A stretch of DNA of 64,000 nucleotides from a virus. The position numbers and the translations under genes were made by a program. Numbering within the stretch: position 1 is the stretch's first letter; every line of letters begins with the position of its first letter. The notes beneath the pieces were generated by a model. That model was given only the letters and a program-made list of their open reading frames with translations. It made no database searches and had not been told where the DNA came from. The stretch covers positions 1 through 64,000 of IMG/VR virus record IMGVR_UViG_3300027772_000010, one strand, 5' to 3'. Positions 1 through 64,000 of the stretch are shown one piece after another.

Positions 1-2406
1 ATTATATATTAAACCTCCATCTTCTTTTTTATGACTATAATCTATTCTTTTAGATGAAGTTTTTTCTCTTTTAAATTTTTCTTTTTCTGCACTACTTAAT
101 TCAGATGCAGTTTTAGGGGTATCACTATTTATTCTTTTAGAAGGTCTACAAGCAGGATAACCTTTTCTTTTCTCACCCTTTTGTCTACCACACTCTTTAC
201 CTGTTTTAACATCTACCCACTTCTCAGCAAACCATCTATCTAATCCTCCATGTTGGCCACCATTTTTCATTATAGGTATTTCTGTTACTTTATCTGTAGG
301 AAATATATAGTCTCCTGTATTTGGGTATAAAACTACTCCATTGGCTGCTACTGGAAAAGCCATATTATTAGTAGTTATATAATTACTATTGATAACTTTT
401 TTAGGTGTAAAATTATCTAAATTAGATATTAAATAACCATTATCGTCATTTATTTTTCCTCCTTGTTTAAAATCTCCTACCATAAAAGTATTAGGAGAAA
501 TAAGTTTAGATTGTGAAGGTCTATTTATTACATTTAATTTTGCATTTTTTAAATAATTATATGTTTTTGTAGGTATTTCTAAATTAGTCTGAGCATTAGC
601 TCCTATTTCACTACCAATATAATTATTTTCTAAATCAGATAACAACTCTTTAGTATTAGAATAATTATTAAATTCATGGGCAGCTCCTAGTATATTTGCT
701 ACTCCCATTCTATATGCTTTATCTATTGGAGAAAATTTATTTACCAAAGGCAAATTAGGTAAATTTTTAGCCAATAAAGCACTTGTTGTACTGTGTCTTA
801 ATGCATCTAAATAGCCATTACGTTCCCCAGTATTTAATTTATTATCAAATAACTCATCTTCATTTTTAGCTGTTTCATAAACTAAATTTAAATATTCACG
901 AGGTATTAATATGTTTTGAAGATTGTTATCTAAATTTTTTAAATTATTTTTAATGTTATTATATTCTTTTTCTATTGAATTTTTTTTAATTTTTAATCTT
1001 CCTCCATTTTGAAATTCTGCTGGAACAGCCATTGGTTGTCCAGGATATACTTTTGATGCATTTTGTTGTAAAATAATATCAGACCTTAATTTTGTTTTAG
1101 GGTCATAATAAATTTTATCTTCTAACTCAAAAGGATTAAACATTAGACTCTCTAATTCATCTAATAAAGGAGTTGCTTTTTTTAAATATTTACCTATAGT
1201 TGGATTAACATTTCTATCAATAAATTGATTTGCATATCTTGTAGGATCAAAATCAAATCTATCTGAATATTTTAAATATTCTCCTTTAGCATCTTTACCT
1301 TTTGTTATGTAATGTTTTCCCATAACAAAATCATCATAAGGATATAAATCAAATGCTGGGTTAACAGGGTCAGGTACTCCATCTTCATTAGGTACTCCCC
1401 AATCCCTTACAGCTTCATCAGATAAAAGAGTGTCAGGATAAAGTTTATTATAATCTCTTATTCTATATTTATTTGGAGCAGTTTGCTCAAATGCTCCTGT
1501 TTTAGAAGGCAACCCTAAATACATTCTAAGAGCATCTTGCTCTCTAGCAAGAGGTTCCATAGGTTCATTACTATAATCTTTTCCTTCTATACCAACTGCT
1601 GTTCTTAAAAGTTGGTTTAAAGGAGTAAAGTATCCTTCTTTAGTATCTAAGTTACCTAAGTTTTCTTTTAAAGATAAGGCTTTTTTTAATTTAGATAATG
1701 TGCTTTTTTTATCTTCTACCTTTCCTCCTCTTTGATAAGTAGGAGCTCCTTGGTTTTGTAGTGTTTTCTTTGTTGCTATTTTTGCCATTACCAAGGATGG
1801 TGTATGAGTTATGTGTGAAGCAGCTACTGGATTAAACGTGTTGTTTAAAAATTGTTTTGCTGTATTTGCTCCAATACTGCCTATTGCTCCAACCCCCAAA
1901 GGAGCTGCTAAAGCTAAGGCTGCATTTCCATATTCTCCTTGGTTAATTAATTCTGGAGTTTGAGCTAATCTTCCAGCCATTCCTCCTACTATATTAAATG
2001 GATTAATATAATCATCAAAGAAGTTGTCTTCATTTGAAAATCTATATTTACTTTTCATTCCCTCACCTATGTCATACAAATCTTTTGCATTTGCAGTTTC
2101 TAACATAGATTTTTGATTTAACTCTTCTAGCCTTCTTACATCAGCTATCCTTTTTTCTTTAGCCTTTTGGGATTCATTGGCTTTTTCTCTTAACAACCTG
2201 TTAACCATTTCCTTATCATCAGAACTGTCTAATTTTGGACTATTCTTATTATAAGTGTTATCCACAGCAACACGTTTGGTTGGAAGGTTAAAATATTGTT
2301 TTAATTTGCCTCCATCTTGGTATTCATTAATAGACAATTCCTCAGAGTAGTTATCCAACCACCCTGAAGAATTAGTTTTATTAAGTTTATTTTTACTTTT
2401 AGCCAT
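1..2406 (-). CDS. Modular virion cargo/ejection-type protein, truncated by the window edge and absent from the ORF track
   Basis: Translated by hand: ATG at 2406 overlaps the muzzle stop (TAATG) and the frame stays open to position 1 (MAKSKNKLNKTNSSGWLD...KKEDGGLIYN). Six xxxGG motifs. Sits directly after the muzzle gene, as crAss-like cargo genes do. Confidence 0.85.
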   Translation of the reverse strand, partial: MAKSKNKLNKTNSSGWLDNYSEELSINEYQDGGKLKQYFNLPTKRVAVDNTYNKNSPKLDSSDDKEMVNRLLREKANESQKAKEKRIADVRRLEELNQKSMLETANAKDLYDIGEGMKSKYRFSNEDNFFDDYINPFNIVGGMAGRLAQTPELINQGEYGNAALALAAPLGVGAIGSIGANTAKQFLNNTFNPVAASHITHTPSLVMAKIATKKTLQNQGAPTYQRGGKVEDKKSTLSKLKKALSLKENLGNLDTKEGYFTPLNQLLRTAVGIEGKDYSNEPMEPLAREQDALRMYLGLPSKTGAFEQTAPNKYRIRDYNKLYPDTLLSDEAVRDWGVPNEDGVPDPVNPAFDLYPYDDFVMGKHYITKGKDAKGEYLKYSDRFDFDPTRYANQFIDRNVNPTIGKYLKKATPLLDELESLMFNPFELEDKIYYDPKTKLRSDIILQQNASKVYPGQPMAVPAEFQNGGRLKIKKNSIEKEYNNIKNNLKNLDNNLQNILIPREYLNLVYETAKNEDELFDNKLNTGERNGYLDALRHSTTSALLAKNLPNLPLVNKFSPIDKAYRMGVANILGAAHEFNNYSNTKELLSDLENNYIGSEIGANAQTNLEIPTKTYNYLKNAKLNVINRPSQSKLISPNTFMVGDFKQGGKINDDNGYLISNLDNFTPKKVINSNYITTNNMAFPVAANGVVLYPNTGDYIFPTDKVTEIPIMKNGGQHGGLDRWFAEKWVDVKTGKECGRQKGEKRKGYPACRPSKRINSDTPKTASELSSAEKEKFKREKTSSKRIDYSHKKEDGGLIYN

Positions 2407-5400
2407 TAACGCATGGATATGTTGTAATTGAGGAGTGTAAATTTAAGTATAAATTTTAAGTTTTCTAATTCTTTATTATCTATATTAACTCTATAATTAA
2501 AATATCCATTTTCTAATCTATCAATTTTTGTCCAATCTTTTGATAATGAAACATTTGAGTTAGGATAAGGAAAAATATCTCCTACTAAAAAATTTAAATC
2601 ACTATCAACTACATAGTTCATTAAACTGTTACAAAATATAGTACCATTAATAATGTTATGTGGTTGGTTGTTTAATACAACATTCTCCATATAATCAGCA
2701 TTAATAGGAGTCTTTAACATTACTTCTCCACTATGTTGTCTATCAGTCCAAACTGAAACACTTGTAGGTGGTTCATCTACTAAAATAAGTTGGTTATTTA
2801 CATTCTTATAACAATCCATTTTAATTCCTACATTTTGTAATGTAGTATAAACTAAAGGATGATATGTAAATACTGCATCTACCATTGAAGGGTAATTAAC
2901 TCCATAGAATTTTCTATAAGAATTAAAGTTATCTTCATGTAAGTATAATTCATAATCTTCATTTTGAGTAAAGAATGTATCTCTATTTTGTAAATAAGCT
3001 ATTGGCTTATAAGAATGAAAAGAATAAAATGCTTTATCTTCTGGATAATAAGAAATAGTGTAATCATTATTTCTATCTGTAAATAATAATCTTTTATGTC
3101 TATAATCAAAACCTAAAGTAATATTTATATCAGCCAAAGGTAATAATGGACTATAAGAATTAAAATAATTGTTAAAAGCATTTTTAAAGAAACTATTCAT
3201 ACCATAAGTAGAAATAGCATCTAGTTTTCCTCCTGATAATAAATTTATACCTTGATTTTTTAAGTCAACAAAAAAGTATCCATAATTATTTTGAAAAGCA
3301 AATCTTTTATCTTGTAAACCCATATATCCTTCATTAGATATAAATAGATTTAAAGGTTGTGTACTTAATATATCACTTGTTCCAACATATATAGTATTAT
3401 TATTAGCTTGTAATTGAGATTCTAATACTTGGATTTTCCACATACTATCTGTAGTATGAGCATATATAATATTACTTTCTTGTAAAAGATTTGTAATATT
3501 TCCATATGCAGCAGGTACTGTTATAAAATTATTAGCTAAAAATTTAGAGAATCCACTTTCTGGTACAGCAGGATTATCTGCAGTAGAAACTATAATTCTA
3601 TTATCATATTGATTATCACATTCACAAGTTTTATAAGTTTCATCTATAGGTTTAAATATGTTAAACCTTAATCCATTTAATTCATTATAATCACTATTCA
3701 TAAGAATAATATTATCATGAAAGTTTCTATAAGAATCATCATACTCTACAAACATAGAATAATTAGCACAATTATCTCCATCTTGAGCACAAATAATTTG
3801 ATAAAAATAACTATTTAAAAAACAATCTTCTGCATATTCTCTTGTTTTATTAGAAAATAATTTATATTTTCCATTAGCTAATTTAGGGTAATAAATTTCA
3901 TTAAATGTAGGTCCTTCATATCTTAAATCTAAATTATAATCAGATTCCATTACAGAATTAATAAGAGTTACATTAGGTTTTTGCAATAAATATAATGAAA
4001 GTAAATAACCTTTATTGTTAGCTATAATATTTGTAATACTAAGAGTTGGATCTAATTTTGTCATCCATTTAGCTCCTATACTATCATTAATATAAGAATC
4101 TTCTAACATTCCTGTAACTCCTGTTCTAATAAAAGAAAATGTATTAATAAAAGAATCTCCATAAAATCCTGTAACACTTGTTTGATCAGCACAAGCTTTT
4201 AATCCTGTATCAATAAAAAACATATCTTGTATAGCTCCATATTGTCTAGGAAGATTATTTTTTAAAGAACCATAATAAATATAACCTTCATTACAACTAT
4301 CTAATATATTATTAGAAGTTGCATTATCTAAATAATTTTCAAAGAAATATTGTTCATCATTTCCTGAAGGACTTGTGGCAGTAAGAGAAACAGTTGAAGA
4401 TGATCCCCCAGTTAAAAAAGAAATTTGAAACCCTGCTAACCATTCTATTTGAGTAGTACTAACTACTGAAAACATCATACCATTAGTAAAAGGACTCCCA
4501 GGACTATTTGTTATAGTTAAAACTGATCCGACAGGAAATGCAGGATTAGAATAATTTACAAGAGTTCCAAAAGGAGCAACAGTTGCAGCAACTGTAAAAG
4601 TTTGGTTAATCCATGTCTCTGTTTTAAACCTTAAAGTTGCAGGTATAGGAAGAATTAGGGGGAGATTATAAAAATTTGAAGTTTTTTCTAATCTATTTGC
4701 TCCTGAATTCCATTTATATTTATCTCCTACATCAAATGGAGCAACTCCTCCTGTGTTAATAATAGTAAATTCAGTATTATTAGGATAATTTGTTAAAGCA
4801 GTTGGAAAAGTGGTTGGACTTGTTAAAAAATCTGATGAAATTGTTGCTGTAGTTAAAACTACAGGTACATCTAGTTCAAAGAAAATTTTATTAGTTGTTA
4901 ATGTAGTACAATTACATTTTTTAGCACTAGTATCTGAATTAAAAAAATCTCCATTATGATTAAAAGATAAATCTGTTCTTTTATTTAATAAAACAAAAAC
5001 TCCGCTCTCTCTATAAAAATTTACAAGAGAGTACTCTGCTCCTAAAATTTTATTTAAAATAACATTATCTTTTACATAAGAATAGTTTTCCGAACAAATA
5101 TTTTTAAAATTATAAAATAAAGATCTATTTTTATAACCATTTGTCCTATCTATAATTATATTATTAGATTGTACATATCCATAATTGTACATATTATATA
5201 TTTGAATAGCAGTTCTTCTTAGTCTACCATCTTTATCTAAAAAAACAGAGGTATCTAAAGCACTTGGATCTCCAGCACCTGATTTAAATCCATTTTGTCC
5301 ATCAATAGAATCTAAATAATATCCTGTTGTATTATATTGTTGTTCTATTTTAACATGGTTCATATTTATACCACCTTGAACTGCCATAGTATTTCCTCCA

Positions 5401-7400
5401 TAAAACATTAAAGCTTTTTCATAATGCTCACCATACCCACAATTTTTTACAAAGTCTGTAACAGTATTAGAAGTAGTTAAATCAGGATTATATTGATTTG
5501 AAAAATAATCCCATTTAGCTCCAGAGTTTATATTATGTTTTGGAAAAATATACTCTGTACCATATTTATCATTAGTAAAAGTTTCTACAAAAAATCCCTT
5601 AGCTTGAATAGATTTATTATAAGAATCTCTTCTTACATAAACTAATCTATAACCTGTTACTCTAACTCCTCCTGTTTCTTCTAGAGTAGGCATTTTAACA
5701 TTGTCTAGTTTTAATCCTAAAGGATAAATTTCTAAACTATCATATTTACTATCATATCTATTTTTATTTTCTTCAATAGCAAAATCATCTACTATATTGT
5801 TATGAAAAGGTTCAATAGTAGAATCTGGCATTTTAAATAATGTAATATGTTGGCCATATAATTTGTTACCAAGGACTTCGGTAGGATACATATAATTATT
5901 CTCATTATAAGTACTAGGATTAAATGGGCCTACATCACATCTAGGAATTATAGGGTATCTTTCTTCAGATTCAAAATAACCTAAGTATCCTTCAGAACGG
6001 ACAGTATTATTATTATTATTATTAATAGTACCTGAACAAAAATCTGTAGTACTTAAACTTGTAGCAAATGCATTATATGCAGTTCTCTTTGCTGTATTAA
6101 CTTCTTTCCAATAAACCCTATCATCTGTACAACATAATGCTGTATCATTAGTTTGTGGGTTTTCTTCATTCCAATCTGGAAAAGGAGTATATTTTTTATT
6201 AATTAAAGGAAATACAGCAGATTCTGACATATCCTCAAATTCTAAAACAATACCTAACATATAATTTTCATCTCTCATCCAAGATTTGTGATGAATAACA
6301 TGTTCTGGGTTTTTATACCCTTTAGTATTATTTATATTAATTTTTGCTGTTACATATTTAACAGTAATATCATTTGCATATTGTTGATAATCAACATTTC
6401 TTTTACCATTAACTCCTGCTAATAATAATCTATTATTATATATTAATCCACTTTTAGCGGATAAATAAAATGCTCTTTTAACTAAAATTTCTCTTATATC
6501 TACAGTTTCAGCAAAAACAGCATCTCCTTCATAAACTACAGTTAATTCAGAAGTTACTGGTTGTTTCTTTTTAAATAAAAAAGAAGTAGAAACTCCACCT
6601 ACAGTTTTTATAAATCCTACATTTATATATGGATATAAAACATCTAAGTTTTCAAAATTTAAAACTATACTTTTATTTAAAAGTTTAGGTTCATTACCAT
6701 CTATATATTCATAAGAAAAAATAAGATTATCTTCTACTAAAGGAATATTTTCATTTATAACATAATAATTTGTAGTATTACCATTGCTATCTTCATATTG
6801 AATAAATGGTCTATACATACCTGCTTCTATAGCATAAGCTGCATTATCTATAAAATTAACATTATTTAATCTAATACAAGTGTCTGCAACTTTAAACAAA
6901 TCTAATTCATCACAACTATTAATACAACAATCTGTATTAGGATCTTTTAAATACTCTGTTATATTAATATTTCTTACTCTATTTTTACCATCCCAAAATA
7001 CTATAACTATATCTTCACATTCTGTTTTAGCATAAGTAACAGATTCTACATAATTATTAAAGTCTAAACAAGGGGATTTATATATTGTAGTATAAGTATT
7101 TAAATTACCATCAAATACTCCAATTTCATTATTAGATAAAAATAAAACCCATTTATTTAATTGTTTTATTAAATTAGAATTTAATATTTTTCCAGGTAAT
7201 TTAATGTTTAAATCTAAATTAGAATACTCTGAAGTTAAAAAATTTTCATCACCTTCAGAAGACTCTTTCAATACATTTAATGCAGCTCTATAAGTATCTT
7301 TAGGTTGAGCATCTGGAGAAGCATCTTGATTTATACCTTTAGTAAAAGTATAATTAGCTATATCTTGCAAAGTCCTAGTTTTATTATTTTGCTCTGCCAT
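2406..7400 (-). CDS. Tail muzzle/stabilisation protein (crAss-like, P22 gp10-like)
   Basis: 1664 aa. N-terminal FTKGINQD motif, 'SWMRDENYMLGIV', C-terminal 'TISYYPEDKAFYSFHSY'. Follows the ring and IHF-like genes as in crAss-like genomes. Confidence 0.8.
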   Translation of the reverse strand: MAEQNNKTRTLQDIANYTFTKGINQDASPDAQPKDTYRAALNVLKESSEGDENFLTSEYSNLDLNIKLPGKILNSNLIKQLNKWVLFLSNNEIGVFDGNLNTYTTIYKSPCLDFNNYVESVTYAKTECEDIVIVFWDGKNRVRNINITEYLKDPNTDCCINSCDELDLFKVADTCIRLNNVNFIDNAAYAIEAGMYRPFIQYEDSNGNTTNYYVINENIPLVEDNLIFSYEYIDGNEPKLLNKSIVLNFENLDVLYPYINVGFIKTVGGVSTSFLFKKKQPVTSELTVVYEGDAVFAETVDIREILVKRAFYLSAKSGLIYNNRLLLAGVNGKRNVDYQQYANDITVKYVTAKININNTKGYKNPEHVIHHKSWMRDENYMLGIVLEFEDMSESAVFPLINKKYTPFPDWNEENPQTNDTALCCTDDRVYWKEVNTAKRTAYNAFATSLSTTDFCSGTINNNNNNTVRSEGYLGYFESEERYPIIPRCDVGPFNPSTYNENNYMYPTEVLGNKLYGQHITLFKMPDSTIEPFHNNIVDDFAIEENKNRYDSKYDSLEIYPLGLKLDNVKMPTLEETGGVRVTGYRLVYVRRDSYNKSIQAKGFFVETFTNDKYGTEYIFPKHNINSGAKWDYFSNQYNPDLTTSNTVTDFVKNCGYGEHYEKALMFYGGNTMAVQGGINMNHVKIEQQYNTTGYYLDSIDGQNGFKSGAGDPSALDTSVFLDKDGRLRRTAIQIYNMYNYGYVQSNNIIIDRTNGYKNRSLFYNFKNICSENYSYVKDNVILNKILGAEYSLVNFYRESGVFVLLNKRTDLSFNHNGDFFNSDTSAKKCNCTTLTTNKIFFELDVPVVLTTATISSDFLTSPTTFPTALTNYPNNTEFTIINTGGVAPFDVGDKYKWNSGANRLEKTSNFYNLPLILPIPATLRFKTETWINQTFTVAATVAPFGTLVNYSNPAFPVGSVLTITNSPGSPFTNGMMFSVVSTTQIEWLAGFQISFLTGGSSSTVSLTATSPSGNDEQYFFENYLDNATSNNILDSCNEGYIYYGSLKNNLPRQYGAIQDMFFIDTGLKACADQTSVTGFYGDSFINTFSFIRTGVTGMLEDSYINDSIGAKWMTKLDPTLSITNIIANNKGYLLSLYLLQKPNVTLINSVMESDYNLDLRYEGPTFNEIYYPKLANGKYKLFSNKTREYAEDCFLNSYFYQIICAQDGDNCANYSMFVEYDDSYRNFHDNIILMNSDYNELNGLRFNIFKPIDETYKTCECDNQYDNRIIVSTADNPAVPESGFSKFLANNFITVPAAYGNITNLLQESNIIYAHTTDSMWKIQVLESQLQANNNTIYVGTSDILSTQPLNLFISNEGYMGLQDKRFAFQNNYGYFFVDLKNQGINLLSGGKLDAISTYGMNSFFKNAFNNYFNSYSPLLPLADINITLGFDYRHKRLLFTDRNNDYTISYYPEDKAFYSFHSYKPIAYLQNRDTFFTQNEDYELYLHEDNFNSYRKFYGVNYPSMVDAVFTYHPLVYTTLQNVGIKMDCYKNVNNQLILVDEPPTSVSVWTDRQHSGEVMLKTPINADYMENVVLNNQPHNIINGTIFCNSLMNYVVDSDLNFLVGDIFPYPNSNVSLSKDWTKIDRLENGYFNYRVNIDNKELENLKFILKFTLLNYNISMR

Positions 7401-7402
7401 AA

Positions 7403-8353
7403 TTAATATTTTGTAAATGTATTATTTATTGTTTGAGATTTTCTTTGATCTAAGCCATGATAATGATTAGGTACTAAGAATTGATTAAGTGCTTCACCCA
7501 TAGCCCACATTTCATCAAATGTTTGAGTATTTAAATCTTCTCTAGCTTTAATTCTATATTTAATATATTCTCTTTGAGCCAGTTGAAAAAAGTTTAAATC
7601 AGCATTAGACTTACTTTTTCTATATTGAATATAAGCTAATTTTTCTTCTATTGCAGCTATTAAAGCATTAATAAAATTTTTAGTATTAGGAACTAATGGT
7701 AAATCACTTTCATCTACAGGTATAGATAAATATCCTAATATTATTTCAGCTTCTTTATAATCACATATTAAATATCCATTATCAATAGTAAAAGAATTTT
7801 GAGGTCTTAACTCTCTCTCAAAATCTACATTAGTATGTCTTAATAAAGATAATTCATTTTTTCTAGGCTGTAAAATAATCCACTCATTTCTATGTCTTTC
7901 AAACCAAGGGGTAAAATCTTGAACACTAGCAAATTGAAATGCTCTTGCTTGTTCTAAGTTTTGAATAAACAACCAACCATTAGTTTCTAAATAACTATTA
8001 TCACAAGAACAGTTATTTTCACATTTGCAATTTCTTCTATAAGTCCATGTGCAATCAGGATTATTAAAATCTTGTTTTATTAATTCTGTTAAAAAAAATT
8101 GCTCTCTTAAATGTTCTTTAGATTTAGCTAACACATATAAATTTTGTTTAAAACCACAAGGTAATTTTACTCTAAAATTTTTTACTTGTAATTTTTGTAC
8201 TTTTTCTTTATATTGTTTGGCTGTTCCTATTTCAAAATAAGCATCTATAATCCATTCAGTCATTAATTCTTCATTAAAATTAATTTCATTAGGAGCTATT
8301 TGTTTCCAGTTTTCAATAACTGTAGAAATGCTTGTAAATTGTAAATTATTCAT
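7403..8353 (-). CDS. Tail ring/tubular protein
   Basis: 316 aa with 'VKNFRVKLPC' and 'GYLSIPVDESDLPLVP' motifs; immediately upstream of the muzzle gene. Confidence 0.7.
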   Translation of the reverse strand: MNNLQFTSISTVIENWKQIAPNEINFNEELMTEWIIDAYFEIGTAKQYKEKVQKLQVKNFRVKLPCGFKQNLYVLAKSKEHLREQFFLTELIKQDFNNPDCTWTYRRNCKCENNCSCDNSYLETNGWLFIQNLEQARAFQFASVQDFTPWFERHRNEWIILQPRKNELSLLRHTNVDFERELRPQNSFTIDNGYLICDYKEAEIILGYLSIPVDESDLPLVPNTKNFINALIAAIEEKLAYIQYRKSKSNADLNFFQLAQREYIKYRIKAREDLNTQTFDEMWAMGEALNQFLVPNHYHGLDQRKSQTINNTFTKY

Positions 8354-8759
8354 CTTCTTTTAATTTTTTAGCTAAGTCTCTATCTAGTTGCCTGTAAGTT
8401 GTAAATTTATAATAAGTATTAATTACATTGTGGTTATAAATAATTCTATATCTAAATCTATTTGTGTGAAAGTTTGTATAGTATATTGTTTTTTTAAGTT
8501 TTTTAGTTAAGCCAAAATCAATTAATTTTTTATTTGACTTGTATCCTATTATTTTAAAAGAACCTATTTTTAATAAATTTAATGTATGTTTTTTTAATAA
8601 AATTTCTGCAGCTACTTTAAATATTTCTTTTATTACTTTAACATATAATTTTTTATCAGCATATTCTGTTTCTTTAATTACATCATAAACTGAATAGTAT
8701 TTTAAAGGTTTATTTATTTGTTTTCTGAGGGGAACCTGCATCTTCATTGAATGTATCAT
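8346..8759 (-). CDS. IHF/HU-like basic protein of the crAss-like tail module
   Basis: Lys-rich; 'LNLLKIGSFKI', 'IYYTNFHTNRFRYRI'; lies between ring genes. Confidence 0.6.
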   Translation of the reverse strand: MIHSMKMQVPLRKQINKPLKYYSVYDVIKETEYADKKLYVKVIKEIFKVAAEILLKKHTLNLLKIGSFKIIGYKSNKKLIDFGLTKKLKKTIYYTNFHTNRFRYRIIYNHNVINTYYKFTTYRQLDRDLAKKLKEDE

Positions 8760-9390
8760 TTATAACATCTCTATTAAAGTATTGATAAGTTTTTAATATC
8801 CTATCAGCCATCATATTATACATTTTATCTAATAGCCTTTCATCCAAAGGAAACTCTGTATCTAAGAAATCACAAACATTATCACAAGTATTTTTTACTT
8901 CAAAATCATCATAAAATAATGCTTGAAGTTTTACCCATTGTGGACTGTTCAAATCTGGAACAAATAAATAGTTATTTTTTATTAAATATTTAAAGTTATT
9001 TTCAGTATTACCTAGTTCATTATATCTTCTAAATGATTTAGATGATTCTGAAACAACTCTACTATAGTTATCTCCTCTATCATTATATACTTTAGTAACA
9101 ATATTATTAATTGTATTAGGAATAGGTTTTTTAGATTTTAACCATTTACAACCTGTAGGTAATTTTTCACAACATTCATTTGTGTCTGCTAATTCTAATT
9201 GTACACAATCTAATGTTTGTAAATTTAAACTATAGTTATAATCAGGATCTTTAATCTTGTCATAAAGCAAAACTCCTCTACATATTTTCATTAAATGATA
9301 AAAATATGCATAAGTAAATGCACTATCATCTGAAGGAAGTCCTTTATCCATAGGAACTCTAAACCCATTAATTATTTCTCGTATTGTCAT
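8710..9390 (-). CDS. Tail ring protein
   Basis: 226 aa; 'YLIKNNYLF', 'DFLDTEFPLD'; conserved position next to the IHF-like gene. Confidence 0.6.
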   Translation of the reverse strand: MTIREIINGFRVPMDKGLPSDDSAFTYAYFYHLMKICRGVLLYDKIKDPDYNYSLNLQTLDCVQLELADTNECCEKLPTGCKWLKSKKPIPNTINNIVTKVYNDRGDNYSRVVSESSKSFRRYNELGNTENNFKYLIKNNYLFVPDLNSPQWVKLQALFYDDFEVKNTCDNVCDFLDTEFPLDERLLDKMYNMMADRILKTYQYFNRDVINDTFNEDAGSPQKTNK

Positions 9391-9564
9391 TTTTTTTAAT
9401 TTTCATTTATCCATTTTGTATACAAATGACTAAAGTCTTGATAAGTAAAATTATACAATCTTTTAGGATGTTGTAAATATTGTTGATATAATATAATTAA
9501 GCTAACCCCAGTATTTCCAGAGTTAACTTGATTATTAGTATTGTTAATATGTATATTAAACATT

Positions 9565-10782
9565 TTAATTAAATATATGAGTAATTCTACTTATTTGCCC
9601 AAATTCTTTATGATGCAAAAATCCTTCAATTGCCTTAGGAACTCCTGTGTAACCATTTCTACTATGCCAGCTATCTGAAGCACTAGGACTTCTTAAACTT
9701 TCAATTGTAACCCCTATATGGTCTTTAGCAGTCTTATGGTGTACATGGTGAGTATAAATATATCTATGCTTACAAGTACTCCAATCTGTGCTTTCATGAG
9801 CCATTAATAATGGTAAGTCAGATTGTTTTGCACCATCACCATGTGTAGTTCCAATTAAATTGTTAAAATAACTATAATACTTTCTATGAGCTATTGAGCA
9901 ATCAAAAGTAATATTCTTACAATCTTTAAAATATGTTTTAATTACATCAGCTAAAAAGAACCCATTTGTATAATCATGATTTGATGGATTAAATACAAAG
10001 TGAACATTAGCTATAGGTAATAACATAGTTAATACATCTATATACAACTGCTTGGCTATCAAAAAATTATCATACCACATACCATCTGTATCTTGAGGAG
10101 TACCAGAAGTAGTCATTCTTTTTGGAGTATCAATATGTAAAATATCATTTCCTCCCACAAAAAGAATTTGATCTATATTAAATCCAGATGTTTTATCTAA
10201 AATTCCCTGGACTCCTTCTAAAACTCTTTTAACTGCTATTTGACTATTATAATCTTCTCCTGTCTCAAATGCTCTTGCAAGCTTACCCAGATGTATATCT
10301 GCAGGATCTATAACTAACAAGTGTCCTTCCTTAGAAGCAGTTCTTTTTATTTCAGGAAATACAGGAGAAAATTTTTGTAAATCAGAAACTAATTCATTAT
10401 AAAATTTATCTTCTTCTTGCTTTTTATATAAAGGATTAGTAAAAAACATAGATGCTGTATCATTTTTTAACCAGCCATGCTTTATGTCATTTACAGGAAC
10501 ACCTATGCTTAAACTTTCTTGGTAAATAGCATTTAATTCTTTAACTGTTTCTACCATTTCTAAAGGAACCCAAACATTAGTACCTTCAGTATTTTGTTTA
10601 GTATTTTTAACATTTCTTCCGTATGTACTTAATAAAAAATCAAGCTCTTCTGAAGTTAAGTTAAAACTATTATTGTTTAATTTTTTTAATAATCTTTTTT
10701 TATTGGGTCTTGCAATCTCTAAATAATTTTTATTATTACTTGTCCAATTTAAAAATTTAGTTACAACTTGTTGATTTACCAT
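9565..10782 (-). CDS. Calcineurin-like metallophosphoesterase
   Basis: Metal-binding motifs DIHLG, GNDILH, SNHD, HGD, HHVHH. Confidence 0.8.
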   Translation of the reverse strand: MVNQQVVTKFLNWTSNNKNYLEIARPNKKRLLKKLNNNSFNLTSEELDFLLSTYGRNVKNTKQNTEGTNVWVPLEMVETVKELNAIYQESLSIGVPVNDIKHGWLKNDTASMFFTNPLYKKQEEDKFYNELVSDLQKFSPVFPEIKRTASKEGHLLVIDPADIHLGKLARAFETGEDYNSQIAVKRVLEGVQGILDKTSGFNIDQILFVGGNDILHIDTPKRMTTSGTPQDTDGMWYDNFLIAKQLYIDVLTMLLPIANVHFVFNPSNHDYTNGFFLADVIKTYFKDCKNITFDCSIAHRKYYSYFNNLIGTTHGDGAKQSDLPLLMAHESTDWSTCKHRYIYTHHVHHKTAKDHIGVTIESLRSPSASDSWHSRNGYTGVPKAIEGFLHHKEFGQISRITHIFN

Positions 10783-10877
10783 GTTTTATGTGTTTTAATA
10801 TAAATAAAATATTAAAAATTAAACTAATTGTCAAAATTAAAAAATAATTTTAATATTATTCTAATTTTTATTAAGTA

Positions 10878-10885
10878 CAAAGATA
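10878..10885 (-). promoter_or_regulatory. Bacteroidota -7 element upstream of the phosphoesterase gene
   Basis: TATCTTTG in intergenic DNA. Confidence 0.6.
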
Positions 10886-10905
10886 CAATAATCTTTATAT
10901 TTTTT

Positions 10906-11367
10906 TTATTTTATTTTTAAACCAAATGAAATACCTATGCCAGGTTGAATGCCTTGTGGGGTAAGTGATAAAGTAGGTCCTGCAATTAAAGAAAATTTAT
11001 TTTTAGACTGTAAATATTGTATATGATTTTGTCTTACAGTATCTCTAACTAATAATGTTTTAATTAAAGTATCTGATTTAATTATTACATTATCACAATT
11101 TATAAGTGAATTTTTTAAAGCAATAACTAAACTATCACAAATAGAATCTTTGCCTGCAACATACTTTTTATCTATGCTATAAACAATTTCTTTAGATTTA
11201 ATATAATGGTTTTTTACTACTTCTCTATCTACTATTAAAGTATCTATTTTTTGAGAAAGACTATCTGCTAGTCTTTGAATTATAGCTTCATCTTGGGAAA
11301 GTTTATTATGTGAAAACCACATATATGTCCCAAACAAAGTAACAAGGATTATAAGTATATATTTCAT
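10906..11367 (-). CDS. Spanin-like lysis accessory protein
   Basis: N-terminal TM segment, coiled-coil middle, C-terminal beta-strand-like 'GIGISFGLKIK'; directly after the endolysin. Confidence 0.5.
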   Translation of the reverse strand: MKYILIILVTLFGTYMWFSHNKLSQDEAIIQRLADSLSQKIDTLIVDREVVKNHYIKSKEIVYSIDKKYVAGKDSICDSLVIALKNSLINCDNVIIKSDTLIKTLLVRDTVRQNHIQYLQSKNKFSLIAGPTLSLTPQGIQPGIGISFGLKIK

Positions 11368-11978
11368 TATTTAACGTATGTATAGTATTTAAATGTTTTT
11401 TCTTCTCTATCAACCAAACCATGGGTACCACCATTAATTCTTTTAGTAAGAGCTAATATAGTTTCTTTGGTTACACCTTTATCACATATATCCCAAAGTT
11501 TGTTTTTATCAAAAAAGAATTTAGCAGATTCAAAAGAAAGTTCTCCAGCTACTAAATCAGGGTTAGACATAATCTCAGGATTTTTTAAATAATCTGAAAA
11601 TGTTTGATAGTTTGATTTACCTGTTAATTGTAAAGCTCCCCTACCTCTAAATTTCCAACCATCTCCTGAAGCCTCATCACCATTCCCCATTCTTGAAGAA
11701 TAAACTTTGTTAGCAATTTTTTCAGGGTTTCTTGCATACTTAGGAGCAGTAGCACTTGTAAAATATTTTCCAAATATCTTAACTAATCCTTCTGCAGAAT
11801 AGTTTAAGTTTTCAGAAAAAGCTTTAAAGTTGCCAGACTCATGTGCTGTTTGTGCAAAAAAGTGTGCAGCTCTTTCTGGAGTAAACCCATAATATTCCAT
11901 GGCAGCTTTTAATGTTCCGGGGCCAAAAGCACCATCAGCTGTTACCCCAATTTTTTCTTGTAATTTACTCAGACTCAT
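11367..11978 (-). CDS. Endolysin, glycoside hydrolase family 19, with short N-terminal peptidoglycan-binding segment
   Basis: 'AHFFAQTAHESG', 'ENLNYS', 'FRGRGALQLTG', 'INGGTHGL', and 'LQEKIGVTADGAFGPGT'. The likely start is MSLSKLQ at 11978 rather than 12038. Confidence 0.9.
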   Translation of the reverse strand: MSLSKLQEKIGVTADGAFGPGTLKAAMEYYGFTPERAAHFFAQTAHESGNFKAFSENLNYSAEGLVKIFGKYFTSATAPKYARNPEKIANKVYSSRMGNGDEASGDGWKFRGRGALQLTGKSNYQTFSDYLKNPEIMSNPDLVAGELSFESAKFFFDKNKLWDICDKGVTKETILALTKRINGGTHGLVDREEKTFKYYTYVK

Positions 11979-12225
11979 TTTCTTTATTTTTATTAGTGTT
12001 AATAATATTTGTAATTTTTTCTGTTGCAGCAATTCCAAATGAACCTAATACTAATATTTCAAATGCTGTAAATATAAACTCATTTACAATAAGTTCTTTG
12101 CCTAAGTAGCCTGTTATAATATCTACTGTTGCAAATAAACACATCATGATAAAAGCTAAAAATCCTATTACAGATTTTTCATTAATGGAATTGTCATCAC
12201 AAAACATTTCTCTTAAAAATTTCAT
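11965..12225 (-). CDS. Small two-TM membrane protein, holin candidate
   Basis: 86 aa, two hydrophobic helices, charged C-tail, overlaps the endolysin start. Confidence 0.55.
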   Translation of the reverse strand: MKFLREMFCDDNSINEKSVIGFLAFIMMCLFATVDIITGYLGKELIVNEFIFTAFEILVLGSFGIAATEKITNIINTNKNKENESE

Positions 12226-12269
12226 AGTTTTATTTTTTAATTTTTTTACAATTTATATGGTTTTATGGG

Positions 12270-13667
12270 TTATGTAATAAAAACCCATCCTTCAGACTTA
12301 TTAATATATAAACCTTCTACTTCATCAATTTGATATATCATTAACCCTATAGCTGGCATAAATATTGATCTTTTTGCTTCTCCTGTCATTCTTGGGGGTA
12401 AAAATCCTTTTACTGTTGAATTTATATTTAATATAGAAGAAGGTTCTTCTACGTCAGTACCTATTAATACATTCCCATTAGTATTAACTTTAAAAAAAGT
12501 AGTATTAGTATCTAAATCTTTAATATTCCAACTTGCCTCTCCTTTTATATACCAATTAAAAGTAGCATTTATAGTTATAAATAAAGAATTTACCCAATCA
12601 ACTAAACCCTTTATTGTAGGGAAATAAGTTTCTGAAGTTTCATTACCAACTACTGTTGATGTTTTATTAGTTTCATTTTCAGGAGTAAATCCTAATACAT
12701 CTTGCTTTGAAGTTGCTAATCCGCTATACTGAGTATTTGTTGCATTATCTCCAGTGTTTGTTCCACTTGTATTACTTACAACTGTCAGTTGTGCATCCGT
12801 AATGTAACGTTTATTTAAAGTATCTGCTATATCTGCTGTTGTAGCATCTACCCCACTTGTTACAAGACCTTTTGCATCATATGTAATCTTTGTCTTAGTA
12901 GCTCCTACAATAGCAGTATTTTTTACAACCAATCCACTTAAATCTTGGTCTCCAGTATTACTACCACTTAAAGTTGTAATACCTAATATTGTTTTGATTC
13001 TTGAAATATCAAAATAAGAAACTATAGCACTCCAAACAGGAAATTTAGTAGTACTTGCACTATCTGTAGTAGAAGTGGATTTATTGGAGGAATCTTCTTT
13101 TAAGCCTATTGCAGTAGCTTGTAAAGTAGATATAGGTTTATTTGCATCATTTGTATTATCTACATTATTTAAACCTATTGCATTTTTATCTAAAGTTTGA
13201 AATGTTTTATCTCCTCTCCAATATTCAGAGGAAGTACCCCCTGTTATAGTAGGTTCTTTGGTTAATAGCCCAGTATTAACTGCATCCACAGTAGGATACT
13301 TTATAGAACTAGCTGTTAAATCATTTTGTTTATTTGCTAAATCTTCAGGAGTATATTCTAAAGCATTAGTTACATCTGAACTTAATAAGTATACATCTCC
13401 TTGTCTTTCATTAAAAGAATTTACTCCTGTAGATGTATTTATAACTTTATTAATCCATGTTTGAGAAACACTATCATAAGATAATACATCTCCTTCTTGT
13501 AAATTTTCAAAACTTAATCCTACTAAGTCATCTATATTTGGAGTAGATAAATTATAAAATCTATTATTTTGTCCATCCCAACCATAATATTTACCATCTG
13601 TTTTAAGATAATAAATATAAAAAGGGTATCCAATATCAGGAAGACTATTTAAAAAATAAACTTGCAT
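12270..13667 (-). CDS. Fibre-type structural protein
   Basis: Thr/Ser/Gly-rich repeats ('SNTGDQDLSGL', 'TNTGDN', 'KITYDAKGLVTSG'); C-terminal 'KGFLPPRMT...GLMIY' module. Confidence 0.6.
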   Translation of the reverse strand: MQVYFLNSLPDIGYPFYIYYLKTDGKYYGWDGQNNRFYNLSTPNIDDLVGLSFENLQEGDVLSYDSVSQTWINKVINTSTGVNSFNERQGDVYLLSSDVTNALEYTPEDLANKQNDLTASSIKYPTVDAVNTGLLTKEPTITGGTSSEYWRGDKTFQTLDKNAIGLNNVDNTNDANKPISTLQATAIGLKEDSSNKSTSTTDSASTTKFPVWSAIVSYFDISRIKTILGITTLSGSNTGDQDLSGLVVKNTAIVGATKTKITYDAKGLVTSGVDATTADIADTLNKRYITDAQLTVVSNTSGTNTGDNATNTQYSGLATSKQDVLGFTPENETNKTSTVVGNETSETYFPTIKGLVDWVNSLFITINATFNWYIKGEASWNIKDLDTNTTFFKVNTNGNVLIGTDVEEPSSILNINSTVKGFLPPRMTGEAKRSIFMPAIGLMIYQIDEVEGLYINKSEGWVFIT

Positions 13668-13676
13668 GTTTAAATT

Positions 13677-14126
13677 TTATTTTTTTATAGTTTTCTTTAT
13701 TTCTTGGCTTCTCATTAAAACTTCTTTTAAATTTGTCCAAATAGAAAATCCAAAAAGAGTTTTTATATTTTCATCTATACTCTTTGCTTCTACAAAACAT
13801 AAGGATAGCGTTATTAATTTAGTTAATAAATAATTATTTTGATAATGTAATTTTGTAAATTCATTTATTAAATTATAATCTATTATAAAAAATGTTAATA
13901 CAGTTAATTGATAAAGTAAAAATTTGCTAATAATTACACTTGCTTTTCTAGATGTAACAGATTCCCACCCTTCCAATTTAATTGCTTTAGTAACTCCTAA
14001 TATAGTATCCAAAAAAATCATGGCACCTACAGCTAATAACAATCCATATATAGGAGACACAAAGGCAATCAAAGAAATTAATAATGTTTTTAAATAGGTT
14101 ACTATATTAAATTCGGGTATTTTCAT
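13677..14126 (-). CDS. Holin-like membrane protein
   Basis: Three hydrophobic segments with 'DTILGV' and 'EAKSIDEN' motifs typical of phage holin-4-like proteins. Confidence 0.6.
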   Translation of the reverse strand: MKIPEFNIVTYLKTLLISLIAFVSPIYGLLLAVGAMIFLDTILGVTKAIKLEGWESVTSRKASVIISKFLLYQLTVLTFFIIDYNLINEFTKLHYQNNYLLTKLITLSLCFVEAKSIDENIKTLFGFSIWTNLKEVLMRSQEIKKTIKK

Positions 14127-14162
14127 TATTTTATAATTTTGCCTTTACTATTAAGGTGTTAT

Positions 14163-14378
14163 TTAGTTAAAATTTATTATTGGTGGTTTAGCAATATATT
14201 CAATAGTAGCTAAATCTTTTACCCACAATACATCTTCATATGTTGCATTTAAAACTTCTTCTTGGGATATAATCCAATTATTATTATTATCTTCAATAGG
14301 ATTAAAAAATGTATTATTAGAATAACACTTTCCTATCAATAATTCTTTTTCTTGTTCTGTTAATAAATATACTATCAT
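14163..14378 (-). CDS. Small hypothetical protein
   Basis: 71-aa ORF coupled (ATGA overlap) to the upstream gene. Confidence 0.6.
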   Translation of the reverse strand: MIVYLLTEQEKELLIGKCYSNNTFFNPIEDNNNNWIISQEEVLNATYEDVLWVKDLATIEYIAKPPIINFN

Positions 14379-15154
14379 ACGTTTCTGCTTAATGTAGTTT
14401 GAAATGTTTCTATAGCTGTTCTAAAATTGGCTTCCTCAGTGTCACTAAGTGCTTCTTGAATACTAGCAAAAGCTAAATTTGCTTCTGAATATTCTGCTGA
14501 TGCTTCATTATTTGATGCTAATAAATAATAATTAGCATTTAAATTACTTGCATCAACTCCTGGAACTGGTATATAAGCAATTCCTGGTCTGTAATATTTA
14601 AAATCAAGTAAAGAACTTTTGCTCATTGTAAAAAATCCAATTTGACTTCCTGCAACGTCTCTCCCAGACTGAATAAATCCTAAAGTGGAATAATCTTGTC
14701 CTAAAAATTCAGGATAAAATCTATTAGATGCCTGTCCAAAAGCATCAATCAATCCCATTGGAGACCCTACTGTTAATACATTTCTTATGTACATTGAAAT
14801 AGATTTGTTATCATTTGCTAAATGAACAATATCATTTAAGTATGTATCAGCAAATCCATTTACTCCATTGCTTGTCATTCCATTTGCATCATGAGTAATT
14901 CCACCACCAAATGTCAATCTAAATGCTTCATTTAAGTCTCTAGGATCTTTTAAATTCCACTTATGAGTATTATCAGTCCCTCCAACTATTGGATAAATAG
15001 CTTTCATTTTAGTCCATATATTGTCAACTTTCATTTGAACTACCAAAGTATTAATAGCTCCTGAAATAGTAGTGTCTGTTATACTCGCAGCAGTTAAAAA
15101 AGCTTGAGCATCTGGATCTAAAGAGGGTCCAAAAAAATAAGGATTAATTATCAT
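14375..15154 (-). CDS. Putative virion protein, beta-rich/lectin-like
   Basis: 259 aa; 'DPDAQAFLTAASITD...MKAIYPIVGG...FQTTLSRNV'; in the structural operon. Confidence 0.5.
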   Translation of the reverse strand: MIINPYFFGPSLDPDAQAFLTAASITDTTISGAINTLVVQMKVDNIWTKMKAIYPIVGGTDNTHKWNLKDPRDLNEAFRLTFGGGITHDANGMTSNGVNGFADTYLNDIVHLANDNKSISMYIRNVLTVGSPMGLIDAFGQASNRFYPEFLGQDYSTLGFIQSGRDVAGSQIGFFTMSKSSLLDFKYYRPGIAYIPVPGVDASNLNANYYLLASNNEASAEYSEANLAFASIQEALSDTEEANFRTAIETFQTTLSRNV

Positions 15155-16092
15155 CTAGTACCAATTAAAGTTATTTTTAAGCCTGTAGCAGAAAAATTAC
15201 CTACCTGGTCAATGTCTATTGTAATTTCAGCATCGTCAGTTAGTGAAGATGTTACAATTGTAGCAGGTATTGAAGCTGTAGTGCTTGTTTTTTGTCCATT
15301 ATCAATAGTTAATGTTGTACCTAATATTGAACTACCATTTTGGTTTATATCAACTGTAAAAGCAGCACCAGCACTCTGATCAGTTGTTAAACTTGCTCTT
15401 ACTTCAGTAAGTGTAAAAGCTGTTGGAAGTCTAAAAGTAACTTTTGATACCCCAGCGCTTAAAGGAGATAATTCATCACTTGCTGCAACCTGAATTTCAA
15501 TTGGAATAGACACTGTTTGTAAAACCCAAACAGCTGCTCCAATAGTTGCATCAGTACATTTATAAGTACTATTATCATCCAATGTCCATAATGAACCTAC
15601 ACCATATCCTTTTGTATTATCATCATTAACTGATGGAGGAGTAATAAGATTATATAATGATAATCTAATTCCAGTACCATTACCATTCATTACATAAAGC
15701 CTTCCTGCTTCCCACTTTAATTCATAACCAGCTGCGCAAATTTGAGCGACACCTTTAGTGCCTCCAAGTCCTGCATCTATAGTGCCCTCTCTTAGTCTTG
15801 AAGTGTTTGCAAAATACAATCCTTGTAATGTATCAAAATTTATATCATTAGCTCCAGATGCATTGCCTACTCCTAAAACACTTGATAAGTTTTGGCTACC
15901 ACCACCACCTGCAGTAATCCAATCTCCCTGTTGATTTAAAACTAAACCTGCATTGCCTCCACTAGAAATACCTAAACAATTTTTAATTAGGCAACATAGA
16001 TTTGCACAACTACTGTATAATATATTGTATAGTTTAGTACCTGCTATGTAACCAAACATGGTTAAAATATCTGCTCTACTTAATCTGTTCAT
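15151..16092 (-). CDS. Fibre/decoration protein; N-terminus paralogous to 16104-16796
   Basis: Shared 'FGYxAGxKLYNxLYSSCANxCCxxKxCLGIS...LNQQGDW' domain; beta-rich C-terminus. Confidence 0.55.
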   Translation of the reverse strand: MNRLSRADILTMFGYIAGTKLYNILYSSCANLCCLIKNCLGISSGGNAGLVLNQQGDWITAGGGGSQNLSSVLGVGNASGANDINFDTLQGLYFANTSRLREGTIDAGLGGTKGVAQICAAGYELKWEAGRLYVMNGNGTGIRLSLYNLITPPSVNDDNTKGYGVGSLWTLDDNSTYKCTDATIGAAVWVLQTVSIPIEIQVAASDELSPLSAGVSKVTFRLPTAFTLTEVRASLTTDQSAGAAFTVDINQNGSSILGTTLTIDNGQKTSTTASIPATIVTSSLTDDAEITIDIDQVGNFSATGLKITLIGTR

Positions 16093-16103
16093 TTATTTAT
16101 TTT

Positions 16104-16796
16104 TTAATATGTTTTATTTAATATAAATATATCACTATATATTGAGTTCCCTACATTATTACTTCCCCATTGCACAGTTACATTTAGGGTATTGCTTATT
16201 GTGGTGTTGAAGGTCGTATTATTGATTACATTAAATGCAAAGCCTTGAGTTGATGCATTAGAAGTTTTAATATAATGAAATGAGCCAAGTGAAACTATGG
16301 ATGCTACAGTTGCACCGCCTATTTGTCTAATCGTAAAATCAATGTTTAAACTCCAAACATCATTTATTATTGAGTTTGTTAAATTTTGCACCCCACTATC
16401 CAATAATACAACGCCATTTGATTTAGTTCTTATTCTTATGGTTTGATTGTTAGCTGCATTTATAATTCCTCCAAAAATACATCTAAAACTATCTCCAACT
16501 TGAAATCCATTTGCAGGAACTGTTAAAGTTCCGACACCTCCGTTAATTAAAGAACTTTCTACTGTTGTTCCTGTTATAGGAGTTGAATTTCCTGTTTGAG
16601 CAAATAACCCTTGAGTATTTGAGTGAGTTACCCAATCTCCTTGTTGGTTTAATAATAAATTAGGATTACCTGAATCACTAATTCCTAAGCAATCTTTAAC
16701 TATGCAACAAAAATTAGCACAGCTACTATATAATAAGTTATATAATTTTCTTCCTGCTTTATAACCAAAGAGGTCTATAATTTTTTGCTTAGTCAT
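16104..16796 (-). CDS. Fibre/decoration protein; N-terminus paralogous to 15151-16092
   Basis: Same ~55-aa Cys-containing N-terminus with a different beta-rich C-domain. Confidence 0.55.
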   Translation of the reverse strand: MTKQKIIDLFGYKAGRKLYNLLYSSCANFCCIVKDCLGISDSGNPNLLLNQQGDWVTHSNTQGLFAQTGNSTPITGTTVESSLINGGVGTLTVPANGFQVGDSFRCIFGGIINAANNQTIRIRTKSNGVVLLDSGVQNLTNSIINDVWSLNIDFTIRQIGGATVASIVSLGSFHYIKTSNASTQGFAFNVINNTTFNTTISNTLNVTVQWGSNNVGNSIYSDIFILNKTY

Positions 16797-16817
16797 TATA
16801 TAAAATATAATTTTTTA

Positions 16818-17321
16818 TTAAGCTAAACTTTCTATATAATGATTAAAGTTTGGAACTTCTATTTTTAAGAGAGGATAATTATTATCATCAAAATAATCTT
16901 TAATTTCAACCCAACTTTTTAATGATTCTATTGAGTCAGTAAATTGACCAAAAGATATTTCTCCATTATTATCAAATTTTACACTATAAGGCACTTGTTG
17001 AGTTTTGTAAAGATATTGTACATAATCTCCAGGCACATGATAAAAACTATATAATTGTAATATTGTTGAATTACCTGGGGCTTCTTCATCTAATTGATAT
17101 ATTACACTTTTAGTTATATAATCATTTAATGTAAACATATTTTGAGGAATACCAGTATAAGATTTAATAGTTTCTACTAAAACTGAATTATCTGTATTTA
17201 ATGGAGATACATTTTGTATTACTAAAACTGTTGAATTATCTTGCCCTGGAATAACTATTCCTTGGTTAGTTGTTTGATATTGAAAATTTATATTATTTGT
17301 ATATACTTTTATTTGTATCAT
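16818..17321 (-). CDS. Hypothetical protein
   Basis: 167-aa ORF in the co-directional operon. Confidence 0.6.
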   Translation of the reverse strand: MIQIKVYTNNINFQYQTTNQGIVIPGQDNSTVLVIQNVSPLNTDNSVLVETIKSYTGIPQNMFTLNDYITKSVIYQLDEEAPGNSTILQLYSFYHVPGDYVQYLYKTQQVPYSVKFDNNGEISFGQFTDSIESLKSWVEIKDYFDDNNYPLLKIEVPNFNHYIESLA

Positions 17322-17339
17322 TTTAATTATATTTTTTTA

Positions 17340-19004
17340 TTATAAAGTAGGAATTATTGTAAGTGGAGAAGACCATCCTGAAAAAATTACAAAGTTATCA
17401 TCGTAAGAAAATGGTTTATTTAATACTCCAGGATTAGTTTGTAAGGTTACACTAGAATCTTTTACAAAATTATTTGGTCTTCCTGTAGTAGGAAAGGCAG
17501 GATCTGCTACCCAACCATAACTTAATTGACCAACATACCCATTAACACCATACGCTACATCTACAAATACATTTCCAAAAAGAGAAATAATTCCATTTCT
17601 ACTTATACTAATAGGTCTGACAAAATTTTCAAAATAACATTCTGTAGCTACTATTTTACTATTACTACTTGCTCCCAAAGAGATATTACCCCCCCAGTTA
17701 ATTACATTTCCTGTTGTATCTGCTATATATAAATTATTTGGAATTGCAGTTAAGTTTGAATTTTTAACTCTTAAATTATTTACAACAATAGAAGAATTTG
17801 CGTCTGCATAAAAAACAGATAAATTATCAAGAGGTGAATAATCTACTGTATTTTCATATCCTGTAGGAACATATTCTCCAGTAAAATCATTATCTCCTGA
17901 TACATAAAGACTAGAATTATTTGCTGTTACAAAAGCTTCTCTATAAATATCATTAAATTCGATATTTCCAAAATAACTAGAAGATCCTAAATCATTTACA
18001 CAGATTGATGAAAAATTATTAAATTTACAATCATCTGCCCTTAAAGATGCAAAAGTAGAAACATAAAATGGAACTTTAATTTTAGTATTATCTAATGAGG
18101 TATTAAATTCTAAATTATATAATTGAAGTTCTGCTTTTTCATTTATAGAAATGTAATAATAATTATTACTTGTAGTTTGAGTTGGTAAAATTACAGTACA
18201 ATTATTCATAAAAACTTTTGAAAGATTACTAACTTGTAATCCTGATAAATTATCTACTGCAGAAGTTAATGTTAAGTTACGCATTGTAAATGCTGCTTGA
18301 TCTGTAACTATTATAGCAGATAAACCAGTATTTATTGTAACATTTGCTTTATTTCCTGTTTGACTTTGAAATATTAAATTATATTGAAATTTATTTGTAA
18401 TTAACAAATTGGTACTTAAAGTATATGTACCAGTTTGTAATGAAATAATAACTTCTTCTTTAGCAAAATGATATTTAGCTATTTCATCTAAAGCAGTTGG
18501 TAAAGTATTAAAAGGAGCAGGTTGAGAACTTCCTACTAATATTGTATTACTTACCTGCCATACAGGTTGTCTATCATTAATTAAATCTTCTAAATCAGTA
18601 TACCAACATTTAATATAATTCCATATATTATTTAAAGTTACAGTTAAAGAAGATCCTGTAGCAACAACTGTTGCAGTATCATCACAGTTTCTTAAATTTG
18701 GTCCTACATAATCTACTGTATCTGTATCTGGAGTTACAGCACATTTAACTGTATCCCATAATAGAGCTAAAAAAGTATTAAAATTAGTACCTCTAAAGAG
18801 ATAATCATCTCCATCACAATCTTGTAGATTATCTCCTGTATAAATTAAGCAATTTGTAGATTGTAATCCACAAGGACATTCTTCTGTAAATTGTTCAGTA
18901 GTACAAGTACAAGTAGTTGTACAATTACAAGTAGGAGTTACTTGAGTACAACTTTGACATTGTGAACAACTAGAACAGTTACAATTTGGATTATTATTAC
19001 ACAT
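17340..19004 (-). CDS. Tailspike-like protein: Cys-rich N-terminus and predicted parallel beta-helix
   Basis: N-terminal 'MCNNNPNCNCSSCSQCQSC...'; 'FNTLPTALDEI...ISLQTGTY' beta-helix cap followed by Asn/Ser-rich strand repeats. Confidence 0.6.
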   Translation of the reverse strand: MCNNNPNCNCSSCSQCQSCTQVTPTCNCTTTCTCTTEQFTEECPCGLQSTNCLIYTGDNLQDCDGDDYLFRGTNFNTFLALLWDTVKCAVTPDTDTVDYVGPNLRNCDDTATVVATGSSLTVTLNNIWNYIKCWYTDLEDLINDRQPVWQVSNTILVGSSQPAPFNTLPTALDEIAKYHFAKEEVIISLQTGTYTLSTNLLITNKFQYNLIFQSQTGNKANVTINTGLSAIIVTDQAAFTMRNLTLTSAVDNLSGLQVSNLSKVFMNNCTVILPTQTTSNNYYYISINEKAELQLYNLEFNTSLDNTKIKVPFYVSTFASLRADDCKFNNFSSICVNDLGSSSYFGNIEFNDIYREAFVTANNSSLYVSGDNDFTGEYVPTGYENTVDYSPLDNLSVFYADANSSIVVNNLRVKNSNLTAIPNNLYIADTTGNVINWGGNISLGASSNSKIVATECYFENFVRPISISRNGIISLFGNVFVDVAYGVNGYVGQLSYGWVADPAFPTTGRPNNFVKDSSVTLQTNPGVLNKPFSYDDNFVIFSGWSSPLTIIPTL

Positions 19005-19033
19005 ATTATATATTTTTTATTATTATTATTTAT

Positions 19034-20059
19034 TTATGAACAAACTCCTAAAAATTGAATAGGAATACCTGCAATATAAGATGGTTCTATATTTATTGAT
19101 GTTGGATTAGGGTTTCCTATAGTTGAAGTAAAAGTTCCTGTTGCAGTAGAATCTACAGTAAATGGATGAGAATGTTCTCCTGAAGACCCTACTAATGCAT
19201 TTGACTTATATAAAGAACCTGATTCAGGATCTTGCATACCTAAACTAGTATTACACATATCTGCATTTCCATCAAAAATACCAGGAGTCCCACAATTTCC
19301 TAAGTTATCTCCTTCTATCATTATTTGATGTCTATGATTACCTGCTAAATCAGTGTTTCCTGTAAAATTTAAACTAAAGTCTGCATCTACATCCAAAGGT
19401 ACTTCTGGAATATTACTTGGTATTAAAGTTATAGTATTAGATCCACCTGTTGTACAACATCCAATACAATCATATTTTAAATATCTGCCACAAACATTTA
19501 TTGTAGGATAAGAAATACCATTAATGATATGAACATATCCATTAGCTATAGCCCACCCACTTAATCCTGCAGAAGCTAATCCTAACCCATTAGAAGTAAA
19601 ATCACCAATAGCTCCAAAATAAGGAAGTATAGTTTTTTTAGGAACAAATGCTCCTAATTGAAATGTTTTACTAGTAGGAGTTTCATTAACTGTAACTCCA
19701 TTACAAGCTGTAACATTAATAATTTTATTTGAAGGAGAATTATTTACTTGATTTTGTAAAGCAGTTAATTGAGTATTTAATGTTTGTAGTTGAGTACAAA
19801 AAGCAGACTCAGTATCTAAAATACTTTGTAGTACTGTTAATAAAGAAGTTTTAATTAAATTAATACAAGGACTGTTTTCTACTAAACTTGACATGTCTAA
19901 TTGACTTTGGAGTATTCCAATACAATTATCAAACTTAGCAATTACAGATGTAAGTAATTCACCATTAGTAATAGTGTTACCATTACATATAACTAAATCA
20001 GGTCCAGAGTAATGAATTAATCCAGTATTGCTTTCTAAAGGGTTACAGTCTACACACAT
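19034..20059 (-). CDS. Tail fibre/collar-type protein with HxH motifs
   Basis: 'GWAIANG', 'TGGSNTITL', 'GNHRHQI', 'GEHSHPF', 'NIEPSY', resembling collar plus metal-binding fibre-tip domains. Confidence 0.65.
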   Translation of the reverse strand: MCVDCNPLESNTGLIHYSGPDLVICNGNTITNGELLTSVIAKFDNCIGILQSQLDMSSLVENSPCINLIKTSLLTVLQSILDTESAFCTQLQTLNTQLTALQNQVNNSPSNKIINVTACNGVTVNETPTSKTFQLGAFVPKKTILPYFGAIGDFTSNGLGLASAGLSGWAIANGYVHIINGISYPTINVCGRYLKYDCIGCCTTGGSNTITLIPSNIPEVPLDVDADFSLNFTGNTDLAGNHRHQIMIEGDNLGNCGTPGIFDGNADMCNTSLGMQDPESGSLYKSNALVGSSGEHSHPFTVDSTATGTFTSTIGNPNPTSINIEPSYIAGIPIQFLGVCS

Positions 20060-20080
20060 ATTTTTTATTTAATTACTTTA

Positions 20081-20088
20081 CAAACTTA
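20081..20088 (-). promoter_or_regulatory. Bacteroidota -7 element upstream of the fibre genes
   Basis: TAAGTTTG in intergenic DNA. Confidence 0.55.
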
Positions 20089-20106
20089 TGAATAAATTTT
20101 AAGTTT

Positions 20107-20715
20107 TTAATTAGTTTTTTCTATTAAATGAGTAATTGGTTTTAAGTCTAAACATTGAAGAGTAGTAAACACATCAAATTGGATATATTCATATTCAAAT
20201 GTTTCAGTATATAAATAAGATTCATTAGAAAAAATTTCATTAGTAATAGAATCATATTGAAAATTAAAAAATCCTAAGTAATTTGCGTTTTCTAATATTT
20301 CTAATACTTTTGCTACATCTGCTACAGTATTTATTTGACAATTTATCCATAAAGAATAAATATAAAAACCATCTATATTAGGTATTGCAGGTAATTGAAA
20401 TCTAAATTCTCTTGAAGTATCAATAGTTTTAGTAATTGTCTTCACTATTAATTCTACTTTATTTCCTACAATTCTATTAAATCTTTTAATAGTTTTAACA
20501 GAACCATCTTCATTACTAGTACAACTAAAAAATAACTTACTCATTTCTGGTAAGTTAAAATTATTTTCTAATAATTGTTTTGTATGAATTAATTTTTGTA
20601 ATTTATCTTTACAAGTCCTATATCCATAAGTTTCTGATCTACAAAAAGATTGTACTAAGTTTGAAATTTCAGTATCTAATTTACACAATAAATCTTTATA
20701 AGTACTTAACCTCAT
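20107..20715 (-). CDS. Hypothetical structural protein (possible tail hub component)
   Basis: 202-aa ORF in the structural operon; assignment from position only. Confidence 0.4.
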   Translation of the reverse strand: MRLSTYKDLLCKLDTEISNLVQSFCRSETYGYRTCKDKLQKLIHTKQLLENNFNLPEMSKLFFSCTSNEDGSVKTIKRFNRIVGNKVELIVKTITKTIDTSREFRFQLPAIPNIDGFYIYSLWINCQINTVADVAKVLEILENANYLGFFNFQYDSITNEIFSNESYLYTETFEYEYIQFDVFTTLQCLDLKPITHLIEKTN

Positions 20716-20723
20716 ATATTTAG

Positions 20724-21290
20724 TTATTTACAACCACAATCAATATTTAATACTCCTAATTTATACTGAAGACATGCATTTATTTCTGTAGCAGTTTCTT
20801 TTTTACAAAGGCTAGCAGAAGACTTTAGTCCTTCTCTATAAAGTTTTAATGTTTCAATATCTCTAGTTTGTTGAGTTAATTTACCTGTACAATCATTTTC
20901 ATTACAACAATTATTTTGTAATAATTCTAAAGTTTTTCTATCTATAGTACAATCTAATTGACAAGTATTATAATAACAAAAAGTTTCACTATTAGTTGTT
21001 ATAGGACTATTAATATTTATTTGTTGTTCTACAACTAATTCTAAAGTATAATATCCCTCTGCTATATCTTGTAGAGGTGCACTTATATTAGTTTGTTGGC
21101 CTAAATTCTTAGCATTTAAAGTAAGTTGTCCTTCAAATGGAATTAATAGTTGTATAGTTGTAGTTTGACCTGGATTTAATACATTAATATAAGTTGTTTT
21201 AATTGCACCTAATGTTAAATCATACTCAGAGGTATTATTTACATAAATATATTTGCAACTATGTTGACTAAATTCTAAATTTAAATTCAT
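20724..21290 (-). CDS. Hypothetical structural protein (possible tail hub component), Cys-rich C-terminus
   Basis: 188 aa; 'DIAEGYYTL' beta-sandwich then a helical Cys-rich tail ending CGCK. Confidence 0.45.
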   Translation of the reverse strand: MNLNLEFSQHSCKYIYVNNTSEYDLTLGAIKTTYINVLNPGQTTTIQLLIPFEGQLTLNAKNLGQQTNISAPLQDIAEGYYTLELVVEQQININSPITTNSETFCYYNTCQLDCTIDRKTLELLQNNCCNENDCTGKLTQQTRDIETLKLYREGLKSSASLCKKETATEINACLQYKLGVLNIDCGCK

Positions 21291-21291
21291 T

Positions 21292-21960
21292 TTATTGTGC
21301 TTTAAAGCTTTCGTATAAGTTTAATATTTCCTCTACAATAGGATCTCTATGGTTAGTTTTTAAAACTATTTTAGTGTAATTCTTTAATTCTTTTTCTTGT
21401 AAAAAATCTAAAAATTTAATACCAGTAGTAATTCCTTTACCCAAATCTATTTGGTTAATATCTCCACATAGCATCATCTTACTTCCTTTACCTAATCTTT
21501 CCAATACCATTTTTACCTGACTCTCAGTAGTATTTTGTACTTCATCCACTATAATTATAGCTTCACAAAATGTACTACCTCTCATATAAGCAAAAGGCTT
21601 TATTTGTATAGATCCTTCTTTTATCATACCATCTATCTTATCTTTCTTGTATAAAGAATAAAAATTTTGATAGATAGCTTGTACATAAGGATCTAATTTT
21701 TCTTCTAATCCCCCAGGTAAAAATCCTAATTTTTCTCCAGCTTCTACAGCAGGTCTTGTTATTATAATATGCTTTACTTGTTTTTTAAAAAACAAATCTA
21801 AAGCTACTTGACAAGATACTAGTGTTTTACCTGAACCAGCTTTCCCTGCAATATAAGTTATACTATTTTGAAGTATAACTGATTTTGCTTGTTTTTGTTC
21901 CTCATTTAAAGTAATTTGGAATCTTATATTTTTTTCTCTTTCATTTGCAAATTCTGGCAT
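21292..21960 (-). CDS. phoH: PhoH-family ATPase
   Basis: GKAGSGKT, 'TRPAVEAGEKLGFLPG', 'AYMRGSTF', 'DEVQN', 'GDINQID', 'HRDPIV'. Confidence 0.95.
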   Translation of the reverse strand: MPEFANEREKNIRFQITLNEEQKQAKSVILQNSITYIAGKAGSGKTLVSCQVALDLFFKKQVKHIIITRPAVEAGEKLGFLPGGLEEKLDPYVQAIYQNFYSLYKKDKIDGMIKEGSIQIKPFAYMRGSTFCEAIIIVDEVQNTTESQVKMVLERLGKGSKMMLCGDINQIDLGKGITTGIKFLDFLQEKELKNYTKIVLKTNHRDPIVEEILNLYESFKAQ

Positions 21961-21989
21961 AAAATAATTTTAAATTAATTTAAAATTAA

Positions 21990-22814
21990 TTAAAATGTTA
22001 CAGAAGTTACGTCAGCTGTCAAATCTGCTTGAACACTTAGACTTGGTTGGTCAGTAGTTGTTTGAGTTGCACTATCCCAAACAGATTTTGGTAAAGTTCC
22101 AGCACCTAAGAATAACCCAGCTGCTAAATCTAAATCTGCTTGTACAAAAGATTGAGATGCAATAATTAAAGTATCTACTGATGAAGGTAAAGCTGTTATA
22201 GCATACAAATCTCCACTTGCAAGTGCTGCTTGATTAAATACAATTAAATTATTTACAGTTGCACCTATATAAGGGCCTTGAATAGTAAAGTTTGAAACAG
22301 TAACTCCTGCATTACTACCACTTGTACTTATTAAAAATGAAGTAAAATTTGCTTTATCAGTAATTCCAGAAATAGCCCAATCATTTGAAAAGAACTTAAA
22401 ATTTAAAGGTAGGCATACATTAATAATTCCACAACAATCTAATACTTTTTCTATAATTGGTGTGAAGTTAATAGTCTCAACAGTTTTTGCAGGTCTAATA
22501 ACATCTGTAGTTATCCACCATTGTTCAGATAATCTAGAAGGACATAATGTAGTTCCTGTAAAACAGTTATAAACATCTAAAACTAATTTGTTTAGAGATT
22601 GCCAATTAGCACCTGGTTTTTTTCTACCATAAATTAAAGCAGATTTTCTTATAAAGTAATCTGATTTGCTAGCAAGTAACCCATTACAACAAGTTATTCC
22701 AAAACAAGAGAATATGTCTCCCACTAAGTCTGACATATTAATAAAGGCACCTTGATTGACAAGTTTATGTTGTCCTTTGTAAATTGTCTCTGAAATAATA
22801 TTTATTCTTTTCAT
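21990..22814 (-). CDS. Putative virion decoration protein, paralogue of 22853-24016
   Basis: Shared ~130-aa Cys-rich N-terminus (INIISExIYKGQ...QWWITTDVIRP...ETINFT). Confidence 0.55.
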   Translation of the reverse strand: MKRINIISETIYKGQHKLVNQGAFINMSDLVGDIFSCFGITCCNGLLASKSDYFIRKSALIYGRKKPGANWQSLNKLVLDVYNCFTGTTLCPSRLSEQWWITTDVIRPAKTVETINFTPIIEKVLDCCGIINVCLPLNFKFFSNDWAISGITDKANFTSFLISTSGSNAGVTVSNFTIQGPYIGATVNNLIVFNQAALASGDLYAITALPSSVDTLIIASQSFVQADLDLAAGLFLGAGTLPKSVWDSATQTTTDQPSLSVQADLTADVTSVTF

Positions 22815-22852
22815 TTTTTTATTTTTATTTAATTTTATAGTTATTATAGATT

Positions 22853-24016
22853 TTAAGGTATTACGTTATATCCTTTACTTATTAATATGCTTTCTAAATT
22901 TGTACCAGCTACAGAGTTAACATTACCTGTAAATTGAATAGCTGATATACCTACTGATAAACTATTTGCCCATGGTTCAGAAGCAACATATCCTGCAGTA
23001 GTTATTAAATTATTTTTTAACCTTAAATCTGTTAAACTAGTAGTTGGAAATAGTGTAGTTGGATTAAACTCTGTTAACAAATTATTATCTAAATCTAATA
23101 AAAAGATAGGAGAAGGAAGAGGATTAGTAGGATTAAATGTTACAATTTGATTATTTTTAAGCTCTAAGACCTGTAAACTACTTGGTAACGCAATTGTAGG
23201 GTTAAATGTTACTATTTGATTATTATTTAAATTTAATCCAGTCAAACCACTTGGTAAAGCAATACTTGGGTTAAAGTTTACTATTTGATTATTATTTAAA
23301 TATAAAGCACCTAATGTAGAATCTAAAGGAATAGTTGGATTAAAGTCTGTTAGCAAATTATTACCTAAATATAAAGTAAATAAATTATCAAAACCACTTA
23401 AAGCGTGAATAATTTCAAAACCATTCCCAAAAACTCCAAAATTAACAGTTGATCCCCCAGTAACATTTATATTTGCTTGAATTCTTGTAGGAGTATAATT
23501 AAAAGAAGTTACAGTAATATTAGTATAATCTGAGGAACCTAATATAAATGCTTCAAAAGAAGCTTGATCTGTTACTCCATTAATACGTGGCCAATCTAAT
23601 GCTGTTATATCAAAATTATAAACAGGTCCACAACAATCTAATATCTCACAACAAGTGAGAACTTTAATTATTATATTTGTAAAGTTGATAGTTTCAATAG
23701 TTTGTTTTGGCCTGATTACATCAGTAGTAATCCACCACTGTTCTTGGGTACTAGAACACAAAGTTGTATTTGCACAACAATTATAAACATCTAAAATTAA
23801 CTCATTTAAAGACCTCCAATTGGGTCCAGGTTTTTTCCTTCCTCTTAGTAAATAAGTTTTTCTAATAAAAAAATCTGCCTTGTTTTCACAACAAGGAATA
23901 CCAAAACAAGTAAAAATGTCATTGACAATGTTTGTTAAATTTACAAAGGAACCTTGATTAACTTGTTTTATTTGACCTTTATAAATTGCCTCTGAAATAA
24001 TATTTATTTTTTTCAA
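22853..24016 (-). CDS. Putative virion protein with C-terminal leucine-rich repeats (TTG start)
   Basis: Six ~23-aa repeats of LxxLxLxNNxI/LxxFNP; N-terminus paralogous to 21990-22814. Confidence 0.7.
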   Translation of the reverse strand: MKKINIISEAIYKGQIKQVNQGSFVNLTNIVNDIFTCFGIPCCENKADFFIRKTYLLRGRKKPGPNWRSLNELILDVYNCCANTTLCSSTQEQWWITTDVIRPKQTIETINFTNIIIKVLTCCEILDCCGPVYNFDITALDWPRINGVTDQASFEAFILGSSDYTNITVTSFNYTPTRIQANINVTGGSTVNFGVFGNGFEIIHALSGFDNLFTLYLGNNLLTDFNPTIPLDSTLGALYLNNNQIVNFNPSIALPSGLTGLNLNNNQIVTFNPTIALPSSLQVLELKNNQIVTFNPTNPLPSPIFLLDLDNNLLTEFNPTTLFPTTSLTDLRLKNNLITTAGYVASEPWANSLSVGISAIQFTGNVNSVAGTNLESILISKGYNVIP

Positions 24017-24110
24017 GTATTTATATTTTATATAGTTATTTAAAATAACATGTAAATTTAAAAAATAATTTTAAATTTATTGTTTTTAATTTTTATTTTT
24101 TTTTATTTAT

Positions 24111-24145
24111 AAAAAAATAGGTGGCAAAGAAATCTCTACCACCTA
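24111..24145 (-). terminator. Intrinsic terminator after the auxiliary capsid gene
   Basis: Minus strand AGGTGGTAGAG-ATTT-CTTTGCCACCT followed by a T run. Confidence 0.75.
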
Positions 24146-24200
24146 CCCACACAAAACAACAGATATATTAATTTAAATTAATATATTTTATTATTATAAT

Positions 24201-25361
24201 TTATGCAATACAATCAAGTTCAATTGTTTTTCCACAAGGTCCTGTAGTAACAAATGCATTTAGTACTCCTTCTACAGCTGCTTGAGTTACAGTATCTGTA
24301 TTAGGAACTAGAATTGTAGTTATAAACTTAGGTGCCCATTTTTGACTGTTAGCATCTTCATTAGTAGATGTTGACTGGTGTCCTAGTGAATATTGACAAT
24401 ATGATTTTTCACACTCTACTAGCAAATTTTTAGTTCTTGAAACTTCTAGTTGAGCATAGTAAGGAGCTCCTGTAGTTTCAACTTCATTGTTCAAACCATC
24501 AAAACCTGTACCACCTGGCATTTCCATATACTCTTCCCACTGCAAATCTGCACCTACTCCTTTAGGCATTGCTAGAGCAGCTAAATTTTGACTTACAAGT
24601 GTACTATTTGGTGCCCAACCTGAATTTAAAATAGTTTGGATAGAACCAATAGTGTATCTCTGCATAATGCTTTCAGCTGTAGGGAAACAACCACACTCTT
24701 GAGTATTAACTTTGAAAGTTATTGTAAATCCTGCAGCGTAAGTAATTCCATTAACTGTAAGACCACCGCCTGTAATAGTAGCAACTGAAGCTACATATTT
24801 TTTTAGTAATTCATTTCCTTGAATTTCTGCAATGAATTTATTTCTCAAATCATTTACATCTGGAGTATAATCACAATCACCATCACATGAAGGACAAACT
24901 TCTGATTGTACAGAAATCAATTCTACATGGAATCTATTTTCTGGATAGAAAAAGTTCAATGTTGGATCACGTAATTGAACACCAATTGCATAATTAGTAG
25001 AGCAATCAATACAAGAGAAATAAAATGAAGCAGTATTTGAGCTACCTGCTTGTGGAGCATCTACATTAGCATAATCAATAAGACATGAAGAAATATTTTC
25101 TCCATTACTTAGTCTTACTTTTTTAGACTTTGTAGCTTGACCAGTAACAGTACCTACACCTATTGCAATAAAAATTTCTTTTACTCCTACAACAGTAGAA
25201 GCATTTACTGCAGTATTAGTTGCAGTGTTAAAAAATCCAATTTGACCTGGAGCCAAATTGTACCATTTGTTTACTGCATCGTACAAAGCTGTACCAGTTG
25301 TAACAATAGCAGCATTTCCTTTGGTTGGAAGGAAAATAGTTTTTTGAATTCTAGTTGACAT
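24201..25361 (-). CDS. Auxiliary capsid/major structural protein (crAss-like)
   Basis: 386 aa; third gene downstream of the MCP; 'LAPGQIGFF' N-terminus; followed by a terminator. Confidence 0.6.
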   Translation of the reverse strand: MSTRIQKTIFLPTKGNAAIVTTGTALYDAVNKWYNLAPGQIGFFNTATNTAVNASTVVGVKEIFIAIGVGTVTGQATKSKKVRLSNGENISSCLIDYANVDAPQAGSSNTASFYFSCIDCSTNYAIGVQLRDPTLNFFYPENRFHVELISVQSEVCPSCDGDCDYTPDVNDLRNKFIAEIQGNELLKKYVASVATITGGGLTVNGITYAAGFTITFKVNTQECGCFPTAESIMQRYTIGSIQTILNSGWAPNSTLVSQNLAALAMPKGVGADLQWEEYMEMPGGTGFDGLNNEVETTGAPYYAQLEVSRTKNLLVECEKSYCQYSLGHQSTSTNEDANSQKWAPKFITTILVPNTDTVTQAAVEGVLNAFVTTGPCGKTIELDCIA

Positions 25362-25388
25362 AATTTATTTATTTAAAGTTTTTTAATA

Positions 25389-26096
25389 TTATATTTTTGA
25401 TATGTTTAAAATTTTATTTAATTGAGATTCAAAATCTATAGTGTTTCCGACATCTCTCATTGCAATTAATACTGCAATATCTATTATTTTGTTTGCTTGG
25501 AATGTAGAGTCAATTTCTATGTCTCTTTGAACTGCTGGAGTTCCATTAGGTAAGTTATAAGTTCCTCCTCCATTTAAAAAATCTACAGGATTACCTGGCC
25601 TTAAAGGCTTTCTGATATAAGTTAAAAATACTTTTTCTATATCAAAATCTTCATAATAAAGATATAATTTGTTTCCTGAAAGATCTAAATTTACTCTTTC
25701 AAAAGTAAATGAAGAATTAAACATAGGATCATTTACATATATATCATCTTTCTGAATAATGTAATTTTTTATTTTCTTTTTATTCTCACATTTTTCATTT
25801 TTACACAAAGAATATGATTCTAAATATCTATAATAATCATCAGGCAAATTTGCAGTATAATACTCATCAGTTACTTTAATGACAGGTATTTCTAGGTCTT
25901 TAATTTCTAACTGCCTAATGTCATCTCTGCGCTTTTGATTTAACTCTAATTGCTCACAAATATTTTCAACATAAATTATATAGGCCTCAAATATGTACTC
26001 ATCAATCTGAGGTATAAGAAAATTTGCATTTCTTAATCCATCTACTTTATTAGCGTGTTGTTTAAATTTATAGTGGGCTTCTTTTATAGAATACAT
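25389..26096 (-). CDS. Head-tail ring protein (crAss-like)
   Basis: 'QKRRDDIRQL', 'LPDDY', 'LTYIRKP', 'IIDIAV' motifs; two genes downstream of the MCP. Confidence 0.65.
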   Translation of the reverse strand: MYSIKEAHYKFKQHANKVDGLRNANFLIPQIDEYIFEAYIIYVENICEQLELNQKRRDDIRQLEIKDLEIPVIKVTDEYYTANLPDDYYRYLESYSLCKNEKCENKKKIKNYIIQKDDIYVNDPMFNSSFTFERVNLDLSGNKLYLYYEDFDIEKVFLTYIRKPLRPGNPVDFLNGGGTYNLPNGTPAVQRDIEIDSTFQANKIIDIAVLIAMRDVGNTIDFESQLNKILNISKI

Positions 26097-27010
26097 TACT
26101 TCATCTTAGCTTTTAAAGCTTCCTCTAAAGTCAACAATAATGCAGAATTTTCTGGTTTAGATAAGAAGTCTACAATATGTATTGTGTCAGTAGCAAGAGT
26201 CTCTCCATTAAATAATACTTTTGTACTTTCTTTTCTTAATATTGCATATTGAAACAACTGCTCTGTTAAAACTGTTAATTCTAATTTTGCTTTATTTTTA
26301 GGGTCTGATAATTCTAAGAATAAATCTTGTATAGCTGTTAGTGTTTCTCTAGAAGAATTTTCTGTAATTTTAGAGTAAAGTAAATCTTCTACAATAACTT
26401 CTTTTTCTTCACCTGTTAATTTTATTCCTAACGCTGTAGACATATTTTTCTTTTGAGTCTTAGTAAGTCCTTCAAATCTAGCATGTAGTTTACTAACTCT
26501 TTCTCTCTTAGTCTCTCTAACTATAGCATCTGCCTCTTCATCTGCAATAATCCATTCTGCTGTTGGGTGTTTTGACAAATTATTTTCTCCCACAATTGTC
26601 ATAGGGTCAGAAGTCATAATAGCATAAACTAATTCATCTAAAGGATTCTTTAAGTCTAATATACTTATATCTCTTCCTAGTTTTGCTTTGCAATTTTTAT
26701 TAGTAAAAAATGGATCTAATCTATTTGATGAATCTGCTTCTGAGATTTTTAATCCAGTTATTTCATCATTAAATCCTAATTTTTTTACTAAAGTATTTAT
26801 TTCTTCTTTAGTATATCTAGCATTAATAGGTCCTAAATTATATTGATAAGATGCCTTATCAAATCTAGGTCTAATAGTATTACTATTGGCTAAGAAGGCA
26901 TAGGTTTCTCCAATTTGTTTATAGGAGGGATCAATATTTACCTGCCAATGTTTATTTTTTAAAATATTAGGGTAAATTTTTACTTTCTGTGGTCTTGTTG
27001 TGTTTGACAT
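26096..27010 (-). CDS. Conserved crAss-like protein downstream of the MCP
   Basis: 304 aa; 'ILDLKNPLDEL', C-terminal 'VDFLSKPEN'; synteny. Confidence 0.55.
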   Translation of the reverse strand: MSNTTRPQKVKIYPNILKNKHWQVNIDPSYKQIGETYAFLANSNTIRPRFDKASYQYNLGPINARYTKEEINTLVKKLGFNDEITGLKISEADSSNRLDPFFTNKNCKAKLGRDISILDLKNPLDELVYAIMTSDPMTIVGENNLSKHPTAEWIIADEEADAIVRETKRERVSKLHARFEGLTKTQKKNMSTALGIKLTGEEKEVIVEDLLYSKITENSSRETLTAIQDLFLELSDPKNKAKLELTVLTEQLFQYAILRKESTKVLFNGETLATDTIHIVDFLSKPENSALLLTLEEALKAKMK

Positions 27011-27038
27011 ATTGTTTGTTTTTTTGTGTGTTTATGTT

Positions 27039-27095
27039 TAGTGTGAAGAATGGAGTTGAACCATTTCGAGTTAGATTCCTGTAATCTACTTCACT
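27039..27095 (-). ncRNA. Miniature tRNA-like structure (acceptor stem, one hairpin, T-arm); not a canonical tRNA
   Basis: Minus strand GTGAAG-[TAGATT acagg AATCTA]-actcga-[AATGG TTCAACT CCATT]-CTTCAC-ACTA. Confidence 0.55.
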
Positions 27096-27127
27096 ATAAA
27101 AAGGGGTGATTAGTGGGTTCACCCCTT
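27096..27127 (-). terminator. Intrinsic terminator after the major capsid gene
   Basis: AAGGGGTGA-9 nt loop-TCACCCCTT followed by a short T run. Confidence 0.75.
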
Positions 27128-27143
27128 GAAACCCTAAAGGAAT

Positions 27144-28721
27144 TTATTTTCCTCTCAACGCTGCAGGGATTAATTCCCCACACTTAGTAACATCTTTTAC
27201 AAGGATACCAGCATCTTCCATTCTGTGTACAGTCCAGAAGTCACCAGCATGAGACATTAATGCTCCTTGACTATTTCCATAAGGGTTAGATAAACCACCT
27301 GTGTAACCATAAGCAACATCTCTTGAAGATTTCAAATAAGCAATGTTTTTACCAAAGCCATCACCTAAACCATAGTTTATAAATGTAAATCTTGAAGATT
27401 CTGCTGGATAACCATTCTCATCTAGGATAGTGTTGAAAGTTACGTCATCATAAGCTTTCATGTGCATAACTGTCAATGAACCACCAAATTTCAATTTGTA
27501 TTGAGTGTATGGAGTTTCAGTATAAGACAATCCTGTTGGACCACCTGGTACCAATGAAGCACCATCAGTTTTGATGAAATAATCTTTCATATCTTTGAAG
27601 AAACCTTGAGTTATTTGATTGATAGCCTCATCAAACAATCTTAGTCCTATTTCACCTGTCCACATTACAACATTACGTTGGTCATAAGCTACTCTACCAA
27701 AGAATATATCTTGCAAAAAGTCTTTAACTAGACCTATTGTGAAAGTGTTATAAAATTCTCTATAACCATCTTCTAGTATTTCTTGAAGACCTGGACCTTG
27801 ATTAACATAGTAACCTGTAGACTCATCAACTACTGTAGAACTACTTCTTTGATACATCAAGTGAAGTTCTTTTTCCATTTCAAATTCTTTGTTGAATTTG
27901 ATTTCAGCAACTGAAGTAATATACATATTACCTTTGTTTTTAGAATTCATAGCAGTTGCAATTCTTTTTTGGAATGCATCTGTAGACTCTCCTGCTTTTC
28001 TTCCTGCAAGAATCAACAAATCAGCTTCAGTTAAGTTACCATTCAATTTTCTTTGAGCAGCATCTCCTGTCATTTGATATTGTTTTCTGAATCTAGAAAG
28101 ACCAGAACGGAATTTAATTTTTCCAATTGAATCTACACTCATTGAACCACCTTTTACAGAGCCTTCAGAATAAGTAGAAGCAAGTTTCATAATTCTTGAT
28201 CCAATAACAAATAGATCAGTTGGTACAAATAATGTAGGATCATCTGTCATCAATTTAACTGTGTAAATTGTTGCAGAACCATCTTTTTGACCAGCAGCCA
28301 TAACACGCATGTTATATTTTTTGCTGTCAGTAAATACTAGAGTATCTCCTTCAACATAAGTACCTAGGTCAATTTTAATTTTAAATGGTCTTTGAGCAAT
28401 ACCTTTAGTAGTATTACCTGATTCAACATCCTCTACAATAAGAGATGGTCTATAACCTGATACCATGAATTCCCATTCTACTTTGTTTCCATCTACAGTA
28501 ATAGTATCTGCACCTTGAGCTAGTTCAAGCAAAGGAGCTGTACCATCAAATAAAGATTTCATTGAAGCTAGTTGGCCCATACCACCTAATGCCTCTGTAT
28601 CTGTTTTAATCAAACCTGCTTGGTAAAGATTATTTAGGTTGGTATAATTCATACCCCAGTTACGATCTCCCGTAAGCATTGGAGCTTTGATAATACCAAA
28701 TTTACTTTGTGATAATTTCAT
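27144..28721 (-). CDS. Major capsid protein (crAss-like)
   Basis: 525 aa; 'TYSEGSVKGG', 'GPGLQEILE', 'MWTGEIG', C-terminal 'GILVKDVTKCGEL'; follows scaffold and portal. Confidence 0.9.
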   Translation of the reverse strand: MKLSQSKFGIIKAPMLTGDRNWGMNYTNLNNLYQAGLIKTDTEALGGMGQLASMKSLFDGTAPLLELAQGADTITVDGNKVEWEFMVSGYRPSLIVEDVESGNTTKGIAQRPFKIKIDLGTYVEGDTLVFTDSKKYNMRVMAAGQKDGSATIYTVKLMTDDPTLFVPTDLFVIGSRIMKLASTYSEGSVKGGSMSVDSIGKIKFRSGLSRFRKQYQMTGDAAQRKLNGNLTEADLLILAGRKAGESTDAFQKRIATAMNSKNKGNMYITSVAEIKFNKEFEMEKELHLMYQRSSSTVVDESTGYYVNQGPGLQEILEDGYREFYNTFTIGLVKDFLQDIFFGRVAYDQRNVVMWTGEIGLRLFDEAINQITQGFFKDMKDYFIKTDGASLVPGGPTGLSYTETPYTQYKLKFGGSLTVMHMKAYDDVTFNTILDENGYPAESSRFTFINYGLGDGFGKNIAYLKSSRDVAYGYTGGLSNPYGNSQGALMSHAGDFWTVHRMEDAGILVKDVTKCGELIPAALRGK

Positions 28722-28746
28722 ATTAATTTATTTTATTTTTAAATAG

Positions 28747-29871
28747 TTAGTTTATAAATTCTAGTTTAATTTTTTCTGTTTTAACTTTTCCTGCATTTCT
28801 TTTTAAAATCTCAGCTAGTTTGCTTTTTTCTCTGCTAGCTATTTCAACTTTATCAGATTTGTCAGAAAACCCCTCATAGAGTTTGTATGCAAGGGCAACC
28901 ATTTTTTCTGGATCTGAAAGATATTCATTCAATATTTTTTTAAATCCAGTAGAATTACCTATTACTTCTCCTTTTTCATTTTTAACTTCTAAAGAAGAAA
29001 AGATAAAATCTTCTAAGTTATTCTTTTCATTTTTAGCAATAACAACATTATTACTTTTTCCTTTTTGAATAACTTCTCTTATTTTGCCAACTGTTTTTAC
29101 ATATTGTTCTCTTTGTATTTTCATATACTCTTCTTGAGACTCAATAAGTTTTTGTTGTTGGTCTTCTCTAAAAGACTGTAAATCTGATTGAATTTTAGAT
29201 GCTTGAGTAAATAGTTTACCTTTTTCAGTATATCCTTTTACAAGTTCATCAGATTCTTCTTCATCTAATCCTTTAACACTTATAAGATAATTCTTAACTA
29301 AAGCTGTAGCATTATCTTCATCTTCAATATTTACGTCAACCCAGTTAGTTTGTTCGTAAGTAGAAATATACTCATCTATATTTCCACCATTTTTTAAAAA
29401 TTTAAGAACTCCATCTACTTTAGGGTCATCAACCTTATAAGCTTGCCTTACCATTTGTAAAGCTTTTTCTTCTATAGTGCTTTCATAAGCATCAAATAAA
29501 GACTCTTCATCTCCATTCCAATCTTCTGGTAAATTAAGTAACCTTCTTTCAACTAGTTCAGAAGCAAATACTTTTAAAGGATTCTCATTATCCTCTGCAT
29601 CATCTTCTTCTGAAGTCTCTTCTTCATCTAGTTCTTCAGAATTATCTTTGCTTTTTTTATTTAAAATAGTTTTTTTCTCTTCCTCAGATAAGTCTAATTC
29701 ATCTAAGTTTTCATCATCTATTAAATCAGAATTGATAAGATCATTTTCACTTTCTTCATCTTCATTAATTTCTGATTCATTTAAGGAATCTATTTTGTCT
29801 GTTAAATTATCATCCTTGATGATATTTTCATTAAACTCTAAGATTTCAAAATCTAAATTGTTATCTGTCAT
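28747..29871 (-). CDS. Acidic scaffold-like protein
   Basis: Very D/E-rich N-terminus, helical body with 'FLKNGG'; between portal and MCP. Confidence 0.7.
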   Translation of the reverse strand: MTDNNLDFEILEFNENIIKDDNLTDKIDSLNESEINEDEESENDLINSDLIDDENLDELDLSEEEKKTILNKKSKDNSEELDEEETSEEDDAEDNENPLKVFASELVERRLLNLPEDWNGDEESLFDAYESTIEEKALQMVRQAYKVDDPKVDGVLKFLKNGGNIDEYISTYEQTNWVDVNIEDEDNATALVKNYLISVKGLDEEESDELVKGYTEKGKLFTQASKIQSDLQSFREDQQQKLIESQEEYMKIQREQYVKTVGKIREVIQKGKSNNVVIAKNEKNNLEDFIFSSLEVKNEKGEVIGNSTGFKKILNEYLSDPEKMVALAYKLYEGFSDKSDKVEIASREKSKLAEILKRNAGKVKTEKIKLEFIN

Positions 29872-29917
29872 ATTGTTAATTGTTTTATGTGGTTAATATT
29901 TTATTTGTTTTGTAGTA

Positions 29918-29925
29918 CAAAATTA
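29918..29925 (-). promoter_or_regulatory. Bacteroidota -7 element upstream of scaffold/MCP
   Basis: TAATTTTG in intergenic DNA. Confidence 0.6.
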
Positions 29926-30032
29926 AAAAAAAATTATTTTATTTTTGAATTTATTATTTTAATAAATAAATAATTTTAAAATAAATAGTTGATTTTAAAT
30001 GTTTTATATTTTTTTATTTGTTAAAAATAATA

Positions 30033-32525
30033 TTATAGGTTTTTAATTTCTTTTTCTAATTTTTTATTTTCTAATTCAATTTTTTTTAATTTCTCAACAT
30101 CTATTTCAGATTGTAAACTATTACTTTGTTTTAATTTTTCAAGTTCAAGTAAATCATTTTCTTTGTTTTCATTAATATCATTAAGCATTGCAAACCTAGA
30201 AGAACTTATTTCTGCAGCCTGTAAAGTAGTAGCATTTTTATCATCTGCCATTTGTTTTTGAAACTGCATTCTTTGTTGCTCTACTTGCATTTGCATTTGT
30301 TGCATTTGCATTTGTTGTTCTTGTTGTTGTTGAACTGCTTGCTCATCTCTCTTAATCTTATCTTCTTGAAGTCTATTTATAACATTTTTAATGTCTGTTG
30401 CATTTTCAGAAGTTAAAATTTCAGGAACTATTCTTAAGTCTCCACCTGAATTTTGTATAAGTGGTTGAATTAATCCTTTTAACTCATTGATTACCTGCGT
30501 ATCTTTAAGTGTATTTGTAATATATACTTTATAATTATAATTAGCAAAATCAACTAACTCTGTATTTAATGTAGCTACACTTAGGTCTGATAAAATATAA
30601 GAAGCTTTTAATGGGTTATCTTTATAAATTACTTTACAAATTTCTATAAAGTTTTCAGTAGTTCTTTCTTTTACATAATTATGCATATAGAACCACTTTT
30701 CTGTTTGATTAGAAGATTGTATAATATTTTGTTGATTATTACCTATAGACTCATAAGGAGATTGCATTCCTAATCTGTTAGGATTATAACTCATAGCTTG
30801 AGTCATTTTTCTCTCAATATAATCTAATAAGTTTATTTTTTGTGCAATGTCTTGAGTATGAGATAGATTTATACTTTTCCAATACTGAGGGTCAATCCCC
30901 ATACTTCTTAAATCCCCATCTTTTGAAGCACTAATCAAAGCTACTTTAAACTTCTTAATATATGTCATCCATTGTGTAGGAGTAAGGTCTTTAGGTATTT
31001 GCTCTTGTAAACCTAATAGTATATTACCTATATCAGTTTTCATAATCTCTATAATTTGATTTACAACCACATTATAAAGATACTGCCAAGGCTTTCCTAA
31101 ATCTGCAATAGATATTGGTGCAGAGTTTCTTGCAGAGTAAACTGTTCCTGTATAAGGTCCTCTTATTTGAAAAGGATTATCAATATCTCTATATTGATTA
31201 GGAATAGGTTCAATTTTTAAATAAATCTTAGGATTGGTAAAAATCTTATAACCATGCCAATATTCTGGTATCCATAGAATTTCTTGTTTAATATCTGTAG
31301 CTTTATTAAATACATAAGTCTCATCAGCAATACTCTTTTCTAAAGTATTGTTCTCATTTAATCTATAAATATATTTAATTTTTTTCAGAGTCTTCCATAC
31401 AATATGGGTTACTCTAAGTCTTCTAGTTTTATAATTATCATTATAATCATCTTGCCAAGGATCTGCCCAAGTAGGTGTATTTTCTGAATTTACACCATCC
31501 ATAAGAGCATTAGGAATTACTTCCCATACTTTAGAATCTGAAGGAGAATTTAAAGTAGATTCATATTTATCTAAAACTTCTCTTTCTTCTTCAGTAATGA
31601 TATTACCAAAATGTTGGTATATTTCATAAATACTTAAATATTCATCATAAGTGCACCAGTCAGACTCATCTAAGTAATCTATATCTTTAGACTTAGAGTA
31701 GTTAAAATATAATGGATTACAAGCTTTAATAATAGGCTTACCATTCCATTCTCCAGTCCAGTATACTTCTTCTCCTGTAATAATTACATCTTTCCAACCT
31801 TTATCAAATATACCTTTTAATCTATCTGTTCTTATGTGATATTGTAAAATTTCATCTGTTAGCTTTTCTTCAGGCAATTTAAAATGATTTGCCATGTATG
31901 TCTCTACCTCTACAGGAGTTGTTCTCTGTAAGGTTTGCTCTATTTGAGAATCTAGACTTTGCTGTAATTCTTCTAATTTTTTTAAATATTCAGGATCTAA
32001 TGTAGGGTCCATATTAGCCCTAGCCTCTTGAATTTTTTTAGCATTATCTGCTTTTATCTTTGTTAGTAATTGTTCTTTTACTATTTTTGAAGTATTTTCT
32101 ATTAACAACTCTTTGCGAGTTTTTTGTCTAACAGCCTCACTATTAGAACTAGTTGTAACTACTCTTAAGTTAAAAGGCCTTTTAATCTCTTCTCCCTCTA
32201 AATCATTTAACACATTTTGTAGTATAGGGAAATGAATATAGTCACTTTGGTTAAATTCCATTTCTGGAATATCAACTCCTAGTTCTGTAGAAATAACTCT
32301 ACCAGTATCTAAGTAACTATCAAAGTCCATTCTACCATTAAATAACTCATAGTTTATTTTGAACTTTTCTTTTCTTTCATTATAAAAATTATATTGGTTA
32401 GCAAAAAAATCCATTTTTGCTCTAGCCCATTCATAATTATTTGCTATTTTTTTATTATAGGAATATCTATCAGTGCCTACTTGAGACAAAAGTACACCAC
32501 TAACATAATTTTCATTTACTACCAT
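30033..32525 (-). CDS. Portal protein
   Basis: 830 aa; 'NYELFNG', 'LEGEEIKRPF', 'KPWQYLYN'; Q-rich C-terminal coiled-coil barrel; directly after TerL. Confidence 0.9.
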   Translation of the reverse strand: MVVNENYVSGVLLSQVGTDRYSYNKKIANNYEWARAKMDFFANQYNFYNERKEKFKINYELFNGRMDFDSYLDTGRVISTELGVDIPEMEFNQSDYIHFPILQNVLNDLEGEEIKRPFNLRVVTTSSNSEAVRQKTRKELLIENTSKIVKEQLLTKIKADNAKKIQEARANMDPTLDPEYLKKLEELQQSLDSQIEQTLQRTTPVEVETYMANHFKLPEEKLTDEILQYHIRTDRLKGIFDKGWKDVIITGEEVYWTGEWNGKPIIKACNPLYFNYSKSKDIDYLDESDWCTYDEYLSIYEIYQHFGNIITEEEREVLDKYESTLNSPSDSKVWEVIPNALMDGVNSENTPTWADPWQDDYNDNYKTRRLRVTHIVWKTLKKIKYIYRLNENNTLEKSIADETYVFNKATDIKQEILWIPEYWHGYKIFTNPKIYLKIEPIPNQYRDIDNPFQIRGPYTGTVYSARNSAPISIADLGKPWQYLYNVVVNQIIEIMKTDIGNILLGLQEQIPKDLTPTQWMTYIKKFKVALISASKDGDLRSMGIDPQYWKSINLSHTQDIAQKINLLDYIERKMTQAMSYNPNRLGMQSPYESIGNNQQNIIQSSNQTEKWFYMHNYVKERTTENFIEICKVIYKDNPLKASYILSDLSVATLNTELVDFANYNYKVYITNTLKDTQVINELKGLIQPLIQNSGGDLRIVPEILTSENATDIKNVINRLQEDKIKRDEQAVQQQQEQQMQMQQMQMQVEQQRMQFQKQMADDKNATTLQAAEISSSRFAMLNDINENKENDLLELEKLKQSNSLQSEIDVEKLKKIELENKKLEKEIKNL

Positions 32526-32544
32526 GTAATAATAATTTAATCTA

Positions 32545-32552
32545 CAAAATTA
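32545..32552 (-). promoter_or_regulatory. Bacteroidota -7 element upstream of portal
   Basis: TAATTTTG in a 35-bp gap. Confidence 0.55.
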
Positions 32553-32560
32553 AAAAAAAA

Positions 32561-34867
32561 TTAATAATTTATTAAAAGTTTATTTTTGAGCCTGTTATTA
32601 TGCAATTCTTGATAAAAATCTAAACTAGTTTTTTTAACAATATTTTCTGTCTCCTTAATAACCAATTCTTTATCTTGTTCAATCCAAAGCATTAATAGTA
32701 AAAAAGCAGATACCCTGTCAAAGTTTCCCTTATCATTGTATTGTATAAGTTCTTCTAATAGCAAATCATCTTTAATTGTATCTAAGTTTCTGACAATTAT
32801 TTCTCTATTAGTTCCATCTATTAACTCTTCAACATATTTCTTTTTTTCTTCTAGCAACCATTGTTGGGACAATCTTAGAGCATATTGCTTTAGAGGATTT
32901 GTCATAGGTACTCCTACATCATATTTCATTGTAGGGTCTTTTACAGCCTTTTCAATAATTTGTTTAGGTGTGGGAGCAAGTATATGATAGTTGCCTGTAC
33001 GCATACAATAGTTTTTAAAGTCAATAATGTTATTCTCAAACATTACTTGTGCATTAAAATATTTAGCAGCTAAAACACATTGTAAATGAATATCTTCAGG
33101 CATATCATACCTTCCTACCCACCAAGCTACTAGCTCATTACCATTGCCATCTATTGTGTTATTAGATTTGTAAACATATATAGCAGCCAATGATGTACCA
33201 CCCCCCTCATCTTTAATAGGGTCATAAATTATTTTATATAAATTAGTAGGAATTAATCCAGCAGGAGGGTGTTCATAAAATTCCCAAGCACTTTGTAAGT
33301 TAGATTTTTGGTCATGAGGGAATCTATCAATAGGTCTCAAGTCTGTATCAGCCCTAAATTTTACTCCAAAAATATAATCTTTATCAGGAATTAAACTTCC
33401 AATTGTTCTTAAGTGTTTTTTGTATTGGTACTTATCATTATTTGCTTGAACTTCCCTAAGCATAGCAATAGGAAACTTATTACCTGTCCTAGATAAAAAC
33501 ATTTCTGAAGGCTTAATAGGCCTAGACATTATTAATTCATCATAAGCTACAGTATTGTTAGCTTTTTTAGCTTTCTCTCTTTCATAATACTCATACTCTA
33601 ATGCTTTTTCTATATTAGTATTTCCATTCTTATCTTTAAACATTTCATTGGTATAATAAGCTGGTAAGAAAAATCCTATTTTATTTCTACCCTCATAAAT
33701 ATCATTAAAACTTAAAAAATCATAAGCTTCAGGATCTCTAAATATAATCTCTGTTTCAATAACTTTGTCCACATCTCCTGATGTACCAATGTATAAAGAA
33801 GACCCAAACTTACCTGTTCCCAAGTCTTGTGTAGATCTATTAGCTCCATGTATTGTGAGCAAACTATCCTCCAAACCTACCTCTTCTATTACTATTACAG
33901 TATAACGACCTCCAACTGCAGCTTGCTTATTTTCTTTAAAAGTTTCATGTTTTAATAATGTTCCTGTACCTACAACTTTTGTAGTATTTCCAATTTTTTT
34001 CTCATAATGAAATCTATATGGATTTTTAGAATTACCTACTTTTAATGTTCCAGAACTTTGTCTAGAAAAAGGAGGAGGAAACATTTCTCTACCATTTGAG
34101 TATTCTCCTGGTAAATTATCAAGAGAATCTTTAAATTTATCTAGTAAATCTGAAGATTTAGAAGCAATAGGTGCACCACAAAATATCTCTACTTTATTTC
34201 TCTTAGCTAAAAAGTCTTCCATACTTTTTGCCCCATCTGTTAAATACTCATGCTCTAATATAGCTGATGCCATAAAAGATTTACCACCCCCCCTAGATCC
34301 AAACAAGAATAAATTAGTAGAGTAGTTATCATATAAAGGTATACCTAAAGGCTCTTTATGAGTAGAGTTTAAACATTCTAAAGGATCTATATATTCTTTT
34401 AATGTACCATTTTCTTTATAACAATCTTCTGTTAAAGTCTCTAGTAAATGTAAAGGAATATCAGCATTATTAGGATACTTTAATTTTTGTTCTTTTAGAT
34501 AAACTGTATAGTTAGAGGTATAATCAGGATCATCTTTAAACCCACTAAATCCTCTAGCTATAAACCATAAGTTCATTATAGTATAATTAATATCCCAAAG
34601 AAAAGGCTTACTTTTAATCCTTTGTTTTTTTACTGTAACCATCATTGTATGATAGTTAATAAAATAATATAGTTGAGGAGGAATAAATCTATATCTTATT
34701 CCTTGTTTAGTTTCTTCTTTTCCCCAATAACCATAAATTAATCTATTCAATTCTTCTGTCCAATATATTTCATAAGCAGAACTATTAGGATGTAAGTTAG
34801 GATGGGTTTTAATAAAATCTGAATTATCCTCTATTATAGGAAATAATAAATCTGTATTTATTGTCAT
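32561..34867 (-). CDS. terL: Terminase large subunit
   Basis: Walker A GSRGGGKS, Walker B IVIEEVG, 'GTSGD', nuclease motifs 'YDP', 'FENN', 'NFDRVSA'. Confidence 0.93.
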   Translation of the reverse strand: MTINTDLLFPIIEDNSDFIKTHPNLHPNSSAYEIYWTEELNRLIYGYWGKEETKQGIRYRFIPPQLYYFINYHTMMVTVKKQRIKSKPFLWDINYTIMNLWFIARGFSGFKDDPDYTSNYTVYLKEQKLKYPNNADIPLHLLETLTEDCYKENGTLKEYIDPLECLNSTHKEPLGIPLYDNYSTNLFLFGSRGGGKSFMASAILEHEYLTDGAKSMEDFLAKRNKVEIFCGAPIASKSSDLLDKFKDSLDNLPGEYSNGREMFPPPFSRQSSGTLKVGNSKNPYRFHYEKKIGNTTKVVGTGTLLKHETFKENKQAAVGGRYTVIVIEEVGLEDSLLTIHGANRSTQDLGTGKFGSSLYIGTSGDVDKVIETEIIFRDPEAYDFLSFNDIYEGRNKIGFFLPAYYTNEMFKDKNGNTNIEKALEYEYYEREKAKKANNTVAYDELIMSRPIKPSEMFLSRTGNKFPIAMLREVQANNDKYQYKKHLRTIGSLIPDKDYIFGVKFRADTDLRPIDRFPHDQKSNLQSAWEFYEHPPAGLIPTNLYKIIYDPIKDEGGGTSLAAIYVYKSNNTIDGNGNELVAWWVGRYDMPEDIHLQCVLAAKYFNAQVMFENNIIDFKNYCMRTGNYHILAPTPKQIIEKAVKDPTMKYDVGVPMTNPLKQYALRLSQQWLLEEKKKYVEELIDGTNREIIVRNLDTIKDDLLLEELIQYNDKGNFDRVSAFLLLMLWIEQDKELVIKETENIVKKTSLDFYQELHNNRLKNKLLINY

Positions 34868-35121
34868 TCTTTAGGAGGTCCAGGTTTTATATCTTTTCTT
34901 TTACTTGTATCTGAAGGGTGGTCATTAATTCCTTTTAAAAAATTATCTATAGTAGAATTTAAATCTATTGGAATAAATGTAATTTTTATGGGATCAAAAG
35001 CAACATAATTATATTCTTCAAATTCTTTTAAAGCAAGTCTTAACTTTTTTTTTGTGTCTTTAGCGGAAATATCTCCCTCTACCTCAATAACTTTATCTTC
35101 GGTATCAATCAATATTATCAT
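34864..35121 (-). CDS. Hypothetical protein
   Basis: 85-aa ORF coupled to terL. Confidence 0.55.
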   Translation of the reverse strand: MIILIDTEDKVIEVEGDISAKDTKKKLRLALKEFEEYNYVAFDPIKITFIPIDLNSTIDNFLKGINDHPSDTSKRKDIKPGPPKE

Positions 35122-35299
35122 CTTTTACATTTAACTCTTCAGCATTTTTTTTGTCTAGTTCTTCTTGCCAAGCAGCTTGTTGAGCTTTATTATAAGTTTT
35201 CATAATACTTGAATACCAAAAATATCTTCCTTCTTTTAGGGAAAACCTTTCTCTTTGCTTTGGTTGATTATATTGATTTGGTGTGTTCATTGGGTACAT
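35105..35299 (-). CDS. Hypothetical protein
   Basis: 64-aa ORF in the operon. Confidence 0.5.
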   Translation of the reverse strand: MYPMNTPNQYNQPKQRERFSLKEGRYFWYSSIMKTYNKAQQAAWQEELDKKNAEELNVKDDNID

Positions 35300-35305
35300 A
35301 GTATG

Positions 35306-35620
35306 TTATTTAATGTTACAAATATATTTATTATAATCTAATACTAGTTCTTCATCTACTTCAATATTTGTTAAAGTATATAAATAAACTAAATCACCTT
35401 TTTCAACAAAGGTACAATTCTCTTCCTTAGAATGATTAATAAATCCACCTAAAGGTAATCTAATTAATTCATTACCAACTAATTTGTGAGAAATCCCTAA
35501 ATTAGTATCTTTTGCTATTTCTTCCCCAGCAAATAAACCATTTCCTTCTATATCACTAAAACCTATAAATAATTCTTTTGGTAAAGGTCTATACGTATAA
35601 TTTTTTGGAAGCTTGCTCAT
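35306..35620 (-). CDS. Minimal SET-domain lysine methyltransferase
   Basis: 'IEGNGLFA', 'FINHSKEENC', 'EELVLDY'. Confidence 0.85.
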   Translation of the reverse strand: MSKLPKNYTYRPLPKELFIGFSDIEGNGLFAGEEIAKDTNLGISHKLVGNELIRLPLGGFINHSKEENCTFVEKGDLVYLYTLTNIEVDEELVLDYNKYICNIK

Positions 35621-35624
35621 ATTA

Positions 35625-36161
35625 TTATTTTAATAGTTTTTCAGTAAATGATTCTTCTCTACCACCTCTAGCTCTAGTTTCAATATTTTCTGTTTGGTAT
35701 TCTTTATAAATTTTACCAAATGCTTCCCATATTGCTTTAGATTCTTTTAACATTTTATCTAACATTTCAAATGTCCTTTCGTTATAAGTTTGTTTTTCAA
35801 TAAACTTATTTCTTTCCTCTATCTTATCTTGCCAAGTTTTTAACTCTCTTTGTATCTTAGTTAAAACTACTTTAGGATACTGTTGAATTAACTCTTCATA
35901 TTTATTAAAATCAAACTTCTCATCTTCTAAATAATAAAGCTTAATGTCTTCTTCTCTTTCATCTTTTCTTAATCTAATCTTTGGACTACTAATATCACAT
36001 AATAAAAATATAGCCCACATAATTTTAGAAGTCCTAGTCTTTTCTCTACTACTTTTATAGAATGTTCTATAAGGCTCTGCATGCATAAACTCTGGATTTA
36101 CTTCCCAAAATTTACTAACATTTTTTATATAATCAAAATTCTGCATCAAATAATAATCCAT
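35625..36161 (-). CDS. Putative terminase small subunit (crAss-like)
   Basis: Helical 178-aa protein upstream of terL ending 'ARGGREES'. Confidence 0.5.
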   Translation of the reverse strand: MDYYLMQNFDYIKNVSKFWEVNPEFMHAEPYRTFYKSSREKTRTSKIMWAIFLLCDISSPKIRLRKDEREEDIKLYYLEDEKFDFNKYEELIQQYPKVVLTKIQRELKTWQDKIEERNKFIEKQTYNERTFEMLDKMLKESKAIWEAFGKIYKEYQTENIETRARGGREESFTEKLLK

Positions 36162-36540
36162 CGTTTGTGTTTTTATTATTATATAAATATAAATTCTTTG
36201 TATTTACTCTTTCTCCAGTTTCTATATCTGTAAACTCTTTTACTATAATCTCCTCACTATCATAATAGTTTCTTTTTATTTCATCACCTGTTTTAATTTT
36301 TCTAGTTGCTACTAAGTAATGACCATTTACTTTGACATTAGGATCAAAAGAATGTTTTATATATTTTACAATAGGATCTATTATATGATAATTATCTTCT
36401 AGTTGTATTGTGTATTGGGTAGGTACTTTGGATTCTTCGCAACAAATAAATAAAATATTTTCTCCTACAAAAAAATCTTTATCAGAGATAACTATTTTTA
36501 ATTTGTTTTTCTGTATTATCTTAAAATTATTATTATTCAT
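36133..36540 (-). CDS. Divergent SET-domain protein
   Basis: 'KYIKHSFDPNV', 'LVATRKIKTGDEIKRNY'; NHS changed to KHS and no N-terminal GxG. Confidence 0.7.
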   Translation of the reverse strand: MNNNNFKIIQKNKLKIVISDKDFFVGENILFICCEESKVPTQYTIQLEDNYHIIDPIVKYIKHSFDPNVKVNGHYLVATRKIKTGDEIKRNYYDSEEIIVKEFTDIETGERVNTKNLYLYNNKNTNDGLLFDAEF

Positions 36541-37045
36541 GTATTAATCTATCTTTAAAAATTTCTGACAAACTATCATGATATAAAACTATATCTTCTC
36601 CTCTTAATAATTTCTTTAATTGCTTTTGTTCTAATGGCAATTCTAACAAAAGGTTTTTAAATTTATTATTTGCTGATCTAAGTTTTAATTCTTTTTTATC
36701 ATAAATAGGAGTTTCATTAAGATCTACTAAACAGTCTATTCTTGGAAAATGAACAATAGACCTCATTGATTTATCTAAAAAACAAATTGGAACTGTAGTG
36801 TTCATTAATAAGAAAAATCCTGAACTTGAACATTCCTCAATAGGATAAAGAACTATATCTTCATAATCCTCAATAGCTTTAGTTAAAGGATGTACAAAAC
36901 TTGTATATCCACCAGGGGTATTAATAAAAAAGTTAATTGGTAAATCATTATTATTTAAAAATGTTATGGCATCATTAATTGCTGATAACTCAAAATCATT
37001 GTTAAAAATATAAGTTAATCTTTTATTATCTACAATTAGTTCCAT
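36533..37045 (-). CDS. ClpP-like serine protease
   Basis: 'FFINTPGG', 'ECSSSG' (nucleophile Ser position), 'IVHFP' (His), 'GEDIVL'. Confidence 0.65.
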   Translation of the reverse strand: MELIVDNKRLTYIFNNDFELSAINDAITFLNNNDLPINFFINTPGGYTSFVHPLTKAIEDYEDIVLYPIEECSSSGFFLLMNTTVPICFLDKSMRSIVHFPRIDCLVDLNETPIYDKKELKLRSANNKFKNLLLELPLEQKQLKKLLRGEDIVLYHDSLSEIFKDRLIHE

Positions 37046-37054
37046 GATAAAGCT

Positions 37055-37384
37055 TTAAGCAGTAATTTGTTTTATAATTCTAAGAGATATAGTAGTACAA
37101 TTACCATGAACATAAATAAATTTATCCGCAGGAGAAGATAATTCAATACTAAAAAATAATTCTTTAGATTCTCCTGGTTCAATTATTGTGCCAGTGTCAA
37201 TTCCTGAAGGAGTTGTACACCCACAACTTTTAGCTACACTCCTACAAGTAAATCTAGTAGTGCCAATATTCTTTATTATAGAAGATCCTGAAACAGTTTG
37301 ATTTTTTTGACCAGTAACAGTTACACTTGATGGTTCAAATACTATTGTAGTCAAATCATTATTTGGGTCTAAGTTATTTTCCAT
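37055..37384 (-). CDS. DUF1573-like Ig-fold protein
   Basis: 'KNIG...SCGCTTP...IEPGES' signature of a Bacteroidota-enriched family. Confidence 0.7.
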   Translation of the reverse strand: MENNLDPNNDLTTIVFEPSSVTVTGQKNQTVSGSSIIKNIGTTRFTCRSVAKSCGCTTPSGIDTGTIIEPGESKELFFSIELSSPADKFIYVHGNCTTISLRIIKQITA

Positions 37385-37694
37385 TTTGTTCTATTATTAT
37401 GTTATTTTGTGATTTAAAGTTTGACCAACTTTCTTGGTCCATCATATCAGGAAAACAAGGGTTATCTACTTTTTTACACCCTGCGGTACCATAATATAAG
37501 TCAGGAGTTTCACATCCACATTCTAAGCAGCTACCCTTTAAGGTGCATTCTTTAGCTACTTCTGCTCTCCATAGCACTTGCTCTTTTTCCCAATCAGATA
37601 AAAAACCTGCCTCCCTGAGTTGAGCAGAGAGGAAGTTTTTTATATTTTTAAAATTAATCTTTGCAGGGTTAGCTGCATTTGGATCTGCAAACAT
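37374..37694 (-). CDS. Cys-rich putative metal-binding protein
   Basis: 'ECTLKGSCLECGC...GCKKVDNPCFP'. Confidence 0.6.
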   Translation of the reverse strand: MFADPNAANPAKINFKNIKNFLSAQLREAGFLSDWEKEQVLWRAEVAKECTLKGSCLECGCETPDLYYGTAGCKKVDNPCFPDMMDQESWSNFKSQNNIIIEQNGK

Positions 37695-37703
37695 ATATCT
37701 TAT

Positions 37704-38048
37704 TTATGATAGTTCTAAAATATCCCAGTTTTCATCAAAGTCTGATTTTGATTTTTTAGAAGACTCTTTTTTATATTCTTCTTTGTCTTCACCTTCATCT
37801 TCTGACTCTTCACTCATAAGAGGGTTTTCTTCAAAATATTTTTTCATACACTTATATGATCCTTTTTCAATATCATATATGTCAACAGTTAGTAGCCAAC
37901 CATTTGTTATTTTTTCAATGCTTTTTGTAATGTCCTCTTTATCATTACTTTTAGTCAAAGTAAATGTTTCTTTGTCAGTACTTTTAGCCATAGAGTATGA
38001 CTGTTTTTCTAAATTTTTTTCTTTTACTAAATACATGTTTCCTTTCAT
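37704..38048 (-). CDS. Hypothetical protein with acidic tail
   Basis: 114-aa ORF in the operon. Confidence 0.6.
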   Translation of the reverse strand: MKGNMYLVKEKNLEKQSYSMAKSTDKETFTLTKSNDKEDITKSIEKITNGWLLTVDIYDIEKGSYKCMKKYFEENPLMSEESEDEGEDKEEYKKESSKKSKSDFDENWDILELS

Positions 38049-38052
38049 TTTA

Positions 38053-38478
38053 TTATAAATTATGTTTAACGGTTATTATATCTTCTGGGATTAAAAAAGT
38101 AAGTTCTAAAGGTTCTTCATTTTCTTCTATTTTATGACAATAGAAAGAAAATGGCATCATGCCCTGTAAATAACTACCAAATACTGGTCTAGCTTCTTTG
38201 CTAGGATCATTTCCCTCAGGATGTTTGTAACTTACAATAGGTCTGTCTACAAAATGGTCTGGAACAGATACTATATCTCCTGCAGAGTAGTCAGAGTTTA
38301 AGCCTGTTTTTAATACTTTAAAAGCATTTTTAATTTCTGTAGCTTGTTTCTCAATTCCAATTAGTCTTGAAGCTAACTCACTTTTGTAAGCATAGCACTG
38401 GATTAAGACATGTTTTTCTTTTTCAATGTTAAAATTGAAATCTGGAATACTTTTTTCTTTAAATTCTTTTACATTCAT
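38053..38478 (-). CDS. GroES-like co-chaperonin
   Basis: Pattern 'HVLIQ...KVLKTG...AGDIVSV...LIPEDII' follows the GroES fold. Confidence 0.45.
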   Translation of the reverse strand: MNVKEFKEKSIPDFNFNIEKEKHVLIQCYAYKSELASRLIGIEKQATEIKNAFKVLKTGLNSDYSAGDIVSVPDHFVDRPIVSYKHPEGNDPSKEARPVFGSYLQGMMPFSFYCHKIEENEEPLELTFLIPEDIITVKHNL

Positions 38479-38753
38479 GATTTTTGTTGTTTTGGTTTAT
38501 AATTTAATTGTTTTAATGTGTTTATAAGGTTTTTTACTTTTTTTTGGTTTCTTATTTTAAATGCTGCTCTTAATTTTCTCTTTAGTTTAAATATACTTGG
38601 GATTAGTTTTCCAAATTGTTCAAAATATATTTCCCTTTCTGAGTGGGATAACATTTCTTTTTTGACATGAGTTATATAATCTTTATATATTTCTTCTACT
38701 TCCTTCTTATTTATATTTAATCTCTCTGCAACTTGAGTATAAATGTTATCCAT
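38475..38753 (-). CDS. HU/IHF-like DNA-binding protein
   Basis: 'IYTQVAERLNINKKEVEEI...IYFEQFGKL'; basic. Confidence 0.6.
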   Translation of the reverse strand: MDNIYTQVAERLNINKKEVEEIYKDYITHVKKEMLSHSEREIYFEQFGKLIPSIFKLKRKLRAAFKIRNQKKVKNLINTLKQLNYKPKQQKS

Positions 38754-38763
38754 TAATTATTAT

Positions 38764-38883
38764 TTAACGCATTATAATCCTTAAGCCAATGTAAAGTAAA
38801 ATAAAAATTATTATTTTGTAAGGTTTTTTTATAAAATCTTCTAAATTACTTGTTTTTTTAAGCCATACATGTAGCCAAATCAT
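38764..38883 (-). CDS. 39-aa possible membrane peptide, not in the ORF track
   Basis: MIWLHVWLKKTSNLEDFIKKPYKIIIFILLYIGLRIIMR; ATG lies just downstream of a TATTTTTG element. Confidence 0.35.
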   Translation of the reverse strand: MIWLHVWLKKTSNLEDFIKKPYKIIIFILLYIGLRIIMR

Positions 38884-38889
38884 AATGTA

Positions 38890-38897
38890 CAAAAATA
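38890..38897 (-). promoter_or_regulatory. Bacteroidota -7 element
   Basis: TATTTTTG, intergenic. Confidence 0.5.
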
Positions 38898-38930
38898 TAA
38901 AAATATTTATTAATGTAAACAAAAAATTTA

Positions 38931-39122
38931 TCATACTAAAATAATGTTAATAGAATCATCTAAACTTAAACAAATGGTTAAGTTCTTATAAGTGGTTAAT
39001 TCTTCATAATCTTCTATACCTAAGTCCCTCTTCAAAGTTTGATAAGTATTATTATTCAGTATTAAAAACTTTCTATACTTTGAATTATAAATTTTTATAA
39101 TATCTATTATACTCTTATTCAT
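38931..39122 (-). CDS. Hypothetical protein
   Basis: 63-aa ORF overlapping the upstream stop. Confidence 0.5.
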   Translation of the reverse strand: MNKSIIDIIKIYNSKYRKFLILNNNTYQTLKRDLGIEDYEELTTYKNLTICLSLDDSINIILV

Positions 39123-39525
39123 ATTGAAAGGTTATTTCTAATTTAAACTCCTTGCTTTTATATAAAGTGATTAGCCAAGAAGGTAATTCATACTTTTCAA
39201 TCTTAGCTTTTGAAAATTTATCACTAGATAAACTCATTTTTTTAGTAATAATATTATTTTTAACTAGCCTATCATTAATATAAGCACCTACATATGAAGA
39301 ATATACACCTATTTCCTTGGCTATAGCCACATGCATTTGATTCATATTCTTAAATTGCTTTCCATTTAGCTTTTGATCCTGATCTAAAATATAATATAGT
39401 ACCCAATATAATACTTCATAAGTTTTATCTGATAATAATATTCCCTTACTAGCTAATAATACCCTGGCCCTTTCTATAAACCCATCTTTTTTGTTATTTT
39501 TAAACTCTTGTTTTAAAATTTTCAT
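39115..39525 (-). CDS. Putative winged-helix DNA-binding protein
   Basis: 'IAKEIGVYSSYVGAYINDRLVKNNIITK' resembles a wHTH recognition segment. Confidence 0.5.
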   Translation of the reverse strand: MKILKQEFKNNKKDGFIERARVLLASKGILLSDKTYEVLYWVLYYILDQDQKLNGKQFKNMNQMHVAIAKEIGVYSSYVGAYINDRLVKNNIITKKMSLSSDKFSKAKIEKYELPSWLITLYKSKEFKLEITFQYE

Positions 39526-39547
39526 TTTAATATTGTTTTATGTAATG

Positions 39548-39555
39548 CAAAAATA
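39548..39555 (-). promoter_or_regulatory. Bacteroidota -7 element
   Basis: TATTTTTG, intergenic. Confidence 0.5.
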
Positions 39556-39589
39556 TAACATTTTTTTTAAATATTATGTTTTTTTTATT

Positions 39590-39904
39590 TTAATCCAAAA
39601 ATACTAGTTCCTTTTCTAACATTTCCTCTAAAGTATCCTCTGTAAACTCACTACAATCCTTTGCTAATTGCACAAAAGCCTCAAAATCATCCTTATGTAT
39701 TCCGAATCTGTCTAATTTATAGGTCTCATAAGGAGCACAAGTCTCATCTAAGGTAATCTCTGCTAACTGTACCCCCTGAATATTACCCTGATTAGGATGA
39801 ATAGTTATCCAAATACAAGTATACTCCTGCCCCTTAATAACCCACTTCTTTGAAGGTATCTCATCAGGCTTGTTTAAGTCATTGATACATATTAATCTAC
39901 ACAT
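39590..39904 (-). CDS. Hypothetical phage protein
   Basis: 104-aa ORF with small beta-barrel-like pattern and acidic tail. Confidence 0.6.
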   Translation of the reverse strand: MCRLICINDLNKPDEIPSKKWVIKGQEYTCIWITIHPNQGNIQGVQLAEITLDETCAPYETYKLDRFGIHKDDFEAFVQLAKDCSEFTEDTLEEMLEKELVFLD

Positions 39905-39909
39905 ATTAT

Positions 39910-40101
39910 TTATTTTTTATGTTCTTCATAATAATTTAAAATAAATCCTAAAAGTACTACTATGTTCATACCACAAGATACCAGTACCTCATGTATATCC
40001 TCATAGATAGTAGTCATAAGGTGTATATGCCCCACTGTCCAAAAAGGAATAGCTAGGTTTTGTGAAATCCACACAATTAAATACTTGAAAAATTTTATCA
40101 T
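39910..40101 (-). CDS. Small membrane protein
   Basis: 63 aa with two hydrophobic stretches; promoter element at 40116-40123. Confidence 0.55.
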   Translation of the reverse strand: MIKFFKYLIVWISQNLAIPFWTVGHIHLMTTIYEDIHEVLVSCGMNIVVLLGFILNYYEEHKK

Positions 40102-40115
40102 ATTTAAATTTCATG

Positions 40116-40123
40116 CAAAATTA
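40116..40123 (-). promoter_or_regulatory. Bacteroidota -7 element re-initiating after the ncRNA terminator
   Basis: TAATTTTG, intergenic. Confidence 0.55.
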
Positions 40124-40146
40124 AATATTTTTTTTCAACTAGTAAT

Positions 40147-40189
40147 AAAAAAAAATACCAGCTTCTTCTAATTAAAGAAAAAACTGGTA
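40147..40189 (-). terminator. Intrinsic terminator closing the candidate ncRNA
   Basis: TACCAGTTTTTTCT-TTAATT-AGAAGAAGCTGGTA followed by T9. Confidence 0.75.
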
Positions 40190-40562
40190 CCTATAAGTAA
40201 AATATTGTTTATATAACTCTAACCCTTTAACTAATAAGTTAAATAAGTTCTTTTAAAGCATAAAAAGGTTAACCCAGACTTAACAGGCATACCAGTATTT
40301 TAGTAAACTTAGTTTCTTTGTTCCTATTAAGTAGTTGGTTTATAAGTAATCATATATCTCTACTTAGATTACCTACTATCCTGTATACATTAAAAGTAGA
40401 ATTACTCTATTTAAACTTTTAATCTTTCTCTCCTTACCCTTCAGGTGAGCTTGTTATCCTGGGAGGTCCTACCTTATTCAAAACTATCTAGTGAAATCCT
40501 TACCAACCAACTTTTCAGTTCAAATCTCAGGGCACTAGAATTTGTCTCAGTGAAAAAACTGA
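40147..40562 (-). ncRNA. Candidate large structured non-coding RNA (~415 nt)
   Basis: Promoter TAACTTTG upstream, terminator at the 3' end, no ORF, several helices including a 13/14-bp long-range helix and a 7-bp pseudoknot. Confidence 0.6.
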
Positions 40563-40564
40563 TG

Positions 40565-40572
40565 CAAAGTTA
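40565..40572 (-). promoter_or_regulatory. Bacteroidota housekeeping-sigma -7 element
   Basis: TAACTTTG matches TAnnTTTG and points into the ORF-free unit. Confidence 0.65.
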
Positions 40573-40775
40573 AGTAAAAAAAAGTTATTGATACCATATT
40601 TTTTAAAAATTTTTCTGAAGACCCCGTAAAATCTAAATTTTTTAAAATTTTTTTTAACCCCCTAGGCAAAATTGTTTTTGAAATTGAGTGCTGGAGTATC
40701 CCTCCCTCCAAGCCCCAGCTAACTTCGGGATTTTGGAATAGCCCCACCTATTATTAACAATTAAATTTTTCAATT

Positions 40776-41168
40776 ATGCAATCAAATTCCAGTACAACTG
40801 TAGTAGGCTCAGCCACTTACACACAAATTGATACTCTAGTAGTGTCACCAATTACTTGTCAGATAACTTCTAGCAAGGTAGTCCACTCTGACAAAGATAA
40901 CTCTGACACTCAAGTATTTGAGCTTGAATTTCTAGGGGAGTATAAAGGCGCAGGTATGCAAAAGGCTTATAGAAGATTAGGCCAAGGTATCACCAAGACT
41001 GGCGAAGCCTTTACTGTAGCACCTTTGAAGACTTTGGACAACTGCGAGATTATAGTTACCAAGAGAGATTCTGATGGTACTGTATTCTTCTCTGTTAAAG
41101 GCAGAGCAAAGGATTTCACTGCTGAAGCTGCTGATGCTGCTGCAAGAGCCAAGAGTATCTTTGGTTAA
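40776..41168 (+). CDS. First early gene; beta-rich hypothetical protein
   Basis: 130 aa, visibly less AT-rich than its neighbours, with its own terminator. Confidence 0.7.
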   Translation: MQSNSSTTVVGSATYTQIDTLVVSPITCQITSSKVVHSDKDNSDTQVFELEFLGEYKGAGMQKAYRRLGQGITKTGEAFTVAPLKTLDNCEIIVTKRDSDGTVFFSVKGRAKDFTAEAADAAARAKSIFG

Positions 41169-41172
41169 AAAT

Positions 41173-41200
41173 AAGGGGAGAAATCCCCTTGTTTTTTTTT
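41173..41200 (+). terminator. Intrinsic terminator
   Basis: AAGGGGA-GAAA-TCCCCTT-G-T9. Confidence 0.85.
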
Positions 41201-41439
41201 AGTATTTTTAACACATTTAATAGGAAAAGAAATATAATAATTTATCTAATTTTTAATTTATTAATTAAAACACAAAATAAATTATTTATTTTCTAAACCA
41301 ATTTATTTTTATTTAATTACCTATTTAACAAAAAAATTAATCTTAAACTCTACATTGTTAGTTGCCATATCTAACAACATAAAGTTTTCAAGTTTGGTAT
41401 CTATAATACCTAATTTTTTTTGTTAATAGTTTGGAAATG

Positions 41440-41481
41440 AGGGAGTTTGGTTGGTAGTATTACTAAGAACTCCCTTTTTTC
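41440..41481 (+). terminator. Terminator-like hairpin
   Basis: AGGGAGTT...AACTCCCT followed by T runs. Confidence 0.65.
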
Positions 41482-41545
41482 CTTTTTTTTCAAAACACAT
41501 TATAGGCCTTTTGGTACATTATATAGCAAAATGTTTATTTTTTAT

Positions 41546-41598
41546 ACCTGAGCTACAGGGTTTTTTAGATTACACAGAAGCTAAGTGAAAGTAATCTA
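41546..41598 (+). ncRNA. Two-hairpin RNA motif, copy 1
   Basis: ACCT-GAGCTACA-GGGT, then TAGATTAC-ACAGAAGCTAAGTGAAA-GTAATCTA. Confidence 0.6.
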
Positions 41599-41599
41599 T

Positions 41600-41705
41600 A
41601 TAATTAAATGCACCATAACTCACTTCCCAAGGGTGAGCAGTTGTAATATCAGTACAAAGTAGAAATACTGGGGTACTTATTACAATTGAGTGCAGAGGGA
41701 AATAA
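41600..41705 (+). ncRNA. Twister-like ribozyme candidate (P1-type order)
   Basis: AA-TGCAC (P2)...CTCAC-TTCCCAAGG-GTGAG (P4/L4), 11-bp P5, GTGCA-GAGGG; loop CCC can pair with GGG. Confidence 0.5.
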
Positions 41706-41828
41706 AAACTTAACAATCCTAAGTTGTTGAAGGCACTTAGTTCCCTAATAATTTACGAATATTGAATTAACAACAGTTCTTTATAGTATTTTATTAGGGT
41801 TTTAGTGTAAAACACAATCCATTATTAA

Positions 41829-41881
41829 ATCCTGAGCTACAAGGATCAAGAACTACTACAGAAGCTTAGTGAACAGTAGTT
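41829..41881 (+). ncRNA. Two-hairpin RNA motif, copy 2
   Basis: ATCCT-GAGCTACA-AGGAT, then AACTACT-ACAGAAGCTTAGTGAAC-AGTAGTT; loops conserved with copy 1 while the stems differ but still pair. Confidence 0.6.
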
Positions 41882-41909
41882 TTTATAATTAATATTAAAC
41901 AATATAACT

Positions 41910-42008
41910 ATGTTAGGAATTATAGTAATTTTCATAATGGTCTACGGATCATATTGTGCTAAGAAAGCACACCAAGAAATAATTAACAACAAAAAACTTT
42001 TTAAATAA
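41910..42008 (+). CDS. 32-aa membrane peptide, not in the ORF track
   Basis: MLGIIVIFIMVYGSYCAKKAHQEIINNKKLFK; A-rich leader. Confidence 0.4.
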   Translation: MLGIIVIFIMVYGSYCAKKAHQEIINNKKLFK

Positions 42009-42049
42009 CAAATAATTAACTTTATTAACACTAAAAATTAACAAAAAAA

Positions 42050-42649
42050 ATGGAAAATTTATTTAACAATTTACAAGAACCAACAGGAGACATTAAAGTA
42101 AGTACAGAAAAAGAATGGTTATCTCTTAATTTAGGAGGAACTATTGTACTACAAAAAGGAAATTTTTCTCAATCATTTACATATTGGGGAAATGTTAGTA
42201 AAATGAATTTTAATAACGCTAACTATATAACAATGGAAGATTGTGATTGGGATACACATACTACTATGCTAGGCAATCTTAAAATAGATAGTATATCTAA
42301 ACTTAGAACTACATTAGAGAATAGTGGGTTAAAAACACTTTCAGATAGTCTTAATTTTAGCACTGAAGAAATAAAAAAAGCTATATTTTCTATTGTTCCT
42401 AACTCAACCATAGTAAAAAATGTATTTAGAGAAAACTTTATATTATGGGAATCATTAACAGATAATGAAAAAAAAGTAATAAGAGTAAAAGATGCAATAG
42501 AAAATTACAATGATTACTTTGTCAACAACCCTTATAAATTAAAATATTTAATCTTAAAAGAAGATGGTAAATTAGATGGTGAAACAATACCAACAATAGA
42601 TCAACTAAATGAAAGATTAAATGACTTATTATTTAACATTAAAAATTAA
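42050..42649 (+). CDS. Early hypothetical protein
   Basis: 199-aa ORF with ATTAACAAAAAAAATG leader. Confidence 0.7.
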   Translation: MENLFNNLQEPTGDIKVSTEKEWLSLNLGGTIVLQKGNFSQSFTYWGNVSKMNFNNANYITMEDCDWDTHTTMLGNLKIDSISKLRTTLENSGLKTLSDSLNFSTEEIKKAIFSIVPNSTIVKNVFRENFILWESLTDNEKKVIRVKDAIENYNDYFVNNPYKLKYLILKEDGKLDGETIPTIDQLNERLNDLLFNIKN

Positions 42650-42881
42650 CAACATGAATTCAAATTTTTTATCAAAAGTATGTATAGCTTTATTTTTAAC
42701 AACCTTATTTTTATTAATTTCCTCATTATTATATGTTTATCATCAAACCAATTTAAACGCAACTTTGTTTGAAGTAGAGTTAGTTGATAGAGATATATTA
42801 GTTTATGACAATGATAATTTTGTAGGATCAGTAGAATTGCAAGGGCAATTAGACAGTCTAATGACTGATTACTTGCAGTAA
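42621..42881 (+). CDS. Early membrane protein
   Basis: Single TM segment; the true start is probably the internal MNSNF. Confidence 0.55.
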   Translation: MTYYLTLKINNMNSNFLSKVCIALFLTTLFLLISSLLYVYHQTNLNATLFEVELVDRDILVYDNDNFVGSVELQGQLDSLMTDYLQ

Positions 42882-42924
42882 ATTTATAAAGACATTAAAC
42901 TTAACTAACAAACCTTTTAATGGG

Positions 42925-42965
42925 ACTGTACCTTTTAGCATTTAGCTATTAGGTGCAGTTTTTTA
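42925..42965 (+). terminator. Terminator-like hairpin
   Basis: ACTGTACCT...AGGTGCAGT followed by a T run. Confidence 0.6.
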
Positions 42966-42989
42966 TTTATTAACATTAACTTATTTAAA

Positions 42990-43196
42990 ATGAAAGATCC
43001 AAACTTAACAAATTTAATTGATATTAAGTTAGCTGCTTTGGTAGCTCGTAAAAAGTCTGAAAATAAACTTAGTAATCAAATAGCAGAGAATAAACTTTGG
43101 CCTTCAACATTACAAGAAAATTCAGTATCACATTTTAGTGCTCAAAACACTAACTATAGTGCAATAATACAAACCATTAAAAATTATAATGGATAA
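42990..43196 (+). CDS. Early hypothetical protein
   Basis: 68-aa ORF with A/T-rich leader. Confidence 0.55.
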   Translation: MKDPNLTNLIDIKLAALVARKKSENKLSNQIAENKLWPSTLQENSVSHFSAQNTNYSAIIQTIKNYNG

Positions 43197-43317
43197 CAAA
43201 TACATTTAAGGCATTGTATATAGTTGCCACACAAAACACAATATAGTTTTAAATGTATAGGTAGCTCAAACCTTAATCAGAGCTCTGTTTGTCAACTACA
43301 TAATAAGTTGATACCTT

Positions 43318-43350
43318 GGTGGTTATATGGTTAAACCACTTTTTATTTTT
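43318..43350 (+). terminator. Terminator-like hairpin
   Basis: GTGGTT-ATATGGTTA-AACCAC-TTTTT. Confidence 0.55.
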
Positions 43351-43458
43351 TAAATAAGATTATGACTAAAAAGAAAAAAATTAGTATAGTATTTGACTTT
43401 GAATCTGTTGTAGAAATAGATTGTTTAGATTAAAAATTAACCTATTAACAAAAAAAAT

Positions 43459-44688
43459 ATGAAATTACCAATATTCTCAGACTCATTTATAGAGTTTTTA
43501 AACAACATTAAAAAAGAATCTAGAATTGCTAGATTAATAATATCTGTCATTCAAATGCACAATGATGGTTTTAAGAATATGTTACCTAGAGTATTAACTA
43601 ATGACAATGTTAATTATATTACATATAGATCTGATGGTAACATATCATTTTTACCTACTGGAAAAGAACACGTTGTAAATGATGACAACACTTGGTCTAG
43701 AACTAATAGACAATCTGGCAAACCAGCTAAAATAATTCGCAAATTATTCACAGACAAAATGTTATCATTACTTAATGAACAAGACTTTGAAATATTTAAT
43801 AACTACTATAAATGTAAATTTAACACTACAGGATATAGATTTGAATTATTAGATAATACTCAAATTGCTGAAGTTTATGATATGACTTTAGAAAATGGAA
43901 GTTCAAGTCTAAATAATTCTTGTATGAATGGTAAAAGTGATTGTTTAGATATTTACACTTATTGTAAAGACTTAAAAATTTTAGCTTTATTTAACCAAAA
44001 CAATGAATTAGCAGGTAGAGCATTAGTATGGACTATTATAGATGAAGAAATAGATGGATCAAAAATTATCTTAATGGATAGAGTTTATGTAACTCAGGAC
44101 TATTTATATGATTTATTTATAGAACATGCTACATCTAATAAATGGTGGTATAAACAAGATTATAAGTCTATGCATAGTAAAACTAGTTTTATTAATTCTG
44201 AAGGAAATGTTTTATATAGAAAGTTTAAAATATATACTGCTACAGATTTTGACACTTATCCTTATATAGATACTTTTCAATATGGTGATGATGGTTATTT
44301 AACAAACCAGCCTGATGGTAAATATGAATATTCTAGTACAGATGGTGAAAGATCTGGAGGTGATGTTTATGATGATATTACAGGTAATTATATAAGTCAA
44401 GATGATGCAGTAACAATAGAGTATGGTGAATATGAAGGTGAAAGAACACATATAGATAATACTGTAATGGTTAATGATTCTTATTATTGGAAAGACAGTG
44501 AAGATTTATGTATTATTAATTATGAATACTATCTTAAAGAAGATTGTGTATATTCTGATTATGATGATGAATACTATTTAGAAGACGATTGTGTATATTC
44601 TGAATATCATAGCACACATATATTAATATCAGATGCTTATGAAGTTGATGGTAACTATTATCATCAAGATATTGTAAACAAATTATAA
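43459..44688 (+). CDS. Phage protein with SCM / GRALVW / MDRVY / PYIDT motifs and acidic C-terminal repeats
   Basis: 409 aa; motifs visible directly; function unknown. Confidence 0.7.
   Translation: MKLPIFSDSFIEFLNNIKKESRIARLIISVIQMHNDGFKNMLPRVLTNDNVNYITYRSDGNISFLPTGKEHVVNDDNTWSRTNRQSGKPAKIIRKLFTDKMLSLLNEQDFEIFNNYYKCKFNTTGYRFELLDNTQIAEVYDMTLENGSSSLNNSCMNGKSDCLDIYTYCKDLKILALFNQNNELAGRALVWTIIDEEIDGSKIILMDRVYVTQDYLYDLFIEHATSNKWWYKQDYKSMHSKTSFINSEGNVLYRKFKIYTATDFDTYPYIDTFQYGDDGYLTNQPDGKYEYSSTDGERSGGDVYDDITGNYISQDDAVTIEYGEYEGERTHIDNTVMVNDSYYWKDSEDLCIINYEYYLKEDCVYSDYDDEYYLEDDCVYSEYHSTHILISDAYEVDGNYYHQDIVNKL
44521..44610 (+). repeat. 45-bp in-frame tandem duplication
   Basis: Encodes EYYLKEDCVYSDYDD / EYYLEDDCVYSEYHS. 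Confidence 0.7.
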
Positions 44689-44707
44689 ATTATTAAACAA
44701 AAAAATT

Positions 44708-45715
44708 ATGAACAGATTACAAGAATTAAAAAATGTATTAAAAGTACAAACCTCTTCTTATGACCAATGGAGAATGTTTGCATTTATAATAAGATATATT
44801 ACTAAATTTAACAATATTTCTTATTACACAGATAATGGTAATGTATACATTACTAAAGGAAGTGCTAACTCTTACCCTTGTGTAGTAGCTCATATGGATA
44901 CTGTTCACTCTATTGTAGAAGATTTATCATTATTAACTATAAATGAGAACATTACAGGATTTAATAATGTTACTATGACTCAAACAGGTGTAGGGGGTGA
45001 TGACAAAGTAGGTATATTTATAGCCTTACAATGTTTAAATCATTTTGACAATATTAAGTTAGTCTTTTTCAGAGATGAAGAAGTTGGTTGTCAGGGATCT
45101 TATCTAGCAGAAATAGACTTTTTTAACAATGTTAATTTTGTTTTACAATGTGATAGAAGAGGTAATAGTGATTTTATTGTTAATGCAGGAAGTGTAGAAT
45201 TATCTAGTAAAGACTTTCAGAATGACATTATAACTGTAATTAAAAAATATGGATATTCTTTTAATAATGGTATGATGACAGATGTTATGGCTTTAAAAGA
45301 AATTGGCTTACCTGTCTCTGCAGCTAATATTAGTTGTGGGTATTATAATCCTCATATGGAAAATGAGTATGTTAATATTCCAGATGTAATGAACTGTTTA
45401 GATATGGTTATAAATATTATTGCTAGTTTTGGACATAAATCATACTATCATGTATACAATACAACAGTGTCTAAAAATAAAGACAAAAACTATAATTATA
45501 ATTTTTTAAAAACTAATTATGGTATTTTAGAAGATGATTATATTTTTGACACAACAGATTCTTATACATTTAACAAATCAGAAGAAATGGATTACAAAAA
45601 AGAATATTATTATTGTAAAAATTGCTTAACTTATGAATATAAAAGTAGTTTACAAAATGATTTATGTGATTTTTGTATGGAATATGAAACTGAAAAAAAC
45701 AATTATTTCCTTTAA
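44708..45715 (+). CDS. M20/M28-clan zinc peptidase
   Basis: 'AHMDTVH', 'GGDDKVG', 'DEEVG', 'QCDRRG', 'GYYNPH'; C-terminal CxxC...CxxC. Confidence 0.85.
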   Translation: MNRLQELKNVLKVQTSSYDQWRMFAFIIRYITKFNNISYYTDNGNVYITKGSANSYPCVVAHMDTVHSIVEDLSLLTINENITGFNNVTMTQTGVGGDDKVGIFIALQCLNHFDNIKLVFFRDEEVGCQGSYLAEIDFFNNVNFVLQCDRRGNSDFIVNAGSVELSSKDFQNDIITVIKKYGYSFNNGMMTDVMALKEIGLPVSAANISCGYYNPHMENEYVNIPDVMNCLDMVINIIASFGHKSYYHVYNTTVSKNKDKNYNYNFLKTNYGILEDDYIFDTTDSYTFNKSEEMDYKKEYYYCKNCLTYEYKSSLQNDLCDFCMEYETEKNNYFL

Positions 45716-45725
45716 ATAACTAAAT

Positions 45726-46610
45726 ATGACTAACAACGAAGAAATATTTAATCAAGGATTAGATATACTAAATAAATTTAAACTAAATTGGAACGTAACA
45801 AAATTACCTTTATTTTCTAATTTAGAAACTGACATTTTACCCACCAATTCTTTTGGTATTTTTAGAACAGATACAAATGAGTGGTTAGGAACTCATGGTA
45901 AAAATTATGTTCCTTTGCAAAACTTTGATTTAATTAATACAGTATTAACTGCTTCACAAGACATTCAAGACTTTAATTTACAAGAAGTTAGAGCTGGAGT
46001 TTTTTTAAAAGGTAGAAAAGTGTATATTCAATTACCATTAAGGAATGAAGAAATAGGTGCTTCTCAAGTTAAAAGATGGATTACAGCATTAAATTCTCAT
46101 GATGGTAGTACAGCAGTAGCTTTTGGTTCACAACAAACAGTAATTATTTGTGAAAATACTTTTTATAAAGCTTATAAAGAATTAAATAAAGTAAGACATA
46201 GCTTACATATGAATCAAAAATTAGAAGTTATGGTAGAAGATTTAAATGCTTCTTTACTATTAGATAAATTAATGGTAGATGAATTTAAGTCTTGGATTGA
46301 TAAACCTATTACTACTAATCAAATAGATGCTGTATTAAAGTCTATAGTATCATTAGATGATACACAAGATTTGGAAGACATAAGCACTCGTAAAAGCAAT
46401 CAAATCAAAAAAATTAATGAATCTTTTGAAACAGAGTTTGCTACACAAGGAGAAAACTTGTGGGGATTATTTAATGGAGTAACTCGTTACACTAACCATA
46501 ATATGTTTCCTAATAAAAGTCAAAATAGTATTCAAGAAAGCTTAATGCTTGGTCAAGCAGCTAAAATTAATGAAACTGCTTTTAATCAAATACATGCATT
46601 TGCAAATTAA
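45726..46610 (+). CDS. DUF932-family protein
   Basis: 'YVPLQN', 'LNSHDGS', 'VIICEN', 'VRHS', 'WGLFNGVTRY'. Confidence 0.85.
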   Translation: MTNNEEIFNQGLDILNKFKLNWNVTKLPLFSNLETDILPTNSFGIFRTDTNEWLGTHGKNYVPLQNFDLINTVLTASQDIQDFNLQEVRAGVFLKGRKVYIQLPLRNEEIGASQVKRWITALNSHDGSTAVAFGSQQTVIICENTFYKAYKELNKVRHSLHMNQKLEVMVEDLNASLLLDKLMVDEFKSWIDKPITTNQIDAVLKSIVSLDDTQDLEDISTRKSNQIKKINESFETEFATQGENLWGLFNGVTRYTNHNMFPNKSQNSIQESLMLGQAAKINETAFNQIHAFAN

Positions 46611-46625
46611 TTTAAACTAATTAAA

Positions 46626-46655
46626 GTAGTGGGAGTAAAATCCCACTATTTTTAT
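46626..46655 (+). terminator. Intrinsic terminator
   Basis: TAGTGGGA-GTAAAA-TCCCACTA-TTTTT. Confidence 0.8.
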
Positions 46656-46685
46656 TTTATTAACAAAAAAATTTAAATTAAAATA

Positions 46686-46886
46686 ATGGAATTTAAAATC
46701 AAGGAAATAATTGAACAAATAAAATTACTTAATGATACCGATTTTTACAAAGTTAATAATGTAATAGATGAACAAGATTTACATCCTGAAACAAAAAAAT
46801 TAGCTAACTCTAATAGACGAATAATGACTTTATTCACTCAGCTCTATTGGCAGATAAGACAGGAAAAGAATAGGTTTTTAAAGTAA
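46686..46886 (+). CDS. Early hypothetical protein
   Basis: 66-aa ORF. Confidence 0.55.
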   Translation: MEFKIKEIIEQIKLLNDTDFYKVNNVIDEQDLHPETKKLANSNRRIMTLFTQLYWQIRQEKNRFLK

Positions 46887-46913
46887 CTATTAAATATAAA
46901 AGTAACAAAAAAA

Positions 46914-47309
46914 ATGAAAAAATTAATTACATTATGCATGCTTATAATAGCTATGCAATTAAATTCTCAAATGGTTAAGACAAACCATGGTTGGGATTAT
47001 TACTCTAAACTATATTTATTTAAAGAATACGGAGAAAAGGCAATATATTTTTCAAGAGTATCAAAGTTATCATATAATGAGAATGATAATGGTCTAATGA
47101 TAATATACACAGATGGCCAAACAGAAACACTTTATTTAACTCAAGTTGAACCAATATTTACATCAAAAACTGATGCAGGACATAAGTATGATGTACATGA
47201 AATGTTAAATTATACAACATATACTGGATTGTATCTTCAAATTATATTTGCTGAAAAGGTAGTAATGAGGTTATTTTACCCAAATGGATTTAGAGAGTAT
47301 TCATATTAA
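46914..47309 (+). CDS. Secreted/periplasmic protein
   Basis: Signal peptide MKKLITLCMLIIAMQLNS-Q followed by a beta-rich domain. Confidence 0.65.
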   Translation: MKKLITLCMLIIAMQLNSQMVKTNHGWDYYSKLYLFKEYGEKAIYFSRVSKLSYNENDNGLMIIYTDGQTETLYLTQVEPIFTSKTDAGHKYDVHEMLNYTTYTGLYLQIIFAEKVVMRLFYPNGFREYSY

Positions 47310-47332
47310 CTTAACAAATAAAAATTAAACAA

Positions 47333-47683
47333 ATGAAAGATTATTTAAAATTTAAATTACAAGGTGCTGCAGAAGCAATTATAAATCTACATGAAAATTT
47401 AGATCCTAAATTAAATGTAAAAGCCTTTGCTTATTATAATAACTTATCAAAAACAATTGATGTTACACTATATTGGAATAGTGATTATAACATTGATATT
47501 AATGAAGAAGTAGAAATGAGTAAAGATTTTAATGATATTCAAGACTTTAATGAATTTTGTTTTGAAATATGGAATTTTATTGATGAATTAGAAAAGACTA
47601 AATATGATTCAGAGTATTCTCCTAAACAAATTAAAAAAGAATTTGAGGAAGAAATGAAATCAGAGTATTTAAGAGGAAATTAA
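47333..47683 (+). CDS. Early acidic hypothetical protein
   Basis: 116-aa ORF. Confidence 0.6.
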   Translation: MKDYLKFKLQGAAEAIINLHENLDPKLNVKAFAYYNNLSKTIDVTLYWNSDYNIDINEEVEMSKDFNDIQDFNEFCFEIWNFIDELEKTKYDSEYSPKQIKKEFEEEMKSEYLRGN

Positions 47684-47693
47684 TAATAAAGAT

Positions 47694-47879
47694 ATGAATG
47701 AAGCAAAATTAAAAGCAAAAGAATTAGTTGACAAAATGTTACATTGTTATCAAGGTAATATTGATGAATATACTGCTAAACAATGTGCATTAATAGCAGT
47801 TGATGAAATATTAGATGCTTGCAAAACTTATTTATCATCATATTATTTAGAAGTTAAAAAAGAAATAGAAAAATTATAA
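47694..47879 (+). CDS. Small helical phage protein
   Basis: 'KAKELVDK...AKQCALIAVDEIL...YYLEVKKEIEKL', a pattern I recognise from Bacteroidota phages. Confidence 0.65.
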   Translation: MNEAKLKAKELVDKMLHCYQGNIDEYTAKQCALIAVDEILDACKTYLSSYYLEVKKEIEKL

Positions 47880-47882
47880 ATT

Positions 47883-48140
47883 ATGGTACCTAATGAATTA
47901 TTAAATAAAATGTTAAATTTTGCAGAATCTATTACTGACCAATTACAAAAAGCAAAGTTAATTAATGGAGCATACAATACATGGTATTTAAATACTTCTA
48001 AACAAAATCCTTATTCTTATAATGATATAAAAAAAGAAAAAGTTTATTATGATGGTACTACTCCAATTTATTATTGTAAAGAAAATACTGCAATAATAAA
48101 AAAATTAAACACTGCTACAAAAAGAAAGTTAAAACAATAA
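47883..48140 (+). CDS. Early hypothetical protein
   Basis: 85-aa ORF. Confidence 0.55.
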   Translation: MVPNELLNKMLNFAESITDQLQKAKLINGAYNTWYLNTSKQNPYSYNDIKKEKVYYDGTTPIYYCKENTAIIKKLNTATKRKLKQ

Positions 48141-48150
48141 AATAAATTTT

Positions 48151-48342
48151 ATGAATTATATAATTATTAAAAAAATTAAAGATTTAAAATCAAATAAAGA
48201 ATTACCAGTTATTCTTTTAGACACTCATGGAGAAGTATTAGAATATCATACAATTGAAGAAGCTGAAGAAATGAGAGCTAGATTTGAGGTTAATTCAGAT
48301 TCAGGACATGTATACACAATTAAAAAAATTGGCACAATTTAA
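48151..48342 (+). CDS. Early hypothetical protein
   Basis: 63-aa ORF. Confidence 0.6.
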   Translation: MNYIIIKKIKDLKSNKELPVILLDTHGEVLEYHTIEEAEEMRARFEVNSDSGHVYTIKKIGTI

Positions 48343-48348
48343 AAAATT

Positions 48349-48546
48349 ATGGAAATTAACATTAACTTATTAGAAGCTGCATCTGAATTAGCACATGAAG
48401 TTGTATGTGCAAAGTTTAACGATGATGACAATTTAATACACATGGAAGATGCTGATGGTATATATTATACAGAAAAAGCACAAAACTTATTTGACGAATG
48501 GTACGACCATTATTACAATTTATTATTAAACTTAAAAAATAATTAA
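48349..48546 (+). CDS. Early acidic hypothetical protein
   Basis: 65-aa ORF. Confidence 0.6.
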   Translation: MEININLLEAASELAHEVVCAKFNDDDNLIHMEDADGIYYTEKAQNLFDEWYDHYYNLLLNLKNN

Positions 48547-48551
48547 AAATT

Positions 48552-48911
48552 ATGGGAAGATATTATAGTGGAGACATAGAAGGCAAATTTTGGTTTGCTT
48601 TACAAAGTAGTGATGCTGCTAGTAGATTTGGAGGACAACAATTTGAACCATCTTATATAGAATACTATTTTGATGAACAGCATTTAAAAGATGTAGAAGC
48701 TGAAATAAAAATTATAGAAGATTCTTTAGGAGAAAAGAAACAAATTTTAGATAATTTTTTTGATAAGCAAACAGGATATACTGATAAAGATATTACAGAC
48801 CTTGGTATATCTAAAGACGAATTAAAAGAATATGCAGATCTAGGATTAGGCATTAAAATTAGAGATTGTATTAATGCTCAAGGTACTTGTTCTTTTGAAG
48901 CAGAATTATAA
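48552..48911 (+). CDS. Phage hypothetical protein
   Basis: 'MGRYYSGDIEGKFWFALQSS...CSFEAEL'. Confidence 0.7.
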   Translation: MGRYYSGDIEGKFWFALQSSDAASRFGGQQFEPSYIEYYFDEQHLKDVEAEIKIIEDSLGEKKQILDNFFDKQTGYTDKDITDLGISKDELKEYADLGLGIKIRDCINAQGTCSFEAEL

Positions 48912-48931
48912 CAATTAAATAAATTACCAAT

Positions 48932-49123
48932 ATGAACTACAATGAATATTTATTCTCTTGTCTATTAAAAATATATGATAAGAAATTTGAAGAATTAGAA
49001 TATGATTTGCAATATAAAAACATTGGGGAACTTTATTTACAGTTTGCAGAAAGTAAATTTAACATTAATACTAAAAGTGAGTATGAATGTATAATAGACT
49101 ATCTAAAAAACAAAATAAATTAA
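48932..49123 (+). CDS. Early hypothetical protein
   Basis: 63-aa ORF. Confidence 0.55.
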   Translation: MNYNEYLFSCLLKIYDKKFEELEYDLQYKNIGELYLQFAESKFNINTKSEYECIIDYLKNKIN

Positions 49124-49140
49124 ACAACTAAATAAAATTT

Positions 49141-49785
49141 ATGACTTTAAAAAACTTATTAAATAAAACTAATCTTTATTATTATGATAAAGATACTTTA
49201 ACTTTTAAAGTGGGTAAATGGGTATATGTATTATATATTTCAATTATATTTAATTTAATTATTATCGGTAAATTATTAACTAATAACCTTGATATTAACT
49301 TTAAATATATTTCTACAGTAAAAATATTACAAACAAAAAACCAAATTATCCAACATTTAGAAGTTAAAGATCAAGACACTGCAATTGAGTGGAAAGATTT
49401 TAGAAAAAGCTTACCTTTAACTATGTCTAAGCAAGAAGAAAATAAATTACATTCTTTATATTTTAAATATAAAGATTTAATTAATTCTCACCATTGTCCA
49501 CATAACTTATTATGGTATATTGCATTCAAAGAATCAAGATTAAATTTAAATGCTAAAAATTCTAGTTCTTCAGCTCAGGGTATGTTTCAGTTTATAAATG
49601 GAACTTGGAATGTTATGTGTAAGAAAGGAGGAATGGATATATCTGGTAGGTTTAATGAAGCTAAACAAGTGAAGGTAATGTGCATTTATCTTGATTTTTT
49701 ATTCGAAAAATATAAAAATTGGCAATTAGTACATAAAGAATACACAGGTGGAGTTATACATTATAAACTACCTTATTACAAATAA
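49141..49785 (+). CDS. Membrane-anchored SLT-type lytic transglycosylase
   Basis: TM segment near the N-terminus; 'KESRLNLNAKNSSSSAQGMFQFINGTW'. Confidence 0.8.
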   Translation: MTLKNLLNKTNLYYYDKDTLTFKVGKWVYVLYISIIFNLIIIGKLLTNNLDINFKYISTVKILQTKNQIIQHLEVKDQDTAIEWKDFRKSLPLTMSKQEENKLHSLYFKYKDLINSHHCPHNLLWYIAFKESRLNLNAKNSSSSAQGMFQFINGTWNVMCKKGGMDISGRFNEAKQVKVMCIYLDFLFEKYKNWQLVHKEYTGGVIHYKLPYYK

Positions 49786-49821
49786 ATAAATTAACTATTA
49801 ACAAATTAAATTATTAACATT

Positions 49822-50040
49822 ATGCATTACTATTCAGAAAAATTAAAAAAAGACATTAGCTGTAAAGAAATTTTATCTTATGCAGATACTTATAGAGTTG
49901 GTTATGTAAAAGCCAAGTATGAGTTAAAAGTAAAAGAAGTTCCTACAATTAAACCAAAAAAAACTATTAGACATTTTTCTAAAAATGATATGTTATTATT
50001 GGCATTATATGGATTAAATATCTTAAAACTAGAAATTTAA
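49822..50040 (+). CDS. Hypothetical protein
   Basis: 72-aa ORF. Confidence 0.55.
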   Translation: MHYYSEKLKKDISCKEILSYADTYRVGYVKAKYELKVKEVPTIKPKKTIRHFSKNDMLLLALYGLNILKLEI

Positions 50041-50042
50041 TT

Positions 50043-50357
50043 ATGTATTATCTTGTAGAACTTTTTAACAATCAATCATTAAATAGACTTGTTAAAATAA
50101 AAACAAGTATAGATTTAATGGATTATATTAGCGAAGCAGATAAAGTAGTGGTGTTTTCTACAGTTATTTGCCCAAAAATCTTTGGCATATCTATACAAAC
50201 TAAATCTGAAAAAGATTCTTTAATATTTGCAAAATTATTAGAATATGCTTCAAAGAAAAATAACAAATCAAATGATATTATCGTGGATTTATTAATTAAA
50301 ATTCATTATAATAAATTTTTACAAATCACAGAAAAAATAAATAATACAAATGCTTAA
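50043..50357 (+). CDS. Hypothetical protein
   Basis: 104-aa ORF. Confidence 0.55.
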   Translation: MYYLVELFNNQSLNRLVKIKTSIDLMDYISEADKVVVFSTVICPKIFGISIQTKSEKDSLIFAKLLEYASKKNNKSNDIIVDLLIKIHYNKFLQITEKINNTNA

Positions 50358-50556
50358 TTACTTTACAATAAAACCGTTTTTTATTAAAAATAATAAGGGA
50401 TCTTTAGAAGAAATTACTAAAGGAACTTATTTATTACAAGAAGACTTTGAACAATTAAAAAGAGAATTATCATTCTATAAAGAAAGTTTTGAGAGATTAA
50501 ACTCTGAATTAGATGAATGTAAAATAATCTCTGATTTATTAACTGCTAAGCTTTAA
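50350..50556 (+). CDS. Hypothetical coiled-coil protein
   Basis: 68-aa ORF coupled to the helicase gene. Confidence 0.5.
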   Translation: MLNYFTIKPFFIKNNKGSLEEITKGTYLLQEDFEQLKRELSFYKESFERLNSELDECKIISDLLTAKL

Positions 50557-51596
50557 TGATAGATAATATTCAACAACAAGCAATTCAAGCCCACATATTA
50601 AACAATTGTAAATCTATTATTGGATTGTCTGTTGGTATGGGTAAGACAAAAATTGCAATAGATAGAATTTTTAGCATAAGGGAAACAAACCCTTGTGCTA
50701 AAATTTTATTTACAGGTGCCAGAGAAATTTATTCTACAAACTTTTTATCAGAATTAACAAAATGGAATTGTAGTAAAGAAAATATAGATATGATATGTAA
50801 TAAGTCTTTACATAATTATATAAAACACTATGATTTAATTATTTATGATGAAGCCCACAAAGAAACAACTAAAGTTTATTATGAATTATTAAAACTTATA
50901 AAAATTAATTCTAATATTGAAGTTATTGGATTAACTGGAACACCATTATTAAACCATCCTATTTATAATATTTTACCTATTTCTTATAAATATTTAATGC
51001 ATGATGCTATTGAAGAAAAAATGTTAAATAATTTTGAAATGTATATTTTAAAGTATGATTTACCTGAAGATGAAAAAGCATTGTATAAATATTATTATAA
51101 GAGGTATTTAAATGCTCCTATGGTTAAACATTATTGTCCAGAATTAAATAAATTAAAGATTTTTTTAAATAATTTAAAAAGTAAAGTTAGTATAACAAAT
51201 CAAATTATTGATAAAGAATTACAAGATAAAAAAATATTAATTTATGCTGGATCTATAGAGCAAAGTAATTTATTTAATTTTCCTGTATATAATTCTTCTC
51301 TAGATAAAGAAGAGAAAATTAAAATATATGATAATTTTTATAAATCAAAAAAAGAAAAGTTAGTAAATGTAGGTATTTTAAAAGAATCTGTTAGTATTCC
51401 TCATTTAAAATGTGGGTTTGTATTAGGAATAGATAGTTCAACTTCTTCTAAGCAACAACTAATAGGTAGATTTTTAAGACTAACTGTAGATGATTTATCA
51501 AAAATTTTTTTTATTGTAGCAAAAGATACAGTAGAAGAAAAGTGGGTACTAAATGGTATGGAAAATTTTAAACAAATAAAAATAATTAATATTTAA
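50556..51596 (+). CDS. Superfamily 2 (DEAH) helicase
   Basis: 'SVGMGKT', 'DEAH', 'GLTGT', 'QQLIGRFLR'. Confidence 0.85.
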   Translation: MIDNIQQQAIQAHILNNCKSIIGLSVGMGKTKIAIDRIFSIRETNPCAKILFTGAREIYSTNFLSELTKWNCSKENIDMICNKSLHNYIKHYDLIIYDEAHKETTKVYYELLKLIKINSNIEVIGLTGTPLLNHPIYNILPISYKYLMHDAIEEKMLNNFEMYILKYDLPEDEKALYKYYYKRYLNAPMVKHYCPELNKLKIFLNNLKSKVSITNQIIDKELQDKKILIYAGSIEQSNLFNFPVYNSSLDKEEKIKIYDNFYKSKKEKLVNVGILKESVSIPHLKCGFVLGIDSSTSSKQQLIGRFLRLTVDDLSKIFFIVAKDTVEEKWVLNGMENFKQIKIINI

Positions 51597-51598
51597 TT

Positions 51599-52474
51599 AT
51601 GACAACATTTAACAAAGAAACATCTAGATTAAGTTATTCTTCTTTAACTAGATTAATAAAAGAAGGTAAAGATTCTTTTCTAAATCCTGTTTATAGAAAA
51701 TCTAATGCTTTAGAAAAAGGAACAGTTATAGACAAAACAGTATTTAAAGAAGAATTTACAGAATTAATATTAGATATATTAATTCCTAAACCTCAACCAA
51801 AGTCTATTATAGATTACATTATTGATAATAAAAAAGAGTTTGACTTAGTTTCTGTAGAAGAAGCAAGCCAAGCAATGGAAGTTAAGTCTAAGAATTATCA
51901 AAAAATGTTAGATACAATCTTAGAATACCAAGATTATATAGAATATTATAAAGATCCAAAAAATAAATTGTTAAAAACAAACTATGATTTAGGTCAAGAA
52001 ATTGGAAATTATTTATTAAAAGATGAACAAGCTTTATATTTATTTTCTAGTGGCCAAGCTCAATTTGAATATAGTTTTAAATATAGAGACTTTAACATAT
52101 TTATTAAATTAGATTATTTAAGAATAGATCATGTTAATAAAGAAATAATTGTAACAGATTTAAAATCTAGTAGTTATCCTCCAAAGTTTCCTGATAGTGT
52201 TAAAAAATATTTTTATCACTTACAAGGTAAACTCTATTTAATGGGTATAGAAGATTTTATGGAAAAAAATAATTATAGTAACTATACTTTAAGGCCTTTT
52301 CATTGGGTGGTATGTAATTCACTAAAAGTTGATGAACCACTTATTTATCCTTTATCATATCGTGATGAAATAGAGGGTAAAGTATTAATTGATGATGCCT
52401 TAGATTTAATTGAAAAATATATTAAAAATGAATGGAAAGATATTGAAGTATCCCCAGAAGCCCCAATTTTTTAA
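51599..52474 (+). CDS. PD-(D/E)xK exonuclease (RecE/DUF3799-like)
   Basis: 'LSYSSL', 'KLDYLRID', 'TDLKSS', 'YHLQGKLY'. Confidence 0.75.
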   Translation: MTTFNKETSRLSYSSLTRLIKEGKDSFLNPVYRKSNALEKGTVIDKTVFKEEFTELILDILIPKPQPKSIIDYIIDNKKEFDLVSVEEASQAMEVKSKNYQKMLDTILEYQDYIEYYKDPKNKLLKTNYDLGQEIGNYLLKDEQALYLFSSGQAQFEYSFKYRDFNIFIKLDYLRIDHVNKEIIVTDLKSSSYPPKFPDSVKKYFYHLQGKLYLMGIEDFMEKNNYSNYTLRPFHWVVCNSLKVDEPLIYPLSYRDEIEGKVLIDDALDLIEKYIKNEWKDIEVSPEAPIF

Positions 52475-53066
52475 AGAATTAGAAGAGTTAAAAATGACTC
52501 AGACTTCTTTATTTTTATTAAATCATATAAGTATCTTTAAAAAAATAGCTAATAATTTGTCTATTTTAACATATTTTCATACTGAAAATTTAATTAATTC
52601 TTATTTATTTAATAAAGAGATTGAATATAATTACTCTAGTAATGTTATTTATTTAGTATTTAAAAAAGATGTAAAATATAATAATAATATTCTTTATAAT
52701 AAAAAGAAATTAACTATTTTAGAGGTCTTAGAAGAAATACCAGAAACTATTGATTATTATGAAGATGATATTGCGCATGTGTTTACTATTAAACCTGATA
52801 ATGAAGACTTTGATAATCATATACAATTATTAAAAAAAGGATTATATTTAAATATGTCATTATTAACTTCTGTAGATACTGTTAGTGCATTTGTAAATAA
52901 ATTAATTAGTAAGCAAGGTTTATATGAAATAATGCAAGCAGAATTAAATGTAGAAGATATACCTTATCCTTTCTTAAAGCTTTCTAAAGAAAAAGAAACT
53001 TATAGTATAGATAATGCACAAGTAATTGATGCTAAAGATTTTCAAATATTAAAACAATTTATCTAA
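52410..53066 (+). CDS. Hypothetical protein of the replication module
   Basis: ~200-aa ORF between the nuclease and polymerase genes. Confidence 0.6.
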   Translation: MKNILKMNGKILKYPQKPQFFKELEELKMTQTSLFLLNHISIFKKIANNLSILTYFHTENLINSYLFNKEIEYNYSSNVIYLVFKKDVKYNNNILYNKKKLTILEVLEEIPETIDYYEDDIAHVFTIKPDNEDFDNHIQLLKKGLYLNMSLLTSVDTVSAFVNKLISKQGLYEIMQAELNVEDIPYPFLKLSKEKETYSIDNAQVIDAKDFQILKQFI

Positions 53067-55096
53067 TGAATTATATAATAACTAGAAATCAGCAATTTTT
53101 TAAAAAAATAGGTGATTATAATTACTGTTCTTTAGAAGATATGGTTTTGCCTGAAACTATTGCATTAGATACAGAAACTACAGGATTTGATCCATTTACA
53201 GACTCTATATTTTCAATACAAATAGGTACTGGCACTAATAACTATCTTATAGATTTACAAACTCATACAGGCAATATTATTCTTTTACAAGAAGTAATAC
53301 CTTTTATTGAAAACAAAATAATAATATTTCATAATGCAGCATTTGATTTATCTTTCTTTTTTATAAAAAATTATTTTATAAAAAATGTAAGAGATACAAT
53401 GTTAGCTTCTATGATTTATTATAATGGAGATCCTTCTATAAGAAATTCTTTTAAAGAATGTATGAATAGAGAATTAAATATTTATTATGATAAAACTGAA
53501 CAAGGTAATATAGCTACAGTTCAATTATCTCAACCTTCAACTATTGAATATTGTTTTAATGACGTAGATAAACTAATAGACTTACATAATAAATATTTAG
53601 AAAAATTAACAGATTATAATGCTTTAGAAACTTATGTTTTACATTGTAGCCATATAAGAGCTTTAACTTATATTCAATTATGTGGATTGCCTTTATCTAA
53701 AGATGCTTGGCAAAACAAAATGGATATTGACTATAAAAAATATAAAGAAGCTGAATATATAGTTAAAGAATATATTTTTGATAATCTTCCTAAATATAGA
53801 AATTTACAATTAGAATTATTTTCTACTGAAAAAAAAATTAATTGTTTATTATCTTCTTCTCAACAAATGATACCTGTATTTAAAAGTTTAGGTATTAATG
53901 TTGAGATAGATGAAAAAGGAGTTGTTAAAGAAAGTATAGAAAAAAATGTTTTATCTAAATCTAAACATGAATTTGTAAAATTATGGTTAAATTTTAAAGA
54001 AAATGAACATAATGTAACCACTTTTGGTAGTGGTATTTTAAATAAAATACAACCTGATAATAGAGTATATACTAGATTTAATCCTATATTAGATACTGCT
54101 AGAATTTCTTCAAGAAAAGGAGAGATTAACTTTTTGAATTTTCCTGCAACTAAAGAAACAAGAGAATGTTTTATAGCTAATAATGGTTATAAAATTATAG
54201 TAGCAGATTATGCAGGTCAAGAAACAATTGTAGGTGCTGATATTACAGGAGATTTTGCTATGATTGAATCTATTGTAGATAAAAAAGATTTGCATTGTGC
54301 ATTTGCCAGAGTTTTATATCCTGAAATAAAAGATTTAACTGATGCAGAAATTATTAAAGAACATAAAGCTAAAAGAAATGCTTCTAAAGGGCCTAGATTT
54401 TGCTTTCAGTTTGGAGGTACAGGCTATACTTTAGCACTAAATGAAGGCTTACCTATTGAAGAAGGTATGCGAATTGAAAGTTTATTTAAACAATTACATT
54501 CTGGTATTTATGAGTATGGTAATAATAAATTAAAAGAAGCTATTAATAAAGGATATATTGAATATGCTTTAGGTTTCAAACTTAGATTACCTAATTATAA
54601 ATATTTTATAGTTGCACATGCTGATATTTTAAAATTTGATAATAATTTTTGGGAAACTTATAGGTTAGGTAAAGCAGAGTATAAGAATAAAAAAGAAGCA
54701 GACAAAGTATTTGATTATTATGAAGTTAAAAATTATGCTGCTTATGAATTATTTTTAAGTAATAAACATAAGATAAGTGATTACTTTACTTTAAAATCTC
54801 AGTATCTTAGATTATGTTTAAATGCACCAACTCAAGGAACTGCAGCACACCAAACTAAATATGCTACTGTATTGTTATTTAATGAAATAGAAAAAAATAA
54901 TGACTACTGGAATGTTAGAATTGCTAATGTTATTCATGATGAGATTGTCTTGGAAGTAAAAGATTCTTTATGTGATAAATATAAAGTTATTTTAGAACAA
55001 AGCATGATTAATGGAGGTAATTTATTTCTAACTAATCCAGTCTTATTTATGAGTGCAGATGCTAATGTAGCAGAGTCTTGGTACGCTGCTAAATAG
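53066..55096 (+). CDS. polA: Family A DNA polymerase with 3'-5' exonuclease
   Basis: Exo motifs DTETTG, HNAAFD, YCFNDV; 'TARISS'; motif A DYAGQE; motif B RNASKGPRFCFQFGG; motif C IHDE. Confidence 0.93.
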   Translation: MNYIITRNQQFFKKIGDYNYCSLEDMVLPETIALDTETTGFDPFTDSIFSIQIGTGTNNYLIDLQTHTGNIILLQEVIPFIENKIIIFHNAAFDLSFFFIKNYFIKNVRDTMLASMIYYNGDPSIRNSFKECMNRELNIYYDKTEQGNIATVQLSQPSTIEYCFNDVDKLIDLHNKYLEKLTDYNALETYVLHCSHIRALTYIQLCGLPLSKDAWQNKMDIDYKKYKEAEYIVKEYIFDNLPKYRNLQLELFSTEKKINCLLSSSQQMIPVFKSLGINVEIDEKGVVKESIEKNVLSKSKHEFVKLWLNFKENEHNVTTFGSGILNKIQPDNRVYTRFNPILDTARISSRKGEINFLNFPATKETRECFIANNGYKIIVADYAGQETIVGADITGDFAMIESIVDKKDLHCAFARVLYPEIKDLTDAEIIKEHKAKRNASKGPRFCFQFGGTGYTLALNEGLPIEEGMRIESLFKQLHSGIYEYGNNKLKEAINKGYIEYALGFKLRLPNYKYFIVAHADILKFDNNFWETYRLGKAEYKNKKEADKVFDYYEVKNYAAYELFLSNKHKISDYFTLKSQYLRLCLNAPTQGTAAHQTKYATVLLFNEIEKNNDYWNVRIANVIHDEIVLEVKDSLCDKYKVILEQSMINGGNLFLTNPVLFMSADANVAESWYAAK

Positions 55097-55141
55097 TGTA
55101 AAAAAATTAATAACTTTTAAAATAAAAAATATGAGAAACTA

Positions 55142-55528
55142 ATGAGTAATAAACAAAGAAGAAAGGGACATCTATTAGAACAATTAACTGTAAAAGATCT
55201 AAGAGATATTTTCCCAAAAGCAAAGACTTCAAGAAATGCATCTCATTTACTTGATAGTTGTAAAGTAGATTTAGCTTTTTTACCTTTAAATATTCAATGC
55301 AAAATGGGCTATTTAAATAATAGACCTAAATGGGATATTTTAAGGGATGAGAGCAAAGAACTACTAGAAAAAAATTATCCAAAAAATGACTTAATTCATA
55401 AACATCCGTTTATTTTAAGACATAAAATGGGTAGAACAGATATTGCTTCCATGGATTGGAAGTTTTTTTTAGAAATTTATAAATTTTATGTTACAAACAA
55501 CTCAAAGCAATTTGAAGGATACCTCTAA
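55142..55528 (+). CDS. Holliday junction resolvase-like PD-(D/E)xK nuclease
   Basis: 'RRKGHLLEQ', 'KVDL', 'NIQCK'. Confidence 0.7.
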   Translation: MSNKQRRKGHLLEQLTVKDLRDIFPKAKTSRNASHLLDSCKVDLAFLPLNIQCKMGYLNNRPKWDILRDESKELLEKNYPKNDLIHKHPFILRHKMGRTDIASMDWKFFLEIYKFYVTNNSKQFEGYL

Positions 55529-55706
55529 TTTACTTAGAGATAAAAAAAGTAATTTTAGTATGTTACCAGAATTATTTATTTTAGATAAAAAAAATAATAG
55601 AGAAAATGTAAATACATTGATAAACAATTATGAAATTTTTGTATCTTTGTACTCTCAACATTTAGCCAATCTTGAATACAAAAAATTTTGTCAAGAATGT
55701 GAATAA
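55488..55706 (+). CDS. Hypothetical protein
   Basis: 72-aa ORF. Confidence 0.4.
   Translation: MLQTTQSNLKDTSNLLRDKKSNFSMLPELFILDKKNNRENVNTLINNYEIFVSLYSQHLANLEYKKFCQECE
55642..55649 (+). promoter_or_regulatory. Bacteroidota -7 element upstream of the helicase/primase genes
   Basis: TATCTTTG about 100 bp before 55748. Confidence 0.45.
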
Positions 55707-55747
55707 ATGTTATTTAAAATTATTTGAACCCATTGATTAAATTATAA

Positions 55748-56248
55748 ATGATTACAGAAGAAACAGTAGGTAAATTATTAATCAATTATCCTAAATGCAA
55801 ATTTCCAAACCCTTTATTAAGGAATGGATTAATACGATTTATTGATAATAATGAATCAAACACAGATTTATCTAATTTTGAAGTAACAAATTTAGGTTTA
55901 AATGTACTTAATGGAACAAAATATGTAAGTGAAATAACTGATGATTTTGTTGAAAATTATTATGAAAAATTTACTCAAACTATGTTAGGTATTAATAAAG
56001 TATCTTTTAGTCCAAAATCTTTAATTAAGAAAAAACTAGAAGTATTTATTAATAAATATAAAACATCTTTTGATGAAATTTTAAGAGCAGTAGACTTTTA
56101 CCATCAAAACATTAAAGATAATGGAAATCTTGCCTTCTCCCTGGATGCCCAATACTTTATAGAAAAAAATGGTGGAAGCTTACTATTAGATAATATATTA
56201 GAAATGCAAAAAGGAGTGTTTATTAAAAATGATAAATTAGTATTCTAA
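55748..56248 (+). CDS. Putative replication initiator/helicase loader
   Basis: 166 aa, coupled to DnaB; assignment mainly from position. Confidence 0.45.
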   Translation: MITEETVGKLLINYPKCKFPNPLLRNGLIRFIDNNESNTDLSNFEVTNLGLNVLNGTKYVSEITDDFVENYYEKFTQTMLGINKVSFSPKSLIKKKLEVFINKYKTSFDEILRAVDFYHQNIKDNGNLAFSLDAQYFIEKNGGSLLLDNILEMQKGVFIKNDKLVF

Positions 56249-57366
56249 TGGAAATATTAAATAGAATTAAAGAAAATAAACAACAATTATTAGATGGGTA
56301 TATTAATTGTGTTCCCAATCCTTTTAATGGTATGAAAAAGTACTTTAGTGGTATTTTTCCTGGAGCATTAGTTTGCGTTACTGCTGAGACTTCAGTAGGT
56401 AAAACTTCTTTAGCTAAATATATTTATGTATTTAGCGTAGCAGATTATATATTATCATTAAAAAACCCATCTGATTTAGATTATGTTTGTTATTGGTTTG
56501 GATTAGAAGAATCAGTAGAAGAATTTGAGATTAGTATTATTCAGTATGCTTTAGCTAAATATTACAATGTCAATAAAACTCAAGATGAATTATTATCAAG
56601 GATTAATCCTTTAGATGAAAAAACTATTGAATTAATGGAATCTACTATAATTAAAGATTATTTTAATTTAATAAAGAAATTTATAATATTTGATGACCAT
56701 ACGTCAAATCCTACTGGTATTTATAAACAATGTAGGAATTTATCTTATTCTAGAGGCCAACACATTAACAAAACAATTGAAACTAAAGATGGTCCATTGG
56801 AAGTCTATAGTCATTATAAACCTAATAATCCTAATGAAATTGTAACAGTAGTTATAGATAATGTTAATATCTTAGAACCTGAAAAAAATGATTTAGGAAT
56901 TCCATTAGATTTATCTGGAAGTATAGACAGAATGGTTAATTCTTATGCTAGAAAACAAATGACTAAACATTGGAACTGGCATGTATGTTGTGTTCAACAA
57001 CAACAGATGGCTGCAGGAGATTTAAATCACTTTAAAGCAGGTAGATTAGAACCTGAGCCTCAGAAATTAGGAGATAATATAAAAGTAGCAAGATCTTATC
57101 AAGTTATTTTAGGATTATTTTCTCCTTACAAACACAAACTAAACAATTATTATGGTTATCAAATTTTAGAATCAGATAAATCTCATGGGTTAGAAGATTG
57201 TTTTAGATCTATTCACATGTGTAAGAATAGATTTGGAAGAACAGGTGTGGCTGAACCTATCTTTTTTAATCCAAAAGGATTTAGTTTTGAATCTTTACCT
57301 GAGCCTAAAAATAGTTTAGAAATTACAAATTTTATAAATAAAAAAAATCAAATTTTAAATGAGTAA
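56248..57366 (+). CDS. dnaB: DnaB-like (SF4) replicative helicase
   Basis: Walker A AETSVGKT, 'LEES', 'VVIDN', 'KNRFG'. Confidence 0.85.
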   Translation: MEILNRIKENKQQLLDGYINCVPNPFNGMKKYFSGIFPGALVCVTAETSVGKTSLAKYIYVFSVADYILSLKNPSDLDYVCYWFGLEESVEEFEISIIQYALAKYYNVNKTQDELLSRINPLDEKTIELMESTIIKDYFNLIKKFIIFDDHTSNPTGIYKQCRNLSYSRGQHINKTIETKDGPLEVYSHYKPNNPNEIVTVVIDNVNILEPEKNDLGIPLDLSGSIDRMVNSYARKQMTKHWNWHVCCVQQQQMAAGDLNHFKAGRLEPEPQKLGDNIKVARSYQVILGLFSPYKHKLNNYYGYQILESDKSHGLEDCFRSIHMCKNRFGRTGVAEPIFFNPKGFSFESLPEPKNSLEITNFINKKNQILNE

Positions 57367-58096
57367 AGAAAATTTTTTATTACCCACAAAACCCCAACAA
57401 CCAACTGTAGTTAATCCAAGAACTATGGTTATTTTTTCTCAAAAAAAAACTGGTAAAACTCATGCATTATCTCAACTATCTAATTCTCTTATTTTAGATA
57501 TGGAAGGAGGTGCAGATTTTTATGAATGTACAAAAGTTAATATGACTAATCTTAATGAGTTTGATACAATTATACAAGCTTTTTCTGAACAAAAACCCCA
57601 GTATGATTATATTATTATTGATACAGTTACTTCATTAAAAGAAAAAGTTCTTAATCAGTTAGCAGTAAGATCTTACAATAGAGAAGAAAATAAAAATGAA
57701 TCTTTTGATTTTGATGTAGATAAGTTAGCTTATGGCAAAGGTCAAGTATATAAAAGAGAAGCTTTATTTAAAATTATGGAATTTTTTACAAAGTTCTGTA
57801 AGACTTTAATAGTAGTAGGGCATGTATCTGACAAATCAGTAACTGCAACAGGTCAAACTATTAAAGAATTAAATTTAGAAGGTAAACTAAAAGATTTATT
57901 GGCTTTAAGAGTAGATGCAATTGGATATATGTATAGAGACCCTGAAAATAAAAATAGTAATATACTATCTTTTAATCACACAGATGATGTAATAGGCGGA
58001 TCTAGAAGTAAGCATTTAAGAAATAAAGAGTTTAAAATTTCTGAACTTAATGAGAAAGAAGAACTTATAACTTTTTGGAATCAAATTTTTATTTAA
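57359..58096 (+). CDS. AAA_24/Sak4-like ATPase (recombination)
   Basis: 'SQKKTGKT', 'LDMEGG', 'IIIDTVT', 'VVGH', 'DAIGY'. Confidence 0.8.
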   Translation: MSKENFLLPTKPQQPTVVNPRTMVIFSQKKTGKTHALSQLSNSLILDMEGGADFYECTKVNMTNLNEFDTIIQAFSEQKPQYDYIIIDTVTSLKEKVLNQLAVRSYNREENKNESFDFDVDKLAYGKGQVYKREALFKIMEFFTKFCKTLIVVGHVSDKSVTATGQTIKELNLEGKLKDLLALRVDAIGYMYRDPENKNSNILSFNHTDDVIGGSRSKHLRNKEFKISELNEKEELITFWNQIFI

Positions 58097-58130
58097 TAAT
58101 TAACAATTTAAACAAATAATATAAATTTAT

Positions 58131-58964
58131 ATGAATAATAACATAAAAACAGCTAGTAGTAATCCTGCAATTAAGAAATATTATGGTGTAGGATCTTTTC
58201 AACCTATTATGGTAAACCCAAGTGGAAAAGATTTGGGTGCTTTTCTTAATAGACAAATAACTTCTGAGCCACAATATTTAACTACTAAGAATGTTGAGGG
58301 ACAAGAAGTAAAGTCTTTAAGAATAGATATTTGGGGTTTGCTTCCTGCAGTAGATGTAAAAACCAAAGTAACTTTTTGGTTAGAAGGCAGATATGATGTT
58401 GCTAGATCTGGCAAAACTAAAATGATAAATGGTCAAGGCTTTGCTACATATGTAGAAGATTTGTCTGTGTTAAATAAAAACAAAACTTGGTATTATACTG
58501 AAAATGCAAGAAAATGTATTAAAGGAGAAGATGCAGTAGTTGAGTTTTTTGTTAAACTTATGAATTGGGAAACTGATTTATCTAAATATACTTTGAAAGA
58601 TGGAGATACTCCTCAAATTTTCTTACCAATAGAAAATTTATTTAAAGGAGATTTTGCTGATTTGCAAAAATTAGTTTTAGATAATAAAACTATTAAAGTA
58701 TATTGTGGTATTAAAAGTAGACAAGTAGATAACAATACTTACTATGATATGGAAATTTATTCTAAAGCATTTATGAAGGATAATCCTAATAGAAAAGGTG
58801 CAAAAGAAATTATAGATGCTTTAATGGGAGAGTATGGTGGATTCTCTGGTAACATTGCTCCAATATCTGAAACTTTAGAAGAATTTAATCCTGAAGAAAT
58901 AAAAGCAAATACTCCTCCTCAAACTCAATCTAGTACCTTAGGAGATAATCCATTTGCATTTTAA
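58131..58964 (+). CDS. Putative single-stranded DNA-binding protein (crAss-like)
   Basis: Between the ATPase and primase; flexible tail ending 'DNPFAF'. Confidence 0.55.
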   Translation: MNNNIKTASSNPAIKKYYGVGSFQPIMVNPSGKDLGAFLNRQITSEPQYLTTKNVEGQEVKSLRIDIWGLLPAVDVKTKVTFWLEGRYDVARSGKTKMINGQGFATYVEDLSVLNKNKTWYYTENARKCIKGEDAVVEFFVKLMNWETDLSKYTLKDGDTPQIFLPIENLFKGDFADLQKLVLDNKTIKVYCGIKSRQVDNNTYYDMEIYSKAFMKDNPNRKGAKEIIDALMGEYGGFSGNIAPISETLEEFNPEEIKANTPPQTQSSTLGDNPFAF

Positions 58965-58976
58965 TTAAACTCTATT

Positions 58977-59990
58977 ATGATATATGCTTTAGATCAACAG
59001 TATGAAATATTTAGGCATTATTTTGGAAGTTTTGACTTAAAAACTAGTTTTAAAAATCCATTAAGAAATGATAAAACTCCTAAATGTTATTTTACAGAAA
59101 GAAATGATACTCTTTTATTTATGGACTGGGCATTTAATCCTACTCATTTAGATTGTATTGAATATGTAAATAAACTGTATAATTTAAATGATAGAAAGTC
59201 TAGTATAAATAAAATTAATTTAGATTTAAAGTATAGTAATAAAGTTAAAGGTAATTTTTTATCTGAAATTAAGGGGGAGCACCAAAAAGCTCCTCTTTTA
59301 ATTTTAGAAAAAAAACCTGTAATTGAACAAAAGTCTAAATATACTGGTATTATTAAATCTTTTGAAGATTTTGAATTAAATTACTGGAATCAATTTCAAA
59401 TTAATTTAAATATTTTAAATAGGTTTGAAATTAAACCTATTAAGTATGTATTAAAAAATGATGTTATTAATTATTCTTCTAGCAAATTTAATCCTATATT
59501 TGGTTATTATGATAATGATGAATTATTTAAATTATATAATCCTTTAGGTAATCCTATGCAAAAATGGAGGACTATTAAAGCTATCCTAGAAGGTTATTCT
59601 AAATTAGAGTATAAAACTAATGTTTGTTTTATTACTTCTTCTTTAAAGGATACTATGTGTTTAAATAGTCTTGGGTTTGATGCATTTAATTTGCCATCAG
59701 AAAACAGTTACAAAATATTGCTACCTATAATTGATGAACTATTTAGCAAGTTTGACCATGTTTATATATATACTGACAATGATGACACTGGTAAAAGATT
59801 TTCTAGATTATTAACTTTAGAAATTGATACTAGATTAAATTATCTTAACAACCCTTCTTTTATGAAAGAAAAAGATCCTTCAGATGTTGTTAAATTTTTA
59901 GGGTCTAATAGATTATTAGAAATAATTCAAGAAAAGCTCAATAGAGATAAAGTAAATTTAATAAAAAATAATTTAGCTGTTAATTTGTAA
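58977..59990 (+). CDS. dnaG: DnaG-like TOPRIM primase (crAss type)
   Basis: 'NPLRNDKTP', 'ITSSLKD', 'PSE', 'TDNDDTG', 'KDPSD'. Confidence 0.85.
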   Translation: MIYALDQQYEIFRHYFGSFDLKTSFKNPLRNDKTPKCYFTERNDTLLFMDWAFNPTHLDCIEYVNKLYNLNDRKSSINKINLDLKYSNKVKGNFLSEIKGEHQKAPLLILEKKPVIEQKSKYTGIIKSFEDFELNYWNQFQINLNILNRFEIKPIKYVLKNDVINYSSSKFNPIFGYYDNDELFKLYNPLGNPMQKWRTIKAILEGYSKLEYKTNVCFITSSLKDTMCLNSLGFDAFNLPSENSYKILLPIIDELFSKFDHVYIYTDNDDTGKRFSRLLTLEIDTRLNYLNNPSFMKEKDPSDVVKFLGSNRLLEIIQEKLNRDKVNLIKNNLAVNL

Positions 59991-60069
59991 TTAATATATT
60001 AATGTTATATTATTTAATAATTTTAACATTTAATTTAATTTTAAAAAGTTTTATTTGTTAAAAACACTG

Positions 60070-60077
60070 TATATTTG
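60070..60077 (+). promoter_or_regulatory. Bacteroidota -7 element
   Basis: TATATTTG, intergenic. Confidence 0.6.
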
Positions 60078-60104
60078 TAAGCTAAACCATAAAAATCAAA
60101 TTAT

Positions 60105-60422
60105 ATGAACAATTTAATTAAATTATTTATTCTAAGTGAAGGAATTACTTTATGTTTTACAGTTATTTTATTTTATAAGTATTTTATAAATAAAAAACTA
60201 ACTAAAACTATACAAAATGAAGTAAATAGATTAGTTTTTAAATTAGCTAATTCTTATGAAGAAAATCGTAAGTTAGAAAACAAAATTATAGAGTTATCAA
60301 GAAGAATAATAACTCCACAAACTAACAAAAAAGAAGTAGCTTCTGAGTTAGAAAAAAATACCCCAAGTAAAAAACCAAATACTTTTAGAAAACCAAGAAC
60401 TACTAAAAAAATTAAAGAATAA
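60105..60422 (+). CDS. Membrane-anchored coiled-coil protein with basic tail
   Basis: N-terminal TM, heptads, Lys-rich C-terminus. Confidence 0.6.
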   Translation: MNNLIKLFILSEGITLCFTVILFYKYFINKKLTKTIQNEVNRLVFKLANSYEENRKLENKIIELSRRIITPQTNKKEVASELEKNTPSKKPNTFRKPRTTKKIKE

Positions 60423-60529
60423 ATTACATAAAAAAACTTTGTAATGTATTTTTTAAATATAAAATAACAGGTTTACTTTTAAAATATATTAAATAGGTTT
60501 ACTGTTTAATTAATATTATTTATTTATTT

Positions 60530-60578
60530 AGTTTGTAAGCTTAAAGATACTATGTCTTTAAGTTTACAAACTTTTTTA
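60530..60578 (+). terminator. Long hairpin (20 bp) with T tail
   Basis: AGTTTGTAAGCTTAAAGATA-CTA-TGTCTTTAAGTTTACAAACT-TTTTT. Confidence 0.6.
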
Positions 60579-60594
60579 TTTTAATCAAAAAACT

Positions 60595-60819
60595 ATGCTA
60601 GAATACACAACAGAAGAATTAATTTCTAAATATATTAATATTGGCTTAAACAAACAACAAGCAATTAGAGCAGCTCTTATTGACATAAATAATAGTAAAA
60701 ACTTAGAAAAGAAATTATCAATAATTTATAGTAATAATAGTATAGAAATATTTGATAATCTTTTTTTAATTAAAAAAGAATTAGAAACATTATTAACTCA
60801 AACTAAACAAAATGATTGA
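60595..60819 (+). CDS. Small helical protein, weakly similar to 47694-47879
   Basis: 'EELISKY...AIRAALIDI...IKKELETL'. Confidence 0.5.
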   Translation: MLEYTTEELISKYINIGLNKQQAIRAALIDINNSKNLEKKLSIIYSNNSIEIFDNLFLIKKELETLLTQTKQND

Positions 60820-61417
60820 TAACTTAAATAAAATTTTACCAATACTCCAGTTTCAACCTGGATATTTTTTTGAAATAATTATCTATAAAAATGATAATTT
60901 AGATCAGCCTTATCAAAAAAATAATAATTTAATAAAACATTATATGATTAATAGTTTAAGTGAATTATTTTTTTATTATGATGAAATGAAAAGACTGGCA
61001 AATATATTTAATGGAACTGTATATATTAAACTAGGTTCTTATTCTAAAGAACAATTAGGATACAAAATGGTGGAAACCCTTTCTAATAAATTTCAAACTA
61101 AAGATTTAGATTATTCTGATATATTTTTAACTTCTATTGAAAATATGAAACCTACTTTAAATTTTTATGTTATTAACTTGTATTTTAATAATTTATCTTT
61201 AACGGGTTTATTTAAAATAAGAAATATACTTAAAGATATTTTTTTAGGAAATGAAACTATTTTACCTGAATTAGAAACTAAATCTGGTATGCAAATAATA
61301 ACAAATCCTTTTAATATTGACAAACTTAAAATTCATCAAGAAGAATATTATAAATGTACTATTAAAAAAGATAATGTAGCAGTTTTATATTGTAATAATA
61401 AAAATATATCATTATGA
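60812..61417 (+). CDS. Conserved phage protein, possibly a degenerate primase-polymerase-like fold
   Basis: 'IKHYMINSLSEL', 'FNGTVYI', 'ETKSGMQIITNPF'. Confidence 0.45.
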   Translation: MIDNLNKILPILQFQPGYFFEIIIYKNDNLDQPYQKNNNLIKHYMINSLSELFFYYDEMKRLANIFNGTVYIKLGSYSKEQLGYKMVETLSNKFQTKDLDYSDIFLTSIENMKPTLNFYVINLYFNNLSLTGLFKIRNILKDIFLGNETILPELETKSGMQIITNPFNIDKLKIHQEEYYKCTIKKDNVAVLYCNNKNISL

Positions 61418-62124
61418 TTTTAGCATTAAGTGGTAAATCAGGTTCAGGAAAAGATATTGTTGGAAAAATAATACAATATTTAACAGATAAAGATAAAGGA
61501 GGGTATCAACACCCTAATTCTCAAGATGATTTTGAGTCTTATTGTAAAAACTTTAAACAAAAATATTGCGATTGGGAAATAAAAAAGTTTGCAGGTAAAG
61601 TAAAAGAAATAGCTTCCCTTCTTACTGGTATTCCTATAGAAAAGTTTGAAGACCAAGAGTTTAAAAAAAAAGCTCTTGGTAGAGAATGGTGTTATTCCAC
61701 AGAATGGCAAGGAAGAGAACACTGGGTAGAAATGACTTCAAGAGAGTTTCTTCAAAAACTTGGCACAGAAGCAATGCGTAATGGATTACATACTAATGTA
61801 TGGTGCAATGCATTATTTGCTGATTATGTGTCTAAATTTAATCCTACAAATACAATATTAGATGAAATGTCTGATATGTCTTATAAAAATTATTATCCTA
61901 ATTGGATAATAACGGATTTACGTTTTAGTAATGAACTAACAGCTATAAAAAAAAGAGAAGGTATTACTATTAGAGTAAATAGACCTGGAATAAACCTTTT
62001 AGACCATCCAAGTGAGACAAGTTTAGATACTGCAGAGTTTAATTATACAATAGATAATTCAGGCACTATTGAAGAATTAATTAAAAAAGTTAAAGATATT
62101 CTTGTAAAAGAAAAAATCATATAA
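61414..62124 (+). CDS. Deoxynucleoside monophosphate kinase
   Basis: 'SGKSGSGKD', 'REFLQKLGTE', 'ITDLRFSNE', 'HPSE'. Confidence 0.88.
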   Translation: MILALSGKSGSGKDIVGKIIQYLTDKDKGGYQHPNSQDDFESYCKNFKQKYCDWEIKKFAGKVKEIASLLTGIPIEKFEDQEFKKKALGREWCYSTEWQGREHWVEMTSREFLQKLGTEAMRNGLHTNVWCNALFADYVSKFNPTNTILDEMSDMSYKNYYPNWIITDLRFSNELTAIKKREGITIRVNRPGINLLDHPSETSLDTAEFNYTIDNSGTIEELIKKVKDILVKEKII

Positions 62125-62139
62125 TTAATAATTTTTTTA

Positions 62140-62147
62140 TAGATTTG
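62140..62147 (+). promoter_or_regulatory. Bacteroidota -7 element upstream of the RNR genes
   Basis: TAGATTTG, intergenic. Confidence 0.6.
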
Positions 62148-62203
62148 TAACCCTTTTTTCCCCAAAAAAAATTATTATTAATATTTAAAAATTAACAAAA
62201 AAA

Positions 62204-63208
62204 ATGAATCAAAATGAAAGAGTCTTTGAGAAACAAGATATTTTTAAAAAGAGAGAAAACATATTACCTTATGAATATCCTGAACTTTTAGAATATAAAA
62301 AAGCTATTAGACATTCTTATTGGCTAGAATCAGAATTTAACTTTACCTCAGATATAAATGACTTTAAAATAAAAGTTAATGATTCTGAAAGAGAAGCTAT
62401 AAAAAGAACAATGTTAGCTATTGCTCAAATAGAAGTTAAAGTAAAAACTTTTTGGGCAGATATGTATAAAAGAATGCCTAAAACTGAAATTGGGGATGTA
62501 GGTATGACCTTTGCAGAAAGTGAAGTTAGACATAAAGATGCTTATGCTGAATTATTAAATGTCTTAGGCTTACAGAAAGAGTTTGAAACCTTAATAGAAG
62601 TTCCTGCTATTAAAAATAGAATCAATTATCTTACTAAATACTTAGATGGAACTAGAAGTAAGGATAATAAAATGTATACTAAAAGTATACTTTTATTCTC
62701 TTTATTTATAGAGCATGTTTCTTTATTCAGTCAGTTCCTAATTATGATGTCTTTTAATAAAGAAAAAAATCTTTTTAAAGGTATATCAAATGTAGTTGAA
62801 GCAACAAGTAAAGAAGAAGATGTTCATGGTAATTTTGGAGTTGAAATAATTAATATTATTAAAAGAGAGAATCCAGAATGGTTTGATGAAGAATTTGAAA
62901 ACTTAGTTTATTCTGCATGTAAAAAAGCATTTATAGCTGAGTGCCAGGTACTTGATTGGATATTTGAAAAAGGAGAGTTAGATTTCTTATCTAAAGAAAC
63001 TATCCAACATTTTATTATGAATAGATTTAATAATTCTCTTATAAAAATAGGAATGAGTCCTGTTTTTAGTCCTGACATTACTTTACTTGAGAAAACAATG
63101 TGGTTTGAAGTAGAAATAACTTCAACAAAAGAAGGGGACTTTTTTTATAAACGTAGCGTAGATTATTCTAAAAAAACTAAATCAATTACAGAAGATGACT
63201 TATTCTAA
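62204..63208 (+). CDS. nrdB: Class I ribonucleotide reductase beta subunit
   Basis: 'ESEVRHKDAY', 'IEHVSLFSQF', 'KEEDVH', C-terminal 'DFF...Y'. Confidence 0.93.
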   Translation: MNQNERVFEKQDIFKKRENILPYEYPELLEYKKAIRHSYWLESEFNFTSDINDFKIKVNDSEREAIKRTMLAIAQIEVKVKTFWADMYKRMPKTEIGDVGMTFAESEVRHKDAYAELLNVLGLQKEFETLIEVPAIKNRINYLTKYLDGTRSKDNKMYTKSILLFSLFIEHVSLFSQFLIMMSFNKEKNLFKGISNVVEATSKEEDVHGNFGVEIINIIKRENPEWFDEEFENLVYSACKKAFIAECQVLDWIFEKGELDFLSKETIQHFIMNRFNNSLIKIGMSPVFSPDITLLEKTMWFEVEITSTKEGDFFYKRSVDYSKKTKSITEDDLF

Positions 63209-64000
63209 AAATTACTGGTTAAATGAGGAGAGTAGACTTTATTTAAATAGAGGATACATTACAGAAACTCCTGAAGAAAGAATTAAACACATTTCTTATA
63301 GTGCAGAACAAATTCTTAAAATAGAAGGTTTTGCTGATAAGTTTGAAAATTACATGCAAAGAGGCTTTTATTCTTTATCTACTCCTGTATGGAGTAATTT
63401 TGGTAAAACTAAAGGATTACCTATAAGTTGTTATGGGTCTAATGTAGATGATTCTCTAGATAGCATTTTAAATGCTGCAAGAGAAATAGGCTTAATGTCT
63501 AAATATGGTGGAGGAACATCTGCTTATTTAGGAAATATTAGATCTAGAGGTACTGTTATATCTACAGGTGGTAAAGCAGATGGTCCAACTCATTATGCTA
63601 AAATTTATGATACAGTAATAGATACTTGTAAGCAAGGAGAATCCAGAAGAGGTGCTTGTGCAATATGGCTTCCTATAGAACATGAGGATATTGAAGAATT
63701 TTTAGAAATAGGTAGTGATGGTAATCCTATACAAAATCTGCAATTTGGTGTTACTATTACAGATGAGTGGTTAAAGTCTATGAAAGAAGGAGACACTCCT
63801 AAAAGAAAAATCTGGGCTAAAGTTATTGAGAAAAGAACTGAGTTTGGGTTTCCTTATTTAATGTTTAAAGATAATGCTAATAATAATTCTCCTTACAAAG
63901 AATTAGGATTAGAAATTACTGCAAGTAATCTTTGTTCCGAAATAATGCTTCCTACAAATAGTTTTGAGTCATTTGTATGTTGTATTGGTTCTATAAACCT
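63195..64000 (+). CDS. nrdA: Class I ribonucleotide reductase alpha subunit, truncated by the window edge
   Basis: Translated by hand: MTYSKNYWLNEESRLYLNRGY...STPVWSNFG...GLPISC...KYGGGTS...RRGACA...ASNLCSEI. No N-terminal ATP cone. Confidence 0.92.
   Translation, partial: MTYSKNYWLNEESRLYLNRGYITETPEERIKHISYSAEQILKIEGFADKFENYMQRGFYSLSTPVWSNFGKTKGLPISCYGSNVDDSLDSILNAAREIGLMSKYGGGTSAYLGNIRSRGTVISTGGKADGPTHYAKIYDTVIDTCKQGESRRGACAIWLPIEHEDIEEFLEIGSDGNPIQNLQFGVTITDEWLKSMKEGDTPKRKIWAKVIEKRTEFGFPYLMFKDNANNNSPYKELGLEITASNLCSEIMLPTNSFESFVCCIGSIN

Follow-up and report, generated by a model that had tools for sequence, protein, structure and literature searches.

The locus lies at the start of a 64,000-nucleotide stretch (hereinafter the window) of a 98,313-bp contig, where three consecutive genes are encoded on the minus strand. 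The first (7403..8353) codes for the crassvirus tail ring protein R1 (PF24228, E 5.6e-27) and is followed by the gene for a muzzle-like virion protein of 1664 aa (2406..7400; phrog_15100, E 6e-26; crAss_MUZ_C, E 0.004; collinear BLASTP match to crAss001 gp44, E 6e-4), whose stop overlaps the start of the third gene. Within the window, this last gene (1..2406) codes for residues 1-802 of P0004, a protein of 1296 aa; our reading of the ORF agrees with the first-pass annotation, which has an open frame running from 2406 up to the window edge. The C-terminal 494 aa fall past the edge, and for that part we relied on the protein record of P0004 together with the locus L001, which is 85% identical. 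The earlier assignment of the gene to the cargo slot after the muzzle is borne out by the R1 and muzzle-like genes directly upstream, and the order ring R1, muzzle-like gene, cargo gene is kept in 10 relatives. The synteny thus places P0004 in the C1/gp45 slot, and it is probably the cargo (ejection) protein of a marine crAss-like phage, which would be packed in the particle and injected. Among cultured phages, searches for relatives of the whole protein matched only its DUF5872 piece.

P0004 is a mosaic 'polyvalent' protein with a beads-on-a-string layout, with five or more modules inside the window, all on the minus strand. It begins with a Lys-rich leader (residues 1-28; 2323..2406) containing the peptide ...SSGWLDNY, which recurs at the very C-terminus as ...KTGWLDQL. 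Junction 1 (YQDGGKLK, residues 29-36; 2299..2322), where homology to loci L007 and L008 starts (Q26), leads into Module 1 (residues 37-223; 1738..2298), in which a long helix precedes a hydrophobic segment rich in Gly/Ala. The TM-like stretch of this segment (residues 157-184; window positions 1855-1938; Kyte-Doolittle 1.75) is the sole strong hydrophobic stretch, and the segment may be membrane-active. At Junction 2 (YQRGGKVE, residues 224-231; 1714..1737) a 92%-identical block shared with L004 starts at Q224; this block has the lowest pLDDT in the full-length model. Module 2 (residues 232-464; 1015..1713) belongs to a family (49 representative clusters) usually followed by PG_binding_1 (E 2.6e-11 in the relative P0145) and is probably directed at the cell wall; the ESM Atlas returned only unnamed viral clusters for it (score 0.89). 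In comparison with L001 and L002, a cassette has been gained or lost exactly at Junction 3 (FQNGGRLK, residues 465-472; 991..1014), and both loci lack the helical Module 3 (residues 473-645; 472..990). Junction 4 (FKQGGKIN, residues 646-653; 448..471), predicted as coil with a pLDDT of about 32, precedes Module 4 (residues 654-712; 271..447), a small beta domain (pLDDT 70-86 for the predicted fold) homologous to an N-terminal module in the cargo proteins of other clades. Junction 5 (MKNGG, residues 713-717; 256..270) is followed in L004 by an unrelated module and in P0004 by Module 5, a DUF5872 domain (residues 718-793; 28..255; E 5e-14; present in 27/32 relatives), which is basic, has two conserved Cys, and is mostly disordered by prediction. 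Fold searches with the model of Module 4 plus DUF5872 gave no Foldseek match in the PDB at E <= 0.001 and a best Z of 3.4 in a wide VIA-align search, and no fold was assigned on this basis. Junction 6 (KEDGGLIY, residues 794-801; 4..27) closes the window part, and further modules, including a Gly-rich C-terminal region, lie past the edge.

The segments had previously been described as differing in character, and this stands for the Gly/Ala segment, the short beta module, and the Trp/Cys basic module (DUF5872), whereas the 'toxin-like' label comes down to a sub-threshold DUF6973 match of Module 3 (E 7e-5; 22.9 bits, where the cut-off is 27). Structure prediction places the motifs in coil between the modules; confidence in the AlphaFold models is low (mean pLDDT 40.5 for the full-length protein and 54.8), and the full-length one was used only for the positions of coil and local minima.

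All six GG motifs of the first-pass annotation were recovered where it had placed them, namely YQDGGK (2305-2322), YQRGGK (1720-1737), FQNGGR (997-1014), FKQGGK (454-471), MKNGGQ (253-270), and KEDGGL (10-27). With the pattern [FYM]xxGG or [FYMW]xxGG, 5 occurrences were observed in the 802-aa part against 0.37 expected (maximum of 3 in 2000 shuffles), and the motif density of the cargo gene is 0.62 per 100 aa vs 0 to 0.45 across all other ORFs of the window; no small basic ORF bearing the motif was found within the window. The sixth motif, KEDGG, is without a hydrophobic residue at position -3, and we count it as a true junction because it is found only where another module comes after DUF5872. 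Taken together with the relatives, the junctions follow a consensus of about 10-12 residues, hydrophobic(-6)-x-x-[M/Y/F](-3)-[K/Q/A/E]-[E/D/N/Y]-G-G-[E/Q/Y/K]-[I/V/L/M], with amino-acid class constraint at -6, -3, -2, and +2. In 1393 unique GG contexts, hydrophobic residues peak at -3 (P5; 54%) and make up 15% at -2 (P4) vs 28% in the background. Positions to either side of the Gly-Gly contribute information to the logo, with degenerate flanks (0.3-0.8 bits per position) and stronger specificity on the N-terminal side, and the same consensus recurs across deeply diverged clades and unrelated modules. The pattern is real and, apparently, so far undescribed.

Comparison of the homologues, which had been proposed as a check on the annotation, places module gain and loss exactly at the GG motifs. 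Whole-module insertions and deletions in the relatives are exact at GG, and 56% of the endpoints of homology blocks lie within 5 aa of a GG, as against 14% by chance. The relatives combine DUF5872, DUF5754, YkuD, LysM, SET, glucosaminidase, ADP-ribosyltransferase, and PG_binding_1 domains in varying order, such that one chain may carry both periplasm-directed (LysM, YkuD, PG_binding) and cytoplasm-directed (SET, ADP-ribosyltransferase) modules. The motif comes and goes with fusion: DUF5872 as the last module ends in ...YNHKR and the stop, without a GG, and with a module following it reads ...HK[KR]xxxGG; likewise, stand-alone homologues of DUF5872 and Module 2 are without the motif, and embedded copies have one per boundary. 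Breakpoints falling exactly at the motif are also what a DNA-level recombination signal would leave, i.e., a GGNGGN hotspot that drives cassette exchange and to which the peptide is incidental. The Gly codons within the motif, however, are GGT in 52% and GGA in 31% of cases, the same usage as at other Gly codons (52% and 35%), and the flanking codons vary freely, with the constraint lying on amino-acid classes; we reject this highly improbable explanation, which the codon use largely disproves. The motif is conserved at the peptide level without conservation of the DNA, and since its consensus is shared across diverged clades, the peptide has therefore been under continuing selection.

The motif is also a feature of the protein termini. 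Both ends bear WLD in 27 proteins and WEI in 2, with 0 proteins of mixed type, i.e., the N- and C-terminal peptides co-vary. Of the motif-rich ORFs, 30% end 4-8 aa past a GG (9% expected; 4% in the remaining ORFs) and 54% carry a GG within their first 45 aa (11% of the remaining ORFs); pairs of junctions in tandem, 9 residues apart, are likewise frequent. These caps bear on the possibility that a single ancestral linker spread by duplication and shuffling and, having no partner, was kept merely as a tolerable inter-domain turn. The restriction of the motif to fused forms, its location in coil of low pLDDT, and the degeneracy of its flanks are all consistent with such a scar, yet it is an unlikely account of a consensus held across deeply diverged clades with no DNA conservation, and of caps that stand at termini, where a linker is needless, and co-vary between the two ends. 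The same caps favor a candidate role as a capsid-loading tag, against which the stand-alone homologues of two modules, DUF5872 and Module 2, are untagged. More generally, it is possible, and we propose it only tentatively, that the peptide at the junctions and caps serves as an address code. Its reader would be either a virion receptor, in the tail lumen or on the portal wing, by which the cargo is loaded and ordered, or a Gly-Gly-directed protease that releases it.

Under the polyprotein hypothesis, an idea raised in the first-pass annotation and extended here, the junctions would be sites for a maturation protease of phage or host origin. The enzyme would free the modules either within the capsid or once they are injected, and would also trim off the leader and tail. 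The invariant Gly-Gly with conserved -3 and -2 positions, the location of the site between modules only, the autonomy of the modules, which occur as separate genes elsewhere, and the leader-plus-junction arrangement at the N-terminus are all in keeping with this. The window also encodes one candidate protease, a product of 170 aa (36533..37045, minus strand), and its earlier identification as ClpP-like was confirmed by motifs, profile searches, and the ESM Atlas as that of a minimal ClpP homologue of the serine protease type (MEROPS S14). Its INTPGG, CSSSG, VHFP, and GED motifs are invariant in 14 homologues, its Ser and His align with the catalytic residues of ClpP in a profile search against the PDB (top 58 matches all ClpP; best E 3.6e-4), and 28/30 of its nearest ESM Atlas clusters carry CLP_protease. 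The ORF itself had no Pfam match at E <= 0.05, and its orthologue in the near-complete relative G001 scored 13 bits against the CLP_protease cut-off of 20.2, a weak match and the only one to this family in the five near-complete relatives. The gene is confined to one clade, that of the present phage, whereas motif-rich cargo genes are found in all clades; as its orthologue is missing in G002-G005 despite their motif-rich cargo genes, we rejected it as a universal processing enzyme. Zincin-like HExxH modules, which matched no Pfam peptidase family, occur in 27/155 relatives; being present in only 16/49 loci and missing from P0004, where no HExxH was found, they were likewise rejected as a universal in-cis protease. 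Searches for protease families covered the near-complete relatives (for the phage itself, 64 kb of its 98-kb genome were read): C48, C5, C39, S78, S77, S49, and MPTase-PolyVal (PF18818) gave no matches in five such genomes; for adenain-type C5, Ulp1-like C48, and C39, the profiles PF00770, PF02902, and PF03412 gave none at E <= 1 in four or five of them. Hence, no protease among those searched for travels with the motif. Moreover, the motif is not counter-selected in other virion proteins (4 observed vs 4.1 expected), and cuts at the GG sites that stand 4-8 residues before an ORF end, or between junctions with a spacing of 9 residues, would release tiny peptides only.

Known processing systems offer precedents for the polyprotein hypothesis, though the sites do not correspond. 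Adenovirus adenain (C5), ASFV pS273R (C63), and related clan CE/LXGG proteases cut virion precursors after Gly-Gly, at (M/I/L)-X-G-G or L-X-G-G sites with the hydrophobic residue at P4. P0004 is like these precursors in being a candidate virion-internal protein with several short sites ending in Gly-Gly. The earlier comparison with the adenovirus and ASFV sites is nevertheless not supported, in that the hydrophobic residue is here at P5, with P4 depleted, and C5/C48 homologues were not found in the near-complete relatives. Similarly, the proteases gp21 of T4 and gp175 of phiKZ process numerous head proteins, at sites ending in Glu; the T4 internal proteins bear a capsid-targeting sequence that is cut by gp21, and the head and inner-body proteins of phiKZ are cut by gp175. 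The short N-terminal leader of P0004, a candidate address, and its repeated short motifs recall these internal proteins. To our knowledge, however, systems of the T4/phiKZ type invariably come with a prohead protease of phage origin that has the assemblin fold, and the S77/S78 families were not found in the near-complete relatives.

A closer organizational parallel is provided by the polyvalent proteins, i.e., multidomain (2-15 domains), mosaic, and fast-shuffling proteins of phages and conjugative elements that are delivered with the DNA; embedded peptidases have been proposed to process the injected chains (Iyer, Burroughs, Anand, de Souza, and Aravind, 2017; PMC5512222). Like these, P0004 unites several unrelated domains in one chain that is mosaic among relatives, and relatives show the mixture of cell-wall, DNA-binding, and modifying domains (e.g., YkuD and LysM beside SET and ADP-ribosyltransferase). 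Unlike in many of them, no HExxH is present in P0004, and MPTase-PolyVal, a domain frequent but not obligatory in the polyvalent proteins, was not found in the five relatives. That study does not describe a conserved inter-domain junction peptide ('linker' occurs 0 times and 'Gly' 2 times in PMC5512222).

The most direct comparison is with the crAss001 cargo protein C1 (gp45), experimentally shown to be a virion protein (Bayfield et al., 2023; PMC10172136; PDB 7QOG, 7QOI, 7QOJ, 7QOL, 8CKB). Both genes directly follow the muzzle gene, and both proteins have a Lys-rich N-terminus (MAK.K...) and a Gly/Ala-rich TM-like segment near residues 140-180 (a TM helix is predicted at 136-158 in gp45). P0004, read here from its sequence alone, is longer and far more modular, and neither BLASTP (best E 0.017, to a relative), nor hhalign of the N-terminal profile against gp45 (probability 0.2%), nor a phmmer search of P0001 against PDB sequences recovered homology to gp45. 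The canonical [FYM]xxGG is not significantly enriched in gp45 (3 vs 1.4 expected), but a variant A-[F/Y/E]-G-G, a pattern chosen post hoc, occurs 5 times against 0.19 expected, and these occurrences bracket both of the segments resolved by cryo-EM; one of the gp45 junctions, GG-WLN, resembles the GG-WLD caps seen here. The resolved portal-bound segment of gp45 (425-552) runs through GG427-428 (NAF-GG-WLN), and the authors model one chain spanning the portal and tail (PMC10172136). This unbroken segment adds to the evidence against cleavage at the junctions, and in view of the foregoing we find the polyprotein hypothesis rather doubtful.

Instead, we favor the reading of the junction peptide as an uncut connector and cap, while judging its prospects of being correct to be about even. 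We do so because the five near-complete relatives yielded neither a GG-specific nor a classical prohead protease family, because the ClpP-like gene and the zincin-like modules are limited to one clade and 16/49 loci, respectively, because other virion proteins do not avoid the motif, and because the gp45 segment is continuous through GG427-428, although this concerns one junction of a degenerate form of the motif. Against it, the strict Gly-Gly with stronger specificity on its N-terminal side looks like a protease site, the leader, with a junction at its end, is reminiscent of the capsid-targeting sequences cleaved from T4 internal proteins, the same phage encodes a ClpP-like protease, and release by cleavage would be convenient where modules directed at the periplasm and cytoplasm share one chain. 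Further, the conserved flanks would be superfluous in a pure hinge. In an uncut connector, the Gly-Gly would form a flexible, sterically minimal hinge between independently folded modules, allowing them to be packed, threaded N to C through the portal and tail, and then refolded, while the conserved flanks and the caps at both ends would serve as a recognizable handle, plausibly by docking to components of the portal or tail lumen. Any module could then be inserted or deleted in frame between two connectors in the course of evolution.

In both guts and oceans, crassviruses rank with the most abundant phages, and a peptide present at every joint and at both ends gives a testable handle on how several megadaltons of cargo are loaded and ejected. 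Were the address code to hold, any module placed between two tags would be an injectable effector, making this a general plug-and-play cargo system of crassviruses; such an address or release code would also explain the free swapping of cell-wall enzymes, SET methyltransferases, ADP-ribosyltransferases, and DNA-binding modules, and would open a route to loading chosen proteins into phage particles. Even if it is only a hinge, the peptide marks module boundaries for the annotation of thousands of opaque giant phage proteins. Finally, junctions of the form [V]QKGGQ resemble the C-terminus of the actinobacterial Pup protein, a resemblance that we take to be due to chance.

Window positions 1–2406 (minus strand) form a single open frame that continues past the left edge; its full-length product is P0004, a 1296-aa mosaic protein encoded on a 98,313-bp contig and one residue apart from the window translation. 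The first-pass annotation had described an open frame with repeated Gly-Gly motifs here; this observation is borne out, and all six motifs lie exactly at the stated positions. Five of the six fit the pattern [FYM]-x-x-G-G, against 0.37 expected from composition and a maximum of three in 2000 shuffles. Among all ORFs of the window, motif density is highest in this gene (0.62 per 100 aa; 0.12 in the muzzle-like gene and zero in most ORFs).

The minus-strand block to which the gene belongs runs in the order TerL (32561–34867), portal (30033–32525), major capsid protein (27144–28721) and tail genes, and closes with a crassvirus ring protein R1 (7403–8353; PF24228, E 5.6e-27) and a 1664-aa muzzle-like protein (2406–7400; phrog_15100, E 6e-26; crAss_MUZ_C, E 0.004; collinear match to the crAss001 muzzle gp44, E 6e-4), all on the minus strand. 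A DNA repair exonuclease (9565–10782, minus strand; phrog_704, E 1.8e-66) lies within the tail/structural block, an unusual site for a nucleic-acid enzyme. The focal gene starts on the base with which the muzzle-like gene ends, and its position is the slot of the crAss001 cargo protein C1 (gp45). Ten related loci share an invariant order of ring, muzzle, focal-gene counterpart, a second motif-rich gene and then motif-free genes, so that the motif is restricted to the two or three genes that follow the muzzle. The second of these, in the C2 slot, codes for another mosaic protein; it has 11–16 junction motifs, and its N-terminus, MKELLLQIAGVK..., is conserved (L001:13351-16275, L003:14311-17250, L009:12708-15974).

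Across 79 related loci and 120 database proteins, for which counts are not phylogenetically independent, we found mosaic proteins of 800–2100 aa with 5–30 motif copies each, and the homology blocks among them start and stop at motifs. For instance, P0004 residues 224–471 (92% identity to L004) are limited by YQRGG and FQNGG, residues 645–718 by FKQGG and MKNGG, and the DUF5872 block (residues 713–798) by MKNGG and KEDGG. Overall, 56% of 612 internal block endpoints fall within five residues of a GG, as against 14% for random positions, a figure that is partly built in because alignments naturally end on conserved residues. Cleaner support comes from exact junction cases: the focal ...PAEFQNGG/RLKIKK...[module]...GDFKQGG/KINDDNGY corresponds to ...PPEFAKGG/KVNDNNGY in L001 and L002, and a shared ...IPIMKNGG is followed by DUF5872 in the window and by unrelated sequence in L004. 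The expectation central to the first-pass annotation, module gain and loss exactly at Gly-Gly, holds.

Selection acts on the peptide, since codon use at the motif glycines matches that at other glycines; that the motif is instead a DNA recombination signal appears to us very improbable. In a logo built from 1393 unique GG contexts, position -6 is hydrophobic in 43%, -3 is M, Y or F (0.77 bit), -2 is K, Q, A or E (hydrophobic residues fall to 15% there, versus a 28% background), and -1 is E, D, N or Y; the first residue after G-G is E, Q, Y or K, and the second I, V, L or M (hydrophobic in 48%). The spacing of successive GGs peaks at 9 residues, reflecting tandem double junctions. Both AlphaFold models, of low confidence overall, place the motifs in predicted coil at local confidence minima just outside folded elements, in keeping with the boundary placement first proposed for them. 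That the peptide is a purely passive linker we hold to be unlikely.

The motif is a property of the joint and not of the domains. Proteins in which DUF5872 (residues 718–785; Pfam, E 5e-14) comes last terminate in ...YNHKR* with no GG, and where another module follows, ...HK[KR]xxxGG is present; neither flank occurs in the stand-alone, 86-aa DUF5872 protein of the cyanophage P-SCSP2. In this T7-like Prochlorococcus phage the gene for the basic protein lies between those for the scaffold and the major capsid protein (L081:1495-1755), which suggests that stand-alone DUF5872 is a small protein, internal to the virion or associated with DNA, common to very different phages. Module 2 (residues 232–464; 49 representative clusters in an exhaustive search) is an independent second instance of this behavior: its stand-alone homologues (~445 aa or 305–334 aa) lack the motif, and embedded copies have one per unit boundary. 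This family is without annotation and has conserved EQDALRLYLGLPQ, GRHTV.KGKD and IYGR.YY motifs (P0138, P0139 and P0148 stand-alone; P0140-P0158 embedded). An NWGV.DYS subdomain usually precedes the unit and a PG_binding_1 domain usually follows it (E 2.6e-11 in P0145; 28 bits in P0148), which makes the cell wall the probable target of module 2, and the family is a candidate for a new domain through which phage ejection proteins act on the cell wall. Elsewhere in the protein, the sole strong hydrophobic stretch (residues 157–184) is comparable to a predicted TM helix of gp45, residues 511–609 give a sub-threshold DUF6973 match (Pfam, E 7e-5, below cut-off), the beta module (668–711) has a predicted fold with pLDDT 70–86, and the DUF5872 module is 28% Lys+Arg and mostly predicted to be disordered. 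Beyond the window edge, P0004 goes on through tandem junctions and a stretch with 26% Gly to the tail ...KTGWLDQL*.

Motif copies also cap the protein ends. Thirty percent of motif-rich ORFs stop 4–8 residues past a GG (9% expected from GG density; 4% of other ORFs), with conserved tails GG-[EQ]-[IV]-E-[FY]-[IL]-D* or GG-WLDxL*, and 54% have a GG in their first 45 residues, versus 11% of other ORFs. The same W-L-D or W-E-I peptide recurs at the N-terminal leader and C-terminal tail (WLD/WLD in 27 proteins, WEI/WEI in 2, mixed in 0, counts that are not independent, since close relatives are frequent among these proteins). P0004 itself has GWLDNY within residues 1–28 (window 2323–2406) and GWLDQL within 1280–1296. 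Internal W-L-D/W-E-I copies always come after a junction GG. Across relatives WLD goes with WLD and WEI with WEI/WQI, and distant ones echo the pairing (MTKWEIIED... at the start, ...SSWQIIEY* at the end). The reading we favor, at about an even chance, is that the junction peptide is an uncut connector and cap: a flexible hinge with recognizable flanks would join modules and close the protein ends, and could possibly double as a docking handle.

The alternative that the junctions form a cleavage code is, in our assessment, doubtful. A candidate protease is encoded at 36533–37045 (minus strand): the 170-aa product is a serine protease of minimal ClpP-like type, in which the motifs INTPGG, CSSSG, VHFP and GED are invariant. 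As the first-pass annotation had supposed, it is a ClpP homologue: its Ser and His line up with the catalytic residues of ClpP, all of the top 58 matches in a profile search against PDB are ClpP, and an ESM Atlas search agrees. An orthologue is present in G001 alone, the closest of the complete relatives, and is absent from four other near-complete genomes (G002-G005), whose cargo genes are just as rich in motifs. The gene lies among small ORFs upstream of TerL, not between the portal and capsid genes, and is limited to this clade among the phages examined. With the relatives' genomes as targets and known families as queries, C48, C39, C5, S78, S77, S49 and MPTase-PolyVal (Pfam) had no match in the near-complete relatives. 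Counted by protein, HExxH modules with a typical zincin context are present in 27 of 155; counted by locus, in only 16 of 49. The focal protein has none. These optional modules (e.g., VAAHETGH, IAVHELSH; L003:10001-14296, L008:10001-15052, L012:9971-14062 and others) match no Pfam peptidase family. Other virion proteins show no depletion of the motif, and its hydrophobic residue falls at P5, unlike adenain and LXGG sites, where it is at P4. An unrecognized or host protease may nonetheless cut at the junctions.

The crAss001 gp45 structure also bears on cleavage. Of its published resolved segments, 214–245 and 425–552 (PMC10172136), the first starts four residues past GG209-210, and the second runs unbroken across GG427-428, stopping ten residues short of GG562-563. 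In that paper a single chain is modeled through the portal, which argues against cutting, and neither cleavage nor a protease is ever mentioned (PMC10172136). The canonical motif register is not significant in gp45; related A-[FYE]-G-G peptides number 5 against 0.19 expected, for a pattern picked after the fact. GG-WLN opens its portal-bound domain, comparable to the GWLD peptides at the P0004 ends.

Phage proteins of the injected, multidomain 'polyvalent' type have been described before (PMC5512222), as have the cargo proteins of crassviruses (PMC10172136); neither paper describes the conserved junction peptide, and we found no description of it in literature on DUF5872, crassvirus Gly-Gly, crAss001 gp45 or Crassvirales polyproteins. 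To these the window adds a ClpP-like gene that does not co-distribute with the motif, a protease survey with negative outcome, the P5 register, the finding that other virion proteins do not avoid the motif, and module 2 as a second family found both stand-alone and fused.

Adjoining the ClpP-like gene, a small ORF (37055–37384, minus strand) has a DUF1573/Ig-like domain (E 6e-6, just above cut-off). A small free-standing SET-domain ORF lies at 36133–36540 (minus strand; PF00856, 23.2 bits versus a cut-off of 22.4); in relatives SET is a module within cargo proteins, so the same domain occurs either as a separate gene or as a cargo module.

Follow-up and report, generated by a model that had tools for sequence, protein, structure and literature searches.

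A probable trans-acting structured RNA gene conserved within one group of crAss-like phages

Genomic setting of the locus

The crAss-like phages are among the most abundant phages known. The window analysed here, a stretch of 64,000 nucleotides of viral DNA (IMGVR_UViG_3300027772_000010:1-64000), was found to belong to such a phage (order Crassvirales). Its minus-strand arm encodes TerL (32561-34867), the portal protein (30033-32525), the crAss tail-ring and muzzle proteins, an endolysin and an SbcD-like exonuclease, and its plus-strand arm encodes a family-A DNA polymerase, a ribonucleotide reductase, PhoH and helicases. A Pfam census of 49 ORFs returned capsid, PhoH, ribonucleotide reductase, helicases, SET domains, LRR and holin. 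The nearest deposited phage is Cellulophaga phage phi14:2, with a TerL identity of only 34%. An SD-like core was found upstream of none of the phage genes (0/59), which fits a Bacteroidota host.

The putative RNA gene described here is located on the minus strand inside an 870-nt gap (39905-40775) at the point where the two arms diverge. The cumulative GC skew of the window turns at this locus, a turn that here merely tracks the coding strand. The start of the replication arm is occupied in the window by two long spacers on the plus strand, 41169-42049 and 42650-43458. The TerL genes of some relatives carry insertions of about 1 kb which could be introns or inteins.

Distribution of homologous loci

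Searches with the neighbouring proteins, together with a DNA search of the matching records, recovered near-identical copies of the locus at 96% as well as one copy of 78% identity. The latter is carried by a complete phage genome of 140 kb, at a distance of about 30 kb from the neighbour gene. Altogether about 45 homologous loci were found on viral and metagenome contigs. The loci recovered by scanning with patterns of the conserved blocks, after removal of duplicates and chance matches, gave 17 distinct sequences that fall into ten subclades (A1-A4 and B1-B6), the window carrying the A1 form. All copies belong to one group of lake-water crAss-like phages and occur in syntenic contexts, the TerL proteins being at least 71% identical among all TerL relatives recovered, and each of four complete genomes carries exactly one copy of the RNA. 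A covariance model built from clade B alone recovered every clade A copy at full length, with scores of 119-131 bits.

Among the genomes searched, the RNA family is confined to phages. The pattern scan of 185,579 prokaryote species genomes, one for each species, gave no genuine copy, only seven chance matches in DNA that is unrelated and either GC-rich or coding; when 151 sampled Bacteroidota genomes and two MAGs were searched with the covariance model under strict filters, no match was obtained, and blastn against deposited phage genomes likewise gave none. The comparison of the copies predicts an RNA of about 410 nt in the window phage and of about 330-415 nt overall, with a conserved core of about 255 nt and about 330 nt that are recognisably common to both clades.

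The transcription unit

The unit opens with a -7 promoter box, TAACTTTG (40572-40565, minus strand), which is present as the initial annotation had proposed and has the form TAnnTTTG of the Bacteroidota sigma-A type; from it we infer a transcription start near 40558. The position of the box is the same in every subclade while its 'nn' bases differ (TAACTTTG, TAGCTTTG, TATCTTTG and TATATTTG), and the homologous block begins at the predicted transcription start, the promoter sequence itself differing between the clades. In clade B the complete pattern of a Bacteroidota primary-sigma promoter (TTG, about 19 nt, TAnnTTTG) was found at the level of sequence, as TTGACA followed by TTG-N19-TATATTTG with the TTG 19 nt upstream of the -7 box; in clade A only the -7 box is present, and the -33 site reads TGG. 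As a bare motif, TAnnTTTG is no more frequent in the AT-rich window than expected (123 found against 125), and support for the promoter therefore comes from its conserved position in all subclades combined with the variable 'nn' bases.

The region that follows is non-coding. No ORF of at least 20 aa is present on the minus strand inside 40147-40546, in agreement with the absence of ATG-started ORFs over about 20 codons noted initially, and none appeared in the RNA region under TAG=Q or code 4 either (three genetic codes tried). The one-base indels that distinguish the clades sit in the most conserved part and break every frame.

At its 3' end the unit is closed by an intrinsic terminator (40144-40192, minus strand), a stem of 17 pairs (40192-40153) followed by T9, which bears out the hairpin and T9 run of the initial annotation. 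Two terminator-like sites were found in the 900-nt region against 0.3 expected from shuffled sequences, and the stem is maintained by compensatory changes across all clade A subclades. For the clade B gene, a strong terminator is first met about 200 nt farther downstream, past a second promoter. Beyond the terminator the window contains the second -7 box that had also been claimed, TAATTTTG (40123-40116, minus strand), serving the downstream 63-aa gene. An ATG at 40114 is ATA in close relatives, which places the true start codon of that gene at 40101. Taken from these sequence features, the RNA gene is most likely transcribed by the host RNA polymerase with its primary sigma factor and terminated by the intrinsic terminator.

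Helices of the conserved fold

The 17 sequences were segmented on invariant anchors and each helix was tabulated, all of them on the minus strand. Near the 5' end, P1 (CAAAU/AUUUG, 40544-40540 with 40525-40521) is a tentative helix, the sole changes in which are a U-A to U-G replacement and one mismatch in A3, with no double compensation. Its loop holds the 5' strand of a pseudoknot helix, PK (UCUAGUG/CACUAGA, 40539-40533 with 40493-40487), in which seven of seven pairs are standard in all sequences. Pair 5 of PK is G-C in seven sequences and A-U in three (subclades A2-A4), and pair 4 is A-U or G-U, having changed from A-U to G-U in several clade B lines. The pseudoknot suggested initially on the grounds of its perfect complementarity is thus also covarying across subclades. 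Between the two strands of PK stands the P2 hairpin (AACU-GAAA-AGUU, 40509-40520), three of whose four pairs change on both sides (AACU/AGUU, AGGG/CCCU, AGAG/CUCU and AGAG/CUUU), with an invariant GAAA loop (40516-40513) in 17/17 variants. The initial annotation had placed here a different 5' helix (40562-57/40520-15), which can be drawn in the window sequence; it has no equivalent in clade B and would destroy the covarying P2 hairpin.

The multi-branch core appears to be closed by the long-range helix P3, GUUGGUAA/UUAUAAAC (40507-40500 with 40345-40338), in which 93.6% of cells pair. P3 is a perfect helix of 8 bp in B1 and B3-B6, imperfect in clade A owing to a G-A mismatch and a G-U pair, and partly disrupted in B2; it shows no double compensation, and its support from the alignment is moderate. 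A helix of 13/14 bp had been proposed for this region (40499-512/40333-346), of which the inner 8-10 bp (40508-40499/40346-40337) are retained in clade B and the remainder is not, its outer four pairs competing with P2. Two of the helices drawn initially, the 5' helix and the full 13/14-bp helix, are accordingly not conserved, and P1 and P3 are the weak points of the present fold model.

A nearly invariant stretch of 33 nt (AGAUAGUUUURAAUAAGKWAGGACCUCCSAGGAU, 40490-40458) is found in both clades, and within it fall the 5' strand of P7 and the first part of P4. It varies only at the covarying bases of these two helices and by one inserted base in A3 and A4, and it is a candidate functional site. 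P7 (GGUAG/CUACU, 40473-40469 with 40334-40330) pairs in 100% of cells and occurs as GGUAG/CUACU, GAUAG/CUAUC and GUAAG/CUUAC: its first pair is G-U or G-C, its second G-C, A-U or U-A, and its third U-A or A-U, giving three different Watson-Crick pairs at one position. As P7 crosses P3, the core would contain a second pseudoknot.

The core itself is composed of three hairpins. P4 (CC-CAGG/CCUG-AA-GG, 40463-40458 with 40445-40438) pairs in 100% of cells, and CAGG/CCUG of clade A becomes GAGG/CCUU in clade B, a C-G to G-U replacement in which both sides have changed. It is followed by a purine block, AGGAGAG (40428-40434), that is invariant in the alignment and could pair instead with CUCC at 40465-40462. 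P5, AUUAAAAGU/ACUUUUAAU (40423-15 with 40397-89), is a variable hairpin with an inner UAGAG-UAA-UUCUA hairpin, and at this site clade B forms a longer hairpin of two parts, within which further compensatory changes occur (AAUAGGA/UCCUAUU vs ACAGGA/UCCUGU; CUGGG/CCCAG vs UUGGG/CCCAA). P6 (GUAAUC/GAUUAC, 40372-67 with 40351-46) changes on both sides at three of its four inner pairs and is extended by P6a (GUA-GAGA-UAU, 40363-61 with 40356-54), the two spanning 40346-40372. P6a covaries as well (GUACA/UGUAU vs GUAUG/CAUAU; GUA/UAU vs GUC/GAU), and its GNRA loop (40360-40357) reads GAGA, GAAA, GCAA or GUGA. The 9-bp helix (40389-97/40415-23), GTAATC/GATTAC and CAGG/CCTG of the initial annotation are therefore all present, with covarying equivalents in the relatives. 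An extra helix in clade B, ATTTC/GAAAT (P3b), was left out as it competes with the better-supported P6.

The 3' domain (40193-40329) contains a conserved AAUAGGAACAAAG, a variable linker, a small hairpin region GGGUUAACC and a hairpin UUUAACU-UAUU-AGUUAAA. The domain is structured in clade A, where the last of these hairpins covaries (UUUAACU/AGUUAAA, UCUAACU/AGUUAGA and UUUUAC/GUAAAA), and it is more weakly conserved in clade B. About 300 nt from the start of the RNA, a small hairpin leading into U-rich sequence is conserved in both clades.

Statistical support for the fold

The locus does not stand out by folding energy, whether the terminator is included (z = -2.3) or the core is taken (z = -0.35). 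As this energy and the bare motif counts were unexceptional, evidence from a single sequence could not settle whether the unit is real, and the relatives could. MAFFT and model-based alignment shift the 5' strand of PK by one base between the clades, and because of this misplacement PK was counted on a sub-alignment anchored at both strands. On that sub-alignment 100% of 110 cells of PK and P2 pair, with a covariation score of 0.442 against 0.179 +/- 0.033 in shuffled alignments (0/500 as high). For six further helices on the full alignment 96.7% of cells pair, 10 pairs change on both sides and the score is 0.298 against 0.154 +/- 0.010 (0/500 as high). When the partner columns were slid by 1-3 positions, pairing fell to 33-55% in both tests. 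The family is narrow, and its 17 sequences are to be read as perhaps ten or so independent compensatory events and not as 43 independent cells. Compensatory changes in homologues, named initially as a check on the fold, were found for PK, P2, P4, P5, P6, P6a and P7. Covariation in the alignment thus supports the predicted fold in PK, in P2, in the second long-range pseudoknot helix P7 and in four more helices.

The G-U pairs of these helices would be A-C mismatches on the opposite strand, which identifies the minus-strand RNA as the molecule that is folded. This bears on the proposal that the region contains only DNA-level elements, such as binding sites or a packaging signal, or encodes a micro-peptide, with no functional RNA. 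The locus is AT-rich and ORFs of fewer than 20 codons are possible; the compensatory changes, however, preserve Watson-Crick and G-U pairs on one strand only, the one-base indels disrupt all frames in the conserved part, and promoter and terminator are conserved in matching orientation. We give this proposal almost no weight.

A GAAA tetraloop and its receptor

Group I introns and RNase P RNA are known to be locked in shape by contacts of a GAAA loop with its receptor. Between P6 and P6a the RNA has an internal loop whose sequence is CCUAAG/UAUGG in all of clade B and in A2-A4, and UCUAAG/UAUGA in A1, the form of the window (UCUAAG, 40368-40363, with UAUGA, 40354-40350, minus strand), with covarying P6 and P6a on its flanks. 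In A1 the outer C-G pair is replaced by U-A. The canonical 11-nt GAAA-tetraloop receptor has the sequence CCUAAG_UAUGG (bioRxiv 10.1101/2024.03.11.584472), and by this match we identify the P6 internal loop as such a receptor, with the closing G-U pair that is expected of it. The loop that it would receive is specifically GAAA, and not merely GNRA, in 17/17 sequences of P2, whose stem covaries. The bare CTAAG...TATG pattern is at chance level in the window (10 found, 18 expected), and the contact accordingly draws its support from the helical context, from invariance amid covarying flanks and from the matching GAAA loop. Most likely, the P2 loop docks into the P6 receptor, either within one molecule or between copies.

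The Tetrahymena-type group I P4-P6 domain has the same receptor sequence, two flanking pairs, UAA/AU internal loop and closing G-U, and it likewise presents a GAAA hairpin loop, which in the phage RNA is invariant. Only this tertiary module is common to the two, whereas topology, genomic setting and the remaining sequence are unrelated. In phi14:2, patterns resembling the 11-nt receptor occur at chance level.

Selection pressure and relocation of the gene

The conservation of the RNA was compared with that of its neighbours in a complete clade A2 genome. The core (236 nt) showed 93.6% DNA identity, compared with 85.3% for the ring protein, 84.8% for TerL, 82.7% for the portal and 79.1% for PolA; the adjacent spacer (40573-40775) showed 75.5%, and the other long spacers were almost unalignable. 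As judged from these identities, the RNA core is under stronger purifying selection than the neighbouring protein genes, and more constrained than the genes with which the phage packages its capsid.

The gene occupies different positions in the two clades. In clade A it lies at the strand switch and is followed by the 63-aa and 104-aa genes; here its initial description as the head of the late arm is apt. The description fails for clade B, where the gene is located behind the lysis genes about 30 kb off, between the endolysin/153-aa genes and the SbcD-like exonuclease, and about 34 kb from the strand switch. It is placed there inside a block of genes of one direction, away from the minimum and turn of the GC skew. 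The window homologues of the clade B flanks are found at 11367-12038, at 10906-11367 (the endolysin/153-aa pair) and at 9565-10782 (the exonuclease). A gene that has its own promoter and occupies two unrelated genome positions in sister clades would act in trans and not as the leader of a neighbouring gene, and trans action is what we consider most likely from the arrangement of the sequences.

These positions were weighed against two cis-linked explanations. In the first, the RNA is a leader or riboswitch whose 5' domain senses a ligand or protein and controls read-through of a weak GGG-NNAA-CC(C)-U-rich hairpin into the downstream genes. The small conserved hairpin with U-rich sequence about 300 nt into the RNA of both clades is what such a leader would possess, and the invariant 33-nt stretch could serve as its binding pocket. 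The downstream genes, which a riboswitch would keep constant, are however wholly different (63-aa and 104-aa genes in A, the SbcD-like exonuclease in B), clade A has a strong terminator and a fresh promoter before the next gene, and no riboswitch of Rfam matches, so that a leader function is very unlikely. In the second, the RNA is an origin-associated primer, of the type of ColE1 RNA II or the T4/T7 origin transcripts, made at the strand switch to start replication. Its position in the window, at the divergence of the arms and the turn of the cumulative GC skew, suits this idea, as do the G runs and A/T tracts of the adjoining spacer. The relocation between clades argues against a primer linked to an origin: the clade B gene is about 34 kb from the strand switch and skew minimum. 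Moreover, the skew merely follows the coding strand, and primer RNAs need no fold of a tetraloop-receptor and double pseudoknot. We rejected the primer on the position of the clade B gene and hold it to be extremely improbable.

Comparison with known RNA families

As had been proposed initially, the locus was searched against Rfam, and no family in Rfam 15 matched. The scan of the whole window with Rfam 15, whose families include GOLLD, ROOL, OLE, raiA, HEARO, RNase P, tmRNA, 6S, group I/II introns and riboswitches, gave 0 matches; at E values up to 10 over 39800-41000 it gave only three chance-level matches to unrelated small families, and in five homologous loci no match lay within the RNA at gathering or permissive thresholds. 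ARAGORN reported 0 tRNA or tmRNA genes in the window. Together with Rfam 15, this confirms that hallmarks of tmRNA, RNase P and tRNA are absent, as stated in the initial annotation. The RNA family appears to be new, being absent from Rfam 15 and not found in the literature searched. The earlier suggestion of a possibly undescribed large phage ncRNA gains from this absence together with the non-coding character, strong selection, covarying fold and phage-only distribution of the locus.

It could nevertheless be asked whether the RNA derives, as a remnant or in free-standing form, from a self-splicing intron or known ribozyme (group I, RNase P RNA or tmRNA) and has diverged beyond recognition by Rfam. 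The GAAA loop with its 11-nt receptor, the GNRA loops and the crossing helices are what one typically finds in group I introns and in RNase P RNA, and the TerL insertions of about 1 kb in some relatives could be introns or inteins. Against this stand the lack of any credible Rfam match at E values up to 10 and the negative ARAGORN result, and the RNA is intergenic and directly downstream of its own promoter in both clades, hence without exons. The order of strands also differs from that of group I introns, where P4-P6 separates the two 5' strands of the P3-P7 pseudoknot and P8 its two 3' strands. Here the order is the 5' strand of P3, the 3' strand of PK, the 5' strand of P7, the hairpins P4, P5 and P6, the 3' strand of P3, 3 nt, and the 3' strand of P7, with three hairpins between P7 5' and P3 3' and only 3 nt between the two 3' strands. 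No G-binding site or splice sites were identified in the RNA. Descent from a known ribozyme is hence highly improbable.

Among known phage RNAs, GOLLD and ROOL are similar in being phage-encoded, stand-alone and several hundred nt long, with multiple pseudoknots and long-range contacts; we know of no protein partner for either. These large RNAs of phages and prophages form RNA-only cages, and a covarying 'tertiary' kissing contact of ROOL proved to be intermolecular (Kretsch et al., Nature 2025, PMC12286853). By analogy, PK or the loop-receptor contact of the present RNA could be intermolecular as well. The RNA is however smaller (about 330-415 nt, against about 580 to more than 800 nt), shares no sequence or profile similarity with them, has no adjoining tRNA genes and is restricted to one Bacteroidota-infecting crAss-like group. 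The pRNA of phi29 is likewise a structured phage RNA with its own promoter that acts in trans and multimerises by loop-loop pairing, but it resembles the RNA neither in sequence nor in size. Nothing ties the RNA to packaging, and the crAss-like phage here encodes a conventional TerL and portal.

To our knowledge, almost nothing is known of non-coding RNAs in crAss-like phages, and phi14:2, the closest cultured relative, is the only one with a transcriptome. Two abundant long non-coding RNAs have been described from the g004-g006 intergenic regions of phi14:2, highly expressed from the earliest time point and persisting through infection (Drobysheva et al., bioRxiv 10.1101/2020.03.07.982082). 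They resemble the present RNA in being gene-free units. They lie at the start of the replication arm, however, a position held in the window not by the RNA gene but by the spacers 41169-42049 and 42650-43458. The covariance model gave no match in the full phi14:2 genome, and against its bases 1-9000 with filters off model R1 returned only noise, with a best E of 0.066 inside a coding region. By these searches, the RNA and the long non-coding RNAs of phi14:2 are not detectably homologous.

Possible functions of the RNA

On the sequence evidence as a whole, the locus is very probably a real, trans-acting, structured RNA gene. The stand-alone gene would be transcribed by the host RNA polymerase from its Bacteroidota-type promoter up to the intrinsic terminator. 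In the transcript, a 5' H-type pseudoknot (P1 and PK) and the second pseudoknot (P3 and P7) would clamp the multi-branch core of P4, P5 and P6, while the GAAA loop of P2 would dock on the P6 receptor, in an intra- or intermolecular manner. The resulting compact RNA may bind a host or phage protein, or self-assemble, during infection, with ribozyme activity as a lesser possibility. A compact protein-binding, self-assembling or catalytic RNA made by the host RNA polymerase is therefore our best guess by analogy with known systems. A constitutive promoter of the host type and a stable fold would give an early and persistent abundance like that in phi14:2. With respect to a protein partner, the gene content (Pfam, 49 ORFs) showed no evident RNA-handling protein, and no reverse transcriptase, Ro60, RtcB or RNA ligase among them. 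As for antisense targets, complements of at least 10 nt between the RNA and three phage genomes were scattered, AT-rich and in no case conserved between the clades, although this is a weak test.

RNAs this dense in tertiary motifs are usually ribozymes or scaffolds, and those of such intricacy known to us have so far nearly always proved to be catalytic, to serve as guides or to form large self-assembling particles. With its length of about 255 nt, the core has an architecture of ribozyme grade, with two predicted pseudoknots, GNRA loops and a canonical tetraloop receptor, and the RNA is small enough for in-vitro study, which makes the question of its function addressable now. That it represents a previously unseen class of phage ribozyme, or of RNA particle that assembles itself, in which the GAAA-receptor contact and the 7-bp PK are partly intermolecular as in the ROOL/GOLLD cages, seems to us rather unlikely. 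If true, crAss-like phages would make general use of abundant folded non-coding RNAs, the phi14:2 transcripts included, in taking over Bacteroidota hosts, a means overlooked so far. The window itself contributes the clade A form of the RNA, the finding that the gene was relocated between clades, P7 with its second pseudoknot, and a comparison with phi14:2.

We also considered an SD/anti-SD role, in which the invariant GGACCUCC and AGGAGAG act as a decoy for the 16S tail/bS21 or form a hidden ribosome-binding site, and dropped it on the SD use of 0/59. Each genome has GGACCTCC just once more, within a small coding ORF that precedes TerL.

Non-coding elements on both arms

The spacer between the promoter of the structured RNA and the first plus-strand gene (40573-40775) shares 75% identity with clade A2, which belongs to one of the two sister groups (A and B) of homologues of this RNA. 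The spacer could be the site of early promoters used by a virion polymerase, or of an origin. As a side observation, its minus strand carries the G runs GGTGGGGC, GGAGGGAGGG, TAGGGGG and ACGGGG in alternation with long A/T tracts. The plus arm, which encodes the replication genes, starts with two gene-free stretches of ~800-880 nt (41169-42049 and 42650-43458), and their conservation was minimal even against clade A2, being restricted to one 42-nt patch. The two are separated by an ORF of 199 aa, an arrangement which mirrors that of g004-g005-g006 in the Cellulophaga phage phi14:2, the closest cultured relative, where the spacers give rise to abundant long non-coding RNAs (bioRxiv 10.1101/2020.03.07.982082).

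Further along, within the spacer 47684-48551, we identified a patch of 103 nt (47775-47877) with 84-86% identity to two sites in a clade B3 genome (G006 81627-81729 and 69959-69917). The patch is a repeated and conserved non-coding element.

In clade B, a second promoter (TTG...TATCTTTG) is located directly 3' of the RNA, with a strong terminator hairpin after it (L018:3700-3845, on the contig of a relative, with the equivalent site in L008 and L023). The stem of this hairpin covaries (ACCCCUUGC/GCAAGGGGU vs AACCCUCGC/GCGAGGGUU) and its loop GA(A)UUCCCUUUG is conserved. The promoter and hairpin may represent a separate RNA of ~75 nt or may mark where the transcript of clade B really ends. The counterpart of this site in the window, the spacer 10783-10905, contains two TAnnTTTG boxes (the Bacteroidota -7 element), and the covarying terminator hairpin of clade B was absent from it.

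Translation initiation and gene content

The regions upstream of the window genes are A-rich, and a GGAG, GAGG or AGGA core at -20 to -4 was found in none of the 59 genes of the whole window as compared to 8% of random 17-mers. This pattern is that of SD-independent initiation in the Bacteroidota style.

The Pfam census of ORFs on both arms revealed two SET-domain proteins, an LRR protein, a DUF932 protein and a STAND-NTPase-like match, the other genes being typical of crAss phages. No tRNA gene is present in the window. Among the relatives, L054:2840-2965, ~2 kb away from the clade A4 RNA gene, matched the Rfam tRNA model with 36.6 bits, above the gathering threshold, and the 126-nt length of this match suggests a tRNA carrying an intron or long insert.

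The apparent gap of 438 nt upstream of TerL (34868-35305, minus strand) was found to be coding, with two small overlapping ORFs of ~67 and ~80 aa whose conservation extends to clades A2 and B3. They may represent either a pair of small-terminase-like genes or the product of a frameshift. Their junction lies at ATGATAATATTGATTGA; the second ORF, with the C-terminal end ...KPGPPKE, overlaps the start codon of TerL. In several relatives (L111, L112, L114 and L121-L123) the TerL match extends over ~3.3 kb and not 2.3 kb, which suggests an insertion of ~1 kb, an intron or intein, in their terminase gene.

Follow-up and report, generated by a model that had tools for sequence, protein, structure and literature searches.

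What RNA is made from the gene-free island that separates the two gene modules of this phage, and what does a short element that occurs in it twice do there? The island spans 850 nt of the window, by which we mean the whole 64-kb stretch of viral DNA that was analysed. The window genome is AT-rich (about 27% G+C). Its genes for portal, terminase, capsid and DNA polymerase have matches among the crAss-type PHROG families. Structural genes point leftward and replication genes rightward, the gap being the point at which the direction switches as well as the GC-skew minimum of the window. A preliminary description, made from the letters of the sequence, had placed two 53-nt copies of an unnamed RNA motif in this gap, and on re-reading the sequence its coordinates, loops and stems proved exact for both copies (Table 1). 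From the comparisons described below we conclude that the motif is a compact structured RNA family of about 55 nt that had not previously been catalogued.

Architecture of the motif and covariation of its stems and loops

From 5′ to 3′ the motif consists of a hairpin of 4-6 bp (H1) with an 8-nt loop (L1), a spacer of 1-10 nt, and a second hairpin of 6-8 bp (H2) with a 17-nt loop (L2). The consensus is GAGCUNNA for loop 1 and ACANNAGCUWAGUGAAA for loop 2, and the spacer is free in both length and sequence. In type A, to which both window copies belong (types are defined below), loop 1 is fixed as GAGCUACA and loop 2 as ACAGAAGCUWAGUGAAA. The loop-1 pattern occurs twice in the window, against 0.10 occurrences expected by chance. 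A covariance model finds exactly two copies of the whole motif within the 64 kb, copy 2 scoring 70.8 bits and copy 1 68.9 bits, and the next best match reaches 14.2 bits. The folding energy of the copies is ordinary (z about -1.2); since folding energy alone says little, the reality of the motif rests on comparative evidence.

Table 1. Features of the island in the window, and of other loci that carry the motif
Feature	Location	Strand	Sequence, basis or remarks
Gene-free island	about 41200-42050		850 nt; holds both copies
Intrinsic terminator	41167..41205	+	terminator scan; after 130-aa gene, at start of gene-free island
Long hairpin then U-run, terminator-like	41433..41490	+	inverted repeat; 55 nt upstream of copy 1
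Copy 1	41546-41598	+	53 nt; type A
Copy 1, H1	41546-41549/41558-41561	+	ACCU/GGGU
Copy 1, L1	41550-41557	+	GAGCUACA
Copy 1, spacer		+	UUUU
Copy 1, H2	41566-41573/41591-41598	+	UAGAUUAC/GUAAUCUA
Copy 1, L2	41574-41590	+	ACAGAAGCUAAGUGAAA
Copy 1, predicted pseudoknot	41550-41556 with 41577-41583	+	G1 faces A10
Twister-like element, variable P5 insert	41605..41699	+	read by eye; 7 nt after copy 1
Twister-like UAA	41605-41607	+	predicted cut between 41605 and 41606
Twister-like GGG	41697-41699	+
Conserved hairpin block	41706..41828	+	fold; between twister-like element and copy 2
Copy 2	41829-41881	+	53 nt; type A
Copy 2, H1	41829-41833/41842-41846	+	AUCCU/AGGAU
Copy 2, L1	41834-41841	+	GAGCUACA
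Copy 2, spacer		+	CAAG
Copy 2, H2	41851-41857/41875-41881	+	AACUACU/AGUAGUU
Copy 2, L2	41858-41874	+	ACAGAAGCUUAGUGAAC
Copy 2, predicted pseudoknot	41834-41840 with 41861-41867	+
Hydrophobic 32-aa ORF	41910..42008	+	first ORF, 28 nt after copy 2
Two copies in L153	L153:33-92 and 438-497		type B upstream, type A downstream
Two copies in G002	G002 46430-46489 and 48301-48360		type B upstream, type A downstream
115-aa ORF insert	L003:9140-9497		between copy 1 and twister-like element
Hatchet	L131:75-250		Rfam-grade; on the motif's strand
Pistol	L149:4850-4914		Rfam-grade; on the motif's strand
Pistol	L169:6070-6132		Rfam-grade; on the motif's strand
Array of three DUF805 RNAs	L160:380-1746	-	RF03081
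Three hairpins with common loop	L006:11180-11990	-	loop UCGCUCCGCUC
Block right after motif	L128:3140-3262	-	no Rfam match
Block right after motif	L130:705-827	-	no Rfam match
Block right after motif	L136:8923-9045	+	no Rfam match
Block right after motif	L141:1988-2110	+	no Rfam match
Block right after motif	L151:6006-6128	+	no Rfam match

Pattern scans of virus, metagenome and genome collections gave about 35 distinct instances beyond the two window copies. The first IMG/VR scan, in which both loops were required and the gap was free, returned a close relative of the window (L003) together with two unrelated contigs (L006 and L007) whose stems are wholly different yet complementary. The metagenome scan returned 29 loci, about 20 of which are distinct true instances, and a one-genome-per-species scan added four more true instances, on MAG contigs of Ca. 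Paceibacterota (two), Prevotellaceae (one) and Bacteroidota (one). The patterns for these collection scans came from the motif itself, which means that variation is under-sampled at positions that were not freed.

In alignments of 23-32 of these sequences, compensatory changes were found at 13 of 13 stem pairs, and 85-86% of the stem cells are paired, compared with 30-46% when the partners are slid by 1-3 columns. Covariance-model scores are bimodal, with true matches at 52-77 bits and all others at or below 16.5 bits. The preliminary description had taken conserved loops with exchanged stems as a sign of selection on RNA structure, and the compensatory changes, spread over many loci, bear this out; the same loop-conserved, stem-covarying pattern is present in other genomes. 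About 25 loop bases are nearly fixed, and about 11 unpaired bases are almost invariant, namely A8 of loop 1 and ACA and AGUGAAA of loop 2. Among the unpaired bases that the patterns did not force, the departures are U13 to A in two lineages (L006 and L159) and A17 to C in three. When the 3′ half of loop 2 was left unforced, the scan recovered the same four loci, all reading AGWGAAM.

The two loops are also predicted to pair with each other. Loop-1 positions 1-7 would lie antiparallel to loop-2 positions 10-4 and form 7 bp, in the order G.U (or G.A), A-U, G-C, C-G, U-A, then A.A, G.U or U-A, and last C-G or U-A; in copy 1, where G1 faces A10, five standard pairs and an A.A remain. Three loop types were found: A, GAGCUACA with ACAGAAGCU; B, GAGCUGUA with ACAAUAGCU; and C, GAGCUUUA with ACAAAAGCU. 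The first variant in both loops was a diverged copy in L153 found with the covariance model, and types B and C were recovered by a scan with loop-1 positions 6-7 and loop-2 positions 4-5 free. Both types alter the two loops together, each in several unrelated stem contexts. The pair between L1-7 and L2-4 is C-G in 25 sequences, U-A in 7 and unpaired in none, and that between L1-6 and L2-5 is A.A, G.U or U-A. Only these 2 of the 7 loop pairs vary. The four central pairs (AGCU/AGCU) are constant and, since they never vary, give no covariation support; they may be read as sequence. Scans for AGCU-core variants that freed one loop or both loops gave only chance matches without stems. Support for the predicted 7-bp loop-loop pseudoknot, which comes from two covarying pairs and at most 2-3 independent events, is real but thin. 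The pairing through AGCT that had been proposed at the outset is thereby backed by coordinated changes at the two pairs that flank it. The pseudoknot has 29 G.U cells and no A.C cells; read on the complementary strand, each G.U would become a C.A mismatch, which assigns the fold to the sense strand.

In the minimum-energy fold of the whole island, 41547-41565 (the H1 region of copy 1) pairs with 41826-41846 (copy 2). This H1-H1 pairing between copies is probably a by-product of the palindromic loop that they share, and would be a possible long-range alternative. There is a second two-copy lineage, comprising L153 and the 69-kb fragment G002 (Table 1), with the copies around one or several genes; in G002 the type A and type B copies are 1.9 kb apart. 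The different pseudoknot types of the copies in L153 and G002 would prevent copy-copy pairing.

Carriers, gene context and neighbouring RNA elements

The motif is present in one or two copies per genome. Three complete or near-complete crAss-like genomes of 124, 98 and 94 kb have one copy each, and their capsid proteins are 24-35% identical to that of the window. In these three genomes, as well as in the window, 13-22 kb separate the motif from the capsid gene, which is on the other strand, and the motif heads the module that diverges from the capsid genes. By this comparison, the carriers are divergent environmental crAss-like phages and the motif stands at the predicted head of their early genes. 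Outside the window it lies inside co-directional gene runs and not at a strand switch. Cellulophaga phage phi14:2 does not have the motif. The phi14:2 paper reports long, abundant early non-coding RNAs of unknown function at the same genomic place, and early promoters that share no motif, none being recognisable.

In almost all loci where a neighbouring gene could be read, the motif has the same orientation as one or both of the genes beside it. Of 37 distinct instances, 15 have the upstream stop codon 5-13 nt before H1, and where there is a next start, it mostly lies about 12-40 nt past H2; this tight spacing to neighbour genes may simply reflect compact phage genomes. In L148 the motif is in a 5′ leader after a divergent gene, and in L128 and L151 it comes after the last gene of an operon and before convergent genes, with no same-strand gene following. 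Flanking proteins, both upstream and downstream, are unrelated from locus to locus, so the idea of a partner gene was dropped, and comparing them across loci identified no partner protein for the motif. PHROGs and Pfam searches of the flanking small proteins gave nothing informative. At the place of the 32-aa hydrophobic ORF that follows copy 2, L143 and L133 have unrelated hydrophobic membrane ORFs of 66 aa and 77 aa, respectively, and the next gene encodes a signal-peptide or membrane protein in about 9 of 20 lineages.

Within the window, the motif has close RNA neighbours. Copy 2 has a U-run 3′ of H2, and copy 1 is preceded by a terminator-like hairpin that a simple terminator scan missed because of its 20-nt loop. 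The twister-like element that follows copy 1 is a neighbour and lies outside the motif proper. It combines the UAA and GGG listed in Table 1 with P2 (UGCAC/GUGCA) and the loop UUCCCAAGG, and its P4 reads CUCAC/GUGAG in the window, AGC/GCU in L133 and CUUAC/GUGAG in L127. The preliminary description had put such an element between the copies; its layout by eye and the covariation of P4 in L133 speak for it, but it receives no Rfam call. The further claim that the two copies bracket a dense RNA array holds in the window lineage but is not a property of the motif, as the three genomes have a single copy, set between ordinary genes, and L133 is without copy 1.

The comparison with close relatives also bears on modularity. 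In L133 the flanks are 89% identical to those in the window and positions 41678-41817 are 91% identical, whereas copy 1 is replaced by about 90 unrelated bases. Copy 1 is thus a discrete module, since homology with L133 breaks at its edges (about 41537 and about 41602). Copy 2 is kept in L003, L127, L133 and L143, and in L143 homology ends right after it. L003 has insertions on both sides of copy 1, one being a 115-aa ORF between copy 1 and the twister-like element and the other an insert of about 170 nt before copy 1; to judge from these inserts, the island is a site of cassette turnover. Spacing from copy to copy is 284 nt in the window and 284, 398 or 721 nt among close relatives.

Several loci with the motif carry other catalogued RNAs. 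A hatchet (L131) and two pistols (L149 and L169) lie 1.6-2.7 kb away from it. A DUF805 RNA begins 2 nt downstream of the motif in L160, DUF805b is present in L151 and L156, and L165 has a DUF2693-FD RNA 180 nt upstream. Unrelated viral loci, 142 kb in total and scanned as a control, yielded no Rfam match at all. Enrichment of other RNAs near the motif is suggestive, the ribozymes amounting to three loci versus none in a small control, a difference that is not significant.

Some loci showed further RNA elements. In L160, each of the three DUF805 RNAs of the array lies about 15-20 nt before a membrane-protein or lipoprotein gene, and the motif is located between gene 1 and the second DUF805 RNA; the array adjoins an ECF-sigma-like (sigma-70 family) gene and a downstream TPR-like ORF, both recognised by eye. 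In L006, a 124-kb phage, three hairpins within 800 nt around the motif share one loop and differ in their stems (GACC/GGUC, AGCAC/GUGCU and GGGC/GCCC), forming a second family with conserved loop and covarying stems. A conserved RNA-like block directly following the motif in L128, L130, L136, L141 and L151 consists of GGGUU, a covarying hairpin, UUAUUGAGUUCAUAAAU and an inverted partner; this subgroup is made up of large contigs, two of them binned as Ca. Paceibacterota.

Comparison with known RNAs

The preliminary description had left it to Rfam to say whether the motif belongs to an existing family, and it matches none. With Rfam 15, no family reached the gathering score in the window, and a permissive scan of the gap (E up to 10) gave only noise, with no model over the copies at E below 2. 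The whole island had no blastn match among GenBank phages, ARAGORN found no tRNAs in the window, and the loop sequence was not found in the literature. On these comparisons the motif would best be classed among the orphan RNAs, as a new family from crAss-like and Bacteroidota phages.

Pistol (RF02679) has the nearest topology. It is similar in size, and its 5′ hairpin loop forms a pseudoknot of 6-7 bp with a strand enclosed by the second helix, much as loop-1 positions 1-7 of the motif would pair with loop-2 positions 4-10 inside H2; both RNAs occur in phage-like metagenome DNA. Unlike pistol, the motif has neither the P3 hairpin nor the conserved A-rich linker of the AUAAA type, its loop sequences are unrelated, the Rfam model of pistol does not match it even at E up to 10, and U13, at the position to be compared with the G-U cleavage step of pistol, is A in L006 and L159. 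Guanidine-II (mini-ykkC) likewise has two adjacent small hairpins with variable stems and linker and conserved loops that pair mutually. In that RNA, ACGR tetraloops kiss by two pairs when ligand is bound, and the RNA precedes guanidine-related genes; the motif differs in having loops of 8 and 17 nt, a 7-bp pairing and unrelated downstream genes. The put sites of HK022 and the nut boxB of lambda are also phage RNA hairpins that occur once or twice in early transcripts, but they have no loop-loop pseudoknot and no sequence likeness to the motif, and they lie upstream of the terminators that are overridden, whereas the terminators near the motif lie upstream of it. Like the motif, DUF805 (RF03081), DUF805b (RF02914) and DUF2693-FD (RF02926) are orphan RNAs of Bacteroidota and their phages and occur in the same loci. 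They differ from it in sequence and fold, and while a DUF805 RNA stands directly before each of the membrane-protein genes in L160, the motif has no fixed downstream gene.

Other identities were considered and rejected. The motif is not a twister, as it has no UAA, P2, P4 with the CCCAAG loop, or GGG with the T1 and T2 pairings, and by eye the hammerhead, hairpin and pistol cores did not fit either. An intrinsic terminator is contradicted by the 17-nt loop of H2 and by a U-run after H2 in a few instances only, and the scan calls no terminator at the copies. ARAGORN and the Rfam tRNA model gave no match to a tRNA or tRNA-like structure. For an N4-type hairpin promoter the loops of 8 and 17 nt do not fit, and the wobble pairs suit the sense strand only. 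There is no conserved upstream box as would be expected of a promoter, and from the lone Bacteroidota-like -7 box, which precedes copy 1, transcription would begin within H1. A CRISPR repeat or tandem antitoxin RNA was set aside in view of two copies 284 nt apart with different stems and a single copy in other genomes, and a stop-codon read-through signal in view of spacing that is not frame-fixed and of the UAG and UGA that loop 2 holds.

Possible function of the motif

The preliminary description had suggested a ribozyme or protein-binding motif in a cassette that cuts the early transcript into small RNAs, and such roles are putative. We put at about 45% the probability of our preferred reading, that the motif is an autonomous RNA-processing or stability module. 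The motif would fold on its own transcript at the boundary of two cistrons or of two RNA modules, where it would direct a cut or block decay, and the transcript segments on its two sides would meet different fates. A cut might come from the RNA itself, by self-cleavage, or through a conserved factor of host or phage that recognises the invariant bases. In the window, the twister-like cut at 41605/41606 would release a piece with copy 1 at its 3′ end, and copy 2 would mark the end of the RNA island, ahead of the first small ORF. Autonomy is suggested by the unrelated flanking proteins, the sense placement, the tight spacing to stops and starts, and the occurrence both in a leader and after a last gene, and a general punctuation of transcripts is excluded because there is one copy per 94-124-kb genome. 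The absence of the motif from phi14:2, the one crAss-like phage with transcript maps, counts against such a module.

There are several other possibilities. If the pseudoknot, with ACA and AGUGAAA as its predicted active site, cleaved with no protein involved, the motif would be a new self-cleaving ribozyme class. We consider this unlikely, and we likewise doubt the broader picture in which the early transcripts of environmental crAss-like phages would be cut by a kissing-loop ribozyme together with twister, pistol and hatchet. The profile of the motif resembles that of small ribozymes (a length of about 55 nt, stems of free sequence, some 25 loop bases near-fixed, one or two copies on the sense strand and no gene association), the topology resembles pistol, and a hatchet, two pistols and a twister-like element are present in loci with the motif; it was reportedly in such ribozyme neighbourhoods that Weinberg and colleagues found twister-sister, pistol and hatchet in 2015. 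However, most motifs near ribozymes reportedly did not cleave on testing, no cleavage site can be named here, and U13 of the sole GU step is A in L006 and L159. The P3 helix and conserved linker of pistol are missing as well, and with a twister cut 7 nt away a further ribozyme would be superfluous. Alternatively, a site acting in cis on transcription, similar to put or nut, could make polymerase resistant to terminators in the early operon or could itself be a factor-dependent terminator. The one or two copies near the head of the early module, always in sense, agree with this, as do invariant loops that would suit a conserved target such as the host polymerase, terminator-like hairpins close upstream in the window, L003, L006, L133 and L149, and a U-run after H2 in copy 2, L006 and L173. 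We hold it to be quite improbable, as the terminators, lying upstream of the motif, are in an order that does not suit antitermination, a U-run after H2 is missing from most instances, L128 and L151 have no same-strand gene following, and there is no sequence similarity to put or boxB.

The motif might also act in trans, as a released small RNA that serves as a decoy for a host enzyme, the candidate target being a reader of the tRNA D-arm. In loop 2, AGCUUAGU matches 7 of 8 letters of AGCUCAGU, which we take to be a common tRNA D-arm sequence, and this is a lead only; by direct reading against the tRNA consensus, the core pairs of the pseudoknot repeat D-stem pairs. In the window, the stretch from the terminator-like hairpin to the twister-like cut could yield copy 1 as a free RNA of about 70 nt, and the bases do not vary even among phages with capsid proteins only 24-35% identical. 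Since most instances lie between translated genes, with no means of release, since the likeness is short and could be due to chance, and since neither ARAGORN nor the Rfam tRNA model matches the motif, we think a decoy very unlikely. To a signal in single-stranded DNA, be it an origin or priming site, an N4-like hairpin promoter for the injected virion polymerase or mere homology for cassette exchange, we give the slimmest chance. N4 promoter hairpins have 3-nt loops and act on the template strand, and on the other strand the G.U pairs of the pseudoknot (29 cells, with no A.C) would turn into C.A mismatches. Genomes other than that of the window have the motif within co-directional gene runs and not at a strand switch, and homology exchange alone would not keep rewritten stems paired. 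In favour of a DNA signal are the position at the strand switch and GC-skew minimum of the window, the palindrome AGCT in both loops, the breaks in homology between relatives at the motif edges, and the fact that the early promoters of the crAss-like virion polymerase are unknown (bioRxiv 10.1101/2020.03.07.982082).

An autonomous processing or stability module remains the reading that we prefer. Comparative support of this kind, with two stems, a tertiary pairing and about 25 nearly fixed bases, is rare for a small RNA fold, and the motif sits in the early region, the least understood part of the biology of crAss-like phages. To our knowledge, Bacteroidota hosts do not have the classical Shine-Dalgarno and Hfq routes. 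A self-cleaving motif would constitute an additional ribozyme class, and one recognised by a factor of host or phage would provide a handle on early RNA control in Bacteroidota phages.

Follow-up and report, generated by a model that had tools for sequence, protein, structure and literature searches.

The window (the whole 64,000-nt stretch of DNA that was analysed) belongs to a crAss-like phage with a GC content of ~27%. Terminase, portal and major-head PHROGs are found on its minus arm and a DNA polymerase on its plus arm. The element described here sits in a leader of ~880 nt that is free of ORFs and lies between an ORF at 40776-41168 and an ORF at 42050-42649; both ORFs and the element are on the same (plus) strand. 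A strong intrinsic terminator (41167-41196, plus strand) directly follows the upstream ORF, and ~250 nt further on there is a second hairpin with a T-run (41433-41490, plus strand), the loop of which exceeds the limit of our terminator scan. Because this terminator and the second hairpin with its T-run precede it, the ribozyme leader may be a transcription unit of its own.

Relatives of the locus identified through the downstream 199-aa protein and a peptidase mostly carry other DNA upstream, and only one of them, contig L002 (the same as L007 and L042), keeps the element. Note that the element is flanked by two copies of a two-hairpin motif (41548-41589 and 41832-41873, plus strand), in which the loops (AGCUA and ACAGAAGCUNAGUGAA) are conserved and the stems are rewritten. 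Shuffled sequences contained on average 0.00 matches to this motif, no Rfam entry matched it, and among 129 fetched loci it occurred only in that same closely related contig. We considered whether this flanking kissing-loop motif belongs to the ribozyme and rejected the idea, as the motif is confined to this phage lineage and absent beside other copies of the element.

The stretch studied comprises 95 nt, in which the parts follow one another in the order P1 - N^AA - P2 - C - P4 (loop UUCCCAAGG) - P5 - A - P2' - GAGGG - P1'. They are as follows.

41604-41605, plus strand: 5' strand of P1 (UU), pairing with AA at 41700-41701; 2 bp at most in the window copy
41606-41607, plus strand: predicted scissile bond, A41606 (-1) / A41607 (+1), placed by its position in the twister frame N^AA-P2
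41609-41613, plus strand: 5' strand of P2 (UGCAC), pairing with 41690-41694
41614, plus strand: C corresponding to the conserved C in 'NC' of twister T2; may form a T2 pair with G41631
41619-41623, plus strand: 5' strand of P4 (CUCAC), pairing with 41633-41637
41624-41632, plus strand: L4 loop UUCCCAAGG (DNA TTCCCAAGG), closing P4
41626-41628, plus strand: 5' strand of T1 (CCC), within the L4 loop
41631, plus strand: G, candidate T2 partner in the 3' part of the L4 loop, perhaps together with G41632
41633-41637, plus strand: 3' strand of P4 (GUGAG), partner of 41619-41623
41638-41688, plus strand: P5 hairpin, 51 nt, with a conserved 11-bp base (41638-41648 with 41678-41688)
41649-41677, plus strand: lineage-specific P5 tip, beyond the 11-bp base
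41689, plus strand: unpaired A between P5 and P2', A in 72 of 72 copies of the family described below
41690-41694, plus strand: 3' strand of P2 (GUGCA), with GAGGG adjoining directly 3'
41695-41699, plus strand: GAGGG, of which GGG at 41697-41699 is the 3' strand of T1
41700-41701, plus strand: 3' strand of P1 (AA), partner of UU at 41604-41605

An earlier note on this DNA, made from the letters alone, had pointed out the pairing of TGCAC with GTGCA followed by GAGGG, the hairpin CTCAC/GTGAG with its loop, an 11-bp helix at the P5 position and an A at -1, and each of these is present in the sequence. The minimum free energy (MFE) fold of 41596-41710 is a three-way junction built from the same three helices, the 11-bp helix included, with an energy of -30.2 kcal/mol as compared to -18.1 +/- 2.9 kcal/mol for shuffled sequences (z = -4.12; 0 of 200 shuffles as good). 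Note that in the MFE fold P4 gains two U.G pairs, and these would tie up the G's of T2.

The element is a member of a family with at least ~170 copies in phage contigs, as found by two pattern scans of IMG/VR together with a covariance model. In the first scan a pattern for the loop and the 3' strand returned at least 119 stretches, at least ~75 of which have the full architecture; 62 distinct copies among the matches listed make up alignment A2. With a covariance model derived from A2, additional copies that had escaped the pattern came to light in the fetched loci, and alignment A3 holds 72 copies, again among the matches listed. Since the loop and GCAGAGGG had been set by the first pattern, a second scan was run that used as anchors solely the P5 base and the 5' strand, and left the loop and GAGGG free. 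The loci from this second scan contain at least 103 copies found by the model, 92 of them distinct (alignment A4, some rows of which were found by the model and not by the pattern anchor). Several contigs carry two or three family copies each. (One further model match in the window, at 16156-16270 on the minus strand with 21 bits, was judged to be spurious, as it lies in coding sequence and is without the loop and GAGGG.)

The window stretch itself is present in freshwater, lake and marine metagenomes, with small shares in two metatranscriptomes (assembled contigs), and its conserved halves (41607-41648 and 41681-41700) recur on many contigs on which the flanks and P5 interiors differ. Exact matches to the core also occur in seven metagenome-assembled genomes from freshwater (L232-L238). 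The labels of these genomes include Chitinophagaceae, Sediminibacterium, Phycisphaerales, Acidobacteriota and Saccharibacteria, among others; the matches may represent prophages or mis-binned phage contigs, and the hint they give as to the host is weak. A blastn search with window positions 40100-43500 found no match in the INPHARED phage collection, and a full-text search of the literature for the loop and 3' motifs returned no paper describing this subfamily.

Two loci resemble the family in part. Both L083:3511-3643 (plus strand) and L070:11543-11649 (minus strand) can form three-way junctions with UAA-P2, P4 and the conserved P5 base, and both are without the CCCAA loop and without GAGGG. 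Because the two halves of T1 have been lost together, these look-alikes are probably non-cleaving twins, and thus not every copy in the family need cleave.

The alignments argue that the predicted helices are maintained as helices. In A2, 93.7% of the cells in P2, P4 and P5 are paired, and 165 cells are double changes as compared to 36.5 in shuffles (0 of 500 shuffles as high), a signal that collapses once the partners are slid against each other. A3 and A4 repeat this result, and RNAalifold, unaided, recovers the same helices, P2 and P4 included. In particular, P2 is 100% paired in A3 and 99.3% paired in A4, with double changes at three positions; P4 is 99.4% and 99.1% paired in the same two alignments, with double changes in all 5 pairs; and the P5 base, the sequence of which is unusually conserved, is 88-95% paired, with double changes in 10 of its 11 pairs (A3, A4). 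Within the helices G.U cells outnumber A.C cells by 62 to 10, which argues that the structure belongs to the RNA of the sense strand. The earlier note had called P1 weak. This holds for the window copy, with its 2 bp, but not for the family, in which P1 is short but real: it begins at -2, abuts GAGGG and covaries. In A3 its first three pairs are formed in 82, 74 and 69% of copies, and each of them occurs as 4-6 pair types (A3, A4).

The earlier note had also looked to covariation of the pseudoknot pairs, and here the two pseudoknots behave differently. T1, which joins CCC of the loop to GGG of GAGGG, is 100% paired in A3 with no breaks, and contains double changes from CG to UA, AU and AU at its three positions (UCC with GGA in one copy, CAC with GUG in two and CCA with UGG in one). 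In A4, where loop and GAGGG had been left free by the scan, the pairing of T1 stands at 98.5%, and the A-U double changes number 11 and 12 (23 copies). The loop reads UUCCCAAGG in 74 rows of A4, UUCACAAGG in 12 and UUCCAAAGG in 12, and over A3 and A4 the 3' motif tracks the loop, such that GAGUG goes with CAC, GAUGG with CCA and GAGGA with UCC; the pairings counted in A4 were UUCCCAAGG with GAGGG (67 rows), UUCACAAGG with GAGUG (12 rows) and UUCCAAAGG with GAUGG (11 rows), with a few degenerate exceptions. That its pairing survives compensatory double changes at all three positions proves T1 to be real. (Of note, one family copy, L090:4197-4404 on the plus strand, has an insertion of ~80 nt between the 5' strand of P4 and the UUCCCAAGG loop, which suggests that the putative catalytic loop tolerates a large insert.)

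For T2, the earlier note had proposed that a CC/GG pairing replaces the GC/GC of twisters, and the alignments bear this out for at most one of the two pairs. The pair C41614-G41631 is possible, and its equivalent is C-G in 70 of 70 copies in A3 and in 90 of 92 distinct copies in A4; because the pair is invariant it gives no covariation signal. C41613, on the other hand, covaries with G41690, although it could also pair with G41632, and the two nucleotides behave as a fifth pair of P2 (CG 62 and UA 10 in A3; CG 81 and UA 8 in A4) with almost no mismatches. Single G-to-A changes of the loop G's, seen in only 2 copies of A4, are uninformative for T2. A two-pair CC/GG T2 is thus possible but unproven as judged from the alignments. 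Because C41613 covaries with G41690, T2 may be a single C-G pair atop a 5-bp P2, or the two pairings of C41613 may alternate.

Several positions outside the helices are nearly constant as well. The dinucleotide AA occupies +1/+2 in 70 of 72 copies and in 103 of 103 copies (A4), the few copies in which it is replaced including L122 and L067:6013. Of the 103 rows of A4, 98 retain the G that opens GAGGG, the exceptions being AAGGG (three rows) and degenerate copies, and UU..AAGG of the loop, the position of A41689 and the G-A of GAGGG are nearly invariant. U is found at -1 in 67 of 72 copies (~93-99% in the family), and the A at this position appears from the alignments to be peculiar to the window copy.

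We compared these features with those of the known self-cleaving RNAs. The twister self-cleaving ribozyme is said to go back to Roth et al. in 2014; the features of its consensus used here come from review articles and the consensus line of Rfam. In type-P1 twisters P1, P2 and P4 are essential, P0, P3 and P5 are optional, there are two pseudoknots, and about ten conserved nucleotides lie in L1 and L4 (PMC5408937). The family shares with twister P1 (RF03160) the order P1 - N^AA - P2 - NC - P4 loop (U)CCCAAG - P5 - A - P2' - GAGGG - P1', the loop (U)UCCCAAGG with a T1 of 3 bp between CCC of the loop and GGG of GAGGG, conservation of A(+1), of A(+2) and of the G that opens GAGGG, and an occurrence in phage-related DNA near other self-cleaving ribozymes. 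In addition, A41689 aligns with the run of A's that precedes P2' in the Rfam twister-P1 consensus. Unlike twisters in general, the family always has P5, with a conserved base sequence and a hypervariable tip; P5 counts among the recognised optional stems of twisters (PMC6154101, PMC5408937) but is reported in only ~1% of those annotated (PMC6154101). The family is without P3, and P1 has ~3-5 bp (2 bp in the window). Moreover, T2 of the family reads C/U-C with G-G, whereas that of twister reads G-C with G-C (GC after P2 in the Rfam consensus), and the first T2 nucleotide of the family covaries with the base 5' of P2'.

Twister-sister (RF02681) resembles the family in having a multi-helix junction, a P4-type loop similar to that of twister and phage-like contexts. 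However, twister-sister is reported to be incapable of the double-pseudoknot fold of twister and to differ in the nucleotides at the cleavage site (PMC6154101), whereas the family has T1 and the cut-site context N^AA; nor did any Rfam search that we ran on the window and its relatives return a match to twister-sister. Pistol (RF02679) and hatchet (RF02678) are likewise small self-cleaving RNAs and are intergenic in the same phage contigs (L060 and L088), but their folds are unrelated to that of the family, even if their task is presumably the same; for the window itself, Rfam gave neither a pistol nor a hatchet match.

The earlier note had suggested scoring the window copy against the twister-P1 model, and had taken the lack of any score to speak against a twister. 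No score was obtained: in searches with 551 nt and 131 nt of the window, no Rfam family reached its gathering score and no twister model matched even at E<=10, the matches consisting of noise from snoRNA and miRNA models at 10-23 bits. A search of five whole contigs with RF03160 also found no match. However, when a natural short-P5 member in contig L088 (6345-6440) was searched alone, its best Rfam match was twister-P1 (20.2 bits, E 0.02), with an alignment (L088:6361-6426) that spans model positions 1-68 from P1-UAA-P2 through AA-P2'-GAGGG-P1'. We therefore attribute the missing score of the window copy to its 51-nt P5 insert and not to a different fold. The gathering cut-off of RF03160 is 67.2 bits, a curated score threshold and not a structural feature, and the subfamily escapes Rfam because the 20.2 bits of even the short-P5 member lie far under it.

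Family copies mostly lie between genes. For 62 of 72 copies there is no overlap with any ORF of at least 70 aa, and almost without exception the two adjacent ORFs run in the same direction as the copy. A pistol ribozyme (L060:13780-13840, minus strand, 56.2 bits) lies ~0.5 kb from a family copy on the same strand, and a hatchet ribozyme (L088:8518-8654, minus strand, 80.7 bits) lies 1.6-2.2 kb from two copies, also on the same strand. This proximity is in keeping with reports that self-cleaving ribozymes cluster together and close to phage genes (PMC10085705, PMC6765202). (Note that a 461-aa DUF2828/DUF7788 protein assigned to PHROG 850, 'RNA-binding protein', recurs ~200-270 nt downstream of copies, as at L071:3266-4651 on the plus strand and also in L123 and L066, and that an unannotated 303-aa protein lies ~40-230 nt downstream of copies in eight other loci.)

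Taken together, the comparisons argue, with a probability that we put at roughly 85%, that window positions 41604-41701 (plus strand) encode a type-P1 twister self-cleaving ribozyme that belongs to a large phage subfamily. The earlier note's reading of a twister variant is thereby borne out by the twister order of parts, by the compensatory changes in T1 and by the best match of the short-P5 member to twister-P1. Members of this subfamily appear always to have the P5 hairpin, to be without P3 and to have a short P1, and were sampled mostly from freshwater records, with marine records too. The element falls within a known ribozyme class and is not a new kind of RNA, and the subfamily is uncatalogued in Rfam. 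T2 is the real departure from the canonical twister; the A at -1, the weak P1 and the P5 are compatible with published twisters.

We consider it unlikely that the element is instead a repurposed RNA whose twister fold now has another use, for example as a stable structure at the 5' end, as a module that binds protein or as a scaffold for the variable P5 tip, catalysis having been lost or become irrelevant. The positions conserved most in the family are those of the predicted active site, namely the AA, the first G of GAGGG, AAG of the loop and the compensated T1, which is not what such an RNA would lead one to expect, even though some copies have the AA replaced and the look-alikes are without the loop motif and GAGGG. 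The weak P1 of the window copy and its A at -1 might likewise be read as signs of decay, as might the non-canonical T2, with C41613 pairing elsewhere, and the absence of an Rfam score at the cut-off. However, imperfections of this kind leave assayed twisters active. In an assay of 1,948 ribozymes any base was tolerated at -1, with an average fraction cleaved of 0.72 for A vs 0.76, and an imperfect -1 base, P1 or one pseudoknot pair left the ribozymes active (PMC11662667); P1 is in any case reported to be dispensable for cleavage (PMC6154101). As judged from its sequence, the window element is thus probably active as a ribozyme.

It is very unlikely that the family is a dispersed repeat that acts as DNA, for instance in recombination, in homing or as a promoter module, and that its palindromes only look like RNA helices. 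A repeat of this sort would be in keeping with conserved halves that recur on many contigs amid unrelated flanks and interiors, and with the unusual sequence conservation of the P5 base, but it leaves unexplained why the helices keep pairing by way of many different compensatory changes, why the pseudoknot covaries, why the excess of G.U over A.C places the structure on one strand only and why copies are co-oriented with the flanking genes. That an AT-rich leader resembles twister by chance, an idea for which the silence of the Rfam models on the window copy might be cited, is scarcely credible and is refuted by a family of homologous copies that covaries in every element.

The part of the putative ribozyme that varies most is the tip of P5, which among the matches listed extends 15-142 nt beyond the 11-bp base. 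At least 152 distinct combinations of core and tip fall into 128 clusters, 110 of which are singletons, and in 16 of 18 multi-member clusters among the matches listed one and the same tip occurs with differing P4 helices. Similarly, in the closest relative of the window among the matches listed (L002, 93% identical), the core and flanks are almost identical and the tip (L002:2426-2465) is unrelated in sequence to the window tip at 41649-41677. Across the family the tips thus appear to behave like swappable cassettes. With P5 obligatory and its tip hypervariable, one might imagine that the tip is a functional payload or a sensor and that competition for C41613, between the fifth P2 pair and T2, is a switch; the element would then be a regulated (allosteric or partner-dependent) twister, or a self-trimming scaffold that delivers small phage RNAs, rather than a constitutive cutter. 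We regard this extension of the twister reading as speculative and doubtful.

If the element is a twister, its fold would place the A41606-A41607 bond in the active site. By analogy with twisters of known structure, the 2'-OH of A41606 would attack its own 3' phosphate, with G41695, the first G of GAGGG, as candidate general base and A41607 (+1) as candidate general acid. The products would be an upstream RNA with a 2',3'-cyclic phosphate end and a downstream RNA with a 5'-OH at A41607. Cleavage at 41606/41607 would release the 5' leader module upstream, and the RNA with the ORF at 42050-42649 would keep the body of the ribozyme as its structured 5' end, with a 5'-OH. We infer that the most likely role of the element is the protein-independent cutting of polycistronic or leader transcripts of the phage.

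These findings indicate that the Rfam twister models miss a large and environmentally abundant branch of the class, and that annotation pipelines could recognise these elements if given a new seed alignment. The family also provides a natural experiment, in that it comprises at least ~170 variants with compensated T1, a changed T2 and a P5 open to almost any insert. The ORF-free 'RNA islands' of these phage genomes partly resolve into known ribozyme types. The findings also suggest that transcripts are processed independently of protein in this crAss-like phage and its relatives. Such processing would fix where 5'-OH ends lie and may determine how stable the downstream mRNA is.
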